In this document: positions 1-64,000 of the stretch, one piece after another
Layout: each line of letters starts with the position of its first letter
Position numbering within the stretch: position 1 is the first letter of the stretch
DNA from: an uncultured virus (IMG/VR IMGVR_UViG_3300040957_000063)
Lineage: Duplodnaviria > Heunggongvirae > Uroviricota > Caudoviricetes
Strand: one strand, 5' to 3'
Length of the DNA: 64,000 nucleotides
Virus record (IMG/VR): IMGVR_UViG_3300040957_000063
Notes under the pieces: generated by a model
Database searches by the model: none
Told to the model about the DNA's origin: nothing
The model's input: the letters and a program-made list of their open reading frames with translations, nothing else
Made by a program: the position numbers and the translations under genes

Positions 1-1
1 G

Positions 2-433
2 GAACAGATTTTAAAGACTCAAGAAAATTGGCGTAAAAATAATAAAGAACATTCACATAATTATTATGAAACAAACAAAACAAAAATTTTAAATCGTTCA
101 AATGAACATATCAAAGACGTTAATTTTTCCGTTATAGCGATGTATTCTAACTTTGAAACTGAAAAACTTGTTCAACCTATATGCGCTTGTTGTGGAGAAA
201 CCGAACTTGATTTTCTTACCATTGACCATATTAATAATGACGGGGCAGAACAACGAAGAAAAATTGGAAATAATGTACTTGGTGGTTGGGCACTTTCTTT
301 GTGGATAATCAAGAACAATTTTCCAGATGACCTTCAAGTATTGTGCGGAAATTGTCAATTAGGAAAAAGACGAAATAATGGTGTGTGTACTCATAAAATT
401 AATCATATGATTAACGAGCATGATGTTTCTTAG
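2..433 (+). CDS. HNH endonuclease, 5'-truncated by window edge
   Basis: Frame open from base 2; CACCGE...LTIDHINNDG...LQVLCGNC zinc/HNH motif. Confidence 0.8.
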   Translation, partial: EQILKTQENWRKNNKEHSHNYYETNKTKILNRSNEHIKDVNFSVIAMYSNFETEKLVQPICACCGETELDFLTIDHINNDGAEQRRKIGNNVLGGWALSLWIIKNNFPDDLQVLCGNCQLGKRRNNGVCTHKINHMINEHDVS

Positions 434-465
434 CAAAGGTTTATATAGGACGATGTAATCACTAT

Positions 466-479
466 TAATCAAGTGATTA
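466..479. promoter_or_regulatory. Palindromic operator-like site TAATCAnnTGATTA (representative of about 19 copies)
   Basis: TAATCAAGTGATTA between TATA box and start of 483 ORF; motif recurs across the window. Confidence 0.65.
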
Positions 480-482
480 AAA

Positions 483-1181
483 ATGAGTAATAATCAATCA
501 AAAACTACAAACAGGTTAATCTTAGACGCGAAGGCGTTAGAAGAATTAGGGCTAAATTCGGAAGTGCTTTATGTCTGCGAATATGATTTATATTCGGAAC
601 GTTATCTAACTGACGCGGAAAAGAGAAGAATGAACACAGAACAAAAGGACGCTAACAAACGCTTTAACAAGTTGGCTCGTATTATTAGGAATAAGATGGT
701 TTTTACCCTCAAGTTCAAATTAGATGCAACCAAAAACTTGGAAAGCAGTTGGTTTATTGACGGGGACAAACTTGATTTAGCCGTTTCCGAACTTGAGAAC
801 TTGAAAGCTGACGCAAAAAGAAAGGGCTTTAGTGACATTGATAACCGTATTAAAATTATTCCGTTAATCACAAACGATGTCGGGTTTGAGCACTATGAGG
901 ACAAAAAGGCTGAATTCGTGCTTGAATTCCTTATGGAACACGTAGAATACGCCGAAAAGGGAATTAAAAACAAAAAGATGGCTCAGTCAACTTTGTGGCG
1001 GTGTAAAAAGGCAGTAGAAATCTGTAATGCACACGCCGAAACTCTAAAACAAAGTGAACGTTACAATGAAATAATTGATACTATAAATATGTTAGACGAA
1101 CTTAATGGAATGTGTGAGGCGTTTCTCACAGAACAGAAAGAAAAGAAGGCTAAGGAAAAAGCAAAGGATAAAAAAGCCTAA
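483..1181 (+). CDS. hypothetical protein
   Basis: 232-aa ORF behind a TATA promoter (tttatata near 440). Confidence 0.75.
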   Translation: MSNNQSKTTNRLILDAKALEELGLNSEVLYVCEYDLYSERYLTDAEKRRMNTEQKDANKRFNKLARIIRNKMVFTLKFKLDATKNLESSWFIDGDKLDLAVSELENLKADAKRKGFSDIDNRIKIIPLITNDVGFEHYEDKKAEFVLEFLMEHVEYAEKGIKNKKMAQSTLWRCKKAVEICNAHAETLKQSERYNEIIDTINMLDELNGMCEAFLTEQKEKKAKEKAKDKKA

Positions 1182-1600
1182 AGTTCTTGATTTTCAGCTT
1201 TTTTTATCCAATTACAGTTAGCGCATAGTAATTGGTAATCCTTAGAACCCTCTTTGATTCGTTTTAAAACCTCACGATAATAAGTTGTTCTGCATAATGA
1301 TGTTTCTCTTATATCTTTGTGCCCGTGACCGTTAACATGGTCAATTTGTAAACATCTAACATCACTCATAAAATCTCCATGCTCAAGATTATAAGGATTA
1401 ACGCATTTATTTCCAAGTAATTCAAATATCTCAGCTTTTCGTTTTTCTAATAGATTTTTCTTTACTTTTTTTGCTGTATCAATAACAGATTTTCGGAATT
1501 TAGGGTCATTATGATAACGTTTTTTTCGTTTTCTCAATTGTTCTTTCCAATGAAGTTTTCTCCAATTTTTAGAATATTCTGGGTCTAAAGGTTTTCCCAT
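1178..1600 (-). CDS. HNH endonuclease
   Basis: LGNKC...CLQIDHVNG...YQLLCANCN; K/R/Y-rich N-terminus. Confidence 0.85.
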   Translation of the reverse strand: MGKPLDPEYSKNWRKLHWKEQLRKRKKRYHNDPKFRKSVIDTAKKVKKNLLEKRKAEIFELLGNKCVNPYNLEHGDFMSDVRCLQIDHVNGHGHKDIRETSLCRTTYYREVLKRIKEGSKDYQLLCANCNWIKKAENQEL

Positions 1601-1739
1601 TTTTTACATCTCCTTTGATGTTTGTAAAAATGCATAATCAAATATTTAAATCTTTTGGTTATATATAACTGTTTTTGATTTGAACATGTTGTTTCTGCCA
1701 CAACCTTTATATTGTTGGTTGATATAACTAATTAATCAG

Positions 1740-1928
1740 ATGATTAAGATGAGTAACAAACCAATAGACGTTGGCGAATTGCTGATAAGGCGATTGGAAG
1801 AGGCACATCAAAGAGATGTTGCTAATTGCAATGCTCACAGAACTATTTTCAGACTAAATCCCAGAACTAACGGGGACGAACTTGATTGCAAAAAAGAAAA
1901 ATGTTCAAAAGGATGTCCGTTAAAATGA
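1740..1928 (+). CDS. small Cys-containing hypothetical protein
   Basis: ORF behind TATA box; stop overlaps next start. Confidence 0.55.
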   Translation: MIKMSNKPIDVGELLIRRLEEAHQRDVANCNAHRTIFRLNPRTNGDELDCKKEKCSKGCPLK

Positions 1929-2080
1929 GCGAAATATTAACTAACGTTAATAAAGCTATGGAAGCTGGAAAATGGGCGCAAGCTACAGCTAATTGCCCTG
2001 AATGCAAAAAGCTGTTCCCGAAGCATTGTTCTAATCACCAAAAACAACTTGAAGAACTACAAAAGAAATATAAGGTGTAA
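1925..2080 (+). CDS. small zinc-binding protein
   Basis: CPEC...CSNH; ATG at 1925 coupled to upstream stop. Confidence 0.55.
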   Translation: MSEILTNVNKAMEAGKWAQATANCPECKKLFPKHCSNHQKQLEELQKKYKV

Positions 2081-2570
2081 AAAAATGAACGAACAACTAA
2101 CAAACGAGATATATCACACAGAACGCCCAGATAACGAAATGATGCACGGATTAATTCGCATTCTCGAAAAGAATTTATTTGGACACAGGAAACTACCAAA
2201 GGCTTCTGAGGTTTAACTAATTGGATTGTCCGTTAAAAAGGAAAAATGGCTCATGTTTGCTTGATAGCCATATTCCGTGCCTCATACATAAAATTCACCA
2301 ATTGGTAAAGGGTTTAAAATGAGTGAACAAAAAGTTTGCAAATACGGTGTTTCTCAAGATGAGTCTTGCGAAAATGATTGCTGTTATAGTTGCGAATATA
2401 TGAGGCAAGACGGCAAAGATATTTTATGCAAGTTTGACGATTGGAAAGAAAAGGAAAAAGTTCAATTCGATTAATCGGCTGATTAATTTGAAAACGAACA
2501 TGATGTTTCTTGGCAAACGTTTATATACCCCGAAGCCATAACCTTTATTCACTCAAAGAGGCAATGAAAA

Positions 2571-2852
2571 GTGACAAAATTCATAATAGCAAAATGCCAA
2601 GCAATGAAGTACAAAGTTGTTAAACATCTCTGCCCTAAGTGCGGACACAAGAAAGCCCGTTGGGTACACACTTGCATCATATATGACGAATACTTCATAT
2701 GTGAAAAGTGCGGACTTTGTGACTTCTCGGCAAGCAAACGGCTGACCCCAGAAGAGGACGAAGCCCGTTCTAAAGCTATTGACAAGTACATGAAGAAGCA
2801 ATACGTTTCAAAGGCTGACCTCAAGCTACTCGAAAAGATAGACTTCTCTTAA
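2571..2852 (+). CDS. zinc-ribbon protein
   Basis: CPKC...CEKC; upstream TATA. Confidence 0.65.
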   Translation: MTKFIIAKCQAMKYKVVKHLCPKCGHKKARWVHTCIIYDEYFICEKCGLCDFSASKRLTPEEDEARSKAIDKYMKKQYVSKADLKLLEKIDFS

Positions 2853-2922
2853 TTGTGCATGGCTGTTCTCCCGTAAAGTTTATATAGAGCGTTGTCTCTT
2901 CTTTTGAGTAAAGGTTGATGAA

Positions 2923-3117
2923 ATGTTTAGCACAATTGGAATATGGCTCATGGTAGCAATGGTAACATTCTCGGCATTGGCAAACCTCTATGACGCTGGC
3001 AAATACAGCAACCCCAACAGCAAAGACAAAGTTCAAAAGGCTAAGGATGTGAGAAACGCTTCTGCAACATCTTTTGTTTTCGGCGTTATCGTTCTGGCTA
3101 TTGTATTTCTCCTATAA
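2923..3117 (+). CDS. small two-TM membrane protein
   Basis: Two hydrophobic segments; upstream TATA. Confidence 0.6.
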   Translation: MFSTIGIWLMVAMVTFSALANLYDAGKYSNPNSKDKVQKAKDVRNASATSFVFGVIVLAIVFLL

Positions 3118-3241
3118 ACCCAGAACAACCCCCCTTATTTTTCCTAAACATTTTTTGTTAATTGCCTAAGTTTTCCCTATATCAATTTTTGTTAATGTCA
3201 CAAGACGGTGCACAGGCAAGACCCAAACCACGGTTTTTTAA

Positions 3242-3673
3242 TCAGTTGCTTAATTTGAAATGAGGACGAACTTTCTTGTCTTTCAAAAATCGGTGATGCA
3301 AAAATCCGTGACAACTTGAACATAAAGTTATGGCTATTAACGGCGAATAACTAATTTCATGACAAAGTAAATGTTCAGTTGAACCACAAACTTCGCATTT
3401 ATCTCCTATTTTAAAGAATCCGTTCGCATTTTGCTGTCGTTCTGCTAATGCTCTAAGTTTTGCTTCTCTTTCAGTCTCAAGAGGTTGTATTTGCCATTTT
3501 GAAATGTGACTCTTATAATAAACTTTGTTCTTTTCTTTTTTTGAGGTAATATTAGCAAGATAGAAACTTCGATTACAACAGGCTCTTGAACAATATTTTT
3601 GAGGCGTTTTCCGTCTTAGATTTGGATTTGGAGCGAATTCCTTACCGCATTCAGGATTTTGACAGATTAGCAT
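3242..3673 (-). CDS. zinc-finger/HNH-like endonuclease
   Basis: CQNPEC..YCSRAC N-terminus; CEVCG..LLCHE..LCSSCH C-terminus. Confidence 0.7.
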   Translation of the reverse strand: MLICQNPECGKEFAPNPNLRRKTPQKYCSRACCNRSFYLANITSKKEKNKVYYKSHISKWQIQPLETEREAKLRALAERQQNANGFFKIGDKCEVCGSTEHLLCHEISYSPLIAITLCSSCHGFLHHRFLKDKKVRPHFKLSN

Positions 3674-3806
3674 ACCTTATCACTATTTGTTTACTGATTA
3701 ACATACTTATAAGTCTTTCTATTCAGTTTATCATTTATTGTTAACGTAACTGAGCATGTTGGATTCACCGATAGATTTATATATTTGTTTAGCATAGTAG
3801 TACATT

Positions 3807-3864
3807 GGGGATTGGGCGAATAATTTTTGTTCATATCGTTCCCTCATTCGCCCTTCCCCCTTTT
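3807..3864 (+). ncRNA. candidate hairpin sRNA-1 with anti-leader loop
   Basis: TATA near 3776; stem GGGGATTGGGCGAAT/ATTCGCCCTTCCCC; 24-nt loop ending GTTCCCTC; followed by TTTT. Confidence 0.6.
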
Positions 3865-4116
3865 GAGTAACTTAACAAAAACTGTTTATTCGCTAAGTTG
3901 GCTCACCGATAAGTTAATTATTCATTAATTAACTGTGTAGCTTAGAGCATGACCCCATAACCAAACCCCAATACCCCTATAAACTAACCTAACCATAAGA
4001 CATAAATAGTAAAACTGTATATTATAATTGAGGAATAAAAAATACCTAATTATTATACACCACAATATCGCCAAGCCCATAAGGAACAACTTAATAGGGC
4101 ACAGAAGAAATATCTT

Positions 4117-4809
4117 ATGAGTCACCCAGAAATGAGGGAATATTTCAAAAACTATTCCCAACAAAATAAGGAACATCTTAGAGAATTAACTAAAATATGG
4201 ATTAAAATACACCCAGAAAAAGTAAAAGAATATAGAAAAAAATCTTATAAACCTCATCCACGACAAAAACGATTTACCCCAGAAGAACTTAAACAACATA
4301 GAAAAGAATATCTTTATCGCCCCGAAGTGAAACAACATAATAAAGAGCGAAAAAAACAATGGATATTAGATAATCCAGAAGAGTATAGAACGCGAAAAAA
4401 GAAACAAGACTATAAACGGCGTGGTTTAGGTAATAATTGCCTTAATGCACGATTCGAAGGCTCACATGGGCATCATGTTAATTATAACGATGTTATATAT
4501 ATTCCAGAATCCCTTCACAATTCAGTTTTACATAGTGTTTGGTCTGGCGAAGGTATGATTGAGATAAACGTTAAAGTTCGCCAATGGTTAATCGAACAAA
4601 ATAATCCTATCCAATTTGAGTATGTTTATATTAACAACCCAATATTAACTATAAGAAAACGTGGCAGACCACTAAAGGCTAATCCTAAATGTGGAACAAA
4701 GAAACAAAAGTATATGCAAGAGCGTTATCAACAACGGAAACAATTAACTAAACCTATCTATCCCTTAGCAGTATATAACCCTATTAGAATATTAGCGATA
4801 TACCCATAA
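4117..4809 (+). CDS. HNH-family endonuclease with AT-hook-like C-terminus
   Basis: GSHGHHVN..VIYIPESLHNSVLH; RKRGRP; paralog of 5247 ORF. Confidence 0.7.
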   Translation: MSHPEMREYFKNYSQQNKEHLRELTKIWIKIHPEKVKEYRKKSYKPHPRQKRFTPEELKQHRKEYLYRPEVKQHNKERKKQWILDNPEEYRTRKKKQDYKRRGLGNNCLNARFEGSHGHHVNYNDVIYIPESLHNSVLHSVWSGEGMIEINVKVRQWLIEQNNPIQFEYVYINNPILTIRKRGRPLKANPKCGTKKQKYMQERYQQRKQLTKPIYPLAVYNPIRILAIYP

Positions 4810-5134
4810 ACTAATCAATAAAGCAAAAATTATATATATGTTCTTTTAAATTAATCTAAATATAGATGTCAGAACGGAGTCTTTGTGTCTTTAAAGATGC
4901 ATATAAAAAATACTCTCTATTGATTTACTTTGTAAACTCGGTGTAAAAAGTACACCGACTTATTAAATACCACTAAGTTGTTAGGATATACTCGGTTACT
5001 TGTGCCTAACGAGACTTTTTAATCTACTGATTAACTAACTGCTATTGAACGGCTAACAATATACAATATGACACGCGGAATAAATGAGGATGTTGGTTAT
5101 GCCATAAGACTTATATAGTTGAATGAGATAGTAA

Positions 5135-5207
5135 GTTACGGGGACAGGGGAAGGTTTTTTAGTTTCTCGCGTCCAATTCGTTCCCTCAAATTCCTCTGTC
5201 CCCTAAC
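5135..5207 (+). ncRNA. candidate hairpin sRNA-2 with two anti-leader motifs
   Basis: TATA near 5110; 13-bp stem GGGGACAGGGGAA/TTCCTCTGTCCCC; loop contains TCTCGCGTCC and CGTTCCCTCAAA. Confidence 0.65.
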
Positions 5208-5246
5208 GTAATATTTAAATACTTGAGGGTACTATTATAATAAATA

Positions 5247-5627
5247 GTGTATTTAATGCTCGACAGAAAAGAATATATGAAAAATTATAAGAAAAATTAC
5301 CGTAAAACTCATAGAGAACAGATTTTAGAATATTATAATTCAGTAAGAAAATCAATTGATAAAAAATATCGGTCATCCCTCAAAGGAAAAAAGACAAATG
5401 AAAAGCATAAAGCTAAACATCGAAAATTAGGTTTTATTCCGTTGAATGAGCCGTTTCCTAACTCTGAGGCACATCATATAGATTTAGAATATGTTATTCA
5501 TATCCCTTATGAACTTCATCATTCTGTTCCTCATAATATTTGGACGGGACAAAATATGGAATTAATAAACAACAAAGTTTTCGAGTGGCTACAATTAGAC
5601 GTTAACACAATTTGTTTAGCTCTTTAA
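5247..5627 (+). CDS. HNH-family endonuclease
   Basis: SEAHHID..VIHIPYELHHSVPH. Confidence 0.7.
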   Translation: MYLMLDRKEYMKNYKKNYRKTHREQILEYYNSVRKSIDKKYRSSLKGKKTNEKHKAKHRKLGFIPLNEPFPNSEAHHIDLEYVIHIPYELHHSVPHNIWTGQNMELINNKVFEWLQLDVNTICLAL

Positions 5628-7037
5628 GCAAGACAACTAACTAACTAACTCCCTATAACTCCCCCTCATATAGGTAAAAAGTGGAGTGTTTGAATCTTTA
5701 AACTCGTATAGAAAAAATCATATCTATTAGAATATTAATTGGTCTGTTATAACGACTACGACTTTATATAAACGTGTTTATACTTATTGGCTGTTATTTA
5801 TACTATTGAGCCAATATTATAACAGACTCCCCTACCCCTTTACTTCCATTTAGCCGACTAAACCCTGTTAATGAAAAGACGTATTTGTGCACTTACTTAT
5901 CATACTGCCCAACCACACGTACCGCAAACGAAAAGTTAATCAGTTGGTTAATTGACGCTCGGAACGCTCGGAAACGTGCGGACACGAACGGAAAAGCCCA
6001 AAATCAAAACTGACGGAAAAAACGCCTATGTACCACTTATAACATACCCGATTTGCTCGCCTATATAAGCCTTTCGGTTTCGGGTTGCTTATTAACGTTT
6101 CGGGAAAGCCTTATATACCTGACCAAAAATGTACAGTTATTTAAACCTTTAGATACGCTTAAATACAAGAGCTAACCCCCTTTATATACCCGAAATGGGC
6201 ACAGCTATTTAAACCTTTGCCTTCCTTCATTCGTGACCCTATATAAAGAGGACGGGCTGGTTGCTTATAAACCTTTGCCCAGAACCAACATACTCAATTT
6301 AGCCCTATTTCGTTAACTATTCGGACAACACGAAAACACTTCGAAAAACATATGGTCAATTTCGAAAACAACCAATTCCCGAATCGCCCTAACGGTGCCC
6401 CGTTTGACAAATCGGGGCTAAACGATGCCCAGAAACCGAAAAAAAGTCCGTGATTCGAGTTCGTATTTTCTCGAAGGTATATAAACCTTTCTATAGCAAT
6501 AAGCCCAATTCGAAGCCCTTTTGTCAATACGAGCCAGCGTTGAACCGAACGAGCCAAATCCAGCCAGCCCCAACATTCGAAGTACCCCCGAATGGCAACT
6601 ACAGGTCAGCGATTGACAAAACGACTTCATTTTGGACTCCGTTCGGGGGACTTGGGCATGGGCAAAACTTTCGAAGCCCCGTGGAAACTTAGCGATTTTT
6701 GCGAATTAATCAATTGGTTAACTGTTCCCGTCCCAGAACAAAGTTTATTAAGGACGGTGCTATTAGTCTCTTATTGGAGTGTGAAATAAAAATGAGCAAA
6801 AAACAAAGCGAAAACATGGATTTAATCTCTGAGCTAATCTTAGAGAATCACCCGAGCTACATCTATAAAGCCTATCATGGAGAGTATTAATCATGAATCC
6901 TCTTAAGTTCTATCTCGGTGCTATACTTGGATTCTCTGCTTGTGGTATCGTGTGCTATTACCTCTATCTCTATTTCTTACAATACAGTTATCAATATTTA
7001 ACGGTGGTGAAATAAAACGGCAATATATGAATGGTAC

Positions 7038-7337
7038 GTGGTAACAACCAAACATCCGAATGTCTTAGCACTTGAAGAGATTCAACGCGAACTTTGCGAA
7101 AAATTCGGTGGATTAACCATAATTCCGAATTGTAAAGGGATATGGAAAAATCACGCTGGCAACTTAGAATCTGATAAAGTCGAAATATATCGGTGTGTGA
7201 CTAACGAAATAGTTTTACCCTCTGAAGCAATAAGAATCGGCGAATTCATTAATACCATATGCAACCAACAAGAAACTTTAGTCACAGTCAACACAGTACC
7301 GTACCTGATAACCAAACATAGACTAAAACTTTCCTAA
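7038..7337 (+). CDS. hypothetical protein (possible ferredoxin-like fold)
   Basis: FGGLT...GIW...Q.E pattern reminiscent of DUF3574-like proteins. Confidence 0.55.
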   Translation: MVTTKHPNVLALEEIQRELCEKFGGLTIIPNCKGIWKNHAGNLESDKVEIYRCVTNEIVLPSEAIRIGEFINTICNQQETLVTVNTVPYLITKHRLKLS

Positions 7338-7628
7338 ACGCCTCTTTAAACGGCGTAACGAGCGAAACAAGCCCATAACAGGTCACGAACGCTCAAACCC
7401 CTTCGCGTTAAGCGTATTTTACATAGACCCAGACCCGTGGGAAACTTAGCAGAAAAATGCATGTTTATGTAATATAACTTTTCCCGCGTCCCACGGAAGG
7501 CGTTTTTCCTCAAACCATGATTGGCACCGAGCTATATAAAGGTTGTTACTGAATTCGATATATTACAAACAAAAGCAAACCTTTATAAGGGACGCTGATA
7601 TAGTCTGTTTAAGGACGCGAGAACTAAA

Positions 7629-8240
7629 ATGTTGAACCCAGAAACAATCCAAATAAATCGGTATAAAGGCATAGACAATTCAAAAGTTAGCATAGTGCAT
7701 TCTGAGATAGCCACATTAAAAACGTTGGTTTTACTCAATAAAGAAAAAGAGCGCATCACAGCTTATAACAAATTAAACCACGTAGCTATTAAGGGATTCA
7801 GCGCAAACTTTCACAACTATAAGCGAAGTGAAAACAACTTTTCAATTGCAGAAAATTTATTCCGAGAACAATTAGAATTAAACGGAATAACCAATTGGCT
7901 ACATGAACATAAAGTACAAATTAAGGACGCTTTGAATCAAACACACACATATCACTTGGATTTTTTTATCCCTGAGATAAAGCTGGCAATTGAGATTAGC
8001 CCGTTATTTCACTTTACATATGAGACTGTAGCAATCCGAGACAAATTAAGAGAATCATTGTTAAAGCGCAAACTTGGAATTAATACCATTGTTGTTAAGG
8101 TACATTTTAGGACTCGGAAGGGACACATAGAAACCTTTATTAATAACGCCGATACTGTTAAAGCAATAAAGGCGATTAAAAAATTGAGCAAAAAATCAAA
8201 CCCCGAAACACTAACATTCTACACTAAAAAGGTGTGGTGA
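7629..8240 (+). CDS. PD-(D/E)XK nuclease, DUF559/Vsr-like
   Basis: AE..F...YHLDFFIPEIKLAIEI...H...RD pattern. Confidence 0.7.
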   Translation: MLNPETIQINRYKGIDNSKVSIVHSEIATLKTLVLLNKEKERITAYNKLNHVAIKGFSANFHNYKRSENNFSIAENLFREQLELNGITNWLHEHKVQIKDALNQTHTYHLDFFIPEIKLAIEISPLFHFTYETVAIRDKLRESLLKRKLGINTIVVKVHFRTRKGHIETFINNADTVKAIKAIKKLSKKSNPETLTFYTKKVW

Positions 8241-8247
8241 ACTAACT

Positions 8248-8478
8248 ATGGAATATATAGCTAACTGTCCGTGTGGGCACCACACAATCGTTGAAACTGT
8301 AAAAACTATAAAACACGAACCAAACGAACGTAAACCCCAACGTGAGGAAAAATGCGTAGCGTGTGGAAAAGTTAGACGTGTAACAATTATCGGAGAAGTA
8401 GAAAAAGTACCGAACTATGCAATTAGCGCAACCCCTGAGTATGCCACACATAACAGACTATTGTTCAAACTTTGGTAA
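8248..8478 (+). CDS. zinc-ribbon protein
   Basis: CPCG...CVACG; GGTGA RBS. Confidence 0.6.
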   Translation: MEYIANCPCGHHTIVETVKTIKHEPNERKPQREEKCVACGKVRRVTIIGEVEKVPNYAISATPEYATHNRLLFKLW

Positions 8479-8989
8479 ACCGTTTCAACCAATTACAATA
8501 TGCACATAGTAATTGGTAATTTCCCTCTTTATCTTCTAATACTTTTTTTAGAAATTTAGGATTAGTTGTACAATAGAATTGTTTTAGTTCCTCATATCCG
8601 TTATTATTAACGTGGTCTATTTGTAAGCATCTAATATCTAACTTATCTCTGGGAATAAGACAATCTGGGTTAGCACACTTTAAACCATATTTCTCTAAGA
8701 TTTGTTTTCTTAAATCTTGGTACAATTCTTTTCGTTTAGCAATTTTTCTATCTATTTGTGAATGTGTTCTAATACGGGTTTTCTCATAAAGTTTTGAGTT
8801 TGATAACATTTTTTCTTTATTTTGTAAATAATAATTATGACTTTTTATTAAACGTTCTTCTTTATGTTTGTTATAAGATTTTTTAGCCCGTTCTTTTGCC
8901 TCTTTAGGATGTTCTTTATTCCATAGTCTTTTTTTAGCTAAAATTTCTTTTCGGTGAGTATTATAATATCGTTTTTCTTTATCACCCAT
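8465..8989 (-). CDS. HNH endonuclease
   Basis: KCANPDC..CLQIDHVNNNG..YQLLCAYCN. Confidence 0.85.
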   Translation of the reverse strand: MGDKEKRYYNTHRKEILAKKRLWNKEHPKEAKERAKKSYNKHKEERLIKSHNYYLQNKEKMLSNSKLYEKTRIRTHSQIDRKIAKRKELYQDLRKQILEKYGLKCANPDCLIPRDKLDIRCLQIDHVNNNGYEELKQFYCTTNPKFLKKVLEDKEGNYQLLCAYCNWLKRFTKV

Positions 8990-9147
8990 TTTTTAATCAT
9001 CACCACAACGTTTATATAGTAGTTTCTGATATTTAAGTGTTATGGGACGGGAGAAATTTAACCCCGTCCTTTTGATTATATCAATTTTAGGAACAACCTT
9101 TATATAGGAGATTGCTATAACATGTAGATATAGGACGCGAATAAAAA

Positions 9148-9390
9148 ATGTCAACACTTGAGGAAAAAGCTGAAATAGCTCAAAAAAATCTAACCGTGAA
9201 GTTTAAGGCTCTGGCTCTAATCCGTGAAGCATCCGAATTTCTCCTGAGCGCGGAGCAAAAATTAATCGAGGTACAAACATTAGGCGGAGATAATGAAGCT
9301 AAGGAATTCGCGGAAATTCTCTGGCAATCAATTGATAAAGACAGAAAAACCCTCTGCCGTGGAAGATTCGAAGCCGAGGAACTTTGGTAA
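9148..9390 (+). CDS. hypothetical helical protein
   Basis: TATA, GGACGCGA leader, ATG. Confidence 0.65.
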   Translation: MSTLEEKAEIAQKNLTVKFKALALIREASEFLLSAEQKLIEVQTLGGDNEAKEFAEILWQSIDKDRKTLCRGRFEAEELW

Positions 9391-9778
9391 AATTCTTTTC
9401 TTTTGTTTGTCATGTGCGGCGAGGTATATAAACCTTTCGGTGAACTAATTTTTGCCGTGCCCATGTAATATTTCTTTTTTGTTCGCGTCCGAACGGGGCG
9501 GTTTTCCCTCAAATACAGTAATGTCACCGAGGTATATAAACCTTTACCCAAATTGAACCCAGATTAATCAATTGATTAACCACAACACTTATAAGTCTCG
9601 GTGCCTATTAGTCTTTTGAGGGAACGGCGACAACGACACGGGCTATTACATGGACACGCAAGTTGAAAACAGCCTAATATATAAACGTTTCGGTATGGTT
9701 GCGCCGTCCGTGTCTATGTAATATCAGCCACGCAAAAAAAAACGCCCATTTCTGGGCGCATTCGTTAATTCGACCCTT

Positions 9779-9916
9779 TTACGCGGGTTCGGTGTCGTAT
9801 CCGCCGCATTTTGGGCATTTTATTTCTATTGTGTTGTTTGTTATGGTTTTTGCGAATTTCGCGCCGCATTCTATACAAGCCATGCGGATTTTTTGGGTTG
9901 TTTTTTGTCCGTGCAT
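9779..9916 (-). CDS. 45-aa zinc-ribbon protein (not in ORF track)
   Basis: MHGQKTTQKIRMACIECG...IKCPKCGGYDTEPA; TATA and GAGGGAAC leader. Confidence 0.65.
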   Translation of the reverse strand: MHGQKTTQKIRMACIECGAKFAKTITNNTIEIKCPKCGGYDTEPA

Positions 9917-9953
9917 TTTAGTTCCCTCGATATACCATGTGTCAGCGTCCTAT

Positions 9954-10103
9954 TTAAAGGTTTGCCTTCACGAATTCTTTTAAGCTGATTCCGTAGGAAC
10001 CCTTATTTCCGCCCGTTATTTTCCCAGAGTACGGGACACGATGATATTTTTGTTGGAAGGTACCAACAACAGTTTTTATTTTTGTCGCGTTATGTGTGTT
10101 CAA
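9954..10103 (-). CDS. small hypothetical protein (TTG start)
   Basis: TATA near 10140, TTTGAGGGAAACAAA leader, then TTG. Confidence 0.5.
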   Translation of the reverse strand: MNTHNATKIKTVVGTFQQKYHRVPYSGKITGGNKGSYGISLKEFVKANL

Positions 10104-10183
10104 TTTGTTTCCCTCAAAAGAACATGTAGTCAAACAGATATATAAACGTTGTTGTTGAATCCGATATATTGAAAATATGGATT

Positions 10184-10528
10184 TTAAATTAAGGTTTCGG
10201 TTTCCGTTAACGTAAAAAAGGCTATTAAGGTTTCTCGGATTATTGTATTTTTCGCAAAGTTTCCGTTTTTGCAAGATTCGAAATTATAGAATAATCCACG
10301 GTCAAATAAGAAGCTAATTTCACGGTTTAAAATTTTTGTTAAAGTTTCGTGAACGGTTTCGTGGTTAATGGTTTGAATAGTCCTTAAATCGTCCTTATTT
10401 CCCGAACCGAGCGCAATTTCGGCTTCGAATCCAGAAACGTGCTCAAAGGTGCCATAAACGGGCACGTTGGCATCATTCTGTAGCTTATTTATTTCGTATT
10501 GGGTCATAATTCTTATATTATCGGTCAC
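10184..10528 (-). CDS. small HExxH zincin-like protein
   Basis: TINHETVHE; GGACGTGA leader; resembles 28377 ORF. Confidence 0.55.
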   Translation of the reverse strand: MTDNIRIMTQYEINKLQNDANVPVYGTFEHVSGFEAEIALGSGNKDDLRTIQTINHETVHETLTKILNREISFLFDRGLFYNFESCKNGNFAKNTIIRETLIAFFTLTETETLI

Positions 10529-10656
10529 GGTTTCACGTCCTTAAAAGACATGTAGGCACCGACCTATATAAACCTTTGTATTACTGCAAGCATACTCAAT
10601 ATGTAGAAACCTTTATAAGTCTCGCCGACTACATGCTTCTTGAGGGAAAAACAAAA

Positions 10657-10788
10657 ATGTATAAACCAACAAGAATTTACCTAACAGAACGGGAAACATC
10701 CGAGATTGAAAAACTTTATGGACTCTGGGACTTCATAACAGAGAATTTTAACGGTCAAATTTCCGTTATTGTTTGGGAATCTGATTAA
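10657..10788 (+). CDS. small hypothetical protein
   Basis: TATA, then TTGAGGGAAAAACAAAAATG leader. Confidence 0.55.
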   Translation: MYKPTRIYLTERETSEIEKLYGLWDFITENFNGQISVIVWESD

Positions 10789-10955
10789 TTTGAACCCATT
10801 TAAACAACTGATTAAACGGTTTTACCGTTGGCGGTTAAATCAAATTCTCAAGCCGTCTAAAATTCATAAAGTTTTTTCTTTAAGTTTTATCGTTTCCGAC
10901 TTCAGAGTAACCTTTATTAAGGACGCTGACATATAGGTATTTGAGGGAAAGCAAA

Positions 10956-11138
10956 ATGGCAACACAAAAAAAGTTTAAAACTCTGTTCGAATCCCCAAAC
11001 GGGGACGACCCATTAGAACCCGATTGCATATGTTGTGAACATAACGGGAATTGCAAGCACCAACACACAAACCCGTGCAACTTCGACATGCTAATGAACC
11101 AATATGACGAGGTAATGGCTCAATACAAAGGTTTATAA
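10956..11138 (+). CDS. small Cys-rich protein
   Basis: TATA, then TTTGAGGGAAAGCAAAATG; CICCEH..C..C. Confidence 0.6.
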   Translation: MATQKKFKTLFESPNGDDPLEPDCICCEHNGNCKHQHTNPCNFDMLMNQYDEVMAQYKGL

Positions 11139-11407
11139 GCAACCGTGCTATTAGACTAATTAACGAGGTTCCATTTACCAATTAAGAACAACCTTTAAAT
11201 AGTAGTTTGCTATTACTGTATTTCAACCGAGCAAAAAGAATTTGAGGACTTGGAAGGCATCGAGTCAGAAATTTACCCCGAAGAGGACTATTAAAATCCT
11301 CTTTTTCTTTAACTAACTATAACACTGTTATAATATAACGCTGTTATAGCCAATTCACGTTAAGTGCATATTACATGGTAACGCTCATTAGCACTATACC
11401 GCAACAC

Positions 11408-11785
11408 TTATATAGTTGAACGTTTGTTTGCCATAAGTTTCTTGATTAATTCAACCGCTTTATCCAATTCAACCTCAGAATGAAGTGATTTAGCAAATCT
11501 GGTTATATAACTATGGTGTTTTAGGCATAATGGCACAAAATCTTGCCAATTTTCTAAATAATATTTCTCATTTGCATAATGGTTATCAATATAATGCGGT
11601 TTGCCGTTTATTTCGTGAAAGGACAGTCTTTCGTGACTTCCACAGATAATGCACTTATTTCCAATCTTCTTTTTTGATTCTAACCTTATTTCGAGCCGTT
11701 CTTTTTTGATTAAGGCTTTATGCTTTTTGTCTTGTTCTGGGTTGTTTTTATAATAGTTACGATAATATGCGTTTCTATCGAACGT
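11408..11785 (-). CDS. HNH endonuclease with no canonical start codon (ACG start or pseudogene)
   Basis: Open frame TFDRNAYYRNYYK...GNKCIICG..LSFHEING..FVPLCLKHH; TATA and GGTGA upstream. Confidence 0.65.
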   Translation of the reverse strand, partial: TFDRNAYYRNYYKNNPEQDKKHKALIKKERLEIRLESKKKIGNKCIICGSHERLSFHEINGKPHYIDNHYANEKYYLENWQDFVPLCLKHHSYITRFAKSLHSEVELDKAVELIKKLMANKRSTI

Positions 11786-12234
11786 TTGTTTTTCACCATA
11801 ATAAATATATACACACTACTATATAAACATTACGGTTGGCACAATTATGTTTATATACTACAATCATCGTTTGCTTATAAGCCAATAACAAGCCTTATAT
11901 ATATCGACAATTGTTTAGGTATATAAACCTTGTTGTCACGAACTATATAAAGGTATCGTTTTTACACTACTAATTCATTGATACTACTAATTATTTAACT
12001 ATTTTTACTACGAACTTCGAACAAATCCACGTATCAACATCGAATACACTATGGACAAACCGCTTCGAACACCGAACGCAAGCCTTATATACTCCCCCGT
12101 ACTTGCTACCCTGACGAAAAAAACCAATAATACCGTCCGCCACCGAACATCGGAACCGCACTTTTATGGATGTCCCCCATAGATTTTGCCCTGAGATGTA
12201 CACTTGATGGATGGATAATGCGGTGTATAAGTGA

Positions 12235-12519
12235 CTAAGCAACGTAGCTGGTTGATTGGGTTTTGCCCAATATTATGTCTTTGTGTTTCTCTAATAGGCG
12301 TAGGCACTCTAATGCTGGGACCATCATGAGGACATCTTTGCCCTCAACCTTTGTACTAACGACTAAAACAAGTTTCTTTGTTGGTAAGTATTCTTGTAGA
12401 GTGATGTCTCCAACCTTGACGAGTGTTACATATTCTTTTTCAGGTTGGGGTGTTGGCGGTTCTGGACCAACTGGTATTTTTGCTCTAATTATATCTTTAT
12501 CCTCAGCCATATCTTCCAC
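12235..12519 (-). CDS. hypothetical protein
   Basis: 94-aa ORF with upstream TATA. Confidence 0.55.
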   Translation of the reverse strand: MEDMAEDKDIIRAKIPVGPEPPTPQPEKEYVTLVKVGDITLQEYLPTKKLVLVVSTKVEGKDVLMMVPALECLRLLEKHKDIILGKTQSTSYVA

Positions 12520-12640
12520 CTAAATTTCTATTTGTAGTATATCGGTGTCCTATTTAAAGGTTACGGATTACCGATATGTACGGGTAGGGATACATAGTAC
12601 AGGGACCCATACTTAGTAGGGGTAGGGGTACTAACAGGGC

Positions 12641-12850
12641 TTATCTGCATTCTTCTGATTCTAAAAAGGTTCTGTATGTTTTAGCCGCTTCGCATACTCG
12701 GCAATCTTTGTTACACGGTTGACGAGTTATTAGGCACATAGGCATAGTCCAAATCTTGTATGCGTGTCTTGTATTTTTAGCTGGCATAACAATCAACTCA
12801 TTAACTGGTAATATTCTCTGGTCCAATCGCGGTCTGGAATATAACGCCAC
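12641..12850 (-). CDS. small Cys-rich protein
   Basis: C..C...C..C cluster; part of a minus-strand run of small ORFs. Confidence 0.5.
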   Translation of the reverse strand: MALYSRPRLDQRILPVNELIVMPAKNTRHAYKIWTMPMCLITRQPCNKDCRVCEAAKTYRTFLESEECR

Positions 12851-12908
12851 TCATATTGTTCCCTGTCCTTCTGTATCTGGTCTTTAGTAGGTGGCTTGAA
12901 TTCTTCGC

Positions 12909-13091
12909 TCATCGTAACCATCTTCCCTTAGTCATCCTGTCGGTCTTGTTATTTGAAACAGGCGGCTTCTTATTGAATGATTTTCTGCATACAGGGCAAA
13001 CCTTATCTATCTTGTCGCCTATAGGCATCATCAACGGAGCAACAGTACGCCCACAATTAGGGCATTTAACTTCAACGTGGCTTAGGCACAT
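12909..13091 (-). CDS. zinc-ribbon protein
   Basis: CPNCG...CPVC. Confidence 0.55.
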   Translation of the reverse strand: MCLSHVEVKCPNCGRTVAPLMMPIGDKIDKVCPVCRKSFNKKPPVSNNKTDRMTKGRWLR

Positions 13092-13347
13092 TACCAGTAT
13101 TCCTCATCGTCTTCTGACGCACAATTATATGCTGGGCTTTCGTGTCCACACTTTGAACATTTGAATGTATCTAACCGTTTAGCTTTACGGCTTTTCTTCA
13201 CTAATTTCATTTCAGCGTCTTCGTCTTCACAGTAAGGGCAAAACATTTAATTCACCTACTCATATGGGCAATCTTCAAAGTTGCACTCATTCCGCTTGCC
13301 GCATACTCTACAAATTTCTAACATCTTGTCTTTGCTAACCACTAAAG

Positions 13348-13671
13348 TCACCTATGCGGGTCGTCTGGTAGAGTACCTATAAAACATTCTATCTTTACTC
13401 GTTTACCTTCTTTTTTAGGCTCAGGCTTATGCTCGCCGAACCATTTGATTAGTTTCAACGATAACTCTATTGATTGCTTTTCGCTTATGGTGTAGCATCC
13501 ATCTTTAGCCATACGTTCCAAAGTTTCTTTCTTCCACAGGTGGTTTAAACCTAAGTCTTTCGCCATCTCGTCTAAAACTTGATAAACCTCTCCTGTAAAT
13601 TGGGATTCGGTATCAATGATTTTTTGGATTTGAATCTCGTCTATTCGTTTTTTTAATTCTCCGTCTTTCAT
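13348..13671 (-). CDS. hypothetical protein
   Basis: 107-aa ORF with typical composition. Confidence 0.6.
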   Translation of the reverse strand: MKDGELKKRIDEIQIQKIIDTESQFTGEVYQVLDEMAKDLGLNHLWKKETLERMAKDGCYTISEKQSIELSLKLIKWFGEHKPEPKKEGKRVKIECFIGTLPDDPHR

Positions 13672-14086
13672 ATTAAGGCTTCCTAAAGTAACTGTCCCAG
13701 AGATGCAGACCTAAACAGGTCGCTATTAATGCTACAACAACTATGGCAAATATTATCATTTACGATAACCTCTTTGACGTTGTATGCATAGTTCGCATTC
13801 TTCAGATTCTTTTTCATTAGTTGGCAAATATGGACAACCATCGCAAGGCGAATCGTCACGGTCAACTTCTGGTTTACAAGACATTATTGTTTAGCCTCAA
13901 AATTGTCGTGGAGATATGGGTTGCTTTCACAGTTAATACACTTGCGCGTAAGAATGTTTTTGCAATCTGAACAGGCGTGAATCATGTAAAATCCCTGTTA
14001 TGTAAGTAATACTTGCAGAATGCTATCCAGCAAATTGTTCCTGAAACCAAGAACGCTAACGTAGCTATTAATCCGTATAGGTCCAT

Positions 14087-14284
14087 TTATTCACCCCAAT
14101 CTTCGCCTTCAATAGTTAGTTCTTCTACCTTGCAAACTTTGTTTGTTACGTTGTCAACGATTATTATAGAAACAGATTTAACTTCTAACTCTAACCCGCA
14201 ACAAGGGCACGAAGTTACTTCGCCTATTCTAAAGTCGTCAGCTATATCGAATTCTGTATCGCAATCTGGACATTTAGCTTTCAT
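14087..14284 (-). CDS. lysW: LysW/ArgW-like amino-group carrier protein
   Basis: CPDC...GEVTSCPCCGLELEV and C-terminal EDWGE signature. Confidence 0.85.
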   Translation of the reverse strand: MKAKCPDCDTEFDIADDFRIGEVTSCPCCGLELEVKSVSIIIVDNVTNKVCKVEELTIEGEDWGE

Positions 14285-14687
14285 TATTTATTTCACTAAT
14301 AGTGTTATGTAGCCGCACTATATAAACGTTATGGTGTAATCTATGGTCTCATTTTGGTCCAAAAATAGGTCATAAAATGGTCCAAAATTTATGCCTTTTT
14401 TTGCGTATAAATTAACATTTTTTGTTAAGAAATTGTTGCCAAAACATCCGCAAACAACAATTATACACGAAAAAATGGGCAAATTACCAACAGTATTGAA
14501 AAAGCCCCGTCTGGTCGGTTTTCCGCCGCTGATGCGGCGTGGAATTAATCTACTGATTAAACTTTGCCCTAAGACAAACATTGCCCTGAGATAACCGCCC
14601 GTGGCTCTGCACCGCACAAGGTCGTTCGTCCCTTATAAATGTTGCGGAACCGCAATACTTAAATACTTGCGTTACCATAAATAGAAT

Positions 14688-14966
14688 ATGAACCAAAAAA
14701 TACAAAAGATTATTCTTAGGTTTCTGAAATATAACATTATAGGGTCTATGTGCTGGGTTACAAATTTTGGAATTTACACATTTATTTATTATCCATACTT
14801 ACATTTCTGGTCCATTATACCATTCAGCATCAGTGGGGCAATTATAGAGTTTACGGCTCTCTCAATTGCAAATCGTAGTGTGAATGCTGAGATGTTCGTT
14901 TGTAAAGTTGCTTCTACACTTGATAAATCAGGGTTAGATGACTTAGAGGCAGACCATAAAGTTTAA
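14688..14966 (+). CDS. GtrA-like small membrane protein
   Basis: RFLKYNIIG...NF N-terminus; hydrophobic helices. Confidence 0.5.
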   Translation: MNQKIQKIILRFLKYNIIGSMCWVTNFGIYTFIYYPYLHFWSIIPFSISGAIIEFTALSIANRSVNAEMFVCKVASTLDKSGLDDLEADHKV

Positions 14967-15523
14967 ATAGACGAACATAGTATAACTATATGGTGACTCT
15001 ATGAGCAATCAAACTATATCTACTTCGGCATTTCCTAATAACTGGACAGGTTCCATTTCATCAACTACCCAATATTGGTATAATTTAGATTCTGGTACAA
15101 ATGGAATTCCGTGGACTGTTCCAGATAAGTCGCTAATTTCTAGGTTTATTGAATGGATTAAGTTATGTCCGTTATTTGACCATAAGATTTAAATAGGCGT
15201 TTGTGCCTATATAGGCTGTTGATACTATGTCTGCCGAAAGAGACCCAACACGAAGAGATATACCAATCAATCCGCCAGTACGCAATAGCAGAGAATTATG
15301 GGCAAGTATGAATTTTAGATGTAGTGTACAAGCTGGATTTGGAGATTCGGTAGTACCTGAAGACACTATTGTAGAAAACAACGATGGCAAGCATCCTTCG
15401 GAAATTAAGCGTATGAAACAAGCAAACGGAGTACCTACAAAATGACGCATAATGCATAATCCAGTTGATTGAACTACGCTCGGTTAACGGCTGGGCGGTT
15501 CGCTGGTAGGCGGTGCGTCAATA

Positions 15524-15709
15524 ATGGGAGCAAACATAAAGGTACAATGTCAAAAATGCAAAATGGTCTTCAGCAGATATAACTACGGACCGATGAGCCG
15601 AAAGCCTAATAAAGGGCGGCATCACCAGCACCATAGAGGAAATGAACATCTTGAAGCAACTGACCCCTGTTACTATTGTAATGGTCAGGTAAAGATTATC
15701 ACCCGTTGA
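15524..15709 (+). CDS. small zinc-ribbon protein
   Basis: CQKC...CYYC. Confidence 0.5.
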   Translation: MGANIKVQCQKCKMVFSRYNYGPMSRKPNKGRHHQHHRGNEHLEATDPCYYCNGQVKIITR

Positions 15710-15751
15710 GACCGTAAAGTTTAAATAGTAGTTCCCCATTTTATTTATTTA

Positions 15752-15862
15752 GAATGTACTCACAACCGAAGACTGTGACCAACTTCGGATGGTAGAGAGC
15801 GGGCAAACGAGTGGTATAGCACGATAAGCCCGCACATGTGTAGGTTCGAACCCTATCATTCA
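15752..15862 (+). ncRNA. tRNA-like RNA of non-standard structure
   Basis: TATA at 15720; GAATG/CATTC ends; T-arm GTAGG TTCGAAC CCTAT; internal hairpins. Confidence 0.4.
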
Positions 15863-15892
15863 AATGTTGTAGTCGTAGGTGGTGAATGTAGT

Positions 15893-16204
15893 ATGAAAGT
15901 TGAAATAATCGTAGATAAAGACAATACTCATTTTACGTATATGTATGAATGCGACCAAGTAAAAGACAATTCTAACATGATGAGCGATGGACGAAACAAA
16001 CTTGTGCTTTTAAGAGAAAGAACCAAAGCTGAACAAGCTCTTAGCGCGGGAATTTATGAAACAGTTGCAGTTTTCGCTACTTGGACAGCTTGGATTAAGT
16101 TGCCAGACGATGCAGAGAAATGCGAACGGTGCGGACGATACAAGATAATCAACAAGAAAGGGTATTGCTCTGAATGTCAAACTCACATTGATAGGAAAAT
16201 ATGA
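15893..16204 (+). CDS. hypothetical protein with C-terminal zinc finger
   Basis: GGTGA RBS; CERC...CSEC. Confidence 0.6.
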   Translation: MKVEIIVDKDNTHFTYMYECDQVKDNSNMMSDGRNKLVLLRERTKAEQALSAGIYETVAVFATWTAWIKLPDDAEKCERCGRYKIINKKGYCSECQTHIDRKI

Positions 16205-16255
16205 GCATGGACTTAATACCATAAGATTTAAATATTAGTTCCCCTATTTATTGTT

Positions 16256-16685
16256 TTATGCGAACGGGTTGATTCGAAGGTTTGAGACAACCCATATGGC
16301 AGAAATGCGAAATGGGCTTGGGTGTCAAGAATCAGAGTCAAAAGCGATGATGTACACTCCCTCGTGGAGTAGCGAGCCTACCTTGTTTGCGTCTAAAGCC
16401 TAAATGGTAACAGCAAGTGCCTGATGAGTGCGCTATGATTTAGGGCTACTGTTCGAATGGCTTATCATACTCACCAGCGTTCCCCGAAGCGGTGTCTTGA
16501 GGATACCAGTCTTCACTACCGTATTCGGTTAAGGACGTTGGTAATTCATAGTCGCTCTCGTGATGAAGCCGTAAATATTGGCGACATAGACGGCTGAACC
16601 CGTAGTATCATAGTCACAGGCTGGGAAGTTATCACCGATGAAAGTAGCTGAGGGCTACGCATACCCAACCTAAGACATACTTTTT
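16256..16685 (+). ncRNA. large (about 430 nt) structured ncRNA candidate
   Basis: Promoter 16218-16234; no ORF; higher GC; many stems; T-tract end. Confidence 0.55.
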
Positions 16686-16725
16686 ACAGAAAGGTTTAAA
16701 TAGTAGAACAAATACTATATATAGT

Positions 16726-16879
16726 AGATGGGTAGCGAAACACGGCTGAACGCGCTTGGCTTAAGCGTCATATTAGACCTTGAGGGCGTAGCTAAGAAGT
16801 GCGCTAAACTCAAAAGGTTTCGTACTGAGATACCAAGTACAAGGAAACATTGTGGGTTCAAATCCCACCCCATCTACCA
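16726..16879 (+). tRNA. tRNA-Leu(TAA) with 66-nt BHB intron (16766-16831)
   Basis: Cloverleaf with CCA; intron at 37/38; CTTA/TGAG helix with two 3-nt bulges. Confidence 0.9.
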
Positions 16880-17018
16880 TTAACAATTTACAATGACCAA
16901 AGTATGCGGAGATTGCGAAAAATTCAATCGGAGCTACGGGTTCTGTAAGCAGACAGGCTACCAACACGGCGTATGGAGCGAATGTGACAGGAAATATCGT
17001 CAAAAACGGCATGTTAAT

Positions 17019-17046
17019 TGAGAGGTAAGGTAGTCTGGTCTAACCT
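17019..17046 (+). pseudogene. 5' remnant of a disrupted tRNA
   Basis: TGAGAGG acceptor strand plus D-arm AGGT..ACCT; partner remnant at 17584-17602. Confidence 0.7.
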
Positions 17047-17049
17047 AAT

Positions 17050-17125
17050 TGCGAAGTGTTTGGTAACGGTAGCCAATAAGACTCATAATCTTAAAGAAAC
17101 GGTTCGACTCCGTTCTTCGCAACCA
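17050..17125 (+). tRNA. tRNA-Met(CAT)
   Basis: TGCGAAG/CTTCGCA; TAAGA CT CAT AA TCTTA; TTCGA T-loop; CCA. Confidence 0.85.
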
Positions 17126-17189
17126 AATTATGTTAAGGTTTATAGAAAAGTTTAAATAGTAGTATAAACCCTATATACTTAGTGAGAAT

Positions 17190-17585
17190 ATGCCATTTAA
17201 AGATAAAGAAAAGAGAAATGCTTATCAAAGAGAATATCTAAAGAAATATCATAAAAAATATAAACTTCTTGCTATTACTAAACTCGGTGGTAAATGCGTT
17301 AATTGTGGTTGTGATGATATAAATGCTTTGGAATTTAATCATATTAACGGCGGCGGCTGGAAAGAGTTTCAAAAATCTCATAGAAACCAAGATTATTATC
17401 GTGATATTGTTCTGGGTAAAAGAAATGATATTGAGTTGACCTGTGGAGTTTGTAATGCTCTTCATCGTTTAGTAAAATTAAAAAAATTACCTAACCTCTG
17501 GAAAGTTACTTATACTAAACCAATGACAGACAAGGAACTTGAAGAATATCGGATTAATAGAGAATTAGACGAAGAAGCGGGATAA
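17190..17585 (+). CDS. HNH endonuclease (NHINGGG subfamily)
   Basis: LGGKCVNCGC..LEFNHINGGG..LTCGVCN. Confidence 0.85.
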   Translation: MPFKDKEKRNAYQREYLKKYHKKYKLLAITKLGGKCVNCGCDDINALEFNHINGGGWKEFQKSHRNQDYYRDIVLGKRNDIELTCGVCNALHRLVKLKKLPNLWKVTYTKPMTDKELEEYRINRELDEEAG

Positions 17586-17602
17586 TCCGCCTCTCTCAAC
17601 CA
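17584..17602 (+). pseudogene. 3' remnant of the disrupted tRNA
   Basis: AATCCGCC TCTCTCA A CCA pairs with TGAGAGG at 17019. Confidence 0.7.
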
Positions 17603-17808
17603 TTTTTTGTTAGTATTGACCGAAACCTTTATATAGGGGTTGTATCATTTACAGTTATATAGGTTCATTACTTGAGAGAAGATGACTATGGATGGCAAAG
17701 GAAGATAAGACTATGAATTCAAAAATATTAGATGCGTTAATTCTTGCGAAAACCAGTTGCACAAGTGTTAGTGAGGACCTAAAAAAAATTAATATGGAGA
17801 AGGTATAA

Positions 17809-18216
17809 ATGGCAGAAACAAACACTCAACTTCTGGAAAAAGTTTTGGAAATTGTTCAAGTAATGGGTGAAGTTCGTGAACGATTAAATGGATTCGTCCA
17901 AAAATGCAAAGATACGGACGTAGGTACAGCTAAATCAATAGATGACCTACAGAAAAGAATGAGCGTCCTTGAACTTGAAGGCACAAAAATTGTTCGTGAA
18001 CTTATTAAGCAAGAAGACGAGAAAGTTCGATGCAATGCTGAAGCTCTTAGTATCGTAGTCAAAGACCTTGAGGATTTAAAGATTGATTTAGTAAACGTTA
18101 AAGCACAAAGGGCAATCATAGGTTGGAAAATAGGTGCAGTTATATCTATAATATCTATTGGAGCTACAGTAGGCATAACATACTTCATAAATTATGTCCT
18201 TCCACATCTGCTTTAG
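17809..18216 (+). CDS. coiled-coil protein with C-terminal TM helix (holin/XhlA-like architecture)
   Basis: Heptad pattern plus hydrophobic tail. Confidence 0.6.
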   Translation: MAETNTQLLEKVLEIVQVMGEVRERLNGFVQKCKDTDVGTAKSIDDLQKRMSVLELEGTKIVRELIKQEDEKVRCNAEALSIVVKDLEDLKIDLVNVKAQRAIIGWKIGAVISIISIGATVGITYFINYVLPHLL

Positions 18217-18255
18217 ACCATAACATTTAAATAGTTCTTTTCTATTATTCTATAT

Positions 18256-18381
18256 GGGATAGCGACAGTCTGGTATGAAGTTATGATGTTGGTTGGCTCA
18301 GGCTGTAGATGCATAGCGTCCTAACAATGCTGGTTAGGTATGGCTAAGGGTGGATTCCAGCATCAATCGCCCTTCTATCCT
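18256..18381 (+). ncRNA. 126-nt multi-hairpin RNA with complementary loops
   Basis: Promoter near 18218-18235; terminal helix GGGATAG/CTATCCT; four internal hairpins. Confidence 0.55.
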
Positions 18382-18621
18382 CTGCGAGCGGTGGGGATGC
18401 GGAGCTTACTCCCCTAACCCACCGTAAGATTTAAATACTTGTTTGTTATATTACTAAGACTATTAAAGGCGAAAATAAATGACTGAAAAACTTCAGAAAT
18501 GTGGCAAACACGAATGCCACCAAGATTGCGAGGTTTGCCGTATATTAGCTAATGGCAAATCTAAGTCTTCTTTTTCTCACAGTCGTTGGTCACCTTTTTC
18601 GTAAATGTTTTGAAACCTCGT

Positions 18622-18786
18622 GGTGAGTTGGCAGAGTCAGGTTTAATGCACCAGACTTGAATCAGTTCGCTCAAGGGTGAAACTGCTAAGGGTGAAACTC
18701 GAAGCATGGAATGGAATTTTCCAACCTGACAGAAATCTGGTGACCCTTTCGGGGGTCCGCTGGTTCAAATCCAGCACTCACCGCCA
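18622..18786 (+). tRNA. tRNA-Ser(TGA) with intron (about 18662-18734)
   Basis: Long variable arm; G73; CCA; intron at 37/38 with relaxed BHB. Confidence 0.85.
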
Positions 18787-18799
18787 TTAATCTTTTCAC

Positions 18800-18873
18800 G
18801 GGGTTATGTTGTAACAGTAGCATGTAGGTCTCCAAAACCTTCGGTCTCTGGGCGGCACAGAGTAACCCCACCA
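18800..18873 (+). tRNA. tRNA-Trp(CCA)
   Basis: GGGGTTA/TAACCCC; CT CCA AA loop; atypical T-loop GGCGGCA. Confidence 0.8.
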
Positions 18874-19083
18874 ATTAACAAACCAGTATTTTACCATGCT
18901 TTGTCCATGCGGCTGGTATCGCAAGCGTTACTTTCTCACTTTTTTAATCATATGATTAACTGATTCAAATCGTAAGACTCAAGCCTTGACGGTTCCTACC
19001 GACCCCCAAAATTCTTTTAATCTACTGATTAATTTACTCCGCAAAGTTTATATATTACGATGTTTAATAATTAACGATGATAT

Positions 19084-19314
19084 ATGACAGGAAAAATTGA
19101 ATATAAACGTTCTGGAAAAAAACTATTGAAAGTTATAACTGTTGAAGTTAATGAAAAAAGGATAAAAGGTAAAATTACAAGATTGTCAAATGAGCTTAGA
19201 CATTCAGAAGAACAAATCGTTGCTTGGACCAAGACAAGGGACACTTTGAAGGCTGAAATTACTACTTTAGAAAAAGCTCAAAATAGTAGTCCAGAAACAG
19301 TTTCATTTGATTAG
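19084..19314 (+). CDS. small coiled-coil protein
   Basis: TATA upstream; 76 aa. Confidence 0.6.
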   Translation: MTGKIEYKRSGKKLLKVITVEVNEKRIKGKITRLSNELRHSEEQIVAWTKTRDTLKAEITTLEKAQNSSPETVSFD

Positions 19315-19604
19315 ATAAAGTAAAAAAATAGGGTATGGTGCGATATACCAATTTAATTTTGTGCTTTTATCTAAGCACTTTCTTTAATAGCTATAACTGC
19401 AACTACGGTAGCAACGAAAACGACTACTGCCGCGACTAATGGGTGAACAGCAAGCATGAAAGCGAATGAGCCAGTAACTATGCCTGTTGCGATTGCTCCT
19501 ATATATAGTTTATTTAAATTAGTTATGTATATTCACCTACCTTCTAACCCCTATACCTTAGTAGGCTACTATTTAAATCTTTTGTTTTTATATAACAAAA
19601 TTAG

Positions 19605-19682
19605 TGGTGGGGTAGGTAGGATTCGGACCTACGCTCACTCGGTTCCAAACCGAGAATGTTGACCAAGCTACACCACTACCCC
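19605..19682 (-). tRNA. tRNA-Pro(TGG)
   Basis: CTCGG TT TGG AA CCGAG; CCA. Confidence 0.85.
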
Positions 19683-19687
19683 ATTAT

Positions 19688-19761
19688 TGGTAGGCATACC
19701 ATGAGTTGAACATGGGCTACAGCTTTATCAGAACTGTGTGCTACCACTACACTATACGCCT
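19688..19761 (-). tRNA. tRNA-Ile(GAT)
   Basis: CAGTT CT GAT AA AGCTG; CCA. Confidence 0.85.
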
Positions 19762-19772
19762 TCTTTTGTTAT

Positions 19773-19847
19773 TGGTGGGCAATGGCAGAGTTGAACTGCC
19801 GCTGGGGACTTATAAAGCTCCCTATGCTACCGTTACACCAATCGCCC
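19773..19847 (-). tRNA. tRNA-Ile(TAT)
   Basis: GGAGC TT TAT AA GTCCC; CCA. Confidence 0.75.
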
Positions 19848-19849
19848 AA

Positions 19850-19923
19850 TGGTGGGGAATGAATGAATCGAACACTCTCTACATGAGTCCGAGTCATGGG
19901 TGCTACCATTACACTAATTCCCC
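19850..19923 (-). tRNA. tRNA-Pro(CGG)
   Basis: CATGA CT CGG AC TCATG; CCA. Confidence 0.85.
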
Positions 19924-19983
19924 GTTTTGTGATTTTTGTTATGTTTGTTATTTTCGTTATGTCTGTTATGCTTGTTATGTGAA

Positions 19984-20058
19984 TGGCGGGCGCATGGGGA
20001 ATCGAACCCCAACTTCCAACGTGACAGGCTGGCGTGTTAGCCGTTACACTATACGCCC
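19984..20058 (-). tRNA. tRNA-Asp(GTC)
   Basis: CCAGC CT GTC AC GTTGG; G73; CCA. Confidence 0.9.
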
Positions 20059-20061
20059 AAA

Positions 20062-20135
20062 TGGTGGTCGTACTCCGAGTTACACGAAGACCCAAACGGT
20101 GTAAACGTTTGATGCTATTGTTACACCATACGACC
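20062..20135 (-). tRNA. tRNA-Val(TAC)
   Basis: AAACG TT TAC AC CGTTT; atypical T-loop; CCA. Confidence 0.8.
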
Positions 20136-20504
20136 TCACTTTAAATAGTGAATTGCATTTCTCAATAAAGTAGTATTGTCTTTGAACATACCTATTCCGC
20201 CATTGCATTCTCTACAAAGCAATCCTCTGATTTTTCCTGTTTTATGGTCGTGGTCAATGTATGGAGTAGTAATGAATGGTTTTTTACATATTGCACATTT
20301 ATTATCTTGAGATTTAATCAACTTTTCAAGTTCTATATTAGTTAAGGAATATTGACGTAATAAATCTAACTTTCTTTGTTGTGAATAATAGTTTGATGTT
20401 ATTTTCTTCAGTTTTTCTGGATGTCTTAGTTTCCACTTTTTTGACCGCGAAATAGGCATATTGGTATATTGGTCTTGTATTATCATATTAGAGTATATAT
20501 ACAT
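20136..20504 (-). CDS. endonuclease VII-like HNH nuclease
   Basis: QDNKCAIC..IDHDHKTGKIRGLLCRECNGGIG. Confidence 0.85.
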   Translation of the reverse strand: MYIYSNMIIQDQYTNMPISRSKKWKLRHPEKLKKITSNYYSQQRKLDLLRQYSLTNIELEKLIKSQDNKCAICKKPFITTPYIDHDHKTGKIRGLLCRECNGGIGMFKDNTTLLRNAIHYLK

Positions 20505-20539
20505 TCCACTATTTAAGCCTTATGGATACTTTGGATACT

Positions 20540-20614
20540 TGGCGGGGACGGAAGGACTTTGACCCTCAATCGGATGCTTCGAAGGCATCTGCATTGTGAT
20601 TGTGCTACGTCCCC
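20540..20614 (-). tRNA. tRNA-Arg(TCG)
   Basis: GATGC CT TCG AA GCATC; CCA. Confidence 0.8.
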
Positions 20615-20654
20615 ATGTTCGCTGTTCTTTATATATGTTCGCTATTAGCGAAAG

Positions 20655-20729
20655 TGGCGCAAGGAGAAGGAATCGAACCTTCATCTAACGCTTAACAGGC
20701 GTTTGCCCTAGCCATTGAGCGACCCTCGC
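20655..20729 (-). tRNA. tRNA-Asn(GTT)
   Basis: AACGC CT GTT AA GCGTT; CCA. Confidence 0.9.
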
Positions 20730-20734
20730 AATAT

Positions 20735-20808
20735 TGGTGGAGAGTGTGTGAGTCGAACACACGTTCTCTGGGTTTCAGCCAAAGGGACTCCCGTTAGCCT
20801 AACTCTCC
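20735..20808 (-). tRNA. tRNA-Phe(GAA)
   Basis: TTTGG CT GAA AC CCAGA; CCA. Confidence 0.85.
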
Positions 20809-20813
20809 GTTAT

Positions 20814-20885
20814 TGGGTCTTAGGGAAAGATTCGGACTTTCTAAAGTGGATTCACAGTCCACCTTGCTTCCAAAGCACCTAAGAC
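20814..20885 (-). tRNA. tRNA-His(GTG) with encoded G-1 and reduced D-arm
   Basis: GTGGA CT GTG AA TCCAC; 8-bp acceptor; C73. Confidence 0.8.
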
Positions 20886-20886
20886 A

Positions 20887-21258
20887 CTATTTTGTTAGTT
20901 CTGGATGATGAATTTCTTGATGACAATTTGAACAAAGAAGTACCACAATTTCTAACTCTTTAATGAATTTATCATATGAATATCTGAGAAAATTTCTTTC
21001 TTTACTCCAATGTTCTTTTTTACCATCTGGATGATGAAATTCTAATGCGGCTAAATTTCTTCTATAGCCATCAGGACATGCACAATTAGGATTAGAGCAT
21101 CTACCACCTTTTAATTCTACAGCATATTCTTTTCTTTTTTGTCGTAATTTTAATTTAGCTTTAGATGCATCTTTTTCTTTTTCTGGATGTTGAAGTCTCC
21201 ATTTTCGCATATATTCTTTATGATAGATTTTATTTTTATTTTTATCTTTGTAAGGCAA
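20887..21258 (-). CDS. HNH endonuclease
   Basis: GGRCSNPNC..ALEFHHPDG..LLCSNCHQEIH. Confidence 0.85.
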   Translation of the reverse strand: MPYKDKNKNKIYHKEYMRKWRLQHPEKEKDASKAKLKLRQKRKEYAVELKGGRCSNPNCACPDGYRRNLAALEFHHPDGKKEHWSKERNFLRYSYDKFIKELEIVVLLCSNCHQEIHHPELTK

Positions 21259-21316
21259 TTGGTTTCACCGATATTATTTATATGTAAACCCCTATTTAAA
21301 TGTTATGGTTATTGAG

Positions 21317-21391
21317 AGGATGTACGGGGATTTGAACCCCGATATGTGGATTAAAGGTCCACCGCACTCTTCCTGATTATGCTATACATCC
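21317..21391 (-). tRNA. tRNA-Lys(TTT) with C33 and no encoded CCA
   Basis: GTGGA CC TTT AA TCCAC; GGATGTA/TACATCC. Confidence 0.7.
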
Positions 21392-21396
21392 GCAAT

Positions 21397-21474
21397 TGGA
21401 GCACCTAACGGGATTCGGACCCGTGTATGTGGGTTAAAGGTCCACCGCACTCGTCCTGACTATGCTAATGGTCC
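21397..21474 (-). tRNA. second tRNA-Lys(TTT)-like gene with C33 and mismatched acceptor stem (possible pseudogene)
   Basis: D and anticodon arms nearly identical to neighbour; acceptor GGACCAT/TAGGTGC has 3 mismatches. Confidence 0.55.
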
Positions 21475-21821
21475 ATATTTTGATTATTGGAGCACCATCT
21501 TGGCAAGTTGTAGAATTGCTTAAGGAACTGATACGATGGTATAATCGAAACAAGGAAAAATGTCCCCCACTGGTTTTAGCCGCTGTTATCCATAATCAAT
21601 TCGAGATGATTCATCCTTTCCAAGATGGAAACGGCAGAGTTGGAAGACTACTCCTAAATAATATTCTGTTGAAACATAATCTTCCGCCTTTGAATATTGA
21701 ACTAAGAAACAGAGCGCAATACTATGCCGCACTGCAAGCCTATGAAAATGACCATAATATACGTCCGACTCTGGATTTAATGCTCAAAGAATACAGAGCA
21801 CTCAAGAAAATGCTTACATAA
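21462..21821 (+). pseudogene. Fic-domain protein, C-terminal fragment
   Basis: HPFQDGNGRVGR motif; N-terminal part missing; antisense within tRNA array. Confidence 0.75.
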
Positions 21822-21969
21822 GGTGACTACAATTACAAAAAATGTAGTCACCCAATAAGTCCTCTGCAAGATAAGGATGAACGCAAGAAGAACCTTTTTG
21901 AGTCATTAAATCAGACAATTGAACTGCGACCTAGAGCGCTTCTCGCGTGTATTAAGTTAATAAGAGAAG

Positions 21970-22045
21970 TGGTGCAGATGGTGGGAATCGAACCCACATT
22001 TTCGTTGTGGTAGAACGACAGGTTAGCCGTTAACCTCACATCCGC
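21970..22045 (-). tRNA. tRNA-Gly(ACC)
   Basis: GCG start; TCGTT CT ACC AC AACGA; TTCGA T-loop; CCA. Confidence 0.8.
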
Positions 22046-22051
22046 GCAACT

Positions 22052-22127
22052 TGGAGAGGGTAAAGGGACTTTCACCCCTATATAGTAGTTTTGCAAACTA
22101 CCCCGTTAGATTTTTCGGCATACCCTC
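22052..22127 (-). tRNA. tRNA-Cys(GCA)
   Basis: GTAGT TT GCA AA ACTAC; U73; CCA; 5' end overlapped by HNH ORF. Confidence 0.8.
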
Positions 22128-22517
22128 ATTACAATAAGTTACTTTCCAATTATTAGGTAATCCTTTAAGTTTTACAAGATAATGAACTGAATTACAAACT
22201 CTGCAAGTTAGTTCCACATCTTTTCTCTCATCTCTTAGAATAGCAAGATAAAAACTTCTTTGATTATGATTTTTAGTCACGCCTTTTCTCATCTCTTTAC
22301 ATCCGCCGCCATTGATATGATTAATTTCTAAGGCTTCAAGATTGTCGCAACCACAATATATGCATTTTCCACCAAGTTTTTGGATTACTTTAAGGCGAAT
22401 ATTTTTCCAATATTCTTTTGCTCGATTTCTATGGTCTTTTGCCCATTTTCTATCATATTCTCTTTTTTTCTCACCAGTATATACCACTATATCACCAGTA
22501 TTATATAGTACGACCAA
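22098..22517 (-). CDS. HNH endonuclease (NHINGGG subfamily)
   Basis: LGGKCIYCGC..LEINHINGGG..LTCRVCN. Confidence 0.85.
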   Translation of the reverse strand: MVVLYNTGDIVVYTGEKKREYDRKWAKDHRNRAKEYWKNIRLKVIQKLGGKCIYCGCDNLEALEINHINGGGCKEMRKGVTKNHNQRSFYLAILRDERKDVELTCRVCNSVHYLVKLKGLPNNWKVTYCNEGMPKNLTG

Positions 22518-22536
22518 GTATTTAAATGTTATGTCG

Positions 22537-22569
22537 AACTACCGTGTTTGACCACTTCACCATACCCCC
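22537..22569 (-). pseudogene. 5' half remnant of a tRNA-Cys-like gene
   Basis: GGGGGTA TGGTGAAGTGGTCAAACACG GTAGTT, interrupted at the anticodon loop by the HNH promoter. Confidence 0.7.
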
Positions 22570-22751
22570 ATCATTTTTTGTTAAGTAATAGCGTAAGATT
22601 TATATAGTAGTGTTCAGTATTATAAGTAAATGGTGAAAATATGTTTACAATAATTGATATTGCCTCTGCATTTGCAATTGTTGGATGCTTTAGTTACGTT
22701 ATTCTACAGCTAAAGAAAGAGTTAAAGGATTAACACGATTGAGGTTAACTA

Positions 22752-22827
22752 TGGCACAGGCGGAAGGACTCGGACCCTCATCCACTACGTTAGAAGCGTA
22801 GGACTCTATCCATTGAGCTACGCCTGT
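22752..22827 (-). tRNA. tRNA-Arg(TCT)
   Basis: CTACG CT TCT AA CGTAG; CCA. Confidence 0.9.
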
Positions 22828-22841
22828 ATTAATTGAGTTAT

Positions 22842-22962
22842 TGGTAGTCCCTGTGGGAGTCGAACCCACGCCGCAAGCTATCCCCCAACGAGTGTTCAGA
22901 GGCATAAGCTCCCGAACTTGGTTGTTCAAGGACTTGCTTCCTTCCGTTAGAGATAAGGGACT
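22842..22962 (-). tRNA. tRNA-Gln(TTG) with BHB intron and C33
   Basis: A1-U72; CAAGT CC TTG A|intron|A GCTTG; CCTT/GGGG helix with GAA and ATA bulges. Confidence 0.85.
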
Positions 22963-23329
22963 GTGCTGACTTTAGAACAGCGATAGAATGTCATGTTCAG
23001 GGAAATGAGCTTTGAGCTTTTTTACCCCGCAACAAAATGCGTTTAGACCAACCAGCACACCACACATATATCGATGGCAACGGTTTAGGTGTTTTTTGGT
23101 TTACTGTTGGGTCGTTCTAAATTTGCCTATGTGGTCCGCTGGTGCGTCTTCTCCGATACACCGCTTAAAACGAATATTATAGACTACTGATGTTGCCATC
23201 ATTACAGACCACTTCAATGTACCTTATTGATATAACATTCTCCTATATAAATCTTATGGTTACAAGTTCATACTCAAATAACCGTAATCTTTATATAGGT
23301 CATTGATGTATCTTTTTACAGGCGATAAA

Positions 23330-23533
23330 ATGAAACTCTCTAAAGAAGATTGGACTCAGTTAGATTTATTGTTGAGTAAAGTAGGATTCGGTGGCTACTA
23401 TGATTTTGTAGAATGCCTAAGAATGGCTATAACTAATTTAGCTCCCGAATTAAGTAATGTCATTAAAAAAGAGGCAGACATCCAAATGTTAGTAACATTA
23501 TTACTTAAAGTAAGTACAAGGAGTGAGAAATAA
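23330..23533 (+). CDS. hypothetical protein
   Basis: TATA, then MKLSKEDW ORF. Confidence 0.55.
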   Translation: MKLSKEDWTQLDLLLSKVGFGGYYDFVECLRMAITNLAPELSNVIKKEADIQMLVTLLLKVSTRSEK

Positions 23534-23534
23534 A

Positions 23535-23846
23535 ATGGATAAGTTTGAAGAAATGTTAAGATTACAAAAAGAATTCCAAGATAAGTATGGTTTTACCAAA
23601 GTTGGTCTTGATAAAATAGCGATGGCTATGGCGGCTGAATCTGGCGAACTTTGGGATGCATCTGATGGTAAATGGTGGAAAAAAACTAAAGATACTCCTG
23701 AACATCGTCTTGAAGAACTTGTTGACCTTTGGCACTTTTTTATGGCATATATGCTTGAGGCTAAAATATCCCCTACTCAATTTTTCGAAGCCTATAAAGC
23801 AAAGTTAGCAATTAACTACCAAAGACAGGAGAGTAAAACATATTGA
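23535..23846 (+). CDS. all-alpha (dimeric dUTPase/MazG-like) NTP pyrophosphatase
   Basis: AESGELWD..KWWKK..LEELVDLWHF..K.AINYQRQ. Confidence 0.8.
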   Translation: MDKFEEMLRLQKEFQDKYGFTKVGLDKIAMAMAAESGELWDASDGKWWKKTKDTPEHRLEELVDLWHFFMAYMLEAKISPTQFFEAYKAKLAINYQRQESKTY

Positions 23847-24028
23847 AGACAACAATTAAATTTGCCATTCCAATAGGTGGAATAATCTCGTTTATAATAT
23901 TCATATATATGATTGTATATGGGGTTTGGGCAGATATAAGTTTTTGGATGAAAGTTTTAGTAGTTCTTTTATTCATATTTATGTCTGTGTCTGGTTGGAT
24001 AGAATACGAAAGGACAGTTGAGAAATGA
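23843..24028 (+). CDS. small membrane protein
   Basis: Two hydrophobic helices; coupled start. Confidence 0.55.
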   Translation: MKTTIKFAIPIGGIISFIIFIYMIVYGVWADISFWMKVLVVLLFIFMSVSGWIEYERTVEK

Positions 24029-24230
24029 GCAATTGTGGAACAGGTTGTAATGAGAAGAATCATATGCTACATTGTTATAAATGTGGTGCCGATTATCATT
24101 GTGGTTTAATTCATTTTTGTCCAACTGGTGTATCTAAATGAGCGGGTTGTATCCCCCGTTACGTAAAGGTTCTTCTAACCATAACGTTTAAATACTTGTT
24201 AATCCTATTATAATATAGGAGATAATTAAC

Positions 24231-24692
24231 GTGACTGATAGAAAAGAATATATGAAAAATTGGCGTAAGAATCATCCAAATTATAACAAAGAACATTCTC
24301 CAAACTATATGAAGAATTACTATCAAGCTCATAAGAAAGATTTTAATATTAGATGTAAAAAATGGGCTAAAGAGAATCCAGAACGATATAGAGAAAAACA
24401 AAGAAAATCAAATAAAAAATATAAAGAAAAACTAAAAACTGAGATTTTTATACTTTTAGGTAATAAATGTTCTAATACTAATTGTCCTATTCCCCCTGAG
24501 AAAATGGAAAAAGAAGCCCTTCAAATTGACCACATTAATGGTGGCGGTTGTAAAGAGAGGAAGAAAAATGGAAGAAATGATGCGGGATTTTATTTATATG
24601 TTTTAAAAGAAATTCAATCTGGTTCCAAAAATTATCAACTTCTTTGTGCATATTGCAATTGGTTAAAACAATTTAAGAGGGAGAAAATCTAA
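24231..24692 (+). CDS. HNH endonuclease
   Basis: LGNKCSNTNC..LQIDHINGGG..YQLLCAYCN. Confidence 0.85.
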   Translation: MTDRKEYMKNWRKNHPNYNKEHSPNYMKNYYQAHKKDFNIRCKKWAKENPERYREKQRKSNKKYKEKLKTEIFILLGNKCSNTNCPIPPEKMEKEALQIDHINGGGCKERKKNGRNDAGFYLYVLKEIQSGSKNYQLLCAYCNWLKQFKREKI

Positions 24693-24902
24693 TTGTCTGG
24701 TATTTTTCCGCCTTTAAGAAGAGGGTCATCTGATAGACACGCCCGAATAAATAAACTCGCAACTATGATGAAAAATAGAGGCGATAAAACTGTTGACCAA
24801 ATAATCGGTCAATTTTGTTACGAAGAATCCGTATCTATTAGGGTAACAAAAGAATACTTAGAAATTTTATATATGGCTGGAATTGTTAAAAAAGAGGAAT
24901 AA
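24693..24902 (+). CDS. small winged-helix-like protein
   Basis: VSIRVTKEYLEILYMAGIV resembles recognition helix plus wing. Confidence 0.45.
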   Translation: MSGIFPPLRRGSSDRHARINKLATMMKNRGDKTVDQIIGQFCYEESVSIRVTKEYLEILYMAGIVKKEE

Positions 24903-24926
24903 AGGGAATTTAGGAAGAAACTACTC

Positions 24927-25421
24927 TTAGGGTGTAGTTTCCTGTATGAATCCCGACAGGTCCCAATTGGTTCCCATTCCCGATGCTTCTTCACCAATGA
25001 TGTCGTTTGCCGCGCCTGTTTTTGGTCTATATTTCATAATTTTGCATCCTGTGATTGTCAGCTTAGAGTTTGTAACGGATGTGCCAGTATTGTCGTAGAG
25101 TTGTCCTGAAAGGCTGAATGATGTTTCTGAGGCAAAGAGGTTCAATAACAAATCTCTCTGGGTATCGTCCGCGAAATACCATCTTGTGATAGTGAAAGAC
25201 ACTTCGTAAGCTCCGAGCGAAACTATAGGTATTCTGCATCCGTAAACGGGGTCTGCACTTCCTTTGTAAGATAGCTGAATGTCTGCTCCTTCAACAACGC
25301 CGAGAACATAGCCACTTGGGGCTGAAGCTGTGTAGATTTTTAGTACCATGTTTACGCAACGGTATGGACCATACACGGTGTTCTGTATGGGATTCGTATA
25401 ATGAGGTTGTATAGTTGGCAT
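24927..25421 (-). CDS. putative tail tube protein
   Basis: 164 aa, beta-rich; G.V.GADI....PVYG.R.P....G...VSFTITR...LTITGCKI pattern of phage tube proteins. Confidence 0.6.
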   Translation of the reverse strand: MPTIQPHYTNPIQNTVYGPYRCVNMVLKIYTASAPSGYVLGVVEGADIQLSYKGSADPVYGCRIPIVSLGAYEVSFTITRWYFADDTQRDLLLNLFASETSFSLSGQLYDNTGTSVTNSKLTITGCKIMKYRPKTGAANDIIGEEASGMGTNWDLSGFIQETTP

Positions 25422-25572
25422 TTCATTTCACTTCTTCTTATTATGGTGAATGAACTAAAAGTGAATCGGACTATTTAAATCTATTGATTATATTAAACAA
25501 AAACCGTTATGATTTGTAATACATTTACCGTAAGATTTAAATAGGGGTCAGTACATAAGTTACCTAAAGGTA

Positions 25573-26004
25573 GTGGATGTTACTATGCAATTTGCACCAA
25601 AAACACAACAAGAAAAACATAATGAACAGGGTAGAGAATGGCGAAAAAATCATCCAGAAGAGTATAAACAATATAGACATAACTATTACATAAAAAATAG
25701 AATAAAAATAAACATTCAGATGCAAGCACTTCGTCAGGGTTTAAAATTAGAATGTCTTTCTCATTATGGCGGTAATCCACCTAAATGTTCCTGTTGTGGC
25801 GAAGCAAAAATTCAATTTCTTACGCTTGACCATATTGATGGGGATGGTAACAAACATAGAAAAGGATTGAGAAGTGCGGGTTATGTATTCTATTTCTGGT
25901 TAAGAAAACACGGATTTCCAGAAGGACTTCAGGTGTTGTGTTTTAATTGTAATTGTGGAAGGCAATTAAACAAAGGTATATGTCCACATAAAGAGATGAA
26001 TTAA
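25573..26004 (+). CDS. HNH endonuclease
   Basis: PPKCSCCGE..FLTLDHIDGDG..LQVLCFNCN. Confidence 0.85.
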   Translation: MDVTMQFAPKTQQEKHNEQGREWRKNHPEEYKQYRHNYYIKNRIKINIQMQALRQGLKLECLSHYGGNPPKCSCCGEAKIQFLTLDHIDGDGNKHRKGLRSAGYVFYFWLRKHGFPEGLQVLCFNCNCGRQLNKGICPHKEMN

Positions 26005-26006
26005 AA

Positions 26007-26474
26007 ATGAATTACGCACGAATAAAAGCATATAGAAAAGACCCGAATACAGGAGATATTATTCTCATAGCAAATCTAATTGATGCAGACGGTAAACCAA
26101 TAATAGTCGAAGGAGATGCAAATGATGTCGATATTCGATTTTCGCAAGAAGGTTTACAGAAGCTAATCAGAGAAGAGTTGCCAACTGAAGAGAAACGTAT
26201 TCAAGATTTACTTGACAAAATCCATAAGATTCGCACAGACCGAGTTATGACAGTTGAGAAGATTGATAGCGAAATCGAAGAAATGATGAAAGACGCAAAG
26301 GACGATTTTACTAATTGTGCCGATAAACTGGAAATAGCCAAAGTAATGAACATTTATAAAATCAAAATGCTCGGTTTAGGACAGAAACGGTTGCTCTCGA
26401 AATTCGCTATGCACGAAGAGTCTGAATTGAGTTATCAACTCACTAAAATCAGACAATCAAGTAATCCGAGTTAG
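26007..26474 (+). CDS. hypothetical protein
   Basis: 155-aa ORF upstream of terminase; small-subunit identity unsupported. Confidence 0.6.
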   Translation: MNYARIKAYRKDPNTGDIILIANLIDADGKPIIVEGDANDVDIRFSQEGLQKLIREELPTEEKRIQDLLDKIHKIRTDRVMTVEKIDSEIEEMMKDAKDDFTNCADKLEIAKVMNIYKIKMLGLGQKRLLSKFAMHEESELSYQLTKIRQSSNPS

Positions 26475-26479
26475 TCTAT

Positions 26480-26794
26480 ATGCCAAAGGGAAATAGAACA
26501 AATCATTCGGTTAATTCTGGAAGTTTTGGTAGAGGACATCTTGGTATGATAAATGAAAACCATCCTTCATGGAAGGGTGATAATGTTGGAATTAATTGTC
26601 TCCATAAATGGATAAGAAGACATAAACCTAAACCTGAATTATGTGAAGAATGTCATCAGCAACCACCATTAGATGTAGCAAATATTTCTGGAAAATATCT
26701 TCGGGATATTAACGATTTTAGATGGTTATGTCGGAAGTGTCATTTACTTTCTGATGGACGAATAAAAAATTTAAAACATCAAGAGGTTGATTAA
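26480..26794 (+). CDS. HNH endonuclease
   Basis: ENHPSWKGD..LHKW..CEEC..ANISG.Y...WLCRKCH. Confidence 0.8.
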   Translation: MPKGNRTNHSVNSGSFGRGHLGMINENHPSWKGDNVGINCLHKWIRRHKPKPELCEECHQQPPLDVANISGKYLRDINDFRWLCRKCHLLSDGRIKNLKHQEVD

Positions 26795-26808
26795 GAATTC
26801 CAAAGGGA

Positions 26809-28383
26809 ATGTTCGATAAAGAAACTGAATTACTTCAGAGTTTCAAAAAGCAAGATGTAAAATCGCAAGAAGACTACAAGAGATGGCGCGAATACTGGAA
26901 AAAAGAAGGTCCAGTAAAGTTCGCATATCAAATTTTAAGAACAGACCCTAATACTGGCGGTCCCCTTCTTTTATCAGATGGTCAAAAAGAATTCTTAGAA
27001 GATTTAGCCTTTCACGGCGTTAGACTCGTAATCATTTCGGCTGGACGAGGCTCAGGCAAAACTTTCGTTCTGGCTGTCTATATTGTATGGAGAATATTCA
27101 CTCACGATATGTATAGCATTTCATGTATGGGTGGCTCACAAGAACAGTCAGATAAAATTGCGTCTTACATTCAAGGTTGGATTAGAAACAACCAAACTTT
27201 AACTAATTATACCCTAAAGAACATTCAAAGAGAAACCAAAACCTTTTCTGAAGGTGAAGCAAAGTTTCACGCTTGCTCAGGAACTTCAGTCAGGGGTCCC
27301 CACACTTACGACTTGATTATAGACGAACAGGCGGCGGGTGAGGAAAAAGGTGGAGAAAAGTATATCAGAGCCGCAATTTGGGACGTTTCAACAAGCCCAG
27401 ACATTCACGTTATCCAAAGTTCTACAGCACACTTTATTCACGGAGATTTCTTGAGAACTTGGAATGATGCTAAACAACTTGGCTATAAAAAGTACCAATG
27501 GGCAATTGCCAAGCATATTAGTGGTGAAACAGACCCATATAAAATTTATCAAGATACTAATCCTCATAACTGGAAGTCAAATGTTCCGTGGATTCCTGAC
27601 CAAAACATTGAAATTCTACGAGCTAAAGAATCAAATGATGAATGGCTCGTTGAAGCTCTCGGTGGCATCAGTATGTCGTCAGGTTTGGTTCTTAACCCAG
27701 CGGACTTTGGCGCGTCAATCTGTAAAGCCGCTTGCGACATATGTGTTCCATATCACGACCCAGAATGCTTAGAATTCGTACAGAGAGTCCTTATGTATGA
27801 AGGAACACCGCTTGAAGATTTACCTCAAAGCACGACTGAAGCCGTCCAAGACTATATTCATAACAGAGTTATGGGAATAGATTGGGGTAGAGGAAGCCCT
27901 ACAGCATTCGTTGTACTCGGTCAATTTAGAGAATGGGTTTTCGTTCTTGAAGCTAAAGAAATTGTAGGATGGACCGACCAAGAGAAATTAGACTATGCGG
28001 TGAGTCTTGCTAATAAATGGCAAGTTGAAGTTATACGCCCTGACCCGCGAGAATGGGCACTTAATGGCTGGCTTGCAGAACGAGTACAGGCTGGTGTCCA
28101 CGAGTTATTCACAGGCGCGGAAGGCGGAAACGAAAAATACAAGTACATTGCCGCTCTCAAGAAGTTTGTTGAACGCCATAAACTTTGCATTCCGAGACAC
28201 GAAGATAATGATGACCTTGTTCGAAGCCTAAAGAACTTGACCTATGACGAAAACGGTAAAATCCGTAAACAGGACGACCACTCGGCAGATGCAATGATTT
28301 ACGCCATTAGCTACTATGATGAAGTAGATAACGGCGGCGTAGGCGGTTCAGAACCAGTTACAGGCGGAACTAATTTATGGTAA
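26809..28383 (+). CDS. terL: terminase large subunit
   Basis: Walker A AGRGSGKT; Walker B LIIDE; nuclease GIDWG and DDHSADA. Confidence 0.9.
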   Translation: MFDKETELLQSFKKQDVKSQEDYKRWREYWKKEGPVKFAYQILRTDPNTGGPLLLSDGQKEFLEDLAFHGVRLVIISAGRGSGKTFVLAVYIVWRIFTHDMYSISCMGGSQEQSDKIASYIQGWIRNNQTLTNYTLKNIQRETKTFSEGEAKFHACSGTSVRGPHTYDLIIDEQAAGEEKGGEKYIRAAIWDVSTSPDIHVIQSSTAHFIHGDFLRTWNDAKQLGYKKYQWAIAKHISGETDPYKIYQDTNPHNWKSNVPWIPDQNIEILRAKESNDEWLVEALGGISMSSGLVLNPADFGASICKAACDICVPYHDPECLEFVQRVLMYEGTPLEDLPQSTTEAVQDYIHNRVMGIDWGRGSPTAFVVLGQFREWVFVLEAKEIVGWTDQEKLDYAVSLANKWQVEVIRPDPREWALNGWLAERVQAGVHELFTGAEGGNEKYKYIAALKKFVERHKLCIPRHEDNDDLVRSLKNLTYDENGKIRKQDDHSADAMIYAISYYDEVDNGGVGGSEPVTGGTNLW

Positions 28384-28682
28384 AAGTCGTCTGGGCAACT
28401 AACAAAGAAATTGAGGAAATTGCTGGCTATAGAAGAGTTTACAAGAATAGCTGGATAAAAGGAGTTGCCGATTCTACGGACAATACAATTTTCTTGAACG
28501 TGAGACTTAGAAAATTAAAGCATTCGCACTTTTACATAGCTGAGTGTCTTTCTCACGAGTTGTTTCATATGATTAATGGTGGAAGACTTCCAAAAATAGA
28601 CAAGATGTTTGATAAGTTTGGCAGAGTTTTAGACCATTATATTTTTGCAAGGAACTATAAAGGTGAAAGAATACGCAAATAA
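28377..28682 (+). CDS. small HExxH zincin-like protein
   Basis: CLSHELFH. Confidence 0.55.
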   Translation: MVKVVWATNKEIEEIAGYRRVYKNSWIKGVADSTDNTIFLNVRLRKLKHSHFYIAECLSHELFHMINGGRLPKIDKMFDKFGRVLDHYIFARNYKGERIRK

Positions 28683-28696
28683 AACATTGTAGTGAA

Positions 28697-29365
28697 ATGG
28701 TTCAGCAATTTGCTGACATAATGCTTAAAGACTTTTCCAAACAACAGAAGGACCGAAGTGGTTTACACAGGTCCGATGCCATAGCTTGCCCTTTGAGAGG
28801 CTACTGGCGGTTAACAGGTCAAATAAAGGCTATTTATGATAGTAGTAACGTAGGCATACTGCTTATAGGAACTTTAGCTCACATTGCCCTTCATCAGAAC
28901 TTCGATGCTCAAGAAGAACAACACGACCTTCACGGAATCAAGGTAACTATAGATGCTATTTATGGTTTAAACAGCGGTTCAGGCGGCAGACGTTATCCAA
29001 TTGAATCAAAGACTACTCGAAAGAAAATCTACAGCAAAGCAGACCTTCCTCAAGAATGGCTTGAGCAATTAGGAATTGCAATGGGTGTTCTCGATGTTGA
29101 CGTAGGCTACTTAATGATTTTCAACCTCATCAGCTTCAGCATGTCAGTTTGGGAAGTATCAATGGGCAAAGAAGAACGTCAAATGTTTCTGGACGGTGCC
29201 GTTTGGAGCGTAAGCGTAATTCTTGAAGCTGTTGAGAAGAAAACACCAGAGATTCTAACTCCTAAAAGAATGGAGTGTAAATGGTGTCCTTACAGACCTA
29301 TGAGAAAAAGAGAAGATACGGGATGCCCGTATTATAAAGTTGTAGAAGAAAAAGAGATTAGTTAG
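28697..29365 (+). CDS. Cas4-like PD-(D/E)XK exonuclease
   Basis: CP..GTLAH..ID..IESKTT..Q; C-terminal CKWCPY...C Fe-S ligands. Confidence 0.8.
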   Translation: MVQQFADIMLKDFSKQQKDRSGLHRSDAIACPLRGYWRLTGQIKAIYDSSNVGILLIGTLAHIALHQNFDAQEEQHDLHGIKVTIDAIYGLNSGSGGRRYPIESKTTRKKIYSKADLPQEWLEQLGIAMGVLDVDVGYLMIFNLISFSMSVWEVSMGKEERQMFLDGAVWSVSVILEAVEKKTPEILTPKRMECKWCPYRPMRKREDTGCPYYKVVEEKEIS

Positions 29366-29810
29366 GTCTCGGCATCGCTTGTGTTTCGATACGTTGTTCT
29401 TCTATTTTTTCCTCTTTGCAAACACAAACGTCAACTGGTAAACCACAATTCGGGCATTTACCTTTGAGAGCGTAGAGGTCTTCGATTTTGCCTAATGGTT
29501 GTTCTTTCTCTGGAAACTCTAAGTTTTTCAGAACAAGTTCAACCTCAACTTTCGGGTTTACCGCCTTTACGATTAAAAGTAGTTTCTTTAGTCGGCGATG
29601 ACAAACGATTTTTCCGCTTGAATCGGCATATTCTTTCTCTTCATCTAACAAGATTTTTGGGTGATGAACCGCCAACCATAGTGTAGAGTCAAGTTCGCGT
29701 TCTAATCTCTTTTGAATCCTGTTCATATAGACGCAATACTTGATTTTCTTCATTAGCTCTGGATGCGCTTCAATCTCTTCGAGAAACTTTTGCATTTTAT
29801 GGGTTATCAT
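29358..29810 (-). CDS. hypothetical protein with zinc knuckle
   Basis: CPNCG...CVC; own promoter and operator palindrome. Confidence 0.6.
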   Translation of the reverse strand: MITHKMQKFLEEIEAHPELMKKIKYCVYMNRIQKRLERELDSTLWLAVHHPKILLDEEKEYADSSGKIVCHRRLKKLLLIVKAVNPKVEVELVLKNLEFPEKEQPLGKIEDLYALKGKCPNCGLPVDVCVCKEEKIEEQRIETQAMPRPN

Positions 29811-29949
29811 ACTTAATCATCTGATTAATTAATATAACACTTCTTGTATTTAAGTCTTATGGTCAAAAAGTGTTATGAATTTTAACAGAAAACGTTTACA
29901 TAAGATTTAAATAGGAGAACCGTATATAGTATTAATCAGATGATTAAAT

Positions 29950-30411
29950 ATGGCACAAAACGCTAAAGCAGAGGCAATAGCCCAACGGTATAAGAGGACA
30001 CCAGAACAATTAGCTGAAGACATCATAAAGATGGAAGAGGCAAAAAATAAACTAACACAAAGTTCTGCCGAACTTGAAGAGAACTTGAGACATTTTCACG
30101 AAATTCTGGACCCAATATGCGACCCAATCAGCGGAAATGCACTATGCTGGATGCGAAGACCTTCCCAAATTGAGTGGGAAGCAATGGTTCCTACGGAACT
30201 ATTGGCATACAAAAACGATGAGGATATTCCTTTAGAATTACAGGAAAAATACAAAGATAACTCATTTAATATGATGGAAAAACTAATCGTAAAGCCACAG
30301 CATGACGCTCAATGGTGGAAGGAAAATACTGACATAGTATTCCAGAGCTTATTTTCGGCACACCTGTTAGATGTGTATCGAAAATTAGGACTGATGACGG
30401 CAAATTTTTAA
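29950..30411 (+). CDS. tail assembly chaperone (gpG-like); -1 frameshift product extends to 30581
   Basis: Upstream of tape measure; ends A AAT TTT TAA; -1 frame open to TGA at 30579-30581. Confidence 0.7.
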   Translation: MAQNAKAEAIAQRYKRTPEQLAEDIIKMEEAKNKLTQSSAELEENLRHFHEILDPICDPISGNALCWMRRPSQIEWEAMVPTELLAYKNDEDIPLELQEKYKDNSFNMMEKLIVKPQHDAQWWKENTDIVFQSLFSAHLLDVYRKLGLMTANF

Positions 30412-30590
30412 GTAGCGACCACGGATTTAACACTATGGCTGTCTGTGAGTTTCTACATTGCAGTTTCAGCGAACTAACAAATCGATGTCCCTCAATGGCT
30501 GACAGAATGATGATACTCAAGTACATCGTTGAAAAGGGCAAAAAAGAAGAGTATGCTGTTAGACAAGCATCAAGAGGATGATGAGAAAAA

Positions 30591-31061
30591 ATGACATATT
30601 CGGAAGAGATTACAGATAATGGAACCATTGCGGATACTTACGAAAACGTAGAGATGATTATGGATGAAATGGGTTCGGCGGTTGCTATGGAACTTGATGA
30701 GATTTGGATGGACATAAAAGATTTAGCAATTGAGCTATGTCCGAAAGAATCTGGTGGTTTAGCTTCTTCTATTGAGTTAGAAAACGAAGGCGGCTCTGGT
30801 GTGATAGGGTCAGGAGCGACTACTCAGGGCGGCGTAATTTATGAAAACGCGATTTACGCGGGTAATGATTCAACATTCAACTTTGACGGTCAACCTACGA
30901 GCCAATATGCTCAAGCGGTTCACGATGGACATATGACGGCAGATGGAAGTTTCTGGGAAGGTACCCCATTTCTCGAAGATGCCCTTGATACTTATGATGC
31001 AGAATTAGAGGCGGCTGTAGCCCAAGCAATAGATAATTTAACAGGAAGTATATACGGTTAG
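30591..31061 (+). CDS. HK97 gp10-like tail completion/neck protein
   Basis: CPKESGGLASSI...YAQAVHDG...PFLEDA pattern. Confidence 0.7.
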   Translation: MTYSEEITDNGTIADTYENVEMIMDEMGSAVAMELDEIWMDIKDLAIELCPKESGGLASSIELENEGGSGVIGSGATTQGGVIYENAIYAGNDSTFNFDGQPTSQYAQAVHDGHMTADGSFWEGTPFLEDALDTYDAELEAAVAQAIDNLTGSIYG

Positions 31062-31072
31062 GAGTGTAAAGT

Positions 31073-31894
31073 ATGTCATCGTCAGGAGCAAGTTTAAGAA
31101 CTATATGGATTGAAATCAGAGCGATGAATTATGCAGTTAACGTTCTGAACGATGTTCTAAGACAACTTACTACTTTACAAAAAGCTCAAGACCTTACATC
31201 TATTTCGTGTTTCAACATGGCAAAAGCCGCTTTAAGTGCTGGTGTTTTATTTAGCGTTTTAAGCACACAAATCGGTGGTGTAGGTGGACAGGTTTTACAA
31301 TATGCATCATACTTGATGTATGGTGTAGCGGCTATGAATGCCTTTATGGGCATAATGAAGTTACAAAATCTTCAAATATTAACTCAGACTGTTACTGTAA
31401 GGGGACTCTCTATCGCTTATTGGGAACTATTCTTGCCAATTTTAGCGGCAGTAGGAGTATTTATTGCATTACAAGGTTATCTTGGTGCTCTTCCAGCGGC
31501 ATTCGCGGCGGCGGCGGCTGGTGCTGTTGTATTAGCGGCTATACTATGGTATGCGGCTGGTGCAGTAAGCATTATGTCTTTCGGTGGAGCGGCTATACTC
31601 GGAGCGGCGGCTTTAGCGGCGGCGGCTGGTGTAGCTTATGGATTAGAACCACACGCAATGGGTACAAGAATGGTTTCAGAAACAGGACCAGCTTATCTTC
31701 ACAAAGGCGAAGTTGTTTATAACCCAGCTTCGGGCAGACCTACACAGGTTGGCAATGACCTAACTGGTGGCGGCGGAATGGTTCATAACGATAACTCAAT
31801 GACTATAGGGACTGTCAATACAAAGATGGATACAGAAGAATTAGCTACTCTCGTCAAGAAACAACAAAGAACAATAGCTCAAAACAATAGGTGA
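31073..31894 (+). CDS. short tape-measure-like protein
   Basis: Ala/Gly-rich hydrophobic helices; C-terminal HAMG..V..TGPAYLHKGEVV typical of tape-measure C-termini. Confidence 0.65.
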   Translation: MSSSGASLRTIWIEIRAMNYAVNVLNDVLRQLTTLQKAQDLTSISCFNMAKAALSAGVLFSVLSTQIGGVGGQVLQYASYLMYGVAAMNAFMGIMKLQNLQILTQTVTVRGLSIAYWELFLPILAAVGVFIALQGYLGALPAAFAAAAAGAVVLAAILWYAAGAVSIMSFGGAAILGAAALAAAAGVAYGLEPHAMGTRMVSETGPAYLHKGEVVYNPASGRPTQVGNDLTGGGGMVHNDNSMTIGTVNTKMDTEELATLVKKQQRTIAQNNR

Positions 31895-31898
31895 TTAA

Positions 31899-34800
31899 AT
31901 GCCAGTTTGGACAATCTATGTAGCTCACCAAAATGATGTTCGGATTTCTGACAATTGGGGAACCGCACGTAAATGGAAGAAATATGAAATAAACGAAAAG
32001 GTTAGACAGGACTCTCCCCCAGAATTTACAGCTACAATTGAGTATGACTCAGGTATTCAATTCAACGATTTAATTAGATTTGACCGTGATAGTGTAACTC
32101 AATGGGTAGGTTTTGTTGAAGACTTAGAGATTGATTGGGACCAAAATTCACGTTATCTCCTATTAGGCGGACGAGACCTAACTTATTTACTTTGGAGAAA
32201 GTATGTAGAAAACTTTAACAATGCAATAAAATCTACTAATGGATTCTTCGGAAACGTAAATGCTGTTGAATTAACAAAGTTTCTGCTTAGAACCCCACGT
32301 TCAGATTTACCAGAAGTTGAAGATGATAGTCTCGGTACATACTCAATTTATCCTTATAATAAAGAAGGTTGGGGAATTGATATTTCTAACTTTGGACCCG
32401 TAACAACTGGCGGTCATAATACAACAATATCTGGTGAAACTATTGGTGCTGGAAGTACAACAGAAATATTAGAAGCAGATAATTTAGTTCCATCTGACAG
32501 TTGGAATGGTTACAATCTTACATTTACAAGCGGACCTAACTCTGGTCAAACAAGAACAATTCTTAGCTCAATTAACTCAGGATTTCCAGCAGTTATGGTT
32601 TTGACAGTTACATCTCCGTTTCCTCACGCATACGTAACTGGTGACGCATATTCAGTAATTCCAGTTAACAACACAGCTATAGGATATGGTGATTTAGGTC
32701 TTACTCTTTTGAGAAAACGAGATATGGTTTGGGGAAATTCAGGAAGTCCAAATCAGGCAAGCGACCCAACTGGTCAAGGACAAGTATTAACTGCTTCTCT
32801 TGCATATTGGACAGGATATGGTACATCCCCATATATTGACGTTGCTAATCAAGGTAGTCATCCAACAAACTACATAAAATCTTCAATCAACAAGAATGCT
32901 ACTGCGGTATTTACACAAAATGGGGTTTCCTCGTCAAATCCAACTGGAATAAATAGTGTTTATCTTACAATTATAGGAGCATCAGGCTCAAGTTGGGCTT
33001 CGTGGTATGCTTCTAATTGTTACGTTTACATATGGGTTGAATCTTATGGCGGATGGAGTTTGCTTGGAAATTTCGGCGGAAAAAGCTCAGTATTTAGCAG
33101 TAGTTTAAACTGGCGAACAATAACCTTTAATTGTTCAAGCGTCATTAAAACACCAAGCGACTTAGCTAATGCACGAATTCAATTTATAGAGTATGGAAAT
33201 CTTTCTACATTTATCCAATATGCTTATCTTTCAGTCGGATACACAGGCTCAGGAAGCATTTCAGCGGGAGAATGGGTTAACATACAATTTAATCCAGTAG
33301 AATGTATGGGATTCTATATGGAAAGTCGAGCAAGCATAGACCAGTTTCCACAAAATTACCACGTTACAACTCAAGGTGCCCCAGAAACCTTTAATGGTTA
33401 CATATTAGACAATCCCACTTATATCACAGAAGACGATGCTGAAGATACAATCACATTTGACTCTTGGCAAAGCGATAACTCAAGCAAAATCGCATATTTC
33501 TACAGACAAGGAATAAACGCCGATAATACAGGACCAATCGGAGATTTTGATGAGACATTCGCATTTGCTATATCAAGTTCTGAATCTTGCACAAATTATG
33601 CTGGATTTGGTACACCACCAGCATTTGTACCGTTCTGTTTAGCTAATCAAGTAGCTGATTATTCTGTCATACGAAACAACGGCTCTGACTTTACAGCGTT
33701 AGAAGTTCTTAACATCAACAATGTTTTATCGTTGCAACCTGTAGAACGAAGCGGCGGAATTCTTCAGTATAATAACAACCCTTCGATTTCCACTATTGCA
33801 ATCGGTGTTCCATATTATGTTCACGTTACAAGAGTTGGTTCAATAACTACTTACTCTATTTACGGCTCTGAAGCTATGACACCAACTTCGGCAATTTATA
33901 GTTATGTATTTGATTCTGCACCGAATTACGCAACTTATGTTTATCGTTACCAAGCAATAACATTTAATCAGGTCTCTTTGTACGGAACAGTATATTCAAA
34001 TAGTATGGATGTTTACTCAATTGATGGAGAAAGATTCCAAAATCCAAGTTTTGAAAGCGGTTCGAGCGGTGGATGGAGTATTACCGATGGTAGTGTTATT
34101 TTGGACCCGAACGCACATAGCGGCAATTATGATGTAAGTATGCTCGGTCTTGGTGGAATTTGTAAACCAGTACAGGTTTTCAATCCTTCTATTTCATTTA
34201 GTAAATGTACACAATTCGGATTCTGGTGGAAATGTGATATTGTAGGTAAATCATTCGTAGTATCTGTACAATATGATGATTTATCATATTCTGCTGGAAT
34301 AACGCTTAATGCCGCAAATACAACTTGGAACTTTGAGAATTGTTTAGCAGACGGCGTTTGGGATAACACATCAAAAAATGTTATCAATCTAATCGTAAAT
34401 AACTCAGGCTACTATACAGGCAATCACTTATATCTTGATGACTTTACTTGTCAAACATCAGATAATTACCAAAATTGGACACGCGATGGTGGAACCGCAA
34501 GTGTGCTTACAAACACTACAAAACAAATAGAGGGAAGTGCATGTCAACAAGTACATTGCACAGCTAATGGTCAAGGACATTACTTTGAAGAGAATCTTCC
34601 TTCAGCCGTAGAAACGGTAAGGGTAGATGCGTGGGTTAGATGTCCGCCACCAGCAACCGATAGTACAAATCACGACATATTAGCAAATAATTGGTATAAC
34701 GGGTCTTACTCTGACCATTGGGGCGTATATGGTCAATACCCATATATACGAAACAGTAGCAATGAAGACGACAACCATCTTTTCGTTAATGGAACCCAAA

Positions 34801-37800
34801 TTCCATCATATGATGTAAACCATCTAAATGACTATGCTACATTTGACAGTATAGATACTTCATTAAATGTAGGATTCTTTGCTGTTTCAGCAACAACAAA
34901 CTGTAGATTAAACGTATCCTCAAGAATAGTGCAAAATATAGGTGGTACTGGAAGCATCCAAAACTTACATATACGTGCGTATCTTTGGGTTCAACATATG
35001 AATAATGGTGCTGGCGGCTGGGTTCAAATTGGAGATTCAGGAACATATGTTTTTGTTCCATCATTAACAAACTCAAATGCAAGTGCTTGGGCAAATACTT
35101 TCGCTACAATAGACCCATCTTCATATTTATCTTCGATGAATGATTGGATTAACGCAAAAGTAAAACTTGCATTCTATGGAAGCATACAATCTACTGGTGA
35201 CCCATCAAAAGCTCAATTTCAAGTTGGACAGATAAAACTTCATTGGGATGGTGTAGGCTCAAGTGGTTACGTTAATTTGTTAAAAGTAAGCAATAGCTCT
35301 GTTGGTCCTGACCCTCAAGACCCACCTGTTCCACCCGTTTATCCCCCATCTCCATTCGTTTATATAGCTGAGGTTGTGGTTGCGCCGAGCGAATGGGCTT
35401 CAGACCATCAAAGCTATATGAGATTTATGGTTAGAGGATTCGGCGGTTCGCCAGTTGCACAAAATGGAGAATTAGGTACTGGATGGACCGAATTGCCTAT
35501 TCCATATGGTAATTTAGATACCCCGAACCCGTGGGTTAAAATAGGTCTATATGTTAACGTTGGAAATGGAACAGGATATATAAAACTCTTTAACATCACA
35601 AATTGGGACGGTTTAACTTTCGACTCAAACGGTTTTCCAGCGGACGGTGCGTATTTGCTTTGTCAACTTACTGGTCTCACAAACAACGGTACTGGTCTCA
35701 TAGATACAGTTGATTATGAGGCAGAATATGAACACACTTATGGAAACGGTTCTACATATGATACTTATCTTGACTCAATTTATGTGTACACTTTCAATGT
35801 AGAAACACATACAGTAGGAAGCATTTTTGCTGGTCAAGGTCCAGAAATAACTCTGGTAACTGTAACTGATAATTTCTACCCAGACATAATCCATAGTTGG
35901 GAACCTCGAACAATGTCTAACATAAAAATCTACTGTGACGACAATGAAACTGCACACGGTTGGGAAATTACTCAGATATACGTCTATAAAACTGACATAC
36001 CGAAGTTCAGGGTAACTCTTGATGAATCTATTACACCGTTTCCAACCGAGATGAAAATGAACTTCAGAGAAGTTTCTACACCAATTGTCTCACCTTACCT
36101 TAGTGTTGACTATAACGGTACAACTATTACGGTAAGTGACCAATATGGAAACGTAATAATCTCTGGAACACCGTCATCTGCATTCTACGCTGGATTCTTC
36201 TCGATATGGGCAACAAATACAGCTTCATTCTCTGCTGGAACAGAAACTATTAGTTGCGATACACCATACATATTTAATACACAAACCTATGTGGAATTAA
36301 ATAACTCAAGCGGTGGTGCAAATGAAGTTGTTGTTTATAACTATCCTATTTACGCAAAACAACCTTTTCATTACATATTGGATGCTACACATCTAACCTT
36401 TAATGACGATGCATACCTTTATTTCGCTATAGACGATGCTATTTCAGATGATTATTACGGGGTACAAAACGAACTTTATGGCTACATATATTATGATGAT
36501 GAAACCTACTATCTTTGGGTAATTGGAGAAAACAATTTGAATACTTCGCCCCATATATTCTTAAACACAAACCCATATGTTAATGCACAAGATACAGATG
36601 TTGGATTAGGTGTTTATGTTACTGCTTATGACGGTCAATTCGGTAAAAATTATGTAGGTACACTTCTCGATTATGACAATGACAGCCAAGAGTGGCGTGT
36701 TGACACACATGAAGGTATTGCTATTCCTACAGCGGGACAACAAATTCTTTTATACACAAACGGCGGCGGCGAAGGAATTGGTCAAGGAATACTATCAACA
36801 GAAACACAGAATGTTTGGGCTGGTGGACCTTATATTTACTTGAGTGACGCAAATATTGATTTCTCAATATTTAGTACAAGCGAACTTTTCTGGATTGGTC
36901 CAGCAAACATTCCAAAAAACAGATTATCCGATGTTCTTTGGGATATAGCTACTCTCGTAAACGATGACTATGTACCTTTTGAGTGGTGGGTAAGCTATCC
37001 TTCTACAGACCCTAACCACGTTTGCATCGGAGATTTCAATATGGGTCCAAGAAGAGGGGTAGATAGAAGCAACTCTGTTTCATTCGTAACAGGAACAAAT
37101 ATGGAAAGTGTAAAATACCAGCGTTCTTCACGAGATACTTACCAAAGATGCCAAGTAATCGGTTCAGGTGAAGGAAAGAATCAGGATGACACAAGTTCAT
37201 TCTGGCAAAATGACCAAGATGCTATGGATGAAGTAAACGGATTCATAGAAGACATAGTTACTCAGAAACAAGTTAGCGGCGGCAGAATAGCAAACAGATA
37301 TGCAAAAGTTCAATTAAAACTTGATGCCAGCCCGAAAGAAAAGAACGCTATAACATGTGATTTAGGACACGATACTTATCCGAGCGGCACTTATGGTTGT
37401 GGCGATGACGTTGCACTTACAGATTTTCTTACAGGTCTCGGTCCTTCTGACCCTGAAGGTGGAGTTTACAGAATTTGGAATCTGAAGGTATCTGGCGATG
37501 AGAACGGTGAAATGACAGAATTAACTTGCCAAGCACCATATCTTGAAATTGCAAACATTTGGAAAGGTGTTTATAAGCAATTAAAGAGCATAGGAGCTAC
37601 AGGCGTAATGTCTCAGGATTGGACAGGTGATGGAACAGCAACAGACAAAGTTTCGGCAGAAAAACTTACTGATTTATTCTCGGTGTCAGCCAAGAATGAT
37701 GTAATTGACGTTGGTGTAGGTAACACAGACCCTAAATGGGTTGAAAACGCATTTGGTAGTGGCAGTACAAGCAATTGGAATTCTGCCAGCGGAAACTTGG

Positions 37801-38531
37801 CAATGTGGGGTCCAAAAAGCGGTAGCGGTGGTACTTGGGTAGAAGCTGAATATAATGGAACCACAGATTTAGCGGGCAAACAAATAGCTACAGAAACAGT
37901 AAACATTCAAATGAGTCAAGAACCAAAGTTTACTACTACATTCCAAGTTTATCAAGGAGCAGATTCATTAGGAACAACTGATACAATTTGGAACATAGGC
38001 GATTATGTTGATTTCGGATTGTTTACTCACAACTACCAATATCCAGAAGGAATTGACGGTGCTGGATTCATAATTAGAGTAAGATGTGAAGGTGTAGGAA
38101 TATTCAATGCTTACTCGATATTCTGCTCTAATTTTGGCGACTATGAACTACCATTTAATACATTGGTAGCTCAAGGAAAAGCAAAGTTCATTTGCGGAAT
38201 AATTTCAAATACAAAATACAAAGCTATAATAGAAGTAGAAGACAATAGTACCAATTACGGCAATGCATTACCAGAAGTAGTGATTAGCATATCAAACCAA
38301 GAAATAACTAACCCCCCGACATCCTACTCAGTTTGGACACAGTTTAATACTACAGCTATGTTACCTAACCCAACTTCATTCTTCAACACATTCTACGTTA
38401 GACCAATATACATCTTGATTAACGGTAACAAAGCAAGCAACACCGTAAGATGTGAAATGTTCTTCTATAACATAAAATGCCAAATTGACGTAATTCAAGA
38501 AACAGATAATCCATCATTAGGGAGTTCGTAA
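31899..38531 (+). CDS. giant tail tip/baseplate hub-like protein with inserted beta-sandwich domains
   Basis: 2210 aa; hub-like N-terminus and late segment (RRGVDRS..F..G.N..V.Y); NPSFESG CBM-like module. Confidence 0.7.
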   Translation: MPVWTIYVAHQNDVRISDNWGTARKWKKYEINEKVRQDSPPEFTATIEYDSGIQFNDLIRFDRDSVTQWVGFVEDLEIDWDQNSRYLLLGGRDLTYLLWRKYVENFNNAIKSTNGFFGNVNAVELTKFLLRTPRSDLPEVEDDSLGTYSIYPYNKEGWGIDISNFGPVTTGGHNTTISGETIGAGSTTEILEADNLVPSDSWNGYNLTFTSGPNSGQTRTILSSINSGFPAVMVLTVTSPFPHAYVTGDAYSVIPVNNTAIGYGDLGLTLLRKRDMVWGNSGSPNQASDPTGQGQVLTASLAYWTGYGTSPYIDVANQGSHPTNYIKSSINKNATAVFTQNGVSSSNPTGINSVYLTIIGASGSSWASWYASNCYVYIWVESYGGWSLLGNFGGKSSVFSSSLNWRTITFNCSSVIKTPSDLANARIQFIEYGNLSTFIQYAYLSVGYTGSGSISAGEWVNIQFNPVECMGFYMESRASIDQFPQNYHVTTQGAPETFNGYILDNPTYITEDDAEDTITFDSWQSDNSSKIAYFYRQGINADNTGPIGDFDETFAFAISSSESCTNYAGFGTPPAFVPFCLANQVADYSVIRNNGSDFTALEVLNINNVLSLQPVERSGGILQYNNNPSISTIAIGVPYYVHVTRVGSITTYSIYGSEAMTPTSAIYSYVFDSAPNYATYVYRYQAITFNQVSLYGTVYSNSMDVYSIDGERFQNPSFESGSSGGWSITDGSVILDPNAHSGNYDVSMLGLGGICKPVQVFNPSISFSKCTQFGFWWKCDIVGKSFVVSVQYDDLSYSAGITLNAANTTWNFENCLADGVWDNTSKNVINLIVNNSGYYTGNHLYLDDFTCQTSDNYQNWTRDGGTASVLTNTTKQIEGSACQQVHCTANGQGHYFEENLPSAVETVRVDAWVRCPPPATDSTNHDILANNWYNGSYSDHWGVYGQYPYIRNSSNEDDNHLFVNGTQIPSYDVNHLNDYATFDSIDTSLNVGFFAVSATTNCRLNVSSRIVQNIGGTGSIQNLHIRAYLWVQHMNNGAGGWVQIGDSGTYVFVPSLTNSNASAWANTFATIDPSSYLSSMNDWINAKVKLAFYGSIQSTGDPSKAQFQVGQIKLHWDGVGSSGYVNLLKVSNSSVGPDPQDPPVPPVYPPSPFVYIAEVVVAPSEWASDHQSYMRFMVRGFGGSPVAQNGELGTGWTELPIPYGNLDTPNPWVKIGLYVNVGNGTGYIKLFNITNWDGLTFDSNGFPADGAYLLCQLTGLTNNGTGLIDTVDYEAEYEHTYGNGSTYDTYLDSIYVYTFNVETHTVGSIFAGQGPEITLVTVTDNFYPDIIHSWEPRTMSNIKIYCDDNETAHGWEITQIYVYKTDIPKFRVTLDESITPFPTEMKMNFREVSTPIVSPYLSVDYNGTTITVSDQYGNVIISGTPSSAFYAGFFSIWATNTASFSAGTETISCDTPYIFNTQTYVELNNSSGGANEVVVYNYPIYAKQPFHYILDATHLTFNDDAYLYFAIDDAISDDYYGVQNELYGYIYYDDETYYLWVIGENNLNTSPHIFLNTNPYVNAQDTDVGLGVYVTAYDGQFGKNYVGTLLDYDNDSQEWRVDTHEGIAIPTAGQQILLYTNGGGEGIGQGILSTETQNVWAGGPYIYLSDANIDFSIFSTSELFWIGPANIPKNRLSDVLWDIATLVNDDYVPFEWWVSYPSTDPNHVCIGDFNMGPRRGVDRSNSVSFVTGTNMESVKYQRSSRDTYQRCQVIGSGEGKNQDDTSSFWQNDQDAMDEVNGFIEDIVTQKQVSGGRIANRYAKVQLKLDASPKEKNAITCDLGHDTYPSGTYGCGDDVALTDFLTGLGPSDPEGGVYRIWNLKVSGDENGEMTELTCQAPYLEIANIWKGVYKQLKSIGATGVMSQDWTGDGTATDKVSAEKLTDLFSVSAKNDVIDVGVGNTDPKWVENAFGSGSTSNWNSASGNLAMWGPKSGSGGTWVEAEYNGTTDLAGKQIATETVNIQMSQEPKFTTTFQVYQGADSLGTTDTIWNIGDYVDFGLFTHNYQYPEGIDGAGFIIRVRCEGVGIFNAYSIFCSNFGDYELPFNTLVAQGKAKFICGIISNTKYKAIIEVEDNSTNYGNALPEVVISISNQEITNPPTSYSVWTQFNTTAMLPNPTSFFNTFYVRPIYILINGNKASNTVRCEMFFYNIKCQIDVIQETDNPSLGSS

Positions 38532-38533
38532 AT

Positions 38534-38893
38534 ATGGGAATAAGTAGAATTCAAGGACCAGTACACGGTCATAGTGCTTCAAGTTCTGGTAGTGCAATCT
38601 TTAGCGGTACACCAGCAGTTGGCAATGTAATAATAGCGATTATAAGTTCAGGTGACTTCAGCAGTTACTACCACGTTTCTTCTATAACTCAAAGTGGAGT
38701 TAACTGGTCTGTTGCACCAGCGGGAAGAATAGCTGGTCCAGTAAACTTTAACGATGGTAGTTCAGACTTAGAGAATTCCGAAGTTTGGCTTGGCATAGTT
38801 ACGGGTTCTGGCGCAAGCAAAACCGTAAGATGTGAAATGTTCTTCTATAACATAAGATGCCAGATGAATGTATTAACGGAGATAACAACATAA
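38534..38893 (+). CDS. chimeric or truncated structural protein
   Basis: C-terminus TVRCEMFFYNIRCQ duplicates the end of the preceding gene. Confidence 0.5.
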   Translation: MGISRIQGPVHGHSASSSGSAIFSGTPAVGNVIIAIISSGDFSSYYHVSSITQSGVNWSVAPAGRIAGPVNFNDGSSDLENSEVWLGIVTGSGASKTVRCEMFFYNIRCQMNVLTEITT

Positions 38894-41800
38894 TGACACT
38901 AACTTGGGCAAGTGTTGGCGGCAATGCTCCACTTTTTTATATTCCTATAACTTTAACTAATAGCCAATCTCAAACTACAGCGGCAAATCTTCCAGTTAAA
39001 GTATCAATAAATTCGAATACAAATTCTGCCGATTATCAAGCCGCATTACTTAACGTGAATTGGCAAGATGGAGCGGGAAATATTCTTAAAAGTTGGCTTG
39101 AGAGTGGAGAAACTAACACTTCAACGGCAAGTGTTTATTGGGTTAATCTCGGAGCAAATACTATTACAGCAAGTGGTGGTACATTAATAATTTACCAAGT
39201 TATTTATGGTACAGTAGTTATAGCTATGGATGGAAGCAATACAGGGGCAGAACCTAACTATACAGGTACTTATGCCCAATATGACAACGGAACAAGCGTT
39301 TTTACTGAATACTGGAATTTCGCTGGTGCAAGTCTGCCCGCTGGATGGACAGATGCATATGGTGGTACAGCACCAGTAGTAAATAATGGTTTAACTATTA
39401 GTAATAATGAGGGTGGCTCAGTTTATAGAACCGCCGCAACTGCTTATAATTCTGCTGGCTATGTTTTTGAGACACAAATGAAAGATACTAATGCTGGTAA
39501 CCAAACTACAGGTGGATTTACAATTTGTAATGCACAAAATCCTCAAGGTGGAAATGGTGGTTCAAATGCATTAGTTCTATATTGTTGTAATGCCCCATCA
39601 TTCGTTTATGATGGTTGGGCGGCAGATGGTTCATCCTCATCATACAACATCTTTAGTGGTTCTACATTGTTTACTGCAACAATAAACGTATTTTGGATTG
39701 CAAGTATTGTTTGTGGAAACTCGACTACAAACAAAGTTAATTTGTACAAGGATTATGGTTCTGTAAAATCCTCATCAGGTTATATACATTCAACTATGTA
39801 TATTATTTTAGGATTAAAAGCTGGTTCTGGTGCAGACTCATACACTACACACCAATGGGTTTATCAATGGGTACGGTCAAGAATTGACCCACCGAATGAT
39901 ACAAATCCATCTGTAAGTGCTGGGTCAATTGTAAGTTTACCATCAGCTCATACAAATACTTATATTATTGATAGCAAACTAACAAAACGTTACACAAGCA
40001 CATATCTTATTGATAGCAAACTAACAAAACGTGTTCAAAATCCGTTTAACGTTGATGCTGACTTTAAAAAGTTCAAAGTGCAACTTCCTAATGTAATTGA
40101 TTCGAATTTCTATAATAAACCAACTATAGTAACTGGTGCCGAGTGGTTTGTTAACGGTAACTTTGAAACAGGAGACTTAACAGGATGGGGTTATGGCGGC
40201 GGTGAGGTTCAACCATCTGTCACAACTACAGACCCACATAGCGGAACTTATTGCTGTCAACTTTATGCATCTAATAATGACTCATTAAATCAAGGATTCT
40301 TCGACCCTAACGGAAACAACGTTATTGTAGTTTCAAATATAGAGTCATTTGGATTCTGGTATAGAAATCTGTCAACAGATGACGGCGTAAACGCACAGGT
40401 TCAATTAAATCTTACAGATGGAACCAATTCTTATTTCATAGCTGATAGCCTTAATGCTAATACTACATCGTGGGCATATTACGACATTCAAGCCCTTTTA
40501 GTTTTGAATGGTTACGCTTCAGGCACATATTGGGTTCAAAATATTAAAATTTCCAATAACACAGATGGAGATGTGTTTGTTGACGATTTCAGTTTACAAT
40601 ATCCGTTTGGAGATGCGGGAGTCGGTCTTGATGTTTGCCTTTGTAGCCCAATTGGTGGAGAAGAAGTAACAAACGGCGGCTTTGAGGATGGAAACTTTAC
40701 TGGATGGCAACCAAACGGCGGTGCAACAGTTGTAACTACAACCCCTCATTCTGGAACATATTGCTGTGACTTACTAAACGGTCAAAGCTATGGAGAAATC
40801 TATACCTCGATGAATGGTCAAGATAACTTATTCATACTTTGGAGTAGAGTACAAAGTTTTACTATGTGGTTTATGAATACTGACCCTCTAAGCGATGGGT
40901 TCCTTACTGTTTACACAAATTTGGGTGCATATAGCATAGAATTAGAAAATGCAACTTCATTATGGACAGAAATTGACATAATGGCACAAATGATTGCTCA
41001 AGGACCACCAGACCCGAATGAGGTAGTAACTTCTATTGAAGTATATATGAACGGAAGCGGAACAGGAACGCTTTTAGTTGACGACTTTAGTTTAATAGCA
41101 TCTCCTATCGGTCATTCTTTCTCACCTTACTCTATAGATACTACATTATTTAAATCTCCAAACTCACTATACCAAATTGATTCTGATTTTGGCAGAACTA
41201 TCTATCCATCTTACAATATGGATGTTATTCTTAGAAATCTTGTAACAACTGAAACAAGTACGAACCAAATCGATGTTCTGTTTAATCATCCTTATCGGTA
41301 TAGCATTGATTCTGACCTCAAAAAATTAAAAGTGGACGTAACTGACTTTATAGATGTTCTTTGCAAAAAACTTAAAATAACAAAAACAACGTTAGTAGAT
41401 ACTATATTTGCTCGTGCTAAACAATACTCTATAGATGCAAAATTACAAGCGGCTGTGCCAGTACAATATGCTATTGATACTGACTTCGAGGCACACGGAG
41501 TACAAGTACAATACATCATAGACACTCGATTTATTAAAACATACACATCTACATATTCAATTGATGCGGTAATATCTTTATCTAACTTCCCTGTAACTGA
41601 CTTAGTGGACTCATTATTTAAAGAGTTAAACATACAAGAGACAACAGGGGTGGATGTCATATTATTGAACAATACACCGCCTCTTCCCCCAATTTATGTA
41701 CAGCAAACTTTGAGATTTGTCAATCCAAACGGAGACTTATGGGTTTTCCCAACAGATTGGAAAGAAAACCAAGATTGCACCCCAGCTATAAGACAAGTTC

Positions 41801-44343
41801 CATTAGCAGAATCAGAATATCTCGATAAGGACACTTACGTTCTAAAGACAAGAGAAATAGATGTAACATTCAGACTTTCAGACAGCGAAAAAGAAATATT
41901 AGAAAATGTCTATAACTTTGCATCTACCGAAGGAGCAAATGATTTTACAGATATTTACCTCTACTTTAATAACCAAGATACAGACACAGGAGTTCATCCA
42001 AAGCCAGCACCGAGCGTACCAAAATACACATGGCACTATGTTGCTTGGCTCTCAAATAAAGATTACAAATATGAGTATGCATTCCAAGACGGACGATATG
42101 TTAGATGGTGGACTGTATCATTAACCATTAACGTTGAAAGTTTCTCAGGCTCTTCGGCTAATGAACCTGACTACTCGGAAACTCCATTCTCGATGGCTGT
42201 AGTGTTAGCTGGACACAAATTAATGCATATACTGGACTTCGAACGAAGCGACAAACATCCGCCTTTCCTTCCAGAGTGGGTTAACCAGCCAGCAGAGGTT
42301 GACAGTTACATTTGGAACGAATGCGTCTTAGATATGAGTTACACAGATAAAATGAGCAATGATGAAAAGTACCTAATGGATTTGGCTTTGTTAGGTCATC
42401 AAAAAGTAAACTTAGCAGATTATATCCATAATGTTCAAGGTTCCGTATGGATTTCTTCAATTAAAGCGACATTTGATGCTAAAAATTGGGCAAAACCGTG
42501 GAACGTAGAGATTGCTATTCAAGCAAACAACAACGAAGTTTCGTTTAATTCACAAGCGTCCGTAACACTTGATAGTGAAGGCATTGCAGACGGTGTTGAT
42601 ATAGGACCAGACCACGAAGGAACACTTTACATTGATGAAAATACATCTCCATTTACTCTTCCATCCAGCGGAAATACAATGCAATGCGGAGTACACGTAT
42701 TCTACTTCTTCCTTCCGAGCATAGCATCAGGATTTACAGCTTGGAGCGTAAGCGGAAATGCCGTAATAGTAGGCGAAGATACTTACGATGTTCAAACTTG
42801 GGATAGAGAAAGCAGAGTTTCCGTACTTATCTATGGAGCTTGCACAATCATCGCACAATACACAATGCCAGCTACAGAACAATGTGTAACTATCGCTTTA
42901 GACTCAGGGTTAAATGATTCAACAATAACAAACGTTGGATTGATAGCTATAGGCAATGTGTGGCAAGGAAGCGGAAGCAATTCGTTAACAAACGGTGGAT
43001 TTGAAACAGGCAGTATTAATCCGTGGGGACAAATCGGCGAAGCCCCAACAGAACAAGTGGTAAACGGCGGCTTTGAAGACGGTAACTTCACAGGATGGAC
43101 TAATACAGGCAACTTTATCTCAAGCAACCCAGCTACAGTACACTCAGGAAGCTATTCTCTTGGCATCTATGAACAACTTACTACACAAACATTCGGTGCT
43201 CCTATACCTGTTTCGTCTATAACTTCATTTAGCTTCTGGGCACAGGGCAATTCGTTCGTCAACGGCAGTTTTCTCGTTGTTACATATACAGATGCTACAT
43301 ATACTAATTTCCCAATCAACTTTACTAACGGCGGTGCGGTAACTTACTATCAATTCTTCCCGTTAAGCTCATTAACTGCTGGCAAATCAATCGCAAGCAT
43401 AGCATTCCGCGGCGGATTAGAAGGCGTAATTTATATTGATGATGTAGCATTAATCAGCACAGAAGGATGGGTACTTAACGGTCCACAAGCTCACAGCGGA
43501 AACTACTGCATAAAAAGAAGTAGCGTTGCCACAGCGGGAATCGAACAATCTTCACTTTCAATCAACGTAGATGACGTTATTGAGGCTTACTTCTGGGCTT
43601 GGACAGACCAAATAGCTTTAGGATTCGAACTAATAGTGAATATGGGTGGTGCTGGAACAATAGACTATACATTCTATGCTCCAAACCCTGAAACTTGGAC
43701 ACAATTTGATTTCCTACACTTGTTAGCACCTTATCTCGGAGAAGGAGCAGTTATCAACTCAGTTACAATCAATGCTCTCGGCTCTGGATGCATAATTGCA
43801 AACATCTATCTTGACGACATAGTTATCTCAATCGGCGGATTACCAGCCGACTTTAACGGCGAGCTATTCTTAGGACAACCATACAGTTTACAATGGATGA
43901 CAGACACATCTAACCCAACAGCAGTATTTGACCATTGGGAAGTAGTATGCGGAGACATCACAATAGCAAACCCAGCTTCAGTTTCTACAACATTCACAAT
44001 GAATAGCGGAACCTTAGCTTGGATACGGGCAATATATGTCGATACAGACCCAATACTTTACTTTACCTCACTCAACGAACAATACGGAACCTACAATAAC
44101 GGCGGAATCTACATTAACGAACAAATAACATCTTTGCCTCTTACTGCACACTATAGCGATGTACACGGCGTAAGTGGATTATTACAATTTGCGCCGCCGA
44201 ACGTTTGCCAAGACACTTTCGTTACATGGTGGACAGATAACCCATCGCAAATTACCTTTGGAAATCCAACTGACTACTTTACAACTTTCACAGCTACAGG
44301 AAGCGGAATAATAAGAGCAGTATTCAGAGGACCGAATTCATAA
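38893..44343 (+). CDS. giant tail/adhesin protein (DUF2341-like N-terminus, CBM-like NGxFExG repeats)
   Basis: YIPITLTNSQ..SWLES..VYWV; four NG(N/G)FE.G modules; Y.ID repeats; TAATG coupling suggests start at 38893. Confidence 0.75.
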   Translation: MTLTWASVGGNAPLFYIPITLTNSQSQTTAANLPVKVSINSNTNSADYQAALLNVNWQDGAGNILKSWLESGETNTSTASVYWVNLGANTITASGGTLIIYQVIYGTVVIAMDGSNTGAEPNYTGTYAQYDNGTSVFTEYWNFAGASLPAGWTDAYGGTAPVVNNGLTISNNEGGSVYRTAATAYNSAGYVFETQMKDTNAGNQTTGGFTICNAQNPQGGNGGSNALVLYCCNAPSFVYDGWAADGSSSSYNIFSGSTLFTATINVFWIASIVCGNSTTNKVNLYKDYGSVKSSSGYIHSTMYIILGLKAGSGADSYTTHQWVYQWVRSRIDPPNDTNPSVSAGSIVSLPSAHTNTYIIDSKLTKRYTSTYLIDSKLTKRVQNPFNVDADFKKFKVQLPNVIDSNFYNKPTIVTGAEWFVNGNFETGDLTGWGYGGGEVQPSVTTTDPHSGTYCCQLYASNNDSLNQGFFDPNGNNVIVVSNIESFGFWYRNLSTDDGVNAQVQLNLTDGTNSYFIADSLNANTTSWAYYDIQALLVLNGYASGTYWVQNIKISNNTDGDVFVDDFSLQYPFGDAGVGLDVCLCSPIGGEEVTNGGFEDGNFTGWQPNGGATVVTTTPHSGTYCCDLLNGQSYGEIYTSMNGQDNLFILWSRVQSFTMWFMNTDPLSDGFLTVYTNLGAYSIELENATSLWTEIDIMAQMIAQGPPDPNEVVTSIEVYMNGSGTGTLLVDDFSLIASPIGHSFSPYSIDTTLFKSPNSLYQIDSDFGRTIYPSYNMDVILRNLVTTETSTNQIDVLFNHPYRYSIDSDLKKLKVDVTDFIDVLCKKLKITKTTLVDTIFARAKQYSIDAKLQAAVPVQYAIDTDFEAHGVQVQYIIDTRFIKTYTSTYSIDAVISLSNFPVTDLVDSLFKELNIQETTGVDVILLNNTPPLPPIYVQQTLRFVNPNGDLWVFPTDWKENQDCTPAIRQVPLAESEYLDKDTYVLKTREIDVTFRLSDSEKEILENVYNFASTEGANDFTDIYLYFNNQDTDTGVHPKPAPSVPKYTWHYVAWLSNKDYKYEYAFQDGRYVRWWTVSLTINVESFSGSSANEPDYSETPFSMAVVLAGHKLMHILDFERSDKHPPFLPEWVNQPAEVDSYIWNECVLDMSYTDKMSNDEKYLMDLALLGHQKVNLADYIHNVQGSVWISSIKATFDAKNWAKPWNVEIAIQANNNEVSFNSQASVTLDSEGIADGVDIGPDHEGTLYIDENTSPFTLPSSGNTMQCGVHVFYFFLPSIASGFTAWSVSGNAVIVGEDTYDVQTWDRESRVSVLIYGACTIIAQYTMPATEQCVTIALDSGLNDSTITNVGLIAIGNVWQGSGSNSLTNGGFETGSINPWGQIGEAPTEQVVNGGFEDGNFTGWTNTGNFISSNPATVHSGSYSLGIYEQLTTQTFGAPIPVSSITSFSFWAQGNSFVNGSFLVVTYTDATYTNFPINFTNGGAVTYYQFFPLSSLTAGKSIASIAFRGGLEGVIYIDDVALISTEGWVLNGPQAHSGNYCIKRSSVATAGIEQSSLSINVDDVIEAYFWAWTDQIALGFELIVNMGGAGTIDYTFYAPNPETWTQFDFLHLLAPYLGEGAVINSVTINALGSGCIIANIYLDDIVISIGGLPADFNGELFLGQPYSLQWMTDTSNPTAVFDHWEVVCGDITIANPASVSTTFTMNSGTLAWIRAIYVDTDPILYFTSLNEQYGTYNNGGIYINEQITSLPLTAHYSDVHGVSGLLQFAPPNVCQDTFVTWWTDNPSQITFGNPTDYFTTFTATGSGIIRAVFRGPNS

Positions 44344-44903
44344 TGAGCATAACAATATTAATTTCCTGTTGCGATGAGGATGATATGGTAGAAGCGTGTA
44401 TGCAAGGCAACTATGACATTTTAGTGAAAAACCCTATAGTAATTGTTGATAAAAAGGGTGGAGACAAATTTATCCAGTTTGAACAGCAAGGAAACTACGA
44501 TATTCAATACTTTGAACAAGACACTTCCTTCTGGTTTGCTCGGCGATTCGGTTTAGAATTCGTTAAAACCGAGTACGTTCTTTGTCTCGATGTAGATACC
44601 GTATTGCCACCACATTATATAGAGAAAGCTATAGAAGCTCTTGAGTCAGACCCACGAGTGGCAGTTGTAGCTCTTAATTACTGTGTCCCAACCCAGCAAG
44701 ACCATGCGGCGTTTGGAACCAGCGTTTGGAGAACAGACGAGCTAAAAAACTACTATGATTGGCGGCTTGTTGAGAAGCCATATTTCCCGTGCGAATGCAA
44801 ATATATGTGGGGCAAAATAAAACAGAATGGATTGAAAGTTGAAGTTCTTCCTATGGAAGCTATTCACCTGAAAGATACCGAAAGATTTAAAAGGGAGAAA
44901 TAA
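44343..44903 (+). CDS. glycosyltransferase family 2-like
   Basis: ARRFGLEFVKTEYVLCLDVD DxD motif. Confidence 0.75.
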   Translation: MSITILISCCDEDDMVEACMQGNYDILVKNPIVIVDKKGGDKFIQFEQQGNYDIQYFEQDTSFWFARRFGLEFVKTEYVLCLDVDTVLPPHYIEKAIEALESDPRVAVVALNYCVPTQQDHAAFGTSVWRTDELKNYYDWRLVEKPYFPCECKYMWGKIKQNGLKVEVLPMEAIHLKDTERFKREK

Positions 44904-44926
44904 CATATAGTAATGGGGTAATTAGA

Positions 44927-45370
44927 ATGAGTTGCTTAACTGAATATTGTAATAGAGTAAAATCTTGCATAGAAGGAAACTATACAACGTGGACACAGAT
45001 AGGTTCTCCAATAAATATAGGTGCGACCCCAGCTAATTATCTTCTATTTTCAGGTACCACTTTAATGTACCAAATTTCGGGCAACATCTATGTTGTGGAC
45101 CTTACCAATTTTGGCATTACCAATTTTAGCGGTGTTTTGCATACAAACAGTAGTTTCAATAGTGCATTAAATGGCTACATTTTAATTCCAAAAACCAGCT
45201 TTGAAGTTGATGTTTATAAAAACGGAGCTTTTGATTTTGCAATCACAATTTCAGATGTTACTTACACGGATATTTGGTCATCCTGTATTAGTAGCGATGG
45301 ATTATATGTTTGCATAACAGCAGTTGACGGCTCAGGAAATCATTGGTTACTTGTTTATCAAGGAAGCTAA
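44927..45370 (+). CDS. beta-rich virion protein candidate
   Basis: Composition similar to tail proteins. Confidence 0.5.
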   Translation: MSCLTEYCNRVKSCIEGNYTTWTQIGSPINIGATPANYLLFSGTTLMYQISGNIYVVDLTNFGITNFSGVLHTNSSFNSALNGYILIPKTSFEVDVYKNGAFDFAITISDVTYTDIWSSCISSDGLYVCITAVDGSGNHWLLVYQGS

Positions 45371-45855
45371 ATCGTCACAGTCATTATTTTTGTGGCTTGG
45401 TCGTAATCAGCTTCAACGTCCATAGGACGTTTATTGAGAATACTTCTTTTTAGTTCTTCTAAGAAAACTTTTGGTCGGTCACATTTGATATTTTGACCTT
45501 TCACCGAGTACCATTTTTCATTATCTGTGGACCATTCGAATCGAGTGCGAGTAATGATTTCTGTTGTAAGCGGGATACTTACTTCTTGATGAGTTTCTTT
45601 TTTATTTACGCCGCGTGTTATAGTATCTATGCATTTGTTACAAATCGGTCTCATATCTTCTTGAAGAAAGTCTGGTTTGCCATTACAGAGAACACACTTT
45701 TGGTCTCCGACCCACTCATCAGGCGGCAATGGAAAAAGAGCCATTCTGAATCGCTTTATAGGCGTAAAAACAAGATTAGAAACTGTACCTAAATCAGCAC
45801 TTGCTATTCTGAGACTTACCTTCATATCTATCCACAAAAAGAATATTGCAATCAA
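45367..45855 (-). CDS. hypothetical protein with zinc finger
   Basis: CVLC..CNKC; true start may be internal (MALFP). Confidence 0.5.
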   Translation of the reverse strand: MIAIFFLWIDMKVSLRIASADLGTVSNLVFTPIKRFRMALFPLPPDEWVGDQKCVLCNGKPDFLQEDMRPICNKCIDTITRGVNKKETHQEVSIPLTTEIITRTRFEWSTDNEKWYSVKGQNIKCDRPKVFLEELKRSILNKRPMDVEADYDQATKIMTVTI

Positions 45856-45872
45856 GTATTTAAAGGTTGCGT

Positions 45873-46175
45873 TTATTTCTTAGGGATTGGTTTAGGATTT
45901 TGATGTTGCGCTTGTGTTACTGCTGGTGTCGTTGGAGAAGGATTTACTGGTATTGGGGGAAAATCGTAGATGTTTCCGAATTTATCTATGAAAAATTGGT
46001 CGCCTTTCTTACTTGCGGGCATTGCTATTAGACCAACATTCTTTGTTAAAAATCCAATTAGGGCGGTTTGAGTAGCCATATCGCGGCACATCATAACTGA
46101 TACTGCCATCCCTCTAATTGCATAATCATATACAGGTTGAGCCATATTCTCACCATTACCTAATATAGTAGTCAA
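45873..46175 (-). CDS. hypothetical protein
   Basis: TATA and GGTGA before MAQPV. Confidence 0.55.
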   Translation of the reverse strand: MTTILGNGENMAQPVYDYAIRGMAVSVMMCRDMATQTALIGFLTKNVGLIAMPASKKGDQFFIDKFGNIYDFPPIPVNPSPTTPAVTQAQHQNPKPIPKK

Positions 46176-46196
46176 CCAGCTATTTAAATCTTATGG

Positions 46197-46616
46197 CTAA
46201 GTGAAAATAGTAGGAATTTTGGTGAGGCTTTTAGGCAAATAAACCAAATCATAATCGTTAATTCTTATCTTGATTTCCGATTTGGGAATGTTACCGAACT
46301 TCACTTTCTTCTGAACTTCTGGTTTGCTAAGATGAAGGAATCCTACTTTTTCATAGAATTCAACTGCTGTAGCTAAAGACCAGACGATAATCGGTAACTT
46401 ATATTGTTCTGAAATTAGCTTTAACCCGTCAAATGCAAGCCGTCCGTATCCGCTCTCTTGCCAAGATATTTCTGTGCCAACACTTGCAATCATAATTTGA
46501 GTCTTTTCAAGCGTGAATTCGATTGTGGTTATATCTTCTACTCCATTTACCATAACTTTCACGGTTTCTTTTACCATATCGATAGCGACTGTTACATTGC
46601 TTGTTACTTTCTTCAT
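46197..46616 (-). CDS. GNAT acetyltransferase
   Basis: WQESGYGR motif A; AVEFYEKVGF motif B. Confidence 0.75.
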   Translation of the reverse strand: MKKVTSNVTVAIDMVKETVKVMVNGVEDITTIEFTLEKTQIMIASVGTEISWQESGYGRLAFDGLKLISEQYKLPIIVWSLATAVEFYEKVGFLHLSKPEVQKKVKFGNIPKSEIKIRINDYDLVYLPKSLTKIPTIFT

Positions 46617-46753
46617 TTTACATCCAGAGCAATATCCACACAGGAGTATATAAGCCTTACGTTTTTTCTGGTAATTTAATCAGGTGATTAAGTGAAAACA
46701 GACCTCAAACGTAACGTTTATATAGGTCGGATGCTATGTTAGTGTAGATAAAA

Positions 46754-49700
46754 ATGCTATACACAGTCTCAGCAACTTATGATTATTCGTTAGAATGCAT
46801 AGTTTTGAAGTTGTACAATGACGAAGCTGGAATGCTTGAGTCTTATTATGACTACCAATTCAAGCCCTTCTTTTACTCTAAAGAGAAGCAAAAGTTTGAG
46901 GGAATAATCAAACAGGAAGAGGTAGAATTGTATGATGCACTCAACGACCAGAAAGTTACCGTATGGAAAATTACCTGTAAAAACCAAGAGGTAATTTCTA
47001 AATTCAATAATAAATCTCCTGAAGTTGTAGCTTGGGAGAATCATATTAAGCCTTATATGCGCTATATCTACGATACTAACACTAAAATGGGGATGCCTTA
47101 TGTTCGAGAAAGTGGGGCACTCGTTTTTAATGGTAGTGCAGAGGCAGAGAAACGAGTTGAAGAACTAACTGACCTTGTTAACCCAGAATCATTCAACAAA
47201 ATTATCTGTGAGCAAATGGCTCGGCTTCTTGAGTATCCAGCACCAATATTTAAGCGAGTTTCCTTAGACATTGAAGTGTGGAGTGAAGGACAGAAGATGC
47301 CAAGTCCAGCCGCCGCTAATTTACCAGTAATTTGTGTTGGAATGATGAGCAATACTGGCGAAAAATACCTTTATGTATTAGTACAAGAAGACAAGCCGTT
47401 TTCGTGTCCTAAAGATGCCAATATTTTCTGGTTTTCGGACGAAGCTGAACTTTTAAGGGCAGTTTTCGCTAAAGGCAATGAGTTTCCGTTTATAGTTACA
47501 TTCAACGGCGATGACTTTGACCTTCCATATCTAATGAATCGAGCACTTAGATTAGGGGTGCCGATGAGTGAAATCCCAATAACTTTCAAAGAGAAAGAGA
47601 AGATTTCCATCTGGAATAATGCGGTCCATATAGACCTATACAAGTTTTTCTCTATCAAATCAATGCAGAACTATGCTTTTCAGCAGAAATACAAGAACAT
47701 TTCTCTTGATGAAATCTCATTGGCGTTAATAAAGAAGGGTAAACTCAAGGGCGACCACGAATGGGTTAATGATATGACCTATGAAGAGCTTCTAACTTAC
47801 TGTTTAAACGATGCTTTACTCACAATGGAACTAACAACTTACAGCGATAACGTAGTAATAAACTTGATTCTTGTCTTAGCCAGACTAAGCTATATGCCTA
47901 TGGAACAAGTCAGCCGAAAGCCTATTTCCCAATGGATTAGGAGCTTCATTTATTACGAGCACGTTAAAAAAAGTATGCTTATTCCGCGCTCTGAAGACAT
48001 TATAGCTATGAAGGGAACAACAACAACTACTGCACTAATCAAGGGTAAAAAGTATAAAGGCGCAATAGTAGTTAATCCTGTAGCTGGATTCCATTTCAAT
48101 GTTAAAGTTGGAGACTTTGCTTCTCTTTATCCATCAATTATTAAAAACTGGAATCTTGGGTATGCAACTGTAAATTGTAAATGTGGAGCTTTATGGAAAC
48201 AAATAATGTTATATACAACCGAAAGAGTTATATACCGTGAATTACATAAATGTTTACGGTGTAATAACCAATGCCAAGTAGAAGAAAAAATGAAACAAAT
48301 GTTGAATATAAACAAAGATGTAAAAAATATTCAGCAAAATGGAGATTTGAACACCCAGAAAAAGCCAAGTCTATTCAACGAGATTCCTATAAAAAGTCAA
48401 TGCTTGACCCAAAAAAACGAAAACGAAAACAACAAAGGGATAAAAAATTTCGTGATGCCAATCCAGAATATGGGAGAAAACGAGCAAGAGAATATGCCAG
48501 AAGAAATAGGGGAAAAATGCGAGATAGATATGAAAGATGGTCAAAATCTAAACGAATTACCTTCTTTAACGCCAGAGGAAACAAATGCGAGAGATGCGGC
48601 TTTAATGACGAACGAGCCTTTGAAATACATCATATCAATGGAAACAAAATACCAAGAGAGGAAAGAAATAATATTACAACACTTGTTACGGAAAATTGGG
48701 ACGAACTGCAATTGTTGTGTGCAAATTGTCACAGAATTGTTCACCGCTTATGAGTGTTATTCTCATAAAGTTGCCAATATGCAACATTGGATTTGCACAA
48801 AAAACAGGGCTGTAGAATCTCAATTGATTGGTGTCCTGAAGGATTTACGTGTCAAGAGCTACAAGAAGAAGGCAAAGGACAAGACTAATCCTCATAAAGC
48901 GTGGTACTCGGTATCAGAACAAGCCATTAAAGTCATTTGCAATGCTTCTTACGGAGTATTCGGAGATGACACATTTGTTCTATATTGTCCACCTATGCCT
49001 GAGTACGTTACAGGAATCGGACGATGGATTATTACTCAGACAATCAAACACGGTCAAGAATTAGGCTTAAACATTATCTACGGCGATACTGATTCTATCT
49101 TCATTAAGAATCCGCCCCAAGAAGTATTAGACGAGCTATTGGCTTGGGCAAAGAAGAATTTTGACATTGACTTCGAACTTGATAAAGAATATCGTTATGC
49201 ATGTCTCAGCGCACGAAAGAAGAATTACTTTGGTGTTCTTAAAGACGGCACAGTTGATGTGAAGGGCTTAACTGGAAAGAAAAAACACACACCAAAAATA
49301 ATTAAATATCCATTTGAAGAGACAAAGAAGTTGCTGGCTCAGGTTAATACCGAAGCTGATATTCTGGTTGCTAAGAAGGCTATATTGAAGCTGGTCAAAA
49401 GCACCTACCTAAAGATTAAGACACGAAACTTCGGGGATATGGAAAACTTAGCGTTCCACGTAACCGCTTCCAAAGATGTCGAGGATTATGACGGCGACCC
49501 ACAACACATTAAAGCGGCAAAGCTACTGAAGGCGGCTGGTCAAGACATCGGCGAGGGGTCAGACATTTCATTTGTTAAAACCAAAGATAAACTGAAGGTT
49601 AAACCAACTAAGTTGGCAAAACCAGACGATATTGACATCACGAAATACAACGAATTCTTAAAAAGCACATTCATACAGATTCTTGAGCCATTAGGTCTTG

Positions 49701-49759
49701 ATTGGGACCACGATATTCTCGGAATCTGTGTGATGGATAGATTCCTTACTTCTGAATAA
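46754..49759 (+). CDS. polB: family B DNA polymerase (crenarchaeal/thaumarchaeal type) with in-frame insert of about 190 aa
   Basis: DIE; FNGDDFD; DFASLYPSII; K...NASYG; YGDTDS; KKNY. Confidence 0.95.
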   Translation: MLYTVSATYDYSLECIVLKLYNDEAGMLESYYDYQFKPFFYSKEKQKFEGIIKQEEVELYDALNDQKVTVWKITCKNQEVISKFNNKSPEVVAWENHIKPYMRYIYDTNTKMGMPYVRESGALVFNGSAEAEKRVEELTDLVNPESFNKIICEQMARLLEYPAPIFKRVSLDIEVWSEGQKMPSPAAANLPVICVGMMSNTGEKYLYVLVQEDKPFSCPKDANIFWFSDEAELLRAVFAKGNEFPFIVTFNGDDFDLPYLMNRALRLGVPMSEIPITFKEKEKISIWNNAVHIDLYKFFSIKSMQNYAFQQKYKNISLDEISLALIKKGKLKGDHEWVNDMTYEELLTYCLNDALLTMELTTYSDNVVINLILVLARLSYMPMEQVSRKPISQWIRSFIYYEHVKKSMLIPRSEDIIAMKGTTTTTALIKGKKYKGAIVVNPVAGFHFNVKVGDFASLYPSIIKNWNLGYATVNCKCGALWKQIMLYTTERVIYRELHKCLRCNNQCQVEEKMKQMLNINKDVKNIQQNGDLNTQKKPSLFNEIPIKSQCLTQKNENENNKGIKNFVMPIQNMGENEQENMPEEIGEKCEIDMKDGQNLNELPSLTPEETNARDAALMTNEPLKYIISMETKYQERKEIILQHLLRKIGTNCNCCVQIVTELFTAYECYSHKVANMQHWICTKNRAVESQLIGVLKDLRVKSYKKKAKDKTNPHKAWYSVSEQAIKVICNASYGVFGDDTFVLYCPPMPEYVTGIGRWIITQTIKHGQELGLNIIYGDTDSIFIKNPPQEVLDELLAWAKKNFDIDFELDKEYRYACLSARKKNYFGVLKDGTVDVKGLTGKKKHTPKIIKYPFEETKKLLAQVNTEADILVAKKAILKLVKSTYLKIKTRNFGDMENLAFHVTASKDVEDYDGDPQHIKAAKLLKAAGQDIGEGSDISFVKTKDKLKVKPTKLAKPDDIDITKYNEFLKSTFIQILEPLGLDWDHDILGICVMDRFLTSE
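48271..48753 (+). CDS. HNH endonuclease nested out of frame inside polB
   Basis: GNKCERCG..FEIHHING..LQLLCANCH; own promoter at 48218-48235. Confidence 0.85.
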   Translation: MPSRRKNETNVEYKQRCKKYSAKWRFEHPEKAKSIQRDSYKKSMLDPKKRKRKQQRDKKFRDANPEYGRKRAREYARRNRGKMRDRYERWSKSKRITFFNARGNKCERCGFNDERAFEIHHINGNKIPREERNNITTLVTENWDELQLLCANCHRIVHRL

Positions 49760-50081
49760 CAAAGATGTGAAGGCAAACAGGGTTATTACATTTCCATACT
49801 GTATAATTATACACATCTTTTTTAAAAATTAGTTTTATATCATCGCTTCCACAATATTTGCACTTTGGTCTCACTTCTGCCATATTGGGTCACTCTTTTA
49901 ATCAGATGATTAATTAGGACCCAGAGTAAAAACTACTATTTAAAACTATCTATAGAAATTAACAAAAAAAAGTTGGGATTAGGATGGACAGGTCGGACAA
50001 ACCGTAACATTTATATATTAGATTATCTATATTTTTCTTTGTGCTTAGGCACATTGGATTGGAATGGATTGAAAAAGGTAG

Positions 50082-50441
50082 GTGATTGGATTGATAAAAG
50101 AAGTATTAGAACGAGTAAATGCCAAAATTATCAGAATTGTTTCATTAGAAGACGATGTTATTATAGATTATATAGACAATAGCGAACACCAACATCCTTT
50201 AAATAAATATAGATATGCTCATATTTTAAAAAGTGATTGGACATCTTCTAAAGAAAAAGTACCATTTTTTGCTTTGGAATTGCTTAAAAAGTCTCTTGTA
50301 AATGATACGCCAATAGATTTAGTTTTGGAACGAAGAAAAAATCCTAAAGTAACACCACCAGAATGGGATTATATCATTAAAGTTGGCGACTTAAAGGCAG
50401 TAAAAGAATTTAACTTTACACTAAAGACTGAAAAAAGTTAA
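50082..50441 (+). CDS. hypothetical protein
   Basis: 119 aa; segment similar to C-terminus of the 45367 ORF. Confidence 0.5.
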   Translation: MIGLIKEVLERVNAKIIRIVSLEDDVIIDYIDNSEHQHPLNKYRYAHILKSDWTSSKEKVPFFALELLKKSLVNDTPIDLVLERRKNPKVTPPEWDYIIKVGDLKAVKEFNFTLKTEKS

Positions 50442-50548
50442 CATAAAATAAATAACAGCCACATTTTCCTTATTTTTTGTTAAACGTAACCAAAAAATGT
50501 ATAAGGACAGCAAAACATTTAAATATTAGTGTCTGTCCTTAGTACATA

Positions 50549-50920
50549 GTGATTAAAATGCCATATAAAAGTAGCGATAAAAAACGTCAACATCAAAGAG
50601 ATTATGACCGAACACATAGAACCGAAAGGAAGGTATATCTTAAAAATTTAAGATTACGCGCTGTAGCAAAACTTGGTGGTAAATGTGTTAACTGTGGTTG
50701 TGATGATATTAATGCTTTAGAATTTAACCACATTAACGGCGGCGGAAATCAAGAGGGAAAAAAACATAAAGGTAATGGTTGGCGGTCAGCAACATTGTTT
50801 TATGAAATAATATCAGATAAAAGAACTGATATAGACCTTAGATGTAGAGTTTGTAATTCAGTTCATTACTTAGTAAAACTAAAGGGATTAAAAAATAGGT
50901 GGAAAATTATTTACACCTAA
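50549..50920 (+). CDS. HNH endonuclease (NHINGGG subfamily)
   Basis: Shares LGGKCVNCGCDDINALEFNHINGGG with the 17190 ORF. Confidence 0.85.
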   Translation: MIKMPYKSSDKKRQHQRDYDRTHRTERKVYLKNLRLRAVAKLGGKCVNCGCDDINALEFNHINGGGNQEGKKHKGNGWRSATLFYEIISDKRTDIDLRCRVCNSVHYLVKLKGLKNRWKIIYT

Positions 50921-52689
50921 CTTGGGCAAGTGGGACACGTACCATCTTCTTTTACAAGAAGCTGATATTGACGACTGTTATCTCGATAAACTGTTGTGCC
51001 TTTTATTTCAAGTTTCCACGCTTGCATATAGATTGATTCGATGTCGTGAATTGATGCGCCATTGGGTAGGTTTATTGTCTTAGAAACTGCATTGTTAGTG
51101 TACTTTTGGAATGCCGCTTGCATTTTCAAATGCCATTCTGGTGAAATCTCTGCTGATGTCCTTAGAACTTCTTTCATTTCTTTTGGCAGAACCACACAGT
51201 TTTTGCATTGGGTGTCAACAAGAGCTTTTTCAATATCTGGGGTCCAGAGACCTTTAAGCTCAAGCGAACGTTTAACTGAAGGATTAATTTCGACAAGATT
51301 CTTGCCTAAAGTTTCCTCGACATTTCGCCGTTGAACTACAGCAAAAATTGGCTCTATACCTGATGATGCATTAGCAATCAAGCTGATTGTTCCAGTTGGG
51401 GCGATTGTTGTAAGTGTTGCATTACGCATATATGGTTCTTTCTTGAATATGCTTTTGTCTTTGTTAGGGAAGTTTCCTTTCTCTTTGCCTAACGCGATTG
51501 AAACTCGCATAGCGGTTGAGAGCATGGACGACATTATTTTCTGGGAAAGTTCGATTGCCTCATCGCTATCATACTTGATTCCCATAAACATTAAGAGGTC
51601 AGCCCACCCCATTACGCCGAGACCTATTTTACGGTTAGCTATTGTTGCTTCTCGAATTTGTGGAAGAGGGTATTTATTGGCATCTACAACGTCATCTAAG
51701 AATCTAACAGCTATTGCGACTGACTTTTCGAACTTCTCGAAGTCAAAACTAACGTGCCCGTTTTTGTGGATGAATTTGCTAAGGTTCATTGAACCGAGAT
51801 TGCAAGATTCATATGGTAGAAGTGGAGTTTCGCCGCACGGATTAGTAGCTTCTATTTCACCTATCTCTGGTGTTGGATTAGCCTTGTTGATTGTGTCTAA
51901 AAATACAACTGCTGGTTCGCCGTTTTTCCAACTCATCAAGCAGAGAAGATTCCATATAGCTCGTGCTTTTATTGACTTTATTGGTTTGTCGGTTCTGGGG
52001 TTTATAAATTCGAAATCGCCGTCTTTTTCTACTGCCCGCATAAATTGGTCGGTTATTCCAACTGACAAATTAAAGTTGTGCAAAACACCTTCTGTTTCTT
52101 TCGCCATAATGAAGTCCATTATGTCTGGATGGTCCACACGCATAATTCCCATGTTTGCGCCACGCCGTTTGCCACCTTGCTTGATGACTTCGGTTGCGGC
52201 ATCGAACACAGTCATAAATGAGATAGGTCCAGATGCTACGCCGCCAGTTGATTTAACAACATCGGATTTTGGTCGTAGTCTTGAGAAAGAAAAGCCTGTT
52301 CCGCCACCAGATTTGTGTATCCGTGCGGTATAAGCTATAGCCTGAAAGATTTGGTCAATATCGTCTTCAACTGGAAGAACAAAACACGCTGATAGTTGAC
52401 CTAAATTCGTTCCAGCGTTCATTAACGTTGGGGAATTAGGCAAAAACTCAAGTCGAGTCATAATATTGAAGAATTCCTTTTCGGTTTGTTTTACAAATGC
52501 TTTATCTTTGCCATAGTTGTATTCTATTTCGGCAATTGCTTTAGCAACTCGCTTAAACATCTGAGTCGGGGTTTCAATGATTTCCCTGTTCTCGTCACGT
52601 TGTAAGTATCGTTGTTTTAGGATGAACCTCGCGTTTTCAGAGAGATTTAGAGCCTTGTCACTTTGTTTTTGTGGTTTCAAATTAATCAC
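50917..52689 (-). CDS. nrdJ: class II (B12-dependent) ribonucleotide reductase
   Basis: PNSPTLMNAG; LSACF; RRGANMG; TNPCGE; IAPTG; C-terminal CPTC. Confidence 0.92.
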   Translation of the reverse strand: MINLKPQKQSDKALNLSENARFILKQRYLQRDENREIIETPTQMFKRVAKAIAEIEYNYGKDKAFVKQTEKEFFNIMTRLEFLPNSPTLMNAGTNLGQLSACFVLPVEDDIDQIFQAIAYTARIHKSGGGTGFSFSRLRPKSDVVKSTGGVASGPISFMTVFDAATEVIKQGGKRRGANMGIMRVDHPDIMDFIMAKETEGVLHNFNLSVGITDQFMRAVEKDGDFEFINPRTDKPIKSIKARAIWNLLCLMSWKNGEPAVVFLDTINKANPTPEIGEIEATNPCGETPLLPYESCNLGSMNLSKFIHKNGHVSFDFEKFEKSVAIAVRFLDDVVDANKYPLPQIREATIANRKIGLGVMGWADLLMFMGIKYDSDEAIELSQKIMSSMLSTAMRVSIALGKEKGNFPNKDKSIFKKEPYMRNATLTTIAPTGTISLIANASSGIEPIFAVVQRRNVEETLGKNLVEINPSVKRSLELKGLWTPDIEKALVDTQCKNCVVLPKEMKEVLRTSAEISPEWHLKMQAAFQKYTNNAVSKTINLPNGASIHDIESIYMQAWKLEIKGTTVYRDNSRQYQLLVKEDGTCPTCPS

Positions 52690-52734
52690 CTAATCGATTA
52701 GGGAGAAATATAATCGCTTTTCCCTATTTAAGCC

Positions 52735-53262
52735 TTATGGTTGCTTTTTACCATTTTTGTTTTTTAGTTTGCTTTCCATCCAAAGGTTTTCTTTGATTTT
52801 GAAGTCTGGGTTAACGTCATAATGCCTGTAATTATCGGGTATTCCATCGTAAACTTCAGCAATTCCAGATTGAATTATGTATCTTCGGCACATCGGGCAC
52901 GGAATTTCAGATTTACCGTGTTGTTCGGCTACAAACATTATAGCTCCTACCAGAGATACACCAATTCTTCCAGCATTAAAGATTGCATTTTGTTCAGCGT
53001 GAACGGCGGGGCAATTATCATATCGGGATAGTTCGTTTAGACCAACTACGCCTTGAATGTTGTTTGGGTCGCCATTAACGTCTTTTAGGCACGGTATATC
53101 TACACCGCAATTGAGGCATCCTCGTGCTGTTCCATTATAGCCAGAAGAGACAATAGTATCGTCTTTTACTATAACTGCACCAAAATGTCTATGTGCACAG
53201 GTGCTATCTTCAGAGATTTTCTGTGCCCATTTCAAGTATCGATTAATTTTTTTGTGTTCCAT
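52735..53262 (-). CDS. dCMP deaminase
   Basis: STC..GAVIV..GYNG..HAEQNA..PCPMC. Confidence 0.85.
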   Translation of the reverse strand: MEHKKINRYLKWAQKISEDSTCAHRHFGAVIVKDDTIVSSGYNGTARGCLNCGVDIPCLKDVNGDPNNIQGVVGLNELSRYDNCPAVHAEQNAIFNAGRIGVSLVGAIMFVAEQHGKSEIPCPMCRRYIIQSGIAEVYDGIPDNYRHYDVNPDFKIKENLWMESKLKNKNGKKQP

Positions 53263-53666
53263 TATTCCATTTCCTTCAGTATTTTATCTGCAAGGGTTTT
53301 AAGTTCGTCAAACTCTTCCTTTGTGTATCCGCTATTATGGACCCAATTGGCAAGTTGTTTTCCGAGCTTTGCGTGTTTTTCGAGTTTGTCTTTGTCTGGA
53401 ATCATTTGCCTGACTTCATTAGAAGCCATGCTTAGACCGTTCTTTTGTCCTTCGAACCATCTGATAAGTTCTCTTTCAGCCGCCAATTGCTTAATTGCAT
53501 TTGTGTCCCTTCCATAGACTTCTTCTAAGGAAAGTTCTTTTGTATGTGAATAAACAATTTTGCCTATAGCTGTATAGTGAGCTTCAATAGCTTTCTCTGT
53601 ATCCTGACCCATAGAAAATAGCTTTGTTTGGAGAGCTTCTTTTGGACTATTATCCTTATCTGTCAT
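53262..53666 (-). CDS. hypothetical protein
   Basis: 134-aa ORF coupled to the deaminase. Confidence 0.6.
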   Translation of the reverse strand: MTDKDNSPKEALQTKLFSMGQDTEKAIEAHYTAIGKIVYSHTKELSLEEVYGRDTNAIKQLAAERELIRWFEGQKNGLSMASNEVRQMIPDKDKLEKHAKLGKQLANWVHNSGYTKEEFDELKTLADKILKEME

Positions 53667-54045
53667 ATTATCACTTTATAGTAGGGAGATATGAGTTGCG
53701 GTATATAAACGTTGCGGATGAATGACCATCCTCAATTGTGCGGGGGCGGGGGCATTAAGGGTATGTTAGTTTAGTATTAGTAGTTGGTTCCCCCTATGTT
53801 ACCCCTTCCTTAATATTTTTATTGATACTTCATCATCATTTCATCTATTAAAAGAATTTGGTGTTGCGGCTTTGGCTCAGACTTACATTGGGTAGGATGG
53901 TTTAAATCCTTTCAATAATTAACTCTTCATAATAACGTTTATAATCCAAGTATTGGCACAAACATTTATGGAGTTTTTAGTCGTGGGTCGATGCAATGAA
54001 ACTGTCACCAAATTGTTAGTGAATAAACTATAAACAACGAAGTAT

Positions 54046-54474
54046 TTAAGCCTTATGGATATTATATAGTTCGGGATGATGAATAGGACAGAATTGAACT
54101 TTAGTTTGTCCTTTAGCCATATTACAATTATAACACAAAACTTGAAATCCATTTGGGTAATTATTTCTTTTAAGCCAATAATATAGGTGAGAACCATTCC
54201 CACCAATTTTTCTACGATGTTCATGTCCATCGCCGTTAATATGGTCAATACTAAGAAATCTAACTTCAAGTTCACCACAACAGGCACAAATAGGCGGATT
54301 GTTACTATAATGAATAAGCACTTCTAATTTGAGTTTTTGTTGATACCGTTTTATGATTTCTGGGTTATTTTTTTGATAATCCTTTATTCGTTGTATTACT
54401 TCTGGTCGCTGATAATATTCTTTTCTATATTTTTTCCTTTTTATTGGGTCTTTCCACGGCATATATATCATCAT
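54046..54474 (-). CDS. HNH endonuclease
   Basis: PPICACCGE..FLSIDHINGDG..FQVLCYNCN. Confidence 0.85.
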   Translation of the reverse strand: MMIYMPWKDPIKRKKYRKEYYQRPEVIQRIKDYQKNNPEIIKRYQQKLKLEVLIHYSNNPPICACCGELEVRFLSIDHINGDGHEHRRKIGGNGSHLYYWLKRNNYPNGFQVLCYNCNMAKGQTKVQFCPIHHPELYNIHKA

Positions 54475-54567
54475 AAGAATATATATCCCTCAAGTATTTA
54501 AGTGTTATGGTTTTATAAACGTAATGCTTAAATAGGTGGTTGTTCTTTATATTAATGGATTTTAATA

Positions 54568-54906
54568 ATGATTGACCCGTTATATGAACAATATAAGAAA
54601 GATTTTCTCTATAAAGTTGGCGAAGTCGGGAAGGTTACTTCTCAACGTATGCCAGACATTAATGATGTATCAGCCGATGAATTAGAAAAAATAATCTTTA
54701 GTTATTGGCACGAGATGAATATTTGGGAACAATATTCTGGGTCTGGGCAAATGAATTTCTATTATAACTGTATAGAGCGTTGGATTGAATTGCTTGGAAT
54801 AGACGATGTAGATGCAAAATTTGATGAGTGGTATTCTAAGAGGAAGATAATGTGTAAGGAATTGGAGTTAGAAATAAGCGGAAAAGAAGAGGTCCAATTT
54901 ACCTAA
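54568..54906 (+). CDS. hypothetical protein
   Basis: 112-aa ORF with TATA. Confidence 0.55.
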   Translation: MIDPLYEQYKKDFLYKVGEVGKVTSQRMPDINDVSADELEKIIFSYWHEMNIWEQYSGSGQMNFYYNCIERWIELLGIDDVDAKFDEWYSKRKIMCKELELEISGKEEVQFT

Positions 54907-54970
54907 ATTAATTGAGTATGTTGGTTCTACCGCAAAGTTTATATACCTGTTTGGCACCAGTAGATAGTAG

Positions 54971-55708
54971 ATGATATATATGAGTTTGAAAAAAGGCGAT
55001 TTCGTAACCTTCGATTATACAGCGAAGATTAAAGAATCAGACGAAGTTTTCGATACTACCATTGAGGAAGTTGCAAAAACAGCAAAATTGAAGAATCAAG
55101 GAGATAAATATGAATCTCGTCTTGTCGTTTTAGGCGAAGGATGGGTTCTAAAGTCTATTGATGACGCACTTTTGAAGTTGAAAGTTGGAGAAACTTCACT
55201 TATTGAGATAGCCCCTGAGAATGCATTCGGAAAAAGAAACAATGAATTGGTCAAAACTGTTTCATTGACAAGTTTGACCGAGAAAGGCATAAGACCTGTA
55301 GCTGGTATGCGTCTGCAAAGCGGTGGAAAAACTGTTATGGTGCGGTCTGTAGGTGCTGGTAGAGTTGTTTTAGACTACAATCATAGTCTTGCTGGTCGAA
55401 CTTTGATTTACGAAGTAACTTTGAAATCTGTTTTGACTGAGATAAAAGAAAGAATCTTAGGGTTAATTCATAGAAGAATACCCACAGTTGAAGCAAGCAA
55501 GTTCTTAGTTCACGTTACGGCAAAAGCTATTAACGTTCATATGCCCCCAGAAACTTTGAACACCGAAGGAATTCAACAGATAAAACGCGGTATTTCACAG
55601 GAGATTTTCAAATTCTTCCCAGAAATCCAATCTGTAAACTATCTCGAAGCGTTCGAAGCCCCTACTAAAATAACAAAACCGACAGTTCCCGACACAAAAA
55701 CAGTATAG
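54971..55708 (+). CDS. archaeal long-type FKBP peptidyl-prolyl isomerase (SlyD-like)
   Basis: GDFV.FDYT..FDTT..G.GWV..PENAFG.R..DYNH.LAGRTL.YEV. Confidence 0.9.
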   Translation: MIYMSLKKGDFVTFDYTAKIKESDEVFDTTIEEVAKTAKLKNQGDKYESRLVVLGEGWVLKSIDDALLKLKVGETSLIEIAPENAFGKRNNELVKTVSLTSLTEKGIRPVAGMRLQSGGKTVMVRSVGAGRVVLDYNHSLAGRTLIYEVTLKSVLTEIKERILGLIHRRIPTVEASKFLVHVTAKAINVHMPPETLNTEGIQQIKRGISQEIFKFFPEIQSVNYLEAFEAPTKITKPTVPDTKTV

Positions 55709-55762
55709 TAAAAACGTAAGATTTAAATACCCCGACATCATATCTATAGATAGTGAATTTAA

Positions 55763-56698
55763 ATGGCAAAAGAACCTAAAGCGTCCAAAGTTTGGAAGCC
55801 AAAGATGAAATTGTGGGACGGAACATCCGTTCACGCTTCTCTTGATACCCTTATGATGCAAGACATTATGCTTAAACTCTGCAAATTAGGATTTGATGCA
55901 GAACACAAAGCGTGGTGGAGTTTTGAAGACTTACACAATGGCAAAGTAGCCTTTGTTACTCACACAAGACGGTTAGGAGCTATTAATCCATATTCAATCA
56001 GCCAAAGAGATGCCGAGAAATGGCAACTCGATATGTATTCAGGGAAACTACCTCGAAACGTTGCTATGCAAGTCGCGGCTCACGGGCACTCTACTCGTGG
56101 TTCGATAGACGATGACCCATTTTTAATTTTAAATGCCCCCTGTTGGTGTACTTTTCTTGAGTACCCTAAAGCAAACGCAAACTTCGCTCATTACCAGACA
56201 GATATAGGCGCAACATTCATCATTGTAACTAAAGAAGGCAGAATCAGGACCCAGAAATGGCTATATAAGCCTTTTGTCTATGACCACAATGAGAAAAAGA
56301 TTTATGATGCTATAGAAGTTGACCCTAAGAAATACATTGACGGTTGCAATGGTAAAATTGACATTGAAAACTACTTTAAAGTGATGTGCGCTGACGCTAA
56401 GTTCATTGTAGCTGTAGTGGCAGACTTTCACGTAGGAGAAGTTGCCGCAATTGCGCCACCGCAATACACATACAATGGACAGACATTCCAAGTTCCATAC
56501 ACAGCCGCAAATGAAAGATTATTCAATTATTGGAAGAATTTTGTTGCAGTTTGCAAGATGATAAAGCCAAATGAAATCTGGGTAGTCGGAGATGCCTGTT
56601 GTGGAACACAAATATTCGAGAAAACAAGACGAAGCAACACACAGAACCTTGAAGAACAGAAGGCGCAATTTGTTGAGTTATTTAAAGAGTTTCTTTAA
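55763..56698 (+). CDS. calcineurin-like metallophosphoesterase, circularly permuted
   Basis: Motifs in order GTSVH, TH, AHGH, DFHVG, GDACCG. Confidence 0.7.
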   Translation: MAKEPKASKVWKPKMKLWDGTSVHASLDTLMMQDIMLKLCKLGFDAEHKAWWSFEDLHNGKVAFVTHTRRLGAINPYSISQRDAEKWQLDMYSGKLPRNVAMQVAAHGHSTRGSIDDDPFLILNAPCWCTFLEYPKANANFAHYQTDIGATFIIVTKEGRIRTQKWLYKPFVYDHNEKKIYDAIEVDPKKYIDGCNGKIDIENYFKVMCADAKFIVAVVADFHVGEVAAIAPPQYTYNGQTFQVPYTAANERLFNYWKNFVAVCKMIKPNEIWVVGDACCGTQIFEKTRRSNTQNLEEQKAQFVELFKEFL

Positions 56699-57194
56699 AT
56701 AATATCTTTCTGTTAGTTTCTTTTTTTTCTACTCTTTTTATCCAATTACAGTTAGCACAAAGCAATTGATAGTCTGTTGAGCCGTTTTTGACTTTCTCAA
56801 GAATTACTTTAAGAGTTTTATATGGATATTTATTTTCTTTTCTTTCTATATATCCATTACCATGAACGTGGTCTATCTGTAAACACGCATAATTATTACA
56901 CCAATCAGGATGGGGTAATAAATTAAATGGATTAACACATTTACCACCAAGTAGTTTAATTATTTCTTCTCTTAATGAACGAAATTTCTCATATGATTTT
57001 TTTGATTCTTCTTCTCGTTGTCGTAAATATCTTTCATGTCTTAGTTTAAGAAGATGTTCTTTATTTTCTGAATATCGGTCTGCTGAATCTTGGAGTTTTC
57101 CAGTTTTATTCTCAAGATACCAAATATGTTGATATTCTTTCATATATTCTTTTTTGTTGGTTGCTTTGATATTTCGTTTCATATTTATCATCAT
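56682..57194 (-). CDS. HNH endonuclease
   Basis: LGGKCVNP..CLQIDHVHGNG..YQLLCANCN. Confidence 0.85.
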   Translation of the reverse strand: MMINMKRNIKATNKKEYMKEYQHIWYLENKTGKLQDSADRYSENKEHLLKLRHERYLRQREEESKKSYEKFRSLREEIIKLLGGKCVNPFNLLPHPDWCNNYACLQIDHVHGNGYIERKENKYPYKTLKVILEKVKNGSTDYQLLCANCNWIKRVEKKETNRKILFKETL

Positions 57195-57299
57195 ATACTA
57201 TAATAGCAATCAAATATTTAAGTCTTTCGGAACAAAATAAGTTTTGTTATTCAAATAATAAAACCGTAATACTTATATATGTCGGCGGAATAATAATCT

Positions 57300-57584
57300 A
57301 TGATAAAAATGAATAAGACCGAAGACTTTTCAGAGTGGTTTGACGGGCAGTTTCTTTGTAGCCGAGATGAGGCTTCCCAGCTAATGATGTCTGAGAACAA
57401 AACCGTTAAGGGCAAATACCTTAGAATAAAAAAGGTTTGCCTTTTTATTTTATCTAACCCAACAATAAAAGACGAGGATATTCGCAAAGAAATCGCTATG
57501 ATGTTCTTTGTTTCAATGCGTTGTGCTCTGGATTATCTTAATTACTCTAAAATAGTTATTGATAAATACAACCATAAGATTTAA
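57300..57584 (+). CDS. small HTH-like protein
   Basis: IAMMFFVSMRCALDYL resembles an HTH. Confidence 0.45.
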   Translation: MIKMNKTEDFSEWFDGQFLCSRDEASQLMMSENKTVKGKYLRIKKVCLFILSNPTIKDEDIRKEIAMMFFVSMRCALDYLNYSKIVIDKYNHKI

Positions 57585-57611
57585 ATAGTAGAATGATTCT
57601 TATATTATCAA

Positions 57612-58007
57612 ATGGTGAGATATATGGTTAGTTTACCAATACCCGCATCTCTTAGCAACAAGCTAAAAGGCTACGTTGGATTGGCTCTCGTTGTCATTGG
57701 GGTTGTTTCCTCAGTTGCACAAGGGTTCAATGCAGTAGGATTGGTTTCCACTCTCGGTGGAATTACTTTAGCAGTTGATGGCTTCGAAGAATTCATTACT
57801 GGCAATGTGGTTCAAGGCGCACAAGACATTCAAACTGGTGTTAAAGAAACAGCAACAGCCGCTCCATCAGTACCATCAGAAGTTAAAGCAGTTGCAAAAG
57901 AAGTAGAAGCAAACCCAGCACAGGCAGTAGCTACAGTCGTTCCAATTGTTGAGGAAGCAAAACCCAAAGTTGAAGCGGCAGTAGAAGAAGCTAAGAGTTC
58001 AAGTTAA
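57612..58007 (+). CDS. membrane protein with Ala/Glu/Val-rich tail
   Basis: N-terminal hydrophobic helices. Confidence 0.6.
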   Translation: MVRYMVSLPIPASLSNKLKGYVGLALVVIGVVSSVAQGFNAVGLVSTLGGITLAVDGFEEFITGNVVQGAQDIQTGVKETATAAPSVPSEVKAVAKEVEANPAQAVATVVPIVEEAKPKVEAAVEEAKSSS

Positions 58008-58132
58008 GAGAAATCTTAACAACAAGTTTGAATTATACCGTAAGGTATATTTTTCTTTTTTATTTTGAATATGTTGATTATACCGCAATCTTTATATAGT
58101 TCGGTTTACACTACTTATTCAAGGTTAAAAAT

Positions 58133-58723
58133 ATGGCATCAAATGAAAATGAAGAAAAGCTAACAAAGTCAAGTTTTGTTAACCCTAAAGATTACGAACC
58201 ACAAAAAGAGAAACCAGTACCACAGACAGTAGCTAACGTTATTAAAATCGGCGACAGAGAAGTACCTGTTCTAAAACCAGATATTGCACTAACTCTCATT
58301 TATGGCAAACTTAATGAAGTCGTTGCAGAGTTAAAGATGTTGAACGCAACATTTTCGAAAGCGGCATCTTCATCTACAACTTTCCAGAATAATGCACAAA
58401 CACCAACAGTTACACCGACTAATATAGGAGCACCAACACCAGCATCAACACCTACGGCACCAGCATCTACTCCAAGTACAGCACCAGCATCACAGCAATC
58501 TCCAAGAGTAACAGAAATACTAACTGGTCTTGAGGCAGTAAAAGACTTGCTTATCATAGACGTAGATAGCTCGGCGATGTTCGTTATCGTTAGACCATCA
58601 AAGTTTCTCGGCTCAGAGAATTTCTCTAAGGTTGCTTCAGCGATTCGTGAACTTGGCGGACAATATGTTTCCGCTGGCAAGAATAGCCACTTTACGATTC
58701 CAAAAGCTCCGAAGAAACAATAA
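58133..58723 (+). CDS. hypothetical protein with Pro/Thr linker and compact C-terminal domain
   Basis: TPAS repeats; P.KFLGSENF..GGQYVSAGK.SHF. Confidence 0.65.
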   Translation: MASNENEEKLTKSSFVNPKDYEPQKEKPVPQTVANVIKIGDREVPVLKPDIALTLIYGKLNEVVAELKMLNATFSKAASSSTTFQNNAQTPTVTPTNIGAPTPASTPTAPASTPSTAPASQQSPRVTEILTGLEAVKDLLIIDVDSSAMFVIVRPSKFLGSENFSKVASAIRELGGQYVSAGKNSHFTIPKAPKKQ

Positions 58724-58817
58724 AACCTCTTTTTTTTTCTTTTTTTATACTATTTTTGTTTAGTGTAAACGATACATTTAAATAGTAGTTTTACCTTTCA
58801 CTTCATAACGTAGTGAT

Positions 58818-59438
58818 GTGAATATGGCAGAATCCGTTGATAAGGTCATTGAATGGTATCTTAAAGAAGTTGAGATTACCGAGACAGCGATAAAACCTAA
58901 GACTCTCGATATGAGTGTAATTGAGTGGTACTTAGAAGAGTCTGGAATCGGTCATCCAAAGATAATCCATGTTGACCCTAATCTTGTTCATTTTAGTGAA
59001 AAGTTTGATGGAGCAAAAAGGGACCGACTATACAAACGGGCTAAAGATTTCTTGAAAATGAAGAAACGTGGAGAGACTATTCCCCCGATTGTTGTCTATG
59101 AAAACCCTGACGGCTCACACGAAATTCACGATGGTCACGCAAGAGTTGTAGCATTCAGGAGAATGGGCATAAGAGATGTCCCAGCAGTTGCTATTCCAAG
59201 AGGCGGAAATCCAGCGGCAAGTAGCGTTCCATCAAGTTCTTCAGCTTATCCATCAAGTTCATCCTCAAGTTCAAGTTCGTCCTCAAGTTCAGAACCAAGT
59301 AGCGAAAAACATCTTATGCATATAGTTGCAAAGACACCAAGTTCGAGCGAAGAGTCAAGTAAATCAAGTGAGTCAAGTAAAAATGCATCTTCAGGAATGA
59401 CAGGTCCAAGTTATTCAAGCGAGCCACACCACTCTTAA
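58818..59438 (+). CDS. ParB/Srx-like domain protein with Ser-rich tail
   Basis: PPIVV...IHDGHARV.A. Confidence 0.75.
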   Translation: MNMAESVDKVIEWYLKEVEITETAIKPKTLDMSVIEWYLEESGIGHPKIIHVDPNLVHFSEKFDGAKRDRLYKRAKDFLKMKKRGETIPPIVVYENPDGSHEIHDGHARVVAFRRMGIRDVPAVAIPRGGNPAASSVPSSSSAYPSSSSSSSSSSSSSEPSSEKHLMHIVAKTPSSSEESSKSSESSKNASSGMTGPSYSSEPHHS

Positions 59439-59537
59439 AAACTCAATTTTTTAATCAGTTGTTTAACACATTTTGATAGTGTTAGGCATAAGATTTAAAT
59501 ACTCCATTACATATCTCTTCATATGTAGTGACCTTAA

Positions 59538-59879
59538 ATGGCTGAAATTGAAAACGAAGAATGGTATTCTATATATGAAGGAGAAGCACTTACTATTGAA
59601 GAATCAAAATTATCTTATGCTGAACGTGCAAATCTTTCAGCAAGTGCGTTCTGTGGACCTGACCGTTCATTCCCAGCCCACGATGCGGCTCACGTTCGTA
59701 ACGGTTTAGCACGATTGAAGAATTCACATTTTTCACCAGCTATCAAAGCCCGAATTATGGCTTGCCTACGAAGACGAGCAAAGAAATATGGCATTGAAGT
59801 TAACGAATCAGAACAAATGGCTGTGCCAGAAAACAGGGACGATGTAATAGCTTGGTACCTGAAAGAACAGGGGATTTAA
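59538..59879 (+). CDS. head-associated small protein
   Basis: ER..L..S.F..PDRSFP.HDAAHVRN.LAR domain, familiar from viral head modules. Confidence 0.65.
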   Translation: MAEIENEEWYSIYEGEALTIEESKLSYAERANLSASAFCGPDRSFPAHDAAHVRNGLARLKNSHFSPAIKARIMACLRRRAKKYGIEVNESEQMAVPENRDDVIAWYLKEQGI

Positions 59880-59882
59880 AAA

Positions 59883-60137
59883 ATGAGTGACGCACAAACA
59901 GCGAATCAGGCAAGTAATTCACAAGTAAAAGCTAATTCTACCCATAACACATTAGATGCTATAGACCACGAGCAAAACTTAGAGACTCAACGTCAGAAAC
60001 GCAAAGATTCCGCGATTCCAGTATTTAACCCAGCAAACTTCGCACGAAAAAATTGCTCAGATAATGGTAACAAACAGCCTCAAGATGTTTCAGACGAATA
60101 TTCAATTAAAGAATCAAAAGACAAAGATTGTCCTTAA
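59883..60137 (+). CDS. small hydrophilic head-module protein
   Basis: Operonic ORF. Confidence 0.5.
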   Translation: MSDAQTANQASNSQVKANSTHNTLDAIDHEQNLETQRQKRKDSAIPVFNPANFARKNCSDNGNKQPQDVSDEYSIKESKDKDCP

Positions 60138-60152
60138 ACTACGGTGACTTAA

Positions 60153-60377
60153 ATGGCAGAATCCCCAAAGGTGTCAGCACCAGAAGTAAGTCATTACGAC
60201 ATCGATTATATAAATCGTAGATTGGATAAAATAGAAAAGAAAATGAAAATAATTGTTTCACTCTTAGCCGAGAAGAAACTTATTGGACCCACTTTACAAA
60301 AGGCAATAGAAGAGTCACAATCAGTAGATATAGACAAACTGATTGATTGGCTAATGGAACAAGTTCAAAACTCATAG
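60153..60377 (+). CDS. small head-module protein
   Basis: GGTGA RBS; IDKLIDWLME motif. Confidence 0.55.
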   Translation: MAESPKVSAPEVSHYDIDYINRRLDKIEKKMKIIVSLLAEKKLIGPTLQKAIEESQSVDIDKLIDWLMEQVQNS

Positions 60378-60387
60378 TGACCATATA

Positions 60388-60762
60388 ATGCCAATTGATG
60401 TAACAGCAAACTATGTTAGGATTCGGGTAGCAAATCCGAGTCAATTCATCAAAATGAGAGTGAAGACTCTCGGTAAAGGAATTAAGGGCATTGTAGGGTT
60501 CAAGAAAGGTGGCGGTTCTGAAATTCAAAGTTTTCTGTTTCCAAGAAAGCAATATACTTTAGCTCAAGCTAAAGCGTGGATAAAAAGCCACGACTATCAC
60601 GTTAGCGAATCATTTCTGGTAAATGACATCAACGTTGGAGTCGATTATATTGACTTCGAAGAAACTTTGATTACACCAGAGATAGAAAACGAACTTCTTA
60701 AAACAGAAAAAATAGACGTTTCAACAATACCAATATCAACTTGGGAGTGGATGTTTGAATGA
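60388..60762 (+). CDS. head-module protein, prohead-protease associated
   Basis: RIR..NP..F...GI..I.G..IQS..F...AKAW..H. Confidence 0.6.
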   Translation: MPIDVTANYVRIRVANPSQFIKMRVKTLGKGIKGIVGFKKGGGSEIQSFLFPRKQYTLAQAKAWIKSHDYHVSESFLVNDINVGVDYIDFEETLITPEIENELLKTEKIDVSTIPISTWEWMFE

Positions 60763-61412
60763 GTACAACGATTGAAGAATCTATGAAATTTGAATTTGAA
60801 TTTACTTCTCCATTTGAAGTAGAAATAGAAGAAAGCACAATAGGTGTAGCTATGATTACAGGTACACTTCTTGCTGAAGGTCTTTCTAACAATGATAATC
60901 TCTATACCATCGATGAGATGGAAGAAATAGCTGAAACAGCTAAAGGTGCTCCAATTTTCTATGGAACAACAACAAAGATAAACCCAAACACAGGAAGATT
61001 AACTGCCAACATGCATCGAAACTTTCAAGGATTTCAAGTAGGAGAAATTACTGAAACTTGGCTCGATAAAGTAGCAAGAAAAATTAAGTTCCGAGCTAAT
61101 CTCATAGATAATCCAAACTTTCCTAATTTGATTAGTGAAGTTAAGAAAGGTTGGGGAGTTAGCATCGGCGGAAGAGGATTATGCCAGAAATTTGTTGATG
61201 CGGCTGGACGAGTTATCAAAAAAATCTTCGGTATGCACATAAACCACGTTCAATTGCTTTCTCCGAATACCCCAAGAGGACAAGAAGAAGCTCAAGTGGA
61301 AGGTACAAACCAAATTGAAGAAAGTTTCTCGTGGGTAGTTGACGAAGAACCAACCGAAAGGATTACAGAAGTTCACATCGGAAAAGGAATAAAAAGCGTA
61401 ACAATTTCATAA
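60759..61412 (+). CDS. prohead protease (HK97/assemblin-like)
   Basis: G..L.EG.SNN.N.Y; H..VG.I; GVSIGG catalytic Ser context. Confidence 0.75.
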   Translation: MSTTIEESMKFEFEFTSPFEVEIEESTIGVAMITGTLLAEGLSNNDNLYTIDEMEEIAETAKGAPIFYGTTTKINPNTGRLTANMHRNFQGFQVGEITETWLDKVARKIKFRANLIDNPNFPNLISEVKKGWGVSIGGRGLCQKFVDAAGRVIKKIFGMHINHVQLLSPNTPRGQEEAQVEGTNQIEESFSWVVDEEPTERITEVHIGKGIKSVTIS

Positions 61413-61429
61413 GGGGGTGAATGTAAAAA

Positions 61430-61843
61430 ATGAGCTATGGTGTAGATGAAGAAGTTAACCAATCCGTGAAGGGTGGAAAGAAAGTTGACGTAATGGCTAT
61501 CGATGCGGCTGAAAAAGCTAAAATCGGTATGGGCAAATTCATTGACAACCCAGAAAACGCAAGACGTTTAGCTGGTACTGCAAGCAAAGACGAAATGATT
61601 AGTTCAGAAAGCATCGCGGGTCCTCAAGACAAAGAAGTTCCGCCAATGGGTTCGCAAGTAGTTAGCGGTCCATTAGATGGAATGTCCAAAGCGGTTCCTC
61701 AGCAATGGGACCAAGTTGGAAAATCAGAAAGCATAGAGAACCAAGCTATAGTTGCAAAGTTCGATGGTACAATGAAAGCTAAAGGCATTCCAAGCGCAAC
61801 AGGCGTTCCTCAACAGACTGACGAAGGCAAAGACGGCGTTTAA
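61430..61843 (+). CDS. low-complexity head-module protein
   Basis: GGTGA RBS; SESI and VPQQ each repeated. Confidence 0.55.
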   Translation: MSYGVDEEVNQSVKGGKKVDVMAIDAAEKAKIGMGKFIDNPENARRLAGTASKDEMISSESIAGPQDKEVPPMGSQVVSGPLDGMSKAVPQQWDQVGKSESIENQAIVAKFDGTMKAKGIPSATGVPQQTDEGKDGV

Positions 61844-62214
61844 GCAAAAAACCACTCTATAAATTTCTCTTTTATATTTTGTTTCATTTTCCAGTTTTGA
61901 AATGCATTTAGGCAAGGAATACATAGAGTAACTATGTTGTTAGAGGCTGTGTTATTTACATTACCGTCTATATGGTAGAATCCTAATCTTTCTTCTGAAC
62001 CACATTTTTCACATTTTTTCATTAGTGTAAACGCTTCTCTATTTCCAATCCACTCTTCAAAATGTTGGAATTGAGCGGCTTTTGTTCTTTGAAATAAACC
62101 TTCCATTAATACTTCTCGGATAACTCTTGATGGCTTTTTGTTTACGTGAACGGCGTATTGTTCTATTAATTCATCTAAGGTGTCGCCCAGACGAACTGAC
62201 CTATTTTTGTTCAT
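61840..62214 (-). CDS. ribbon-helix-helix plus HNH-like protein, candidate regulator
   Basis: RSVRL...S.VIRE.L RHH; CEKCG..HIDGN..N....N..TLC..C; palindrome at its own start. Confidence 0.65.
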   Translation of the reverse strand: MNKNRSVRLGDTLDELIEQYAVHVNKKPSRVIREVLMEGLFQRTKAAQFQHFEEWIGNREAFTLMKKCEKCGSEERLGFYHIDGNVNNTASNNIVTLCIPCLNAFQNWKMKQNIKEKFIEWFFA

Positions 62215-62351
62215 TTTTAATCATCTGATTAACTATAACTACGGTCTCCTATTTAAATCTTTCGTATTACATTATCAAAAATTGTAATACAACCGCCATA
62301 AGATTTATATAGTAGTATGGTGTACTATTACCTAAACAAGGAGACATTAAA

Positions 62352-63275
62352 ATGTCACAAAACCCAGAAAATAAACCCAACCCTACGGAACAACCGAAGG
62401 AAAAAGAAATAAAGATTACTGTTGACAATGAACAGACAAAGATTCTTGCAGAACAACTCGCTAAAGCCGAAGCCGCAAAGAAAGAAATGGAAGAGAAACT
62501 ATCAAAGTTCGAAGCAGACGCAAAAATACAAGCTGAAGCCTCAAAGAAAGCACAAGAAGATGCCGAGGATTTACGTAACAAGCTCGGAATTATTGCTGAG
62601 AAAGAGTTAGAAAAGAAACGGAAAGCTGTTTCTGAAAAAGCTAATGTTCTTTTGAAAGACCCCGAACGTGTTAAAGAAATCACAGATAAATTGAGTACCC
62701 CTGACGGCATCGCCGCAATGGAGTACACAATGAACGTTCTCGAAAAGCAAATGAAGGTCGGCGAAGAGCAATTCAAACAATATCAAGAGGCAGAGCGCAA
62801 GAAAGCCGAAGATGCCGCTAAACTTACTGAAGAGCAAAAGAAAGCCGCTGACGAAGCCGCTAAGGTTGCCGCTCAAGCCGCCGCCGAAGCCGCAAAAACA
62901 GGCAAACCAGTACCAAAGCAAGAAACACCAGCGGGTTCAGCCCCATTAAATAATGCTCAGATGGGTAACCCAGCACCAACAGACTTAATGCATCAAAAGT
63001 TCGGAAGCTATGCCGCTATGGTTAGCTACCTACACGAGGTAGAGAATGGTCCAGACAAAGAAAAAGCCGCTGAAGCTAAAACTGCATTAAATGAACTTAT
63101 ACGAAAATGGGCAACATTGGTTAAACAATCTCACGATGCAATGACGAGCACAGGACCAGAAAATCTGTCAAAAGATACTCCCTCAATTCACGATATGACT
63201 TTGAGTAAACGCGCTAAAGAAGAATTAAGACGAAGAGAACAAGGTTTACCAGCACAAAGCGTGGTAACAGGATAA
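62352..63275 (+). CDS. scaffolding protein candidate
   Basis: E/K/A-rich coiled coil between protease and probable capsid gene. Confidence 0.65.
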   Translation: MSQNPENKPNPTEQPKEKEIKITVDNEQTKILAEQLAKAEAAKKEMEEKLSKFEADAKIQAEASKKAQEDAEDLRNKLGIIAEKELEKKRKAVSEKANVLLKDPERVKEITDKLSTPDGIAAMEYTMNVLEKQMKVGEEQFKQYQEAERKKAEDAAKLTEEQKKAADEAAKVAAQAAAEAAKTGKPVPKQETPAGSAPLNNAQMGNPAPTDLMHQKFGSYAAMVSYLHEVENGPDKEKAAEAKTALNELIRKWATLVKQSHDAMTSTGPENLSKDTPSIHDMTLSKRAKEELRRREQGLPAQSVVTG

Positions 63276-63292
63276 AATAAAGGTGAACAAAA

Positions 63293-63745
63293 ATGACCGA
63301 TAAAAATGAAAAATATCCTATAAGCCCAATGCACAAGCAACTGAAAGAAGCCGTTTGGTATGAGTTAGAACGAGAAGGTTCCGTCACAGGAAGAGAAGAC
63401 GGTATCTTACACCGTATGAAATGGCTATTTAAACAAAAAGATTTCCCATGCCGTAATTGCGGTGGAATAGAATCAGTTACCTTTATGGTTCTTCCAACTG
63501 GCGTTTTTCGCTCGTGCGGAATTGAAGGCTGGACAGAAAAAATACAACCTAATCCTGAAGAAGAAGTCGATATGCCACACTATGAAGCGATATTGCTCGA
63601 AGACATAGTATGCAATAACCATCAAGCAAATGAAGTCGTCAAAACTTACCATCAAGAAAGGCTTTATTTCGACCCTGTACATACACTCTTTCCGTTGTAC
63701 AGACTTCCAAGAAAAGGCGTTCAAAGCGAAGATAGCGTACAGTAA
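63293..63745 (+). CDS. hypothetical protein
   Basis: GGTGA RBS; CRNC. Confidence 0.6.
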   Translation: MTDKNEKYPISPMHKQLKEAVWYELEREGSVTGREDGILHRMKWLFKQKDFPCRNCGGIESVTFMVLPTGVFRSCGIEGWTEKIQPNPEEEVDMPHYEAILLEDIVCNNHQANEVVKTYHQERLYFDPVHTLFPLYRLPRKGVQSEDSVQ

Positions 63746-63893
63746 AATCTTTCCCCTATTTTCTTTTTTTATTTTTTGTAACAACTTTGTTATATAACAG
63801 TTTTGTTGTTAATTTAACACTTTTTGAAACAATAGATTTAAATAGGAGAGTTGCGTAATTAATCAGTAGATTAAAACAAAAGGATGAAAAATT

Positions 63894-64000
63894 ATGAACA
63901 CCGAAGAAATTTCAATTGAAGAAACTTTAACTGCCTCAACCGTTGTATCTGGATTAGGCGCATCTCCATTCTTAATCTACAGCGAAGTCTTTGAGTTGCC
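63894..64000 (+). CDS. probable major capsid protein N-terminus (runs off window)
   Basis: Strong promoter; MNTEEISIEETLTASTVVSG; follows protease and scaffold. Confidence 0.45.
   Translation, partial: MNTEEISIEETLTASTVVSGLGASPFLIYSEVFEL

Follow-up and report, generated by a model that had tools for sequence, protein, structure and literature searches.

Two small hairpins of an uncultured archaeal tailed virus from peat, each behind a predicted TATA promoter, hold open loops whose unpaired nucleotides are complementary to the leaders of a local gene block beyond what chance would produce. Both loops look like inverted copies of the bipartite type of leader found twice in that block (U1 and U2 below), and this mirror relation suggests, without proving, an RNA switch for the gene block. 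We tentatively favor the view that the hairpins are trans-acting antisense RNAs pairing with a 5'-terminal address on the transcripts of the block. Positions below refer to the window, i.e. the whole stretch of 64,000 nucleotides that was analyzed.

Hairpin units and the genes behind them

The features of the hairpin-bearing region, and of a third small unit, are as follows.

3776..3783, plus strand: TATA box of hairpin unit 1
3807..3859, plus strand: hairpin 1, with an outer clamp (GGGGA/UCCCC), an inner stem of 8 bp and an open loop of 24 nt
3835..3846, plus strand: anti-box B in loop 1, the reverse complement of TGAGGGAACG
4117..4809, plus strand: HNH-type endonuclease-like gene (230 aa) downstream of hairpin 1
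5110..5117, plus strand: TATA box of hairpin unit 2
5140..5203, plus strand: hairpin 2, whose stem has 13 bp and whose loop is about 38 nt long
5155..5190, plus strand: antisense part of loop 2, with 5155-5174 complementary to box A and its spacer (GGACGCGAGAAACTAAAA) and 5178-5190 to box B (TTTGAGGGAACG)
5214-5221, plus strand: TATA box of the HNH-type gene 5256..5627
5256..5627, plus strand: HNH-type gene behind hairpin 2, a paralog of the one behind hairpin 1 (44% identity over 71 aa)
9011..9076, plus strand: third small unit, with a TATA box, the hairpin GGGACGGG/CCCGUCC and then TTTT

Hairpin 1 folds at -20.6 kcal/mol (z -3.88) and hairpin 2 at -25.2 kcal/mol (z -3.74), a stability that none of 200 shuffles equaled in either case, and the loops of both were still open in MFE and centroid folds with 125-132 nt of context. 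The two units are paralogous; their alignment begins some 60 nt 5' of the TATA box and extends to the end of the hairpin. Their inner stems differ in sequence and pairing is kept in both; RNAalifold, applied to these two hairpins only, gave seven shared pairs and no compensatory pairs. An identical run of 11 nt is common to both loops, which by our own estimate is not significant alone at such alignment length and identity. Rfam covariance models returned only tRNAs for the whole window at the gathering score, and no match in the region 3000-12000 even at E up to 5.

Transcription from archaeal promoters is expected to start 23-24 nt past the end of the TATA box. The TATA boxes end at 3783 and 5117, and the GGGGA clamps start 24 and 23 nt past them. 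The first-pass annotation of this DNA had described two GC-clamped hairpins starting 25-30 nt past a TATA box; both hairpins are confirmed (z about -3.8), at 23-24 nt. Both TATA boxes are strong and of consensus type, and their flanks match those of promoters before real genes; the flank upstream of the TATA box at 3776-3783 resembles the ACC-R-TAAGA-TTTAAATA promoter type that precedes genes at 14.9-18.4 kb. From this geometry we infer two paralogous plus-strand hairpin RNAs, each transcribed from its own TATA promoter, RNA 1 being about 55-60 nt long from 3806/3807 and RNA 2 at least 65 nt long from 5140. The 24 runs listed include none recorded as RNA. One observation weighs against such RNAs: hairpin 1 is followed directly by CTTTT (3860-3864), so that only TTTT stands there, and inspection of the sequence 3' of hairpin 2, where the TATA box of the next gene begins at 5214, revealed no T-run. 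Terminators of the upstream genes were also considered and rejected, hairpin 1 because it occupies a divergent intergenic site directly behind its own TATA box, and hairpin 2 because it lies 330 nt past the previous stop and lacks a T-run.

Both units lie upstream of paralogous HNH genes on the same strand, in a region where homing endonuclease genes abound, and this link is left unexplained by the antisense model. It would follow if the hairpins were the 5' parts of longer HNH mRNAs, which they would control or stabilize, the likeness to the block being secondary; hairpin 2, having no terminator, ends 52 nt from the start at 5256. Leader hairpins that sequester the ribosome binding site are described for the homing endonuclease genes I-TevI, mobE and segB of T-even phages (PMC3014915), and the position upstream of HNH/homing endonuclease genes in an endonuclease-rich phage region is similar. 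Unlike in those genes, the HNH starts here fall outside the hairpins, at distances of 257 nt (3859 to 4117) and 52 nt (5203 to 5256), and a separate TATA box stands between hairpin and start for each HNH gene. Moreover, TTTT follows hairpin 1, and HNH paralogs without such a hairpin occur in the window (24231-24692), at another locus of the same virus (L016) and in more distant relatives. As the excess complementarity to the block would also go unexplained, we regard this cis-acting role as improbable.

Promoter cassettes and leader boxes

The block consists of at least ten repeated promoter-leader cassettes at 7.4-11.1 kb, placed before small accessory genes. They have in common a TATA box, a box rich in CG, a -10 part resembling ACATG and a box at +1, and they occur in both orientations, frequently as divergent pairs.

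7400..7550, minus strand: cassette promoter and bipartite leader U2 (GAGGAAAAAC ... GGACGCGG), with no credible ORF behind it
7582..7631, plus strand: cassette promoter, with the box A leader preceding gene 7629-8240; among coding targets, loop 2 pairs best with this one (-28.6 kcal/mol)
9099..9150, plus strand: cassette promoter, with the box A leader preceding gene 9148-9390 (80 aa)
9395..9550, minus strand: cassette promoter, then the bipartite leader U1, in which 13 nt separate box B from box A
9588..9760, plus strand: cassette promoter and leader U3 (TTTGAGGGAACG), then a 15-bp hairpin; only a 23-aa ORF
9779..9968, minus strand: cassette promoter, box B leader and 45-aa zinc-ribbon gene (9916-9779)
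9954..10156, minus strand: cassette promoter, box B leader and 49-aa ORF from TTG 10103
10184..10582, minus strand: cassette promoter, box A variant GGACGTGA and 114-aa gene from GTG 10528
10612..10788, plus strand: cassette promoter, box B leader and 43-aa gene (10657-10788)
10912..11138, plus strand: cassette promoter, box B leader and 60-aa cysteine-rich gene (10956-11138)

The seven coding leaders run 12-16 nt up to the start codon, and the small ORFs behind them score 0.13-0.34 bits/codon, the coding frame being the best of six. The ORF behind U1 scores as non-coding, and the predicted U1 transcript is antisense to gene 9148-9390.

Box B reads GAGGGAA(C) and box A reads GGACGCGA(GAAAC). 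The word TTGAGGGAA occurs seven times against 0.67 expected (seven was reached in 0/100 shuffles), and GGACGYGA five times against 1.21 (1/100 shuffles). The three copies of TGAGGGAACG (0.07 expected) are those in the two loops, in antisense, and one at 9617 on the plus strand. All seven words that the first-pass annotation had quoted just before start codons are present, each once and ending at its start codon. Its reading of them as variant Shine-Dalgarno sequences was not supported. The gap from TATA box to leader box is 22 nt in seven of ten cassettes and 22-26 nt overall, which is the predicted 5' end of the transcript, and three boxes head transcripts whose first start codon is 32-48 nt off, with no credible ORF. 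Fixed to the TATA box and not to the start codon, they are better described as 5'-terminal leader boxes. A fixed distance of this kind would suit a promoter element just as well as an RNA 5' end, which weighs against the antisense model. The statement that genes elsewhere use GGTGA was roughly right: among the 56 ORFs with 120 aa or more, 13 have a word of this type upstream (1.7 expected), compared with one each for GAGGG and GGACG.

The boxes are confined to 3.8-11 kb of the window and TTGAGGGAA is absent from all 42 non-self loci, a set to which a further 20 kb of this virus belongs, in agreement with the proposed block specificity; the same core promoters occur without boxes elsewhere in the virus and in a relative. 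We found the hairpin and box system in the same virus only, other assemblies and runs carrying identical hairpins, and a pattern scan of viral contigs gave two matches, both unrelated. The clear DNA-level motif of the virus is the palindrome TTAATC-N3-TGATTAA, with 25 matches against 0.04 expected.

In four runs, contigs of related viruses (short metagenome contigs of 80% likeness) have joints at cassette positions (10924 to 10642, 9509 to 7535 and 11202 to 9129 among them), and one joined contig reads the hybrid box TTTGACGCGAAAACCGC. A comparable arrangement is known from T4-type phages, where PeSLs (promoter-early stem-loops) are described as mobile regulatory cassettes (PMC2839356, PMC4122927). 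As there, small ORFan genes fill a hyperplastic region, one promoter-leader cassette recurs before each of them, and G/C-tract stem-loops are present; the joints in the short 80%-likeness contigs may be a further parallel. PeSL stem-loops are terminators before the promoter, and their loops are not antisense to leaders. A stem-loop terminator directly 5' of the promoter is absent from the block cassettes, and the hairpins here stand behind another type of promoter and mirror the leader in their loops.

With this precedent, the shared cassette parts, their presence in both orientations and often as divergent pairs, the contig joints and the constant distance between box and TATA could all be understood if the boxes were simply the +1 part of a cassette spread and homogenized by recombination, and the loops captured inverted fragments of it, either functionless or serving as double-stranded DNA sites for a regulator. 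We consider this rather unlikely. Two G+C-rich clamps that differ in sequence and both pair would be left unexplained, as would their start exactly at the predicted transcription start. The likeness between loop and leader runs from the predicted +1 downstream into the leader and stops short of the conserved upstream promoter part, and is thus limited to what is transcribed. Action at the DNA level is further disfavored since the boxes are non-palindromic and directional, lying in sense orientation behind their own TATA box in 10/10 cassettes, whereas the clear DNA-level motif of the virus is palindromic. No box-binding protein was identified, the sole hint being a sub-threshold zinc-ribbon/Com match.

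Complementarity between loops and leaders

Each loop was paired with 166 TATA-predicted start windows after removal of its own antisense site, and compared with 250 dinucleotide shuffles per loop. Loop 2 had four targets at or below -26 kcal/mol (shuffle mean 0.08) and loop 1 six at or below -17 kcal/mol (shuffle mean 0.51); no shuffle reached as many in either case. The six best targets of loop 2 all lie within 7.5-9.9 kb, and three of the six best of loop 1 lie outside the block. In a native control, for which 38-nt stretches were taken behind each of the 167 TATA matches with the offset unchanged, hairpin 2 ranked first of 167, and 159 had no target at or below -26 kcal/mol. The earlier proposal that the loops are reverse complements of words common to local leaders is thereby borne out beyond chance.

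The claim that seven gene leaders are the targets fared less evenly. Gene 7629 stands, at the energy given above, and four of the seven pair at background level: the leaders 9133 (plus), 10540 (minus), 10642 (plus) and 10943 (plus) reach a mere -14 to -18 kcal/mol, a range that shuffled loops often attain, and the 12 windows at or below -18 kcal/mol for loop 2 compare with 5.96 expected. The strongest pairings are those of three non-coding leaders and gene 7629, so that a start codon lies close by in only one of the four best targets; this prominence of geneless leaders counts against the antisense model. For pairing with loop 2, the energy of U2 is -22.9 to -26.3 kcal/mol, and that of the third small unit, whose hairpin has a box-A-like word (GGACGGGAGAAA) as its 5' arm, is -22.5 kcal/mol.

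The complementarity could also be read from the other strand, the loop sequences being sense leaders on the minus strand, with GAGGGAACGATATG in hairpin 1 starting a 47-aa ORF (3834-3691). That ORF exists behind a leader word resembling those of the block, and the folds of the reverse strands of hairpins 1 and 2 are of similar stability (-22.4 and -23.0 kcal/mol). For hairpin 2, a palindromic TTTAAATA precedes the box with the spacing seen in cassettes, and the box is at the usual distance from the TATA box at 5214-5221 if the latter is read on the minus strand. However, the box in hairpin 1 has no TATA-like word at cassette distance upstream, the 47-aa ORF scores -0.02 bits/codon against the values of the real small genes and crosses two promoters, the frame in hairpin 2 closes after five codons, and the flank of the 5214 TATA box fits the plus-strand promoter type. 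A minus-strand origin is therefore very improbable.

A putative antisense switch among known systems

In the antisense model, a G+C-rich clamp would hold open a loop of 24 or 38 nt that is antisense to the 5'-terminal address, boxes B and A, with which about ten transcripts of the local cassette array at 7.4-11.1 kb would begin. Pairing with the loop would occupy the first 8-20 nt of the target RNAs. In the seven coding leaders it would span the whole leader to the start codon, and thus block ribosome loading or change RNA stability; pairing in vivo would thereby regulate the transcript set jointly. Either direction of effect may be envisaged, for a block that could be an early gene class, as the first-pass annotation proposed. 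A more far-reaching version, which we hold to be possible but doubtful, is that master hairpin RNAs arose by inverted duplication of a leader and read a cassette-written 5' address on both mRNAs for small accessory proteins and antisense RNAs driven by cassettes. If so, one promoter class could silence or stabilize another at the RNA level.

Bacterial sRNAs with C-rich loops pair with G-rich ribosome binding sites. Among trans-acting sRNAs that are reported to mask a start site, an example is sRNA162 of Methanosarcina mazei (PMC3510493; review PMC4152357). The hairpins resemble these RNAs in that a structured RNA would expose an unpaired C-rich stretch against the G-rich leaders or ribosome binding sites of several mRNAs. 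They differ in being virus-encoded, by an archaeal tailed virus, and read from sequence alone, in a target at the very 5' end of the transcript, as fixed by a promoter cassette, in a very large (24-38 nt) bipartite loop, and in the non-coding transcripts among the best predicted targets.

Small antisense RNAs encoded by phages include c4 of P1/P7, sar of P22 and OOP of lambda, the loops of which pair with two short leader words and thereby close the ribosome binding site. Each acts on one operon of a bacterial phage, and c4 is processed from the same transcript. Unlike these, the virus studied here has two stand-alone units and about ten dispersed predicted targets.

Hairpin units and the cassette array

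Coordinates of the two hairpins and of three cassette-driven transcripts are as follows.

Hairpin units and non-coding leader transcripts
3807-3859 (+), hairpin 1, enclosing loop 1
5140-5203 (+), hairpin 2, enclosing loop 2
7395-7512 (-), predicted transcript with leader U2
9395-9512 (-), predicted transcript with leader U1
9618-9760 (+), predicted transcript with leader U3

Both hairpins fold well around an open loop (-20.6 kcal/mol, z -3.88, for hairpin 1 and -25.2 kcal/mol, z -3.74, for hairpin 2; 0/200 shuffles as good for either), and structures and open loops were retained when 125-132 nt of context was folded. Archaeal transcription is expected to start about 23-24 nt past the end of the TATA box, and the first G of the clamp lies 24 nt (hairpin 1) and 23 nt (hairpin 2) past the end of the TATA 8-mer, with flanks resembling the promoter type that precedes the genes at 14.9-18.4 kb. 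The reverse strands fold about equally well, so that folding does not give the strand; a reading of these elements as minus-strand leaders is, in our judgement, very improbable. Paralogy of the two units extends from about 60 nt 5' of the TATA box through the hairpin. They have the outer clamp GGGGA/UCCCC in common and an 11-nt word that is identical in both loops; the inner stems differ in sequence and keep their pairing. This covariation is anecdotal, since RNAalifold on an automatic alignment counted seven shared pairs and 0 compensatory ones. Searches of the window and of 3000-12000 against Rfam gave no match to the hairpins, and assignment as C/D-box sRNAs was rejected, as was a role as terminator of the upstream gene.

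The cassettes are repeated promoter-leader units, ten of which share a CG-rich word right behind the TATA box and, near -10, a word that resembles ACATG. Their leader words, box A (GGACGCGA) and box B (GAGGGAA), start 22-26 nt past the end of the TATA 8-mer in a scan for TATA words, which places them where transcription is predicted to begin. Seven cassettes have a start codon 12-16 nt past the box start, and the reading frames behind (203, 80, 45, 49, 114, 43 and 60 aa) score 0.13-0.34 bits/codon, the top of six frames. In U1 (9512-), U2 (7512-) and U3 (9618+) the nearest following start codon lies 32-48 nt off, with no credible ORF behind it, and U1 and U2 carry boxes A and B in tandem. The first-pass annotation had proposed the hairpins as small RNAs antisense to variant Shine-Dalgarno leaders of a gene block. 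Its seven leader words are indeed each found once, ending at a start codon, but they are better described as a 5'-terminal address fixed to the TATA box (22 nt in 7/10) than as Shine-Dalgarno variants. Its statement that genes elsewhere mostly use GGTGA or are leaderless agrees roughly with our count, in which 13 of the 56 ORFs with 120 aa or more are preceded by a GGTGA-type word (1.7 expected).

Boxes A and B are restricted to the 3.8-11 kb block. The word TTGAGGGAA has seven copies in the window against 0.67 expected, six at 5.1-11 kb and one within the polymerase gene, and occurs in 0/42 non-self loci, a set to which L016 contributes a further 20 kb of this virus. No cassette copies were found in the 5.9 kb 5' of the window. 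Identical core promoters are in use without boxes elsewhere in this virus and in one related virus, and for that reason the boxes were rejected as a generic initiator element.

Further features of the block were noted. The U1-U3 transcripts each run into a convergent gene at its 3' end and have a common word, ATTACAT-RRR-CA, in four copies (7473-, 9469-, 9645+, 9722-). U3 contains a 15-bp hairpin (-41 kcal/mol across 143 nt), and RNA from an extra promoter at 9690(-) would be antisense to its 5' end. A bacterial-style terminator (GCGCCCAGAAATGGGCG then nine T; 9735-9760, - strand) lies behind a 45-aa zinc-ribbon gene, the product of which matches the Mu Com zinc ribbon of Pfam below the threshold (20.5 bits, cut-off 22.9). 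A third small unit at 9011-9076 (+) consists of a TATA box, an 8-bp hairpin GGGACGGG/CCCGUCC (-14.1 kcal/mol, z -2.8) with a box-A-like word as its 5' arm, and TTTT; its predicted RNA is about 35 nt.

Complementarity of loops and leaders

Pairing of each loop was scored against 166 TATA-predicted start windows, its own antisense site excluded, and compared with 250 dinucleotide shuffles per loop. Loop 2 found four targets at or below -26 kcal/mol (shuffle mean 0.08; 0/250) and loop 1 six at or below -17 kcal/mol (shuffle mean 0.51; 0/250). In a native control, which used the 38-nt stretch at the corresponding offset behind each of the 167 TATA hits, hairpin 2 ranked top of 167, and 159 stretches were without any target at or below -26 kcal/mol.

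The strongest matches are three non-coding leaders and one gene; the top loop 2 targets comprise 7610+ (gene 7629), U1, U2, U3, the small hairpin unit at 9039+ and 9930- (the zinc-ribbon gene). Pairing with the gene leaders at 9133, 10540, 10642 and 10943 is weak, at -14 to -18 kcal/mol, a range often reached by shuffles; for loop 2, 12 windows reach -18 kcal/mol or lower against 5.96 expected. Half of the six best targets of loop 1 fall outside the block. The complementarity is thus above chance for the target set and not for every member of it, and the earlier interpretation, which had the loops antisense to the leaders of the whole block, is partly supported. By their order of elements (box B, spacer, box A, A-rich tail) the loops appear to be inverted copies of the bipartite leader of U1 and U2, and complementarity here is the same thing as inverted homology.

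Proposed antisense control and its alternatives

We tentatively favor, as the best single reading, antisense RNA control by the hairpins. Hairpins 1 and 2 would be transcribed into predicted RNAs of 55-75 nt bearing the antisense of a 5'-terminal, cassette-borne address that would be common to about ten transcripts, with leaders of 12-16 nt in the seven that have a gene. Several lines of evidence point to a role at the RNA level. First, the likeness is limited to the part 3' of the predicted +1 and excludes the conserved promoter part. Secondly, the boxes are directional, with sense orientation in 10/10 cassettes. Thirdly, the box copies in the hairpins are held in clamped open loops 30-50 nt inside the transcription unit, a position that does not allow a promoter function, and the clamps begin at the predicted +1. 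Finally, the clear DNA-level motif, the palindrome TTAATC-N3-TGATTAA, is of a design quite unlike the boxes.

The same inverted homology could instead be a recombination relic or a DNA-level site, which we consider less probable. The fixed distance from TATA box to box fits that explanation, as does the cassette array itself, set in an endonuclease-rich region. Moreover, short related-virus contigs from sequencing runs X19, X21, X23 and X24 align, at 80% likeness, with 3500-11300 in pieces that jump between cassette positions, and one contig from X21 has a hybrid box.

Joints at cassette positions in related-virus contigs
10924 to 10642
9509 to 7535
11202 to 9129
6367 to 7578

These alignments suggest that co-occurring relatives shuffle cassettes, and joints and hybrid box are as expected for PeSL-like shuffling (PMC2839356; PMC4122927). 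Were the cassette explanation true, the locus would be a clear archaeal equivalent of the regions in which T4-type phages shuffle PeSL-type cassettes.

Both hairpins also lie 5' of paralogous HNH-type genes (44% identity across 71 aa), and could be cis leaders of these genes. Some homing endonuclease genes of phages are known to have a leader hairpin that masks their start region (PMC3014915); here, in contrast, the starts lie beyond the hairpins, 257 and 52 nt past hairpins 1 and 2, and both genes have TATA boxes of their own. A comparable hairpin is absent at the third HNH paralog of the window and at the L016 paralog, and we regard cis control as improbable. The association would be accounted for if a segment with one hairpin and its gene had been duplicated once, long ago. 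Isolated hairpins do occur 5' of distant HNH paralogs, as in contig L014 (1498-1556).

HNH or homing-endonuclease-like genes
1178-1600 (-)
3242-3673 (-)
4117-4809 (+)
5256-5627 (+)
7629-8240 (+)
8465-8989 (-)
24231-24692 (+)

Six or seven endonuclease-like genes lie in the cassette region, and the window is unusually dense in them. Several have an N-terminal basic repeat of the Y..NPEK..K.Y type, and the family is multi-copy in related contigs (e.g. three copies in one 97.6-kb contig; L018, L027, L036). The closer HNH homologues, P0002-P0006, have 59-75% identity. The frame of 4117-4809 extends upstream (4020-4117 +) with amino-acid likeness to P0003 (KIPNYYTPQYR...), contains an in-frame TAA near 4040 and has no canonical start from there to 4117; this gene may have a truncated or unusual start. 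The L014 hairpin, in a short contig of a distant relative, has a G+C clamp, a loop of 31 nt and a T5 tail, and lies about 75 nt 5' of the HNH paralog.

To our knowledge, gene regulation in archaeal viruses is known almost wholly via transcription factors, and our searches of open-access full text turned up no trans-acting RNA regulator, antisense RNAs included, that is encoded by an archaeal virus. If the hairpins work as antisense regulators, archaeal viruses use multi-target antisense RNAs, and a promoter cassette can also serve as an RNA address. With two RNAs and leaders of such sizes the system is compact and easily tested, and could therefore serve to study RNA-RNA control and very-short-leader translation initiation in archaea.

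The virus and its relatives

The window comes from the genome of a large, archaeal-type tailed virus.

Landmark genes
17-23 kb, 14-15 tRNA genes
26809-28383, terminase large subunit
46754-49759, family B DNA polymerase
50917-52689 (-), ribonucleotide reductase
54971-55708, FKBP26-type isomerase

Almost all genes have a BRE/TATA-like word of TTTATATA or TTTAAATA type before them, and the closest relatives of the FKBP26 gene are from TACK-group archaea (42-43% identity). The same DNA is present in 24 peat or wetland metagenome runs, 0/24 recorded as RNA, and same-virus assemblies extend to about 145 kb. Megablast of 3000-12000 gave no match among deposited phage records, and viral contigs searched with the HNH-like protein and the terminase as single queries gave none either.

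An alignment scan of metagenome contigs returned 46 loci, four from the same virus and 42 others without boxes. Hairpin 2 is identical in Logan contigs of X24, X23, X21 and X19, with 0 variants in either hairpin; L002 differs from the window at nine positions, 0 of them within 3807-3864, and L003 at one (14217). A pattern scan of viral contigs for the hairpins gave two matches only, both unrelated, in coding sequence of 62% G+C, and the combination of TATA box, start-site clamp and large loop had no convincing analogue in any of the loci.

Near the tRNA genes, an 84-nt promoter-proximal structured stretch (16721-16812, +; -26 kcal/mol) lies 5' of a tRNA-Met gene, and an Rfam tRNA match of 162 nt (18622-18783, +) would require an intron. 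The palindrome TTAATC-N3-TGATTAA lies at about 15 sites in the window; counting both strands, it has 25 matches where 0.04 are expected.

Example sites of the palindrome
465-480
1732-1747
5019-5034
9564-9579
29813-29828
29932-29947
46676-46691
49898-49913
62217-62232

It often lies immediately 5' of a start codon (...GATGATTAAAAATG) or between divergent promoters, and occurs in leaders of L006 and L016 too; it could be the operator of a dimeric regulator, or a small leader hairpin with a GGTGA/GATGA ribosome word.

What the first reader, a model, noticed from the sequence alone, without database searches (positions are those of the whole stretch)
17019..17602. HNH cassette breaks a tRNA gene and brings a replacement tRNA-Met
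Seen: a tRNA 5' piece (17019-17046) and matching 3' piece with CCA (17584-17602) bracket an intact, divergent tRNA-Met(CAT), a promoter and an HNH gene whose stop fuses to the 3' piece. The old anticodon arm is missing. Both tRNAs have U1-A72 and A73. Known: free-standing homing endonucleases such as T4 SegB spread within tRNA regions. Inference: a cut-and-compensate element that removes its target and supplies a resistant copy.
Basis: partly seen in the sequence, partly recalled or inferred. Interest (0 to 1): 0.75.

Follow-up and report, generated by a model that had tools for sequence, protein, structure and literature searches.

The report
Nuclease cassette splits and replaces tRNA
A selfish DNA-cutting-enzyme gene, together with a complete methionine-type tRNA gene, sits inside the broken remains of an older tRNA gene with the same anticodon in an uncultured peat virus that probably infects archaea, so the virus lost one tRNA gene and gained a spare in the same stroke.

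Summary
A tRNA 5' part (17019-17049) and a matching T-arm remnant, acceptor strand, A73 and CCA (about 17574-17602) bracket an intact tRNA(CAT), a copy of the virus's own promoter motif and an HNH gene whose stop codon lies in the old T-loop remnant. This acceptor-complement-plus-CCA is the only such match in both strands of the window (0.0024 expected per 700 nt). In one peat run, two short contigs continue the 5' piece into an uninterrupted anticodon arm that reads CAT. An unrelated IMG/VR virus has an intact tRNA-Met(CAT) with 24 identical D-arm letters. So the broken gene had the same anticodon as its replacement.

The virus is a new tailed virus, probably of archaea. It carries at least 13 HNH-like ORFs. 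One close paralogue lies between a tRNA 5'-half-like fragment and an intact tRNA-Cys.

The insertion history is well supported. Not tested: that this nuclease cuts the old allele and spares the new one.

The closest published system is T4 SegB. I found no paper describing this nested break-and-replace layout, but earlier notes of this scan report it in other phages. I rate it a new variant of a known kind, of moderate interest.

The parts
17019..17049 (+). 5' remnant of an older tRNA(CAT) gene: acceptor strand, U8 A9, D-arm, A26 and the first two letters of the anticodon stem. It now serves as the 5' leader of the new tRNA.
   Evidence: Sequence. Two X11 contigs match 17014-17049 and continue into an anticodon arm with CAT. 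24 of its letters (17024-17047) are identical to an intact tRNA-Met(CAT) in L028.
17050..17125 (+). Intact, diverged tRNA(CAT) with encoded CCA. It is the only tRNA with this anticodon found in the window. Met is most likely; an Ile2-type tRNA is not excluded.
   Evidence: ARAGORN. Rfam tRNA at 37.8 bits, gathering score 29.
17151..17179 (+). Promoter-like element of the virus's own type: a TTTAAATAGTAG box and a downstream TATA-rich box, about 30 nt before the HNH start codon.
   Evidence: The motif occurs 17 times in the window against 1.01 expected. The same layout precedes tRNA-Leu (16695) and the HNH paralogue at 50518.
17190..17585 (+). HNH endonuclease gene (131 aa) with an intact Cys4 / His-Asn-His motif and a 22-aa C-terminal extension that ends in the old tRNA's T-loop remnant.
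   Evidence: PHROG HNH matches. 36 homologues with invariant C36, C39, H51, C85, C88 and H92. The paralogue at 50549 stops (TAA) where this gene has AAA. The best fold matches are HNH nucleases, though weak.
17574..17602 (+). 3' remnant of the older tRNA: a T-stem with a shortened 6-nt loop, the acceptor 3' strand, A73 and CCA.
   Evidence: Unique complement plus NCCA. It aligns with the 3' ends of the new tRNA and of the L028 tRNA-Met.
17603..17608 (+). Run of six T directly after the old CCA. It is the likely transcription stop now used by the HNH transcript (inferred).
   Evidence: Sequence. No experimental support.
22537..22569 (-). Possible second case: a tRNA 5'-half-like fragment (acceptor, D-arm with GG, anticodon-stem 5' strand) directly upstream of the promoter of a paralogous HNH gene. 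Its isotype is ambiguous.
   Evidence: Sequence. Weak nhmmer hit, E 8.7. It scores about the same against Pro, Ile and Cys 5' halves. Its D-arm 18-mer occurs in tRNA-Glu (2), tRNA-Cys (1) and 6 non-tRNA places among 9 IMG/VR loci.
22098..22517 (-). HNH paralogue, 49% identical to the cassette HNH. Its last 30 nt overlap the 5' end of an intact tRNA-Cys(GCA).
22052..22127 (-). Intact but atypical tRNA-Cys(GCA): no GG in the D-loop, and T-loop TGAAAGT. It abuts the HNH paralogue.
   Evidence: Rfam 48 bits. Missed by ARAGORN. Sequence.

Best explanation
A free-standing HNH homing-endonuclease gene with its own viral promoter, joined to a complete diverged tRNA(CAT) gene, was inserted into the anticodon arm of an older tRNA(CAT) gene of this virus.

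The insertion removed roughly positions 29-47 of the old gene. It left the first 31 nt as a leader in front of the new tRNA. It left the T-arm, acceptor strand and CCA behind the nuclease gene, where they now supply that gene's stop codon and probably its terminator.

Shown: the nested anatomy, the same anticodon in an uninterrupted allele, the intact nuclease motif, and the many nuclease paralogues.

Inferred: the nuclease cuts uninterrupted old-type alleles in co-infecting relatives. The carrier genome is immune because the site is destroyed and the new tRNA gene differs there. Repair from the carrier copies the whole block, so the recipient loses its old tRNA and gains the new one. The leftover pieces suggest that the founding event was an imprecise (non-homologous or microhomology) insertion rather than clean homologous replacement.
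For: Anatomy and non-chance pairing of the two pieces.

In run X11, two contigs match 17014-17049. They are preceded by 9 letters that end like a tRNA 3' end (..CCACCA) and followed by 19 letters that complete a 5-bp anticodon stem and a 7-nt loop with CAT.

In L028, an intact tRNA-Met(CAT) matches 27 of the 31 letters of the 5' piece (24 consecutive) and has a similar T-stem.

No other tRNA(CAT) was found in the window.

The HNH family has invariant Cys4 and His residues. 27 of the 29 homologues aligned end within 9 residues of the WK.xY motif, whereas this copy runs 22 aa further, up to the old T-loop.

The cassette promoter matches the virus consensus.

The window holds 3 close and at least 10 more distant HNH-like ORFs. 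Two of the 3 close ones touch tRNA genes.

All 5 Acidobacteriota genomes carrying a relative have it 50-110 nt upstream of tRNA-Ser(TGA).

X9 contigs have 12 differences in 16898-16982 but none in 16983-17280. They have none in 17280-17607 or 17578-17881, and then 20 further on. This fits a recently shared block inside diverged flanks.

SegB precedent: a homing endonuclease in a tRNA cluster that cuts inside tRNA genes and replaces the recipient's tRNA region (PMC2330249, abstract and Discussion).
Against: No cleavage data exist for this enzyme, and its target is unknown.

Only 64 letters of the uninterrupted allele were seen, in one of four runs laid. Its 3' half and its genome are unknown, and a diverged paralogue in the unseen ~25 kb of this virus is not excluded.

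The JGI metagenome scan found only the same virus (2 loci, 1 and 3 differences from the window). Neither IMG/VR pattern that includes the acceptor-stem letters found a match.

The old 5' piece is no closer to the new tRNA than to other tRNAs of the cluster: its best score is against Val.

The family is not tRNA-specific. Only 1 of 17 IMG/VR loci has a tRNA in the DNA fetched (up to 3 kb each side), the one Bathyarchaeia locus has none, and one close paralogue sits beside the reductase gene.

The X9 contigs have different depths and may come from more than one strain.

The second case has no assignable isotype.
Confidence: 0.6

Rival explanations
1. Incidental scar. The tRNA cluster of this nuclease-laden virus is constantly rearranged by breaks and recombination between tRNA genes. 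The old tRNA(CAT) was broken, and a neighbouring tRNA(CAT) and a promoter-plus-HNH unit ended up inside it in one or more unrelated steps. The nuclease need not target the old tRNA, and the new tRNA is not part of a mobile unit.
For: The promoter-plus-HNH unit occurs without any tRNA beside the reductase gene. The window has at least 13 HNH-like ORFs plus an endonuclease VII gene. The cluster has other decayed or duplicated tRNAs, such as a degenerate tRNA-Lys copy beside tRNA-Lys. SegB-type enzymes drive recombination at microhomologies between tRNA and nuclease genes (PMC13096335, section 7). The old piece is not specially similar to the new tRNA.
Against: The new tRNA lies inside the old gene, so two or more precise events would be needed. 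The broken gene and the inserted one share an anticodon that occurs nowhere else in the window. The new tRNA starts exactly at the junction. Earlier notes of this scan report the same nested, same-isotype layout in other phages (these are unchecked leads).
Confidence: 0.27
2. The two pieces are functional. Either they are exons joined after removal of a very large archaeal-type (bulge-helix-bulge) intron that contains a tRNA and a nuclease gene, or they form a processing or terminator structure for the transcript.
For: The host is probably archaeal, and the neighbouring tRNA-Leu has a perfect splice motif. The T-run after the old CCA may act as a terminator. Archaeal rRNA introns can carry nuclease genes (recalled from general knowledge).
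Against: Joining the pieces would give an RNA with no anticodon arm. The splice-motif scan over 14,036 junction pairs gave only hits at about the number I estimated for chance (about 0.3 expected for the best one, my own arithmetic), and these do not sit at the tRNA junctions. No intron family appeared in Rfam at E up to 10. An uninterrupted allele with its own anticodon arm exists.
Confidence: 0.05
3. Chance resemblance: the flanking pieces are not tRNA remnants.
For: Neither piece is reported by ARAGORN, Rfam or my nhmmer profile. The T-loop remnant is not canonical.
Against: 0.0024 expected matches per 700 nt. X11 continues the piece into a CAT anticodon arm. 24 letters are identical to an intact tRNA-Met.
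Confidence: 0.02

Closest known systems
Phage T4 SegB, a free-standing GIY-YIG homing endonuclease in the tRNA gene cluster (PMC2330249: abstract and first part of the Discussion read)
   Same: The nuclease gene lies among viral tRNA genes. It cuts inside tRNA genes, and homing carries the flanking tRNA genes while the recipient's tRNA-region markers are lost. The nuclease reading frame ends at or in a tRNA gene. The carrier must avoid cutting itself.
   Different: SegB is GIY-YIG, not HNH. It lies between intact tRNA genes rather than inside the remains of one. It recognises the T-loop motif, whereas here the break is in the anticodon arm. SegB is transcribed from the cluster promoter, whereas this gene has its own. 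SegB's host is bacterial. Cleavage and homing are shown for SegB and not here.
[quoted passage not shown]
   Same: Free-standing nuclease genes scattered through a large viral tRNA cluster.
   Different: I saw no report of broken target tRNAs flanking them or of same-isotype replacement. I did not read the primary papers.
SegB-driven segmental amplification of tRNA-Tyr in phage T6 (PMC13096335: abstract and sections 7, 9 and 10 read)
   Same: Nuclease-made breaks in a tRNA region are repaired through short homologies. This gives new junctions between tRNA and nuclease sequences and altered nuclease C-termini. The nuclease is statistically associated with tRNA genes.
   Different: That outcome is a tandem repeat of tRNA plus truncated nuclease under defence pressure. 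It is not a nested replacement of a broken gene.
Mobile element in the tRNA-Thr gene of Caldiarchaeum subterraneum that leaves a 5' tRNA fragment upstream of a complete tRNA (PMC3293823: abstract only)
   Same: A leftover 5' tRNA fragment, an inserted mobile block and a complete tRNA of the same isotype next to it, seen as population heterogeneity in an uncultured archaeal setting.
   Different: That element encodes a recombinase and is about 1.8 kb. It is an integrase or transposon type of event in a cellular genome, and the result is discussed as intron gain and tRNA splitting.
Intron- or intein-borne homing endonucleases, for example group I introns in bacterial and phage tRNA genes (PMC3984707: search listing and abstract only)
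   Same: A nuclease gene sits inside an essential gene, and the harm is neutralised.
   Different: In those cases the harm is undone by RNA or protein splicing. Here no intron is detectable, and the harm is offset by a second complete gene.

Membership tests
HNH (beta-beta-alpha-metal) endonuclease superfamily | Catalytic His in an H-N context, a downstream Asn and His, and here two CxxC pairs for zinc | tested here: met
   In the alignment of 30 sequences, C36, C39, H51, C85, C88 and H92 are invariant, and N50, N53 and N89 are at least 90% conserved.
HNH (beta-beta-alpha-metal) endonuclease superfamily | Significant match to curated HNH profiles | tested here: met
   PHROG HNH families phrog_2255 (E 3e-10), phrog_4234 (2.4e-6), phrog_1985 and phrog_3106. 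Against this, Pfam-A gave no family at E up to 0.1, and a profile search of PDB sequences gave none at E up to 1.
HNH (beta-beta-alpha-metal) endonuclease superfamily | HNH fold | tested here: inconclusive
Free-standing homing endonuclease gene (intronless homing, SegB type) | The ORF is not inside a self-splicing intron or an intein | tested here: met
   No intron family in Rfam at E up to 10 over 16600-18900. It is a separate ORF with its own promoter motif.
Free-standing homing endonuclease gene (intronless homing, SegB type) | Presence/absence polymorphism at the same locus among relatives | tested here: inconclusive
   Two X11 contigs are uninterrupted at the left junction and share 5 letters upstream of the tRNA. 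Only 64 letters were seen, in one of four runs laid. No such allele turned up in the JGI or IMG/VR scans.
Free-standing homing endonuclease gene (intronless homing, SegB type) | Site-specific cleavage of the allele that lacks the gene, and resistance of the carrier allele | not testable with these tools
   Needs purified enzyme and DNA substrates.
Free-standing homing endonuclease gene (intronless homing, SegB type) | Co-conversion of flanking markers | tested here: inconclusive
   X9 contigs show no differences over 16983-17881, with 12 differences in the 85 nt to the left and 20 to the right. The three contigs differ in depth and may belong to different strains.
Archaeal bulge-helix-bulge intron or split tRNA | A splice motif at both junctions, and exons that join into a complete tRNA | tested here: not met
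   The motif scan found no motif at the tRNA junctions, and the best hits elsewhere are at chance frequency. The joined pieces would lack the anticodon arm.
Integrase-type insertion into a tRNA gene (attL/attR with a duplicated tRNA part) | A recombinase gene in the insert and a direct repeat of the tRNA segment at both ends | tested here: not met
   The HNH gene is the only ORF in the roughly 520-bp insert with a family match. The two remnants are different, non-overlapping parts of the tRNA.

The most novel reading that the evidence does not exclude
In this probably archaeal virus, a lineage of promoter-bearing HNH genes repeatedly invades tRNA genes at the anticodon arm and spreads together with diverged "escape" tRNA genes. 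The viral tRNA set is thereby progressively rewritten into atypical, nuclease-resistant forms.

This would explain why the tRNAs that touch nuclease genes (Val, His, Cys and the new Met) are among the lowest-scoring or least canonical in the cluster. It would also make nuclease-tRNA conflict a driver of viral tRNA evolution across bacterial and archaeal viruses.
Probability: 0.2. Interest if true: 0.75.

Novelty: new variant of a known kind. Interest (0 to 1): 0.55.

Why it matters
Homing endonucleases normally avoid harming their carrier in one of two ways: they sit between genes, or they hide in a self-splicing intron or intein. Here the harm of landing inside a gene appears to be offset by a complete spare gene.

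If the nuclease really targets the old allele, the block is a self-contained cut-and-replace element for a non-coding RNA gene. It would be a natural route by which viral tRNA sets are overwritten.

This case adds three things. The setting is probably an archaeal virus. There is population evidence for an uninterrupted allele with the same anticodon. A related second nuclease-tRNA junction lies in the same genome.

It also gives a simple bench test: one small enzyme and two short DNA substrates.

Tried and rejected
Searches for close relatives:
- Megablast of 16600-17900 found no match in the phage collection.
- tblastn of the terminase found no match there.
- The terminase found no relative in IMG/VR.
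- Two IMG/VR scans for the old tRNA with patterns that include its acceptor-stem letters, and one with the 19-letter loose end, gave 0 hits.
- The single JGI metagenome scan returned only the same virus.
- No whole genome is held for the window. The metagenome record could not be searched as a handle, so about 25 kb of this virus outside the window was not seen.

Splice-motif idea for the two pieces: rejected.

Group I or other ribozyme: nothing in Rfam.

Partial tRNA-Ser duplicates next to the Acidobacteriota HNH genes: none above noise.

Isotype of the second fragment: it is about equally similar to Pro, Ile and Cys. Its D-arm 18-mer lies in tRNA-Glu (2), tRNA-Cys (1) and 6 places without a called tRNA among 9 IMG/VR loci, so I make no same-isotype claim there.

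The contigs with loose ends at 17280 and 17356 are the virus's own paralogue at 50549 cross-matching. They are not foreign alleles.

Host domain: a sigma-70-type reading of the promoter motif is also possible (9 of 12).

Full report
WHAT IS THERE. From 17019 there is a 7-nt acceptor strand, U8 A9, a 4-bp D-stem, an 11-nt D-loop with the GG pair, the returning D-stem strand and A26. At 17050 a complete tRNA(CAT) begins. ARAGORN calls it at 17050-17125. Rfam scores it 37.8 bits against a gathering score of 29, among the lowest of the 16 tRNA matches at or above the gathering score in 14000-24000. Its junction between acceptor stem and D-stem is irregular.

After 25 nt comes an exact copy of a 12-nt motif (17151-17162). 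This motif occurs 17 times in the window at up to one mismatch, against 1.01 expected. It also precedes tRNA-Leu at 16695 and several ORFs, so it is the virus's own promoter type.

The ORF 17190-17585 matches four PHROG HNH families (best E 3e-10). Pfam gives nothing at E up to 0.1. Its stop codon lies in a short hairpin (17577-17590). This is followed by a strand that pairs with 17019-17025 (six Watson-Crick pairs and one G-T), then A73, CCA and six T.

IS IT MORE THAN CHANCE? A 7-nt complement of the 5' strand (at most one G-T) followed by NCCA occurs once in both strands of the 64-kb window, at 17592. Shuffles give 0.22 per 64 kb, or 0.0024 in the 700 nt downstream.

Two independent results show that the 5' piece is a real tRNA part. 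First, when contigs of four peat runs were laid on 16300-18500, run X11 had two short contigs matching 17014-17049. Nine letters that end like a tRNA 3' end precede the match. Nineteen letters follow it and, together with the last two matched letters, form a 5-bp stem and a 7-nt loop with anticodon CAT. Second, an 18-letter pattern from the D-arm found two places in IMG/VR. One of them (L028) is an intact tRNA-Met(CAT) that shares 24 consecutive identical letters, and 27 of 31 overall, with the 5' piece and has a similar T-stem. That locus shares nothing else with the window.

The 3' piece aligns with the variable loop, T-stem and acceptor strand of both the new tRNA and the L028 tRNA. Its loop is a shortened 6-nt one that holds the stop codon. 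I therefore set the remnants at 17019-17049 and about 17574-17602. Roughly positions 29-47 of the old tRNA are missing, and nothing like them is elsewhere in the window.

THE NUCLEASE. A search of the large protein collection gave 36 homologues. In an alignment of 30 sequences, four cysteines and two histidines are invariant. 27 of the 29 homologues end within 9 residues of a WK.xY motif. The window's copy continues for 22 more residues. A close paralogue at 50549-50920 has TAA where this gene has AAA. So the extension into the old tRNA looks like a lost stop codon, with the next stop supplied by the old T-loop remnant. A 92% identical homologue has the same extension.

THE GENOME AROUND IT. 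The window encodes a large terminase, a family B DNA polymerase, a ribonucleotide reductase, a dCMP deaminase and an FKBP26-type isomerase. It has no detectable relative in the phage collection or, for the terminase, in IMG/VR. All 24 runs listed hold at least part of the stretch: 19 are labelled peat, 4 wetland and 1 soil metagenomes. Two JGI contigs of 86 and 93 kb carry the same arrangement, with 3 and 1 differences over about 11-12 kb.

The host is probably an archaeon, for three reasons:
- tRNA-Leu(TAA) at 16726-16879 carries a 66-nt intron at position 37/38 with an exact helix / 3-nt bulge / 4-bp helix / 3-nt bulge / helix motif. This arose in 332 of 100,000 intron shuffles.
- The promoter motif contains a TATA-box-like TTTAAATA about 25-30 nt before the tRNA or start codon.
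- In the protein atlas, the five nearest clusters shown for the FKBP26-type protein are 95-100% archaeal (a lead only).

Against this, tRNA-Ser(TGA) has a 73-nt insert with no such motif. The promoter motif can also be read as a weak sigma-70 pair. All the tRNA genes but one (tRNA-Lys) encode CCA.

A NUCLEASE-LADEN tRNA CLUSTER. A profile of the family finds three close copies in the window (17190, 22098 on the minus strand, and 50549) and at least ten weaker HNH-like ORFs. There is also an endonuclease VII gene. In the cluster, nuclease ORFs end within a few nt of tRNA-Val and tRNA-His, and the 22098 copy overlaps tRNA-Cys by 30 nt.

Upstream of the 22098 copy's promoter lies a 33-nt stretch that looks like a tRNA 5' half (acceptor, U8, D-arm with GG, five stem letters). 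This gives the order fragment, promoter, nuclease, intact tRNA. I report it as a possible second case only. The profile hit is weak (E 8.7). The fragment scores about the same against Pro, Ile and Cys. Its D-arm occurs in tRNA-Glu and tRNA-Cys genes of other viruses.

The third close copy lies at the 3' end of the reductase gene, with its own promoter and no tRNA. The minimal mobile unit may therefore be promoter plus nuclease.

Outside this virus, 5 of 5 Acidobacteriota genomes with a relative have it 50-110 nt upstream of tRNA-Ser(TGA). One Bathyarchaeia peat genome has a relative with no tRNA called nearby. Only 1 of 17 IMG/VR loci has tRNAs in the DNA fetched, up to 3 kb each side.

POPULATION HINTS. 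In run X9, one contig (413 nt) has 12 differences from the window in 16898-16982 and none in 16983-17280. A second (328 nt) has none in 17280-17607. A third (837 nt) has none in 17578-17881 and then 20. This fits a recently shared block that includes both old pieces, set in diverged flanks, as homing with co-conversion would give. But the contigs differ in depth and need not be one strain. Another X9 contig diverges completely after 17000, and one joins 17607 to 18212. The neighbourhood is therefore mosaic.

MECHANISM. Best supported (0.6): one imprecise insertion of a block holding the new tRNA, the promoter and the nuclease gene into the anticodon arm of the old gene. Since then the composite has spread by recombination. 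That the enzyme cuts uninterrupted old alleles and spares the new gene is inferred by analogy with SegB. SegB cuts inside tRNA genes and replaces the recipient's tRNA region (PMC2330249, abstract and Discussion). It also drives recombination at short homologies between tRNA and nuclease sequences (PMC13096335, sections 7 and 9).

The main rival (0.27) is an incidental scar of several rearrangements in a break-prone cluster. A spliced or structural role for the pieces (0.05) and chance (0.02) are poorly supported.

COMPARISON AND NOVELTY. Free-standing homing endonucleases in viral tRNA clusters are known. What I did not find in print is a nuclease gene nested, together with a complete same-anticodon tRNA, inside the remains of the gene it displaced. 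Searches turned up nothing; \"truncated tRNA\" with \"homing endonuclease\" and \"phage\" gave 0 papers. Subscription journals are not covered.

The nearest archaeal parallel is a recombinase-bearing element in a Caldiarchaeum tRNA-Thr gene (PMC3293823, abstract).

Earlier notes of this scan describe the same layout in other phages for Leu, Thr, Pro and CAT-anticodon tRNAs. I did not check them and do not count them as evidence for this case. They do suggest that the layout recurs, which lowers the surprise of one more instance and raises the interest of the class.

Whether the CAT tRNAs here accept methionine or are Ile2-type cannot be told from sequence. Neither has the three G-C pairs of initiator anticodon stems, and the virus also has tRNA-Ile(TAT).

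Noticed in passing
window 16726-16879 (+): tRNA-Leu(TAA) has a 66-nt intron at 37/38 whose junctions form an exact archaeal bulge-helix-bulge motif (332 of 100,000 shuffles). It starts about 31 nt after a promoter motif, so it probably has no leader.
   Followed up: partly
window 18622-18786 (+): tRNA-Ser(TGA) has a 73-nt insert in the anticodon loop and no canonical splice motif. The fold shows a 3x3 internal loop followed by a 4-bp helix. By eye, the insert shares a GCTAAG...AAACTC stretch with the Leu intron. It resembles earlier scan notes on tRNA-shaped genes with folded inserts (e1-5856676, e1-5855547).
   Followed up: partly
window 18800-18884 (+): A tRNA-Trp(CCA)-like gene with good acceptor and anticodon arms and CCA, but a non-canonical T-loop (GGCGGCA). 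ARAGORN and Rfam both miss it; only a weak nhmmer hit marks it.
   Followed up: no
window 15752-15865 (+) and 16258-16690 (+): Two stretches without a convincing ORF (none of 60 aa or more) start about 31 nt after promoter motifs. The first is a 114-nt cloverleaf-like RNA with a TTCGAAC T-loop, two 6-bp arms and no CCA. The second is about 430 nt, ends in TTTTT and has no Rfam match. An abundant 3.7-kb contig in run X9 (depth 35) matches parts of the second and skips 69 nt (16393 to 16463).
   Followed up: no
window 22840-22966 (-): A tRNA-like gene of about 127 nt with a canonical T-arm, a matching 7-bp acceptor stem and CCA, but a long unresolved middle. It may hold an intron at an unusual position. 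The relaxed ARAGORN call (Thr, 35-nt intron) is not convincing.
   Followed up: partly
window 21316-21474 (-): Two tandem tRNA-Lys(TTT)-like genes. The upstream one has only 4 of 7 acceptor pairs (31.8 bits), and the downstream one lacks an encoded CCA. A promoter motif and another HNH gene (20887-21258) follow, ending 3 nt before tRNA-His.
   Followed up: no
window 21462-21821 (+): A Fic/DOC-domain ORF (Pfam E 2e-16) lies inside the tRNA cluster on the strand opposite to the tRNAs.
   Followed up: no
window 48271-48753 (+), inside the polymerase ORF 46754-49759: An HNH-like ORF (E 8e-8 to the family profile) is open in a second frame within the DNA polymerase B ORF. It falls in the 330-residue gap between that protein's exonuclease and polymerase domain matches. 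It may be a nuclease insertion that the polymerase frame reads through.
   Followed up: no
window 16893-17021 (+): A 42-aa cysteine-rich ORF lies between tRNA-Leu and the old tRNA piece. It differs by about 14% between strains in run X9. In the X11 allele a tRNA 3' end lies only 5 nt before the old tRNA, so the ORF appears to be absent there. TTAA occurs at both of its borders.
   Followed up: partly
window 17607/18212: One X9 contig joins 17607 (just after the old CCA and T-run) to 18212, skipping the two small ORFs 17692-18216. Only 30 letters lie on the shorter side of the joint.
   Followed up: no
L020, L022-L025 (Acidobacteriota genomes): In 5 of 5 genomes, a relative of this HNH family (39-47% identity) lies 50-110 nt upstream of tRNA-Ser(TGA) on the same strand. 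I found no tRNA fragments beside it.
   Followed up: partly
window 19600-22830: A post hoc pattern: the tRNAs that touch nuclease ORFs have low tRNA scores. Val is not reported by Rfam at E up to 1, His scores 32.9, the new Met 37.8 and Cys 48. Most of the others score 50-64. This is suggestive only, because I defined the groups after seeing the data.
   Followed up: partly

Follow-up and report, generated by a model that had tools for sequence, protein, structure and literature searches.

A candidate HNH homing element in a shifted frame of an open family B DNA polymerase gene of an archaeal-type virus

The polB locus and its insert

The window analysed here is a 64,000-nt stretch of DNA from an uncultured virus (IMG/VR IMGVR_UViG_3300040957_000063), and all positions refer to it. 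On its plus strand polB forms a single open frame of 1001 aa (46754..49759). The 5' part of the gene (46754..48178), recognised by Pfam DNA_pol_B_exo1 and DNA_pol_B and by alignment A1, carries the exonuclease domain and motif A (DFASLYPSII) and ends in ...ATVNC. The 3' part (48755..49759, plus strand) resumes with CYSHKVANMQHWIC... and includes motif B, the YGDTDS motif C and the thumb, as placed by Pfam DNA_pol_B over residues 687-956 and by the same alignment. Motifs A, B and C, together with the Pfam matches (PF00136, E=7e-37; PF03104, E=6e-18), assign the product to the family B DNA polymerases of archaeal PolB1 type; an insert-free polB allele matches S. solfataricus PolB1 (1s5j) at E=2.1e-170.

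Between the two parts lies a mobile insert of 576 nt (48179..48754, plus strand, edges accurate to about +/-6 nt), which is missing in close polB alleles and which the polB frame crosses with no stop in 192 codons. In an alignment of 15 sequences, eight have four residues (PHEE/PHDG-like) between two invariant Cys and seven, the window included, have 185-206. A first-pass annotation, made from the letters of this DNA, had described 192 stop-free codons where crenarchaeal-type PolB has about four residues, and alignment to insert-free PolB homologs bears this out. Alignment indels against 1s5j, read with the general structure of PolB, suggest that the insert occupies a surface loop just after motif A. 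No terminal repeats of note are found at the insert ends. Contigs from independent runs span both insert junctions; the insert is therefore not a misassembly, an explanation that the annotation had named as fatal to its reading and that these contigs contradict.

An HNH gene in a shifted frame

The insert holds a complete HNH endonuclease gene of 160 aa (48271..48753, plus strand), open from its ATG in a frame shifted from that of polB, just as had been proposed. The product matches Pfam PF01844 with 30.4 bits (cut-off 21.4; E=4.5e-7) and PHROG HNH families (best E=8.9e-13), its nearest solved structure is the HNH domain of LtrA (E=3e-4), and the beta-beta-alpha-metal motif CxxC...HH...N...CxxCH is present. 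It has 2515 relatives at E<=0.001. The gene is missing from the representatives in the relatives' search, where the best match is 48% identical.

The HNH stop codon, TGA at 48751-48753, is followed by a single nucleotide of insert, and 92 nt of insert precede the ORF. Each polB codon consists of positions 2 and 3 of an HNH codon and position 1 of the next, so that polB is read in the HNH +1 frame. The third frame has 19 stops inside the HNH ORF, against none in the polB frame. The peptide that the polB frame specifies across the insert has no Pfam match at E<=0.01.

A promoter motif within the insert

The polB gene is preceded by its own BRE/TATA-like promoter motif, AAACGTAACGTTTATATAGGTC (46707..46728, plus strand; PWM scan score 23.0), about 37-47 nt before the ATG at 46754. 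A motif of the same kind, CCGAAAGAGTTATATA (48219..48234, plus strand), lies within the insert and is at the same time read in the polB frame as residues TERVIY. It is one of 26 matches in the window to CCRWAASRNTTAWATA, where 0.02 are expected, and thus the promoter that the first-pass annotation had placed here fits a window-wide pattern. From the start of the motif to the HNH ATG are 52 nt, inside the 32-80 nt range at other genes; 37 nt separate the motif itself from the HNH start. A second TATA-like box, the first copy of GTTATATAC in direct repeat D9 (48208..48216, plus strand), lies 19 nt further upstream than the main box. A GGTG at 48258..48261 (plus strand), 10-13 nt before the HNH ATG, may be a Shine-Dalgarno-like element, judging from its letters and position.

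Insert-bearing and insert-free polB alleles

Among 120 listed polB relatives seven are at least 955 aa long, and all seven have an open insert, as found by a protein search with a length limit, which shows long, open ORFs only. Six of these seven inserts occupy the same site as in the window and one (P0057) lies elsewhere. The DNA itself was viewed for the window and L177 elements, and the HNH frame and promoter of the other seven polB inserts are judged from codon compatibility of their peptides; on that basis the promoter block is kept in 8 of 8 polB inserts, and all eight are also codon-compatible at HNH residues C106, C109, H120, H121, C150, C153, H154 and H158.

Identity levels differ sharply inside and outside the inserts. 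The insert-free P0002 and the insert-bearing P0001 are 99% identical outside the insert. The window and P0001 share 94% outside and 33% inside, P0008 and P0020 share 89% outside and 31% inside, and P0001 and P0065 share 48% outside and 54% inside. The inserts form about five lineages that are incongruent with the polB tree. In a diverged polB allele of run X13, 24 listed differences fall at 48031-48178 and none is listed at 48179-48255; the contig has 26 differences, and the two that are not listed could lie near contig ends. A search among shorter proteins returned P0273, of 539 aa, from a contig of 54.6 kb. The protein stops after the first 64 residues of an insert of the P0001 type, perhaps because the allele is broken, because of a frameshift error or because the contig ends there.

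Four read runs, some of which lack cover over parts of the stretch, showed no insert-free joint, and none of the 24 runs listed is an RNA run. Searching metagenomes with insert alignment A2 brought up the window's own contig alone, alignment A3 had no match in genome contigs and viral contigs, and the HNH alone gave motif-level matches only (36% identity) in viral contigs. Among 79 PolB-relative loci in IMG/VR none has an insert of the window type. One related viral PolB, L024, has an extra 330 residues, which are a canonical intein.

A related element in a methyltransferase gene

The closest relative of the window HNH among loci with DNA is L177, at 37% identity. Its HNH sits in a SAM-methyltransferase ORF whose frame is again HNH +1, with no stops, and alignment to homologs of 239 aa and 83% identity shows a clean insertion of 222 aa. 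The HNH stop, TGA at 1551-1553, falls at the end of the insert, and a single core promoter match lies 40 nt before the GTG start. The C-terminal 102 aa of the methyltransferase, searched alone, have no Pfam match.

Stop avoidance in the host frame

The window has ten free-standing paralogs of the HNH gene, each with 7-16 +1-frame stops, against none in the 161 codons of the insert HNH; with the 0.069 stops per codon of the paralogs, 161 codons would lack a stop with a Poisson probability of 1.6e-5. In 109 relatives' loci (from a survey of 110, L137 being left out because the ORF finder gave a 3-codon stretch) the median is 4.6 +1-frame stops per 100 codons, and zero stops occur in only two, L206 and L177. 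L206 was considered as a second embedded case and rejected; its DNA is GC-rich, with ORFs in all frames.

A stop-free frame also arose seldom when the synonymous codons were shuffled within the HNH gene (P=0.032; 3232 of 100000) or redrawn from window usage (P=0.011 and 0.0024), and redrawing the codons of the L177 HNH gave P=0.008 and 0.004. For the 92 nt upstream of the HNH, the probability of a stop-free polB frame is 0.05. The open polB frame across the HNH is not due to chance. As the within-gene shuffle reaches only P=0.032, much of the stop avoidance sits in the amino-acid composition (LIVMF 0.16), and this low-LIVMF composition could partly be a lineage trait. At the codon level, the three NTA codons are followed by C, C and T, and the six NTG codons by C, C, C, C, T and T, never by A, exactly as the first-pass annotation had it. 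Its further claim, that usual Leu positions are replaced (ITFFNARGNKC), stands only in part: the replacement is there, but the Phe is also present in the closest called relatives (P0121-P0123) and may be a lineage trait. The avoidance as a whole goes far beyond that of the paralogs, in agreement with the proposal that stops in the polB frame are selected against.

Composition offers another account of the open frame. The insert is A-rich and poor in T (0.22, and 0.20 in the HNH ORF alone, vs 0.30 in the window), and therefore has a lower stop frequency. If polB were not needed as one protein, another polymerase replicating the virus or the two halves working as a split enzyme, such purine-rich, T-poor DNA might be open without selection, as the P of 0.032 from the within-gene shuffle would allow; P0273 may be a broken copy, and as the window is only part of the genome (its contig is 92.7 kb long), a second polymerase could be elsewhere. 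The same composition, however, leaves 19 stops in the other shifted frame, +1-frame stops are found in all window paralogs and in 107 of the 109 relatives, and the open state persists over lineages just about 30% identical in the polB frame. Outside the insert, moreover, insert-bearing and insert-free alleles of polB are 94-99% identical, and translation would find no conserved restart codon beyond the insert, the Met in ANMQHW being L in P0065 and P0057. This account is regarded as highly improbable.

Splicing signatures and the selected frame

If the polB mRNA lost the insert through an intron mechanism not recognised as such, be it an atypical ribozyme akin to group I or an archaeal bulge-helix-bulge (BHB) intron cut by the splicing endonuclease of the host, the open frame would be incidental or left for some other use. 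BHB introns are spliced from some mRNAs in archaea, and one loose BHB-like pairing does join the junctions at 48177/48750 (573 nt). That pairing has G-U in three of its four central pairs and no counterpart at the L177 junctions, and loose BHB matches as a class stand at chance level (6 vs 3.9 expected by shuffling, with a shuffle maximum of 13, in our own scan, which was not exhaustive). HNH genes are frequent passengers of group I introns, according to the ShiLan report (PMC11855218); a ribozyme core would here be confined to the 92 nt upstream and the 1 nt downstream of the HNH ORF, no Rfam intron family is found at E<=10 over 46000-51000, and with a fold z-score of 0.18 the insert RNA has no excess structure. 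Splicing, furthermore, would make an open frame unnecessary, whereas eight polB inserts and L177 all have one. An intron at this site is therefore considered unlikely.

Removal at the protein level, by a non-canonical intein-like reaction or by loop proteolysis giving a ligated or two-piece PolB, is very unlikely. It would be served by the invariant Cys (C668) directly after the insert, a nucleophile of the type that inteins need, but C668 is equally invariant in insert-free PolBs. Some inserts do end in N (P0008 ...AYN, P0065 ...LSN), and the related viral PolB L024 has its canonical intein at another position; the insert ends as a set, however, are unconserved (YE, YN, QS, SS, SN) and never His-Asn, and the Pfam search of the polB-frame peptide found no Hint or intein family. 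The absence of an intein or intron signature noted in the first-pass annotation is thus upheld by Pfam, Rfam, the BHB scan and the RNA fold alike.

The phase of substitution bears on which frame is selected. Among single-base-explainable replacements, those at polB position 2 (HNH position 3) and at position 1 number 80:38 in the inserts and 217:265 outside (Fisher OR 2.57, p=9e-6). Replacements are mostly at HNH third positions, so the peptide in the polB frame seems to come along with the HNH frame without being selected itself, a pattern hard to reconcile with a catalytic domain that would excise itself. The description of the HNH gene as overprinted on polB accordingly has the direction reversed, since it is the HNH frame that is selected. 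Taken with the paralogs and the 109 relatives, the substitution phase indicates that selection keeps the host frame open.

Proposed mechanism

The reading favoured here, to which we give a probability of about 0.65 from the sequence comparisons, is that the insert is a homing-type element tolerated in polB by read-through translation, with no splicing. The first-pass annotation had likewise proposed a homing element that spares polB without splicing; insert-free alleles, an out-of-frame HNH behind a promoter motif and stop avoidance all support it. The host frame stays open across about five element lineages, two sites in polB and one methyltransferase gene, and it is from this conservation that we infer that PolB is probably made whole, unspliced, with an extra loop.

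The element, of about 570 nt, would begin with a BRE/TATA promoter of archaeal style, continue with a short leader and finish with the HNH gene, the stop codon of which marks its end. The HNH protein would be made from its own transcript and would cut insert-free alleles of co-infecting relatives, repair then copying the element in. The polB mRNA would remain unspliced, ribosomes reading through so that PolB carries about 190 additional residues as a hydrophilic loop, and selection would purge copies that gain a polB-frame stop. The +1 frame would be usable because its stops need NTA followed by a purine, or NTG followed by A; the +2 frame would be unusable because a Lys/Arg/Glu-rich protein is there full of T followed by AA, AG or GA.

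On balance, we lean slightly towards a broader proposal, that archaeal-type viruses host portable translatable cassettes, each a BRE/TATA promoter and an HNH gene with a stop-free HNH +1 frame, as a splice-free third way that is independent of ShiLan. Were this true, any protein-coding gene could take up a cassette, in phase, in one of its surface loops; the hosts here are a seemingly essential replicative polymerase, at two sites, and a methyltransferase. Gene callers overlook such HNH genes and give over-long host proteins, and the phase rule, host = HNH +1, provides a simple screen for further cases.

Comparison with known systems

To our knowledge, selfish endonucleases in essential genes have been thought to survive only by splicing, introns being removed from the RNA and inteins from the protein. 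T4 mobE is a phage HNH homing endonuclease, and I-HmuI is the endonuclease of the SPO1 DNA-polymerase intron. Such free-standing or intron-borne phage HNHs are, like the window element, HNH homing endonucleases tied to nucleotide-metabolism or replication genes, but they are intergenic or lie in self-splicing introns, and their shifted frames are rich in stops (7-16 in the window paralogs). Canonical archaeal and viral PolB inteins, e.g. that of L024, are likewise in-frame, translated, mobile polB insertions with a homing endonuclease. Their endonuclease, however, is in the host frame between splicing blocks (in L024, CYSDDTEIL at the start and GN before S at the end), and the window insert has neither. 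Inteins of replication genes that carry an endonuclease gene in another frame share with the window element an endonuclease out of frame in a translated insertion; unlike the window insert, which lacks an intein domain, they splice themselves from the protein.

The nearest parallels come from mycobacteriophages, in whose DNA methylase genes the ShiLan domain and the Pacc40 gp60 insertion each hide an HNH element out of frame with the host gene (Arsenault, Gosselin & Gogarten 2025, PMC11855218). The hidden-HNH design itself is therefore not new, having been published in 2025 as the ShiLan domain. For ShiLan, that report found no RBS and proposed leaderless initiation; it also proposed RT-PCR to examine whether the insert is retained in the mRNA (PMC11855218). 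As described there, ShiLan and the window element are both patchy among close alleles and leave the host frame stop-free; both have a shifted-frame HNH ORF that terminates within the final bases of the insert, and both lack an intein or intron signature and specify a host-frame peptide without matches. The resemblance appears to be one of design. In tblastn of the HNH against 50,697 phage records, 20 records matched at E<=0.001, none of them from a mycobacteriophage, so this search gives no sign of common descent.

On the same description, the host of ShiLan is a dispensable methylase of a bacterial phage, whereas the host gene here encodes a family B replicative polymerase and the virus is of archaeal type; the window element has a promoter that fits the virus's own consensus, and several element lineages occur at one site. 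Our literature search found no such element described in an archaeal virus or in a family B polymerase. New here are the family B polymerase host, the archaeal-type virus and the recognisable internal promoter, which, being encoded within the polB frame, offers for this locus an answer to how a hidden HNH could be expressed. ShiLan was put forward as a third way, read through as a harmless loop, on the basis of a dispensable methylase in one bacterial-phage group; the present locus extends that design to a replicative polymerase, to archaeal-type promoters and to several element lineages and host genes.

The insertion in polB and its hidden HNH gene

The polB gene forms a single open frame (46754-49759, 1001 aa) and contains, in another frame, an HNH ORF of 160 aa (48271-48753). 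As the first-pass annotation stated, the polB frame is free of stops throughout the 576-nt insert at 48179-48754 (0 in 192 codons). Within the HNH ORF, 19 stops interrupt the third frame. The HNH gene matches PF01844 in Pfam at 30.4 bits (threshold 21.4) as well as PHROG HNH families, and the polB-frame insert peptide gave no Pfam or PHROG match. Alignment to insert-free homologs sets 192 residues against 4 (PHEE and similar), flanked by two invariant cysteines. Misassembly of the insert is ruled out because contigs from independent sequencing runs span both junctions (run X11, 48157-48433 and 48638-48962; run X12, 47722-48206 and 48410-48900; run X7, 47700-48211). The hidden HNH insert is thus well supported as a real feature of polB.

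Removal of the insert as protein or RNA finds no signature, as had been claimed earlier. An intein is rejected, since the insert has variable ends and the Pfam search of it detects no Hint domain. A group I or II intron is likewise rejected, with no Rfam family at E<=10 and only 92+1 nt outside the ORF, as is a structured RNA (insert fold z-score 0.18). A loose scan of our own for BHB introns gave 6 matches against 3.9 expected; the sole candidate placed at the junctions is weak and has no counterpart in L177, the DNA locus of an HNH relative, and this reading is also rejected. Nor is polB a split gene, the aligned polB proteins showing no conserved restart codon after the insert. A canonical LAGLIDADG-type intein does occur in a more distant viral PolB (L024:1501-4980 in IMG/VR, 38% identity), between YCPPVSE and VTAIGR; an HNH-like free-standing gene (4987-5733, opposite strand) adjoins that polB.

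Constraint on the two reading frames

In the HNH +1 frame, which is that of polB, stops can arise only where NTA is followed by a purine or NTG by A. The earlier codon observation is exact: the base after the three NTA codons is C, C and T, and none of the six NTG codons precedes an A. Shuffling synonymous codons within the HNH gene, the check then proposed, bears out the rarity of an open frame to a modest degree (P=0.032 for zero stops). With codons redrawn from window usage 3.6-4.1 stops are expected, and none with P=0.011 and 0.0024. Ten free-standing HNH paralogs in the window have 7-16 stops each in this frame, and at their mean rate zero stops in 161 codons has P=1.6e-5. For 109 HNH relatives whose DNA came from viral and genome collections (one of 110 loci was dropped), the median is 4.6 stops per 100 codons; L206 and L177 alone have none. 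L206 was rejected as a second embedded case, its GC-rich DNA being open in all frames. Selection demonstrably acts against stops in the host frame of the element.

The polB-frame peptides of seven homologs were mapped onto the HNH frame, from peptides only. The zinc-binding cysteines and catalytic histidines of the HNH (C106, C109, H120, H121, C150, C153, H154 and H158) are codon-compatible in 8/8 inserts, and the invariant polB-frame V181 and V184 are these HNH cysteines seen in a frame shifted one base downstream. Where one base change can explain a replacement, the ratio of polB position 2, the HNH third position, to position 1 is 80:38 within inserts and 217:265 elsewhere in PolB (OR 2.57, p=9e-6). 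Because these residues are kept and replacements favour the HNH third position, the HNH protein is the conserved product. The polB-frame insert peptide is hydrophilic (GRAVY -0.44 to -1.01 vs -0.34 for PolB) and drifts; its only constraint seems to be the lack of stops.

An internal promoter and a second host gene

The promoter proposed within the insert is upheld: CCGAAAGAGTTATATA at 48219-48234 is among 26 matches to a 16-nt degenerate pattern for which 0.02 are expected by chance. It starts 52 nt before the HNH ATG, the range at other window genes being 32-80 nt. The block T-(K/E)-(R/K)-(F/L/V)-I-(Y/W), conserved at the start of every insert, is this motif in the polB frame; the putative promoter signal is written so as to code in the host frame too. 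The TATA-like nonamer GTTATATAC occurs twice in the element, 19 nt apart (48208-48216 and 48227-48235), and the copies may be alternative TATA boxes.

L177, the closest of the 109 HNH relatives (37% identity), lies on a contig assigned to a Candidatus Bathyarchaeota MAG and belongs to an element of the same family. Its hidden HNH (963-1553) is embedded, in the same phase as in polB, in a class I SAM-methyltransferase ORF (L177:481-1863), as a clean insertion of 222 residues relative to insert-free 239-aa homologs of 83% identity. Across 5 kb, the motif core is matched only within this element (912-923), 40 nt upstream of a GTG. The internal motif in both cases suggests that the element brings its own transcription signal.

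Variation among polB alleles

Among 120 listed polB relatives, 7 have at least 955 aa and all 7 carry an open-frame insert, in a protein search capable of showing open frames only. The site is the same in 6; in P0057 (JGI protein, 1033 aa, known from protein only) a same-family element follows ...ICAHRK, ~75 residues upstream, with the polB frame open. Outside the insert the window and the insert-bearing P0001 share 94% identity, and inside it 33%; the corresponding values are 89% and 31% for P0008 and P0020, and 48% and 54% for P0001 and P0065. P0002, which lacks the insert, is 99% identical to P0001. On these comparisons, the inserts are incongruent with the polymerase tree. Lineages are ~30% identical to each other in the polB frame, and each has kept ~190 codons stop-free. 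A contig of run X13 is a diverged polB allele: 24 of its 26 differences are listed, all of them at 48031-48178 and none at 48179-48255, and the 2 unlisted ones may lie near the contig ends. The listed differences stop at the insert edge, and therefore this element is also present in a polB background unlike that of the window; the similarity break coincides with the left coordinate given earlier, 48179. Together the alleles show the pattern expected if elements home and one lineage repeatedly displaces another. P0273, a polB of 539 aa on a 54.6-kb contig and known from protein only, stops after 64 residues of a P0001-type insert (...EIKKQIHS), perhaps because this copy is broken by a frameshift at an A-run, the assembly is faulty or the contig ends there.

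The element is a mobile, promoter-bearing HNH cassette, with presence and absence among alleles, lineage turnover and a fixed pass-through phase. The HNH would cut empty polB alleles during co-infection, and repair would copy the element into the cut allele. PolB would be translated straight through, with the insert tolerated as a loop directly behind motif A, in a region with indels in the alignment to 1s5j. The proposal of a homing element that spares polB by dual coding, not splicing, is supported by comparative evidence that is unusually strong for its kind.

The viral context

The window (37.6% G+C, AT-rich) appears to come from the genome of an uncultured tailed virus whose gene expression is of archaeal type, and occurs in 24 peat or wetland DNA runs of 23 studies. 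It encodes a weak terminase match, ribonucleotide reductase, dCMP deaminase and an FKBP26-type peptidyl-prolyl isomerase (54971-55708; FKBP_C, IF and C-terminal domains). Two giant ORFs (31899-38531 and 38857-44343; 2210 and 1828 aa), are probably tail-fibre or adhesin proteins, as the second has CBM_4_9 carbohydrate-binding domains and peptide motifs that are short and repeated. The polymerase is closest to Bathyarchaeia/Thermoproteota PolB (~45% identity) and to S. solfataricus PolB1 (1s5j, E=2.1e-170). IMG/VR viral contigs also carry relatives (L018, 112 kb), and among isolated viruses of the phage collection identity does not exceed 27%. About 100 copies of one very strong BRE/TATA-like motif AACC(G/A)(T/A)AA(G/C)(A/G)TTTA(A/T)ATAG occur across the 64 kb, mostly 35-50 nt upstream of ORF starts (e.g. 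57570, 24177, 25526 and 46707 on the plus strand; 23261, 6079 and 46198 on the minus). Each small gene thus has roughly one promoter, and the consensus is unusually uniform. HNH genes have colonised the genome heavily, with at least 10 free-standing paralogs: 1178-1600(-), 17190-17585, 20887-21258(-), 22098-22517(-), 24231-24692, 25573-26004, 50549-50920, 54046-54474(-), 56682-57194(-) and 61840-62214(-). Those at 50549, 22098 and 17190 share ~50% mutual identity.

Comparison with known systems

True inteins with out-of-frame endonucleases are a neighbouring case. We found no literature report of such an element in archaeal viruses or polB, and in the phage collection the window HNH has no detectable relatedness to mycobacteriophage sequences. 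The same design is seen in the ShiLan domain and Pacc40 insertion of mycobacteriophage methylases (PMC11855218), which share the out-of-frame HNH, a host frame that stays open, an HNH stop codon within the final bases and the lack of a splicing signature, and, as read from their description, the phase. In contrast to those insertions, the host gene here is a replicative family B polymerase, the virus is archaeal-type, the internal promoter is recognisable, and several lineages occupy one site, with others at further sites and genes. The design was already described in 2025; the window adds an archaeal-type virus, a polymerase and a promoter.
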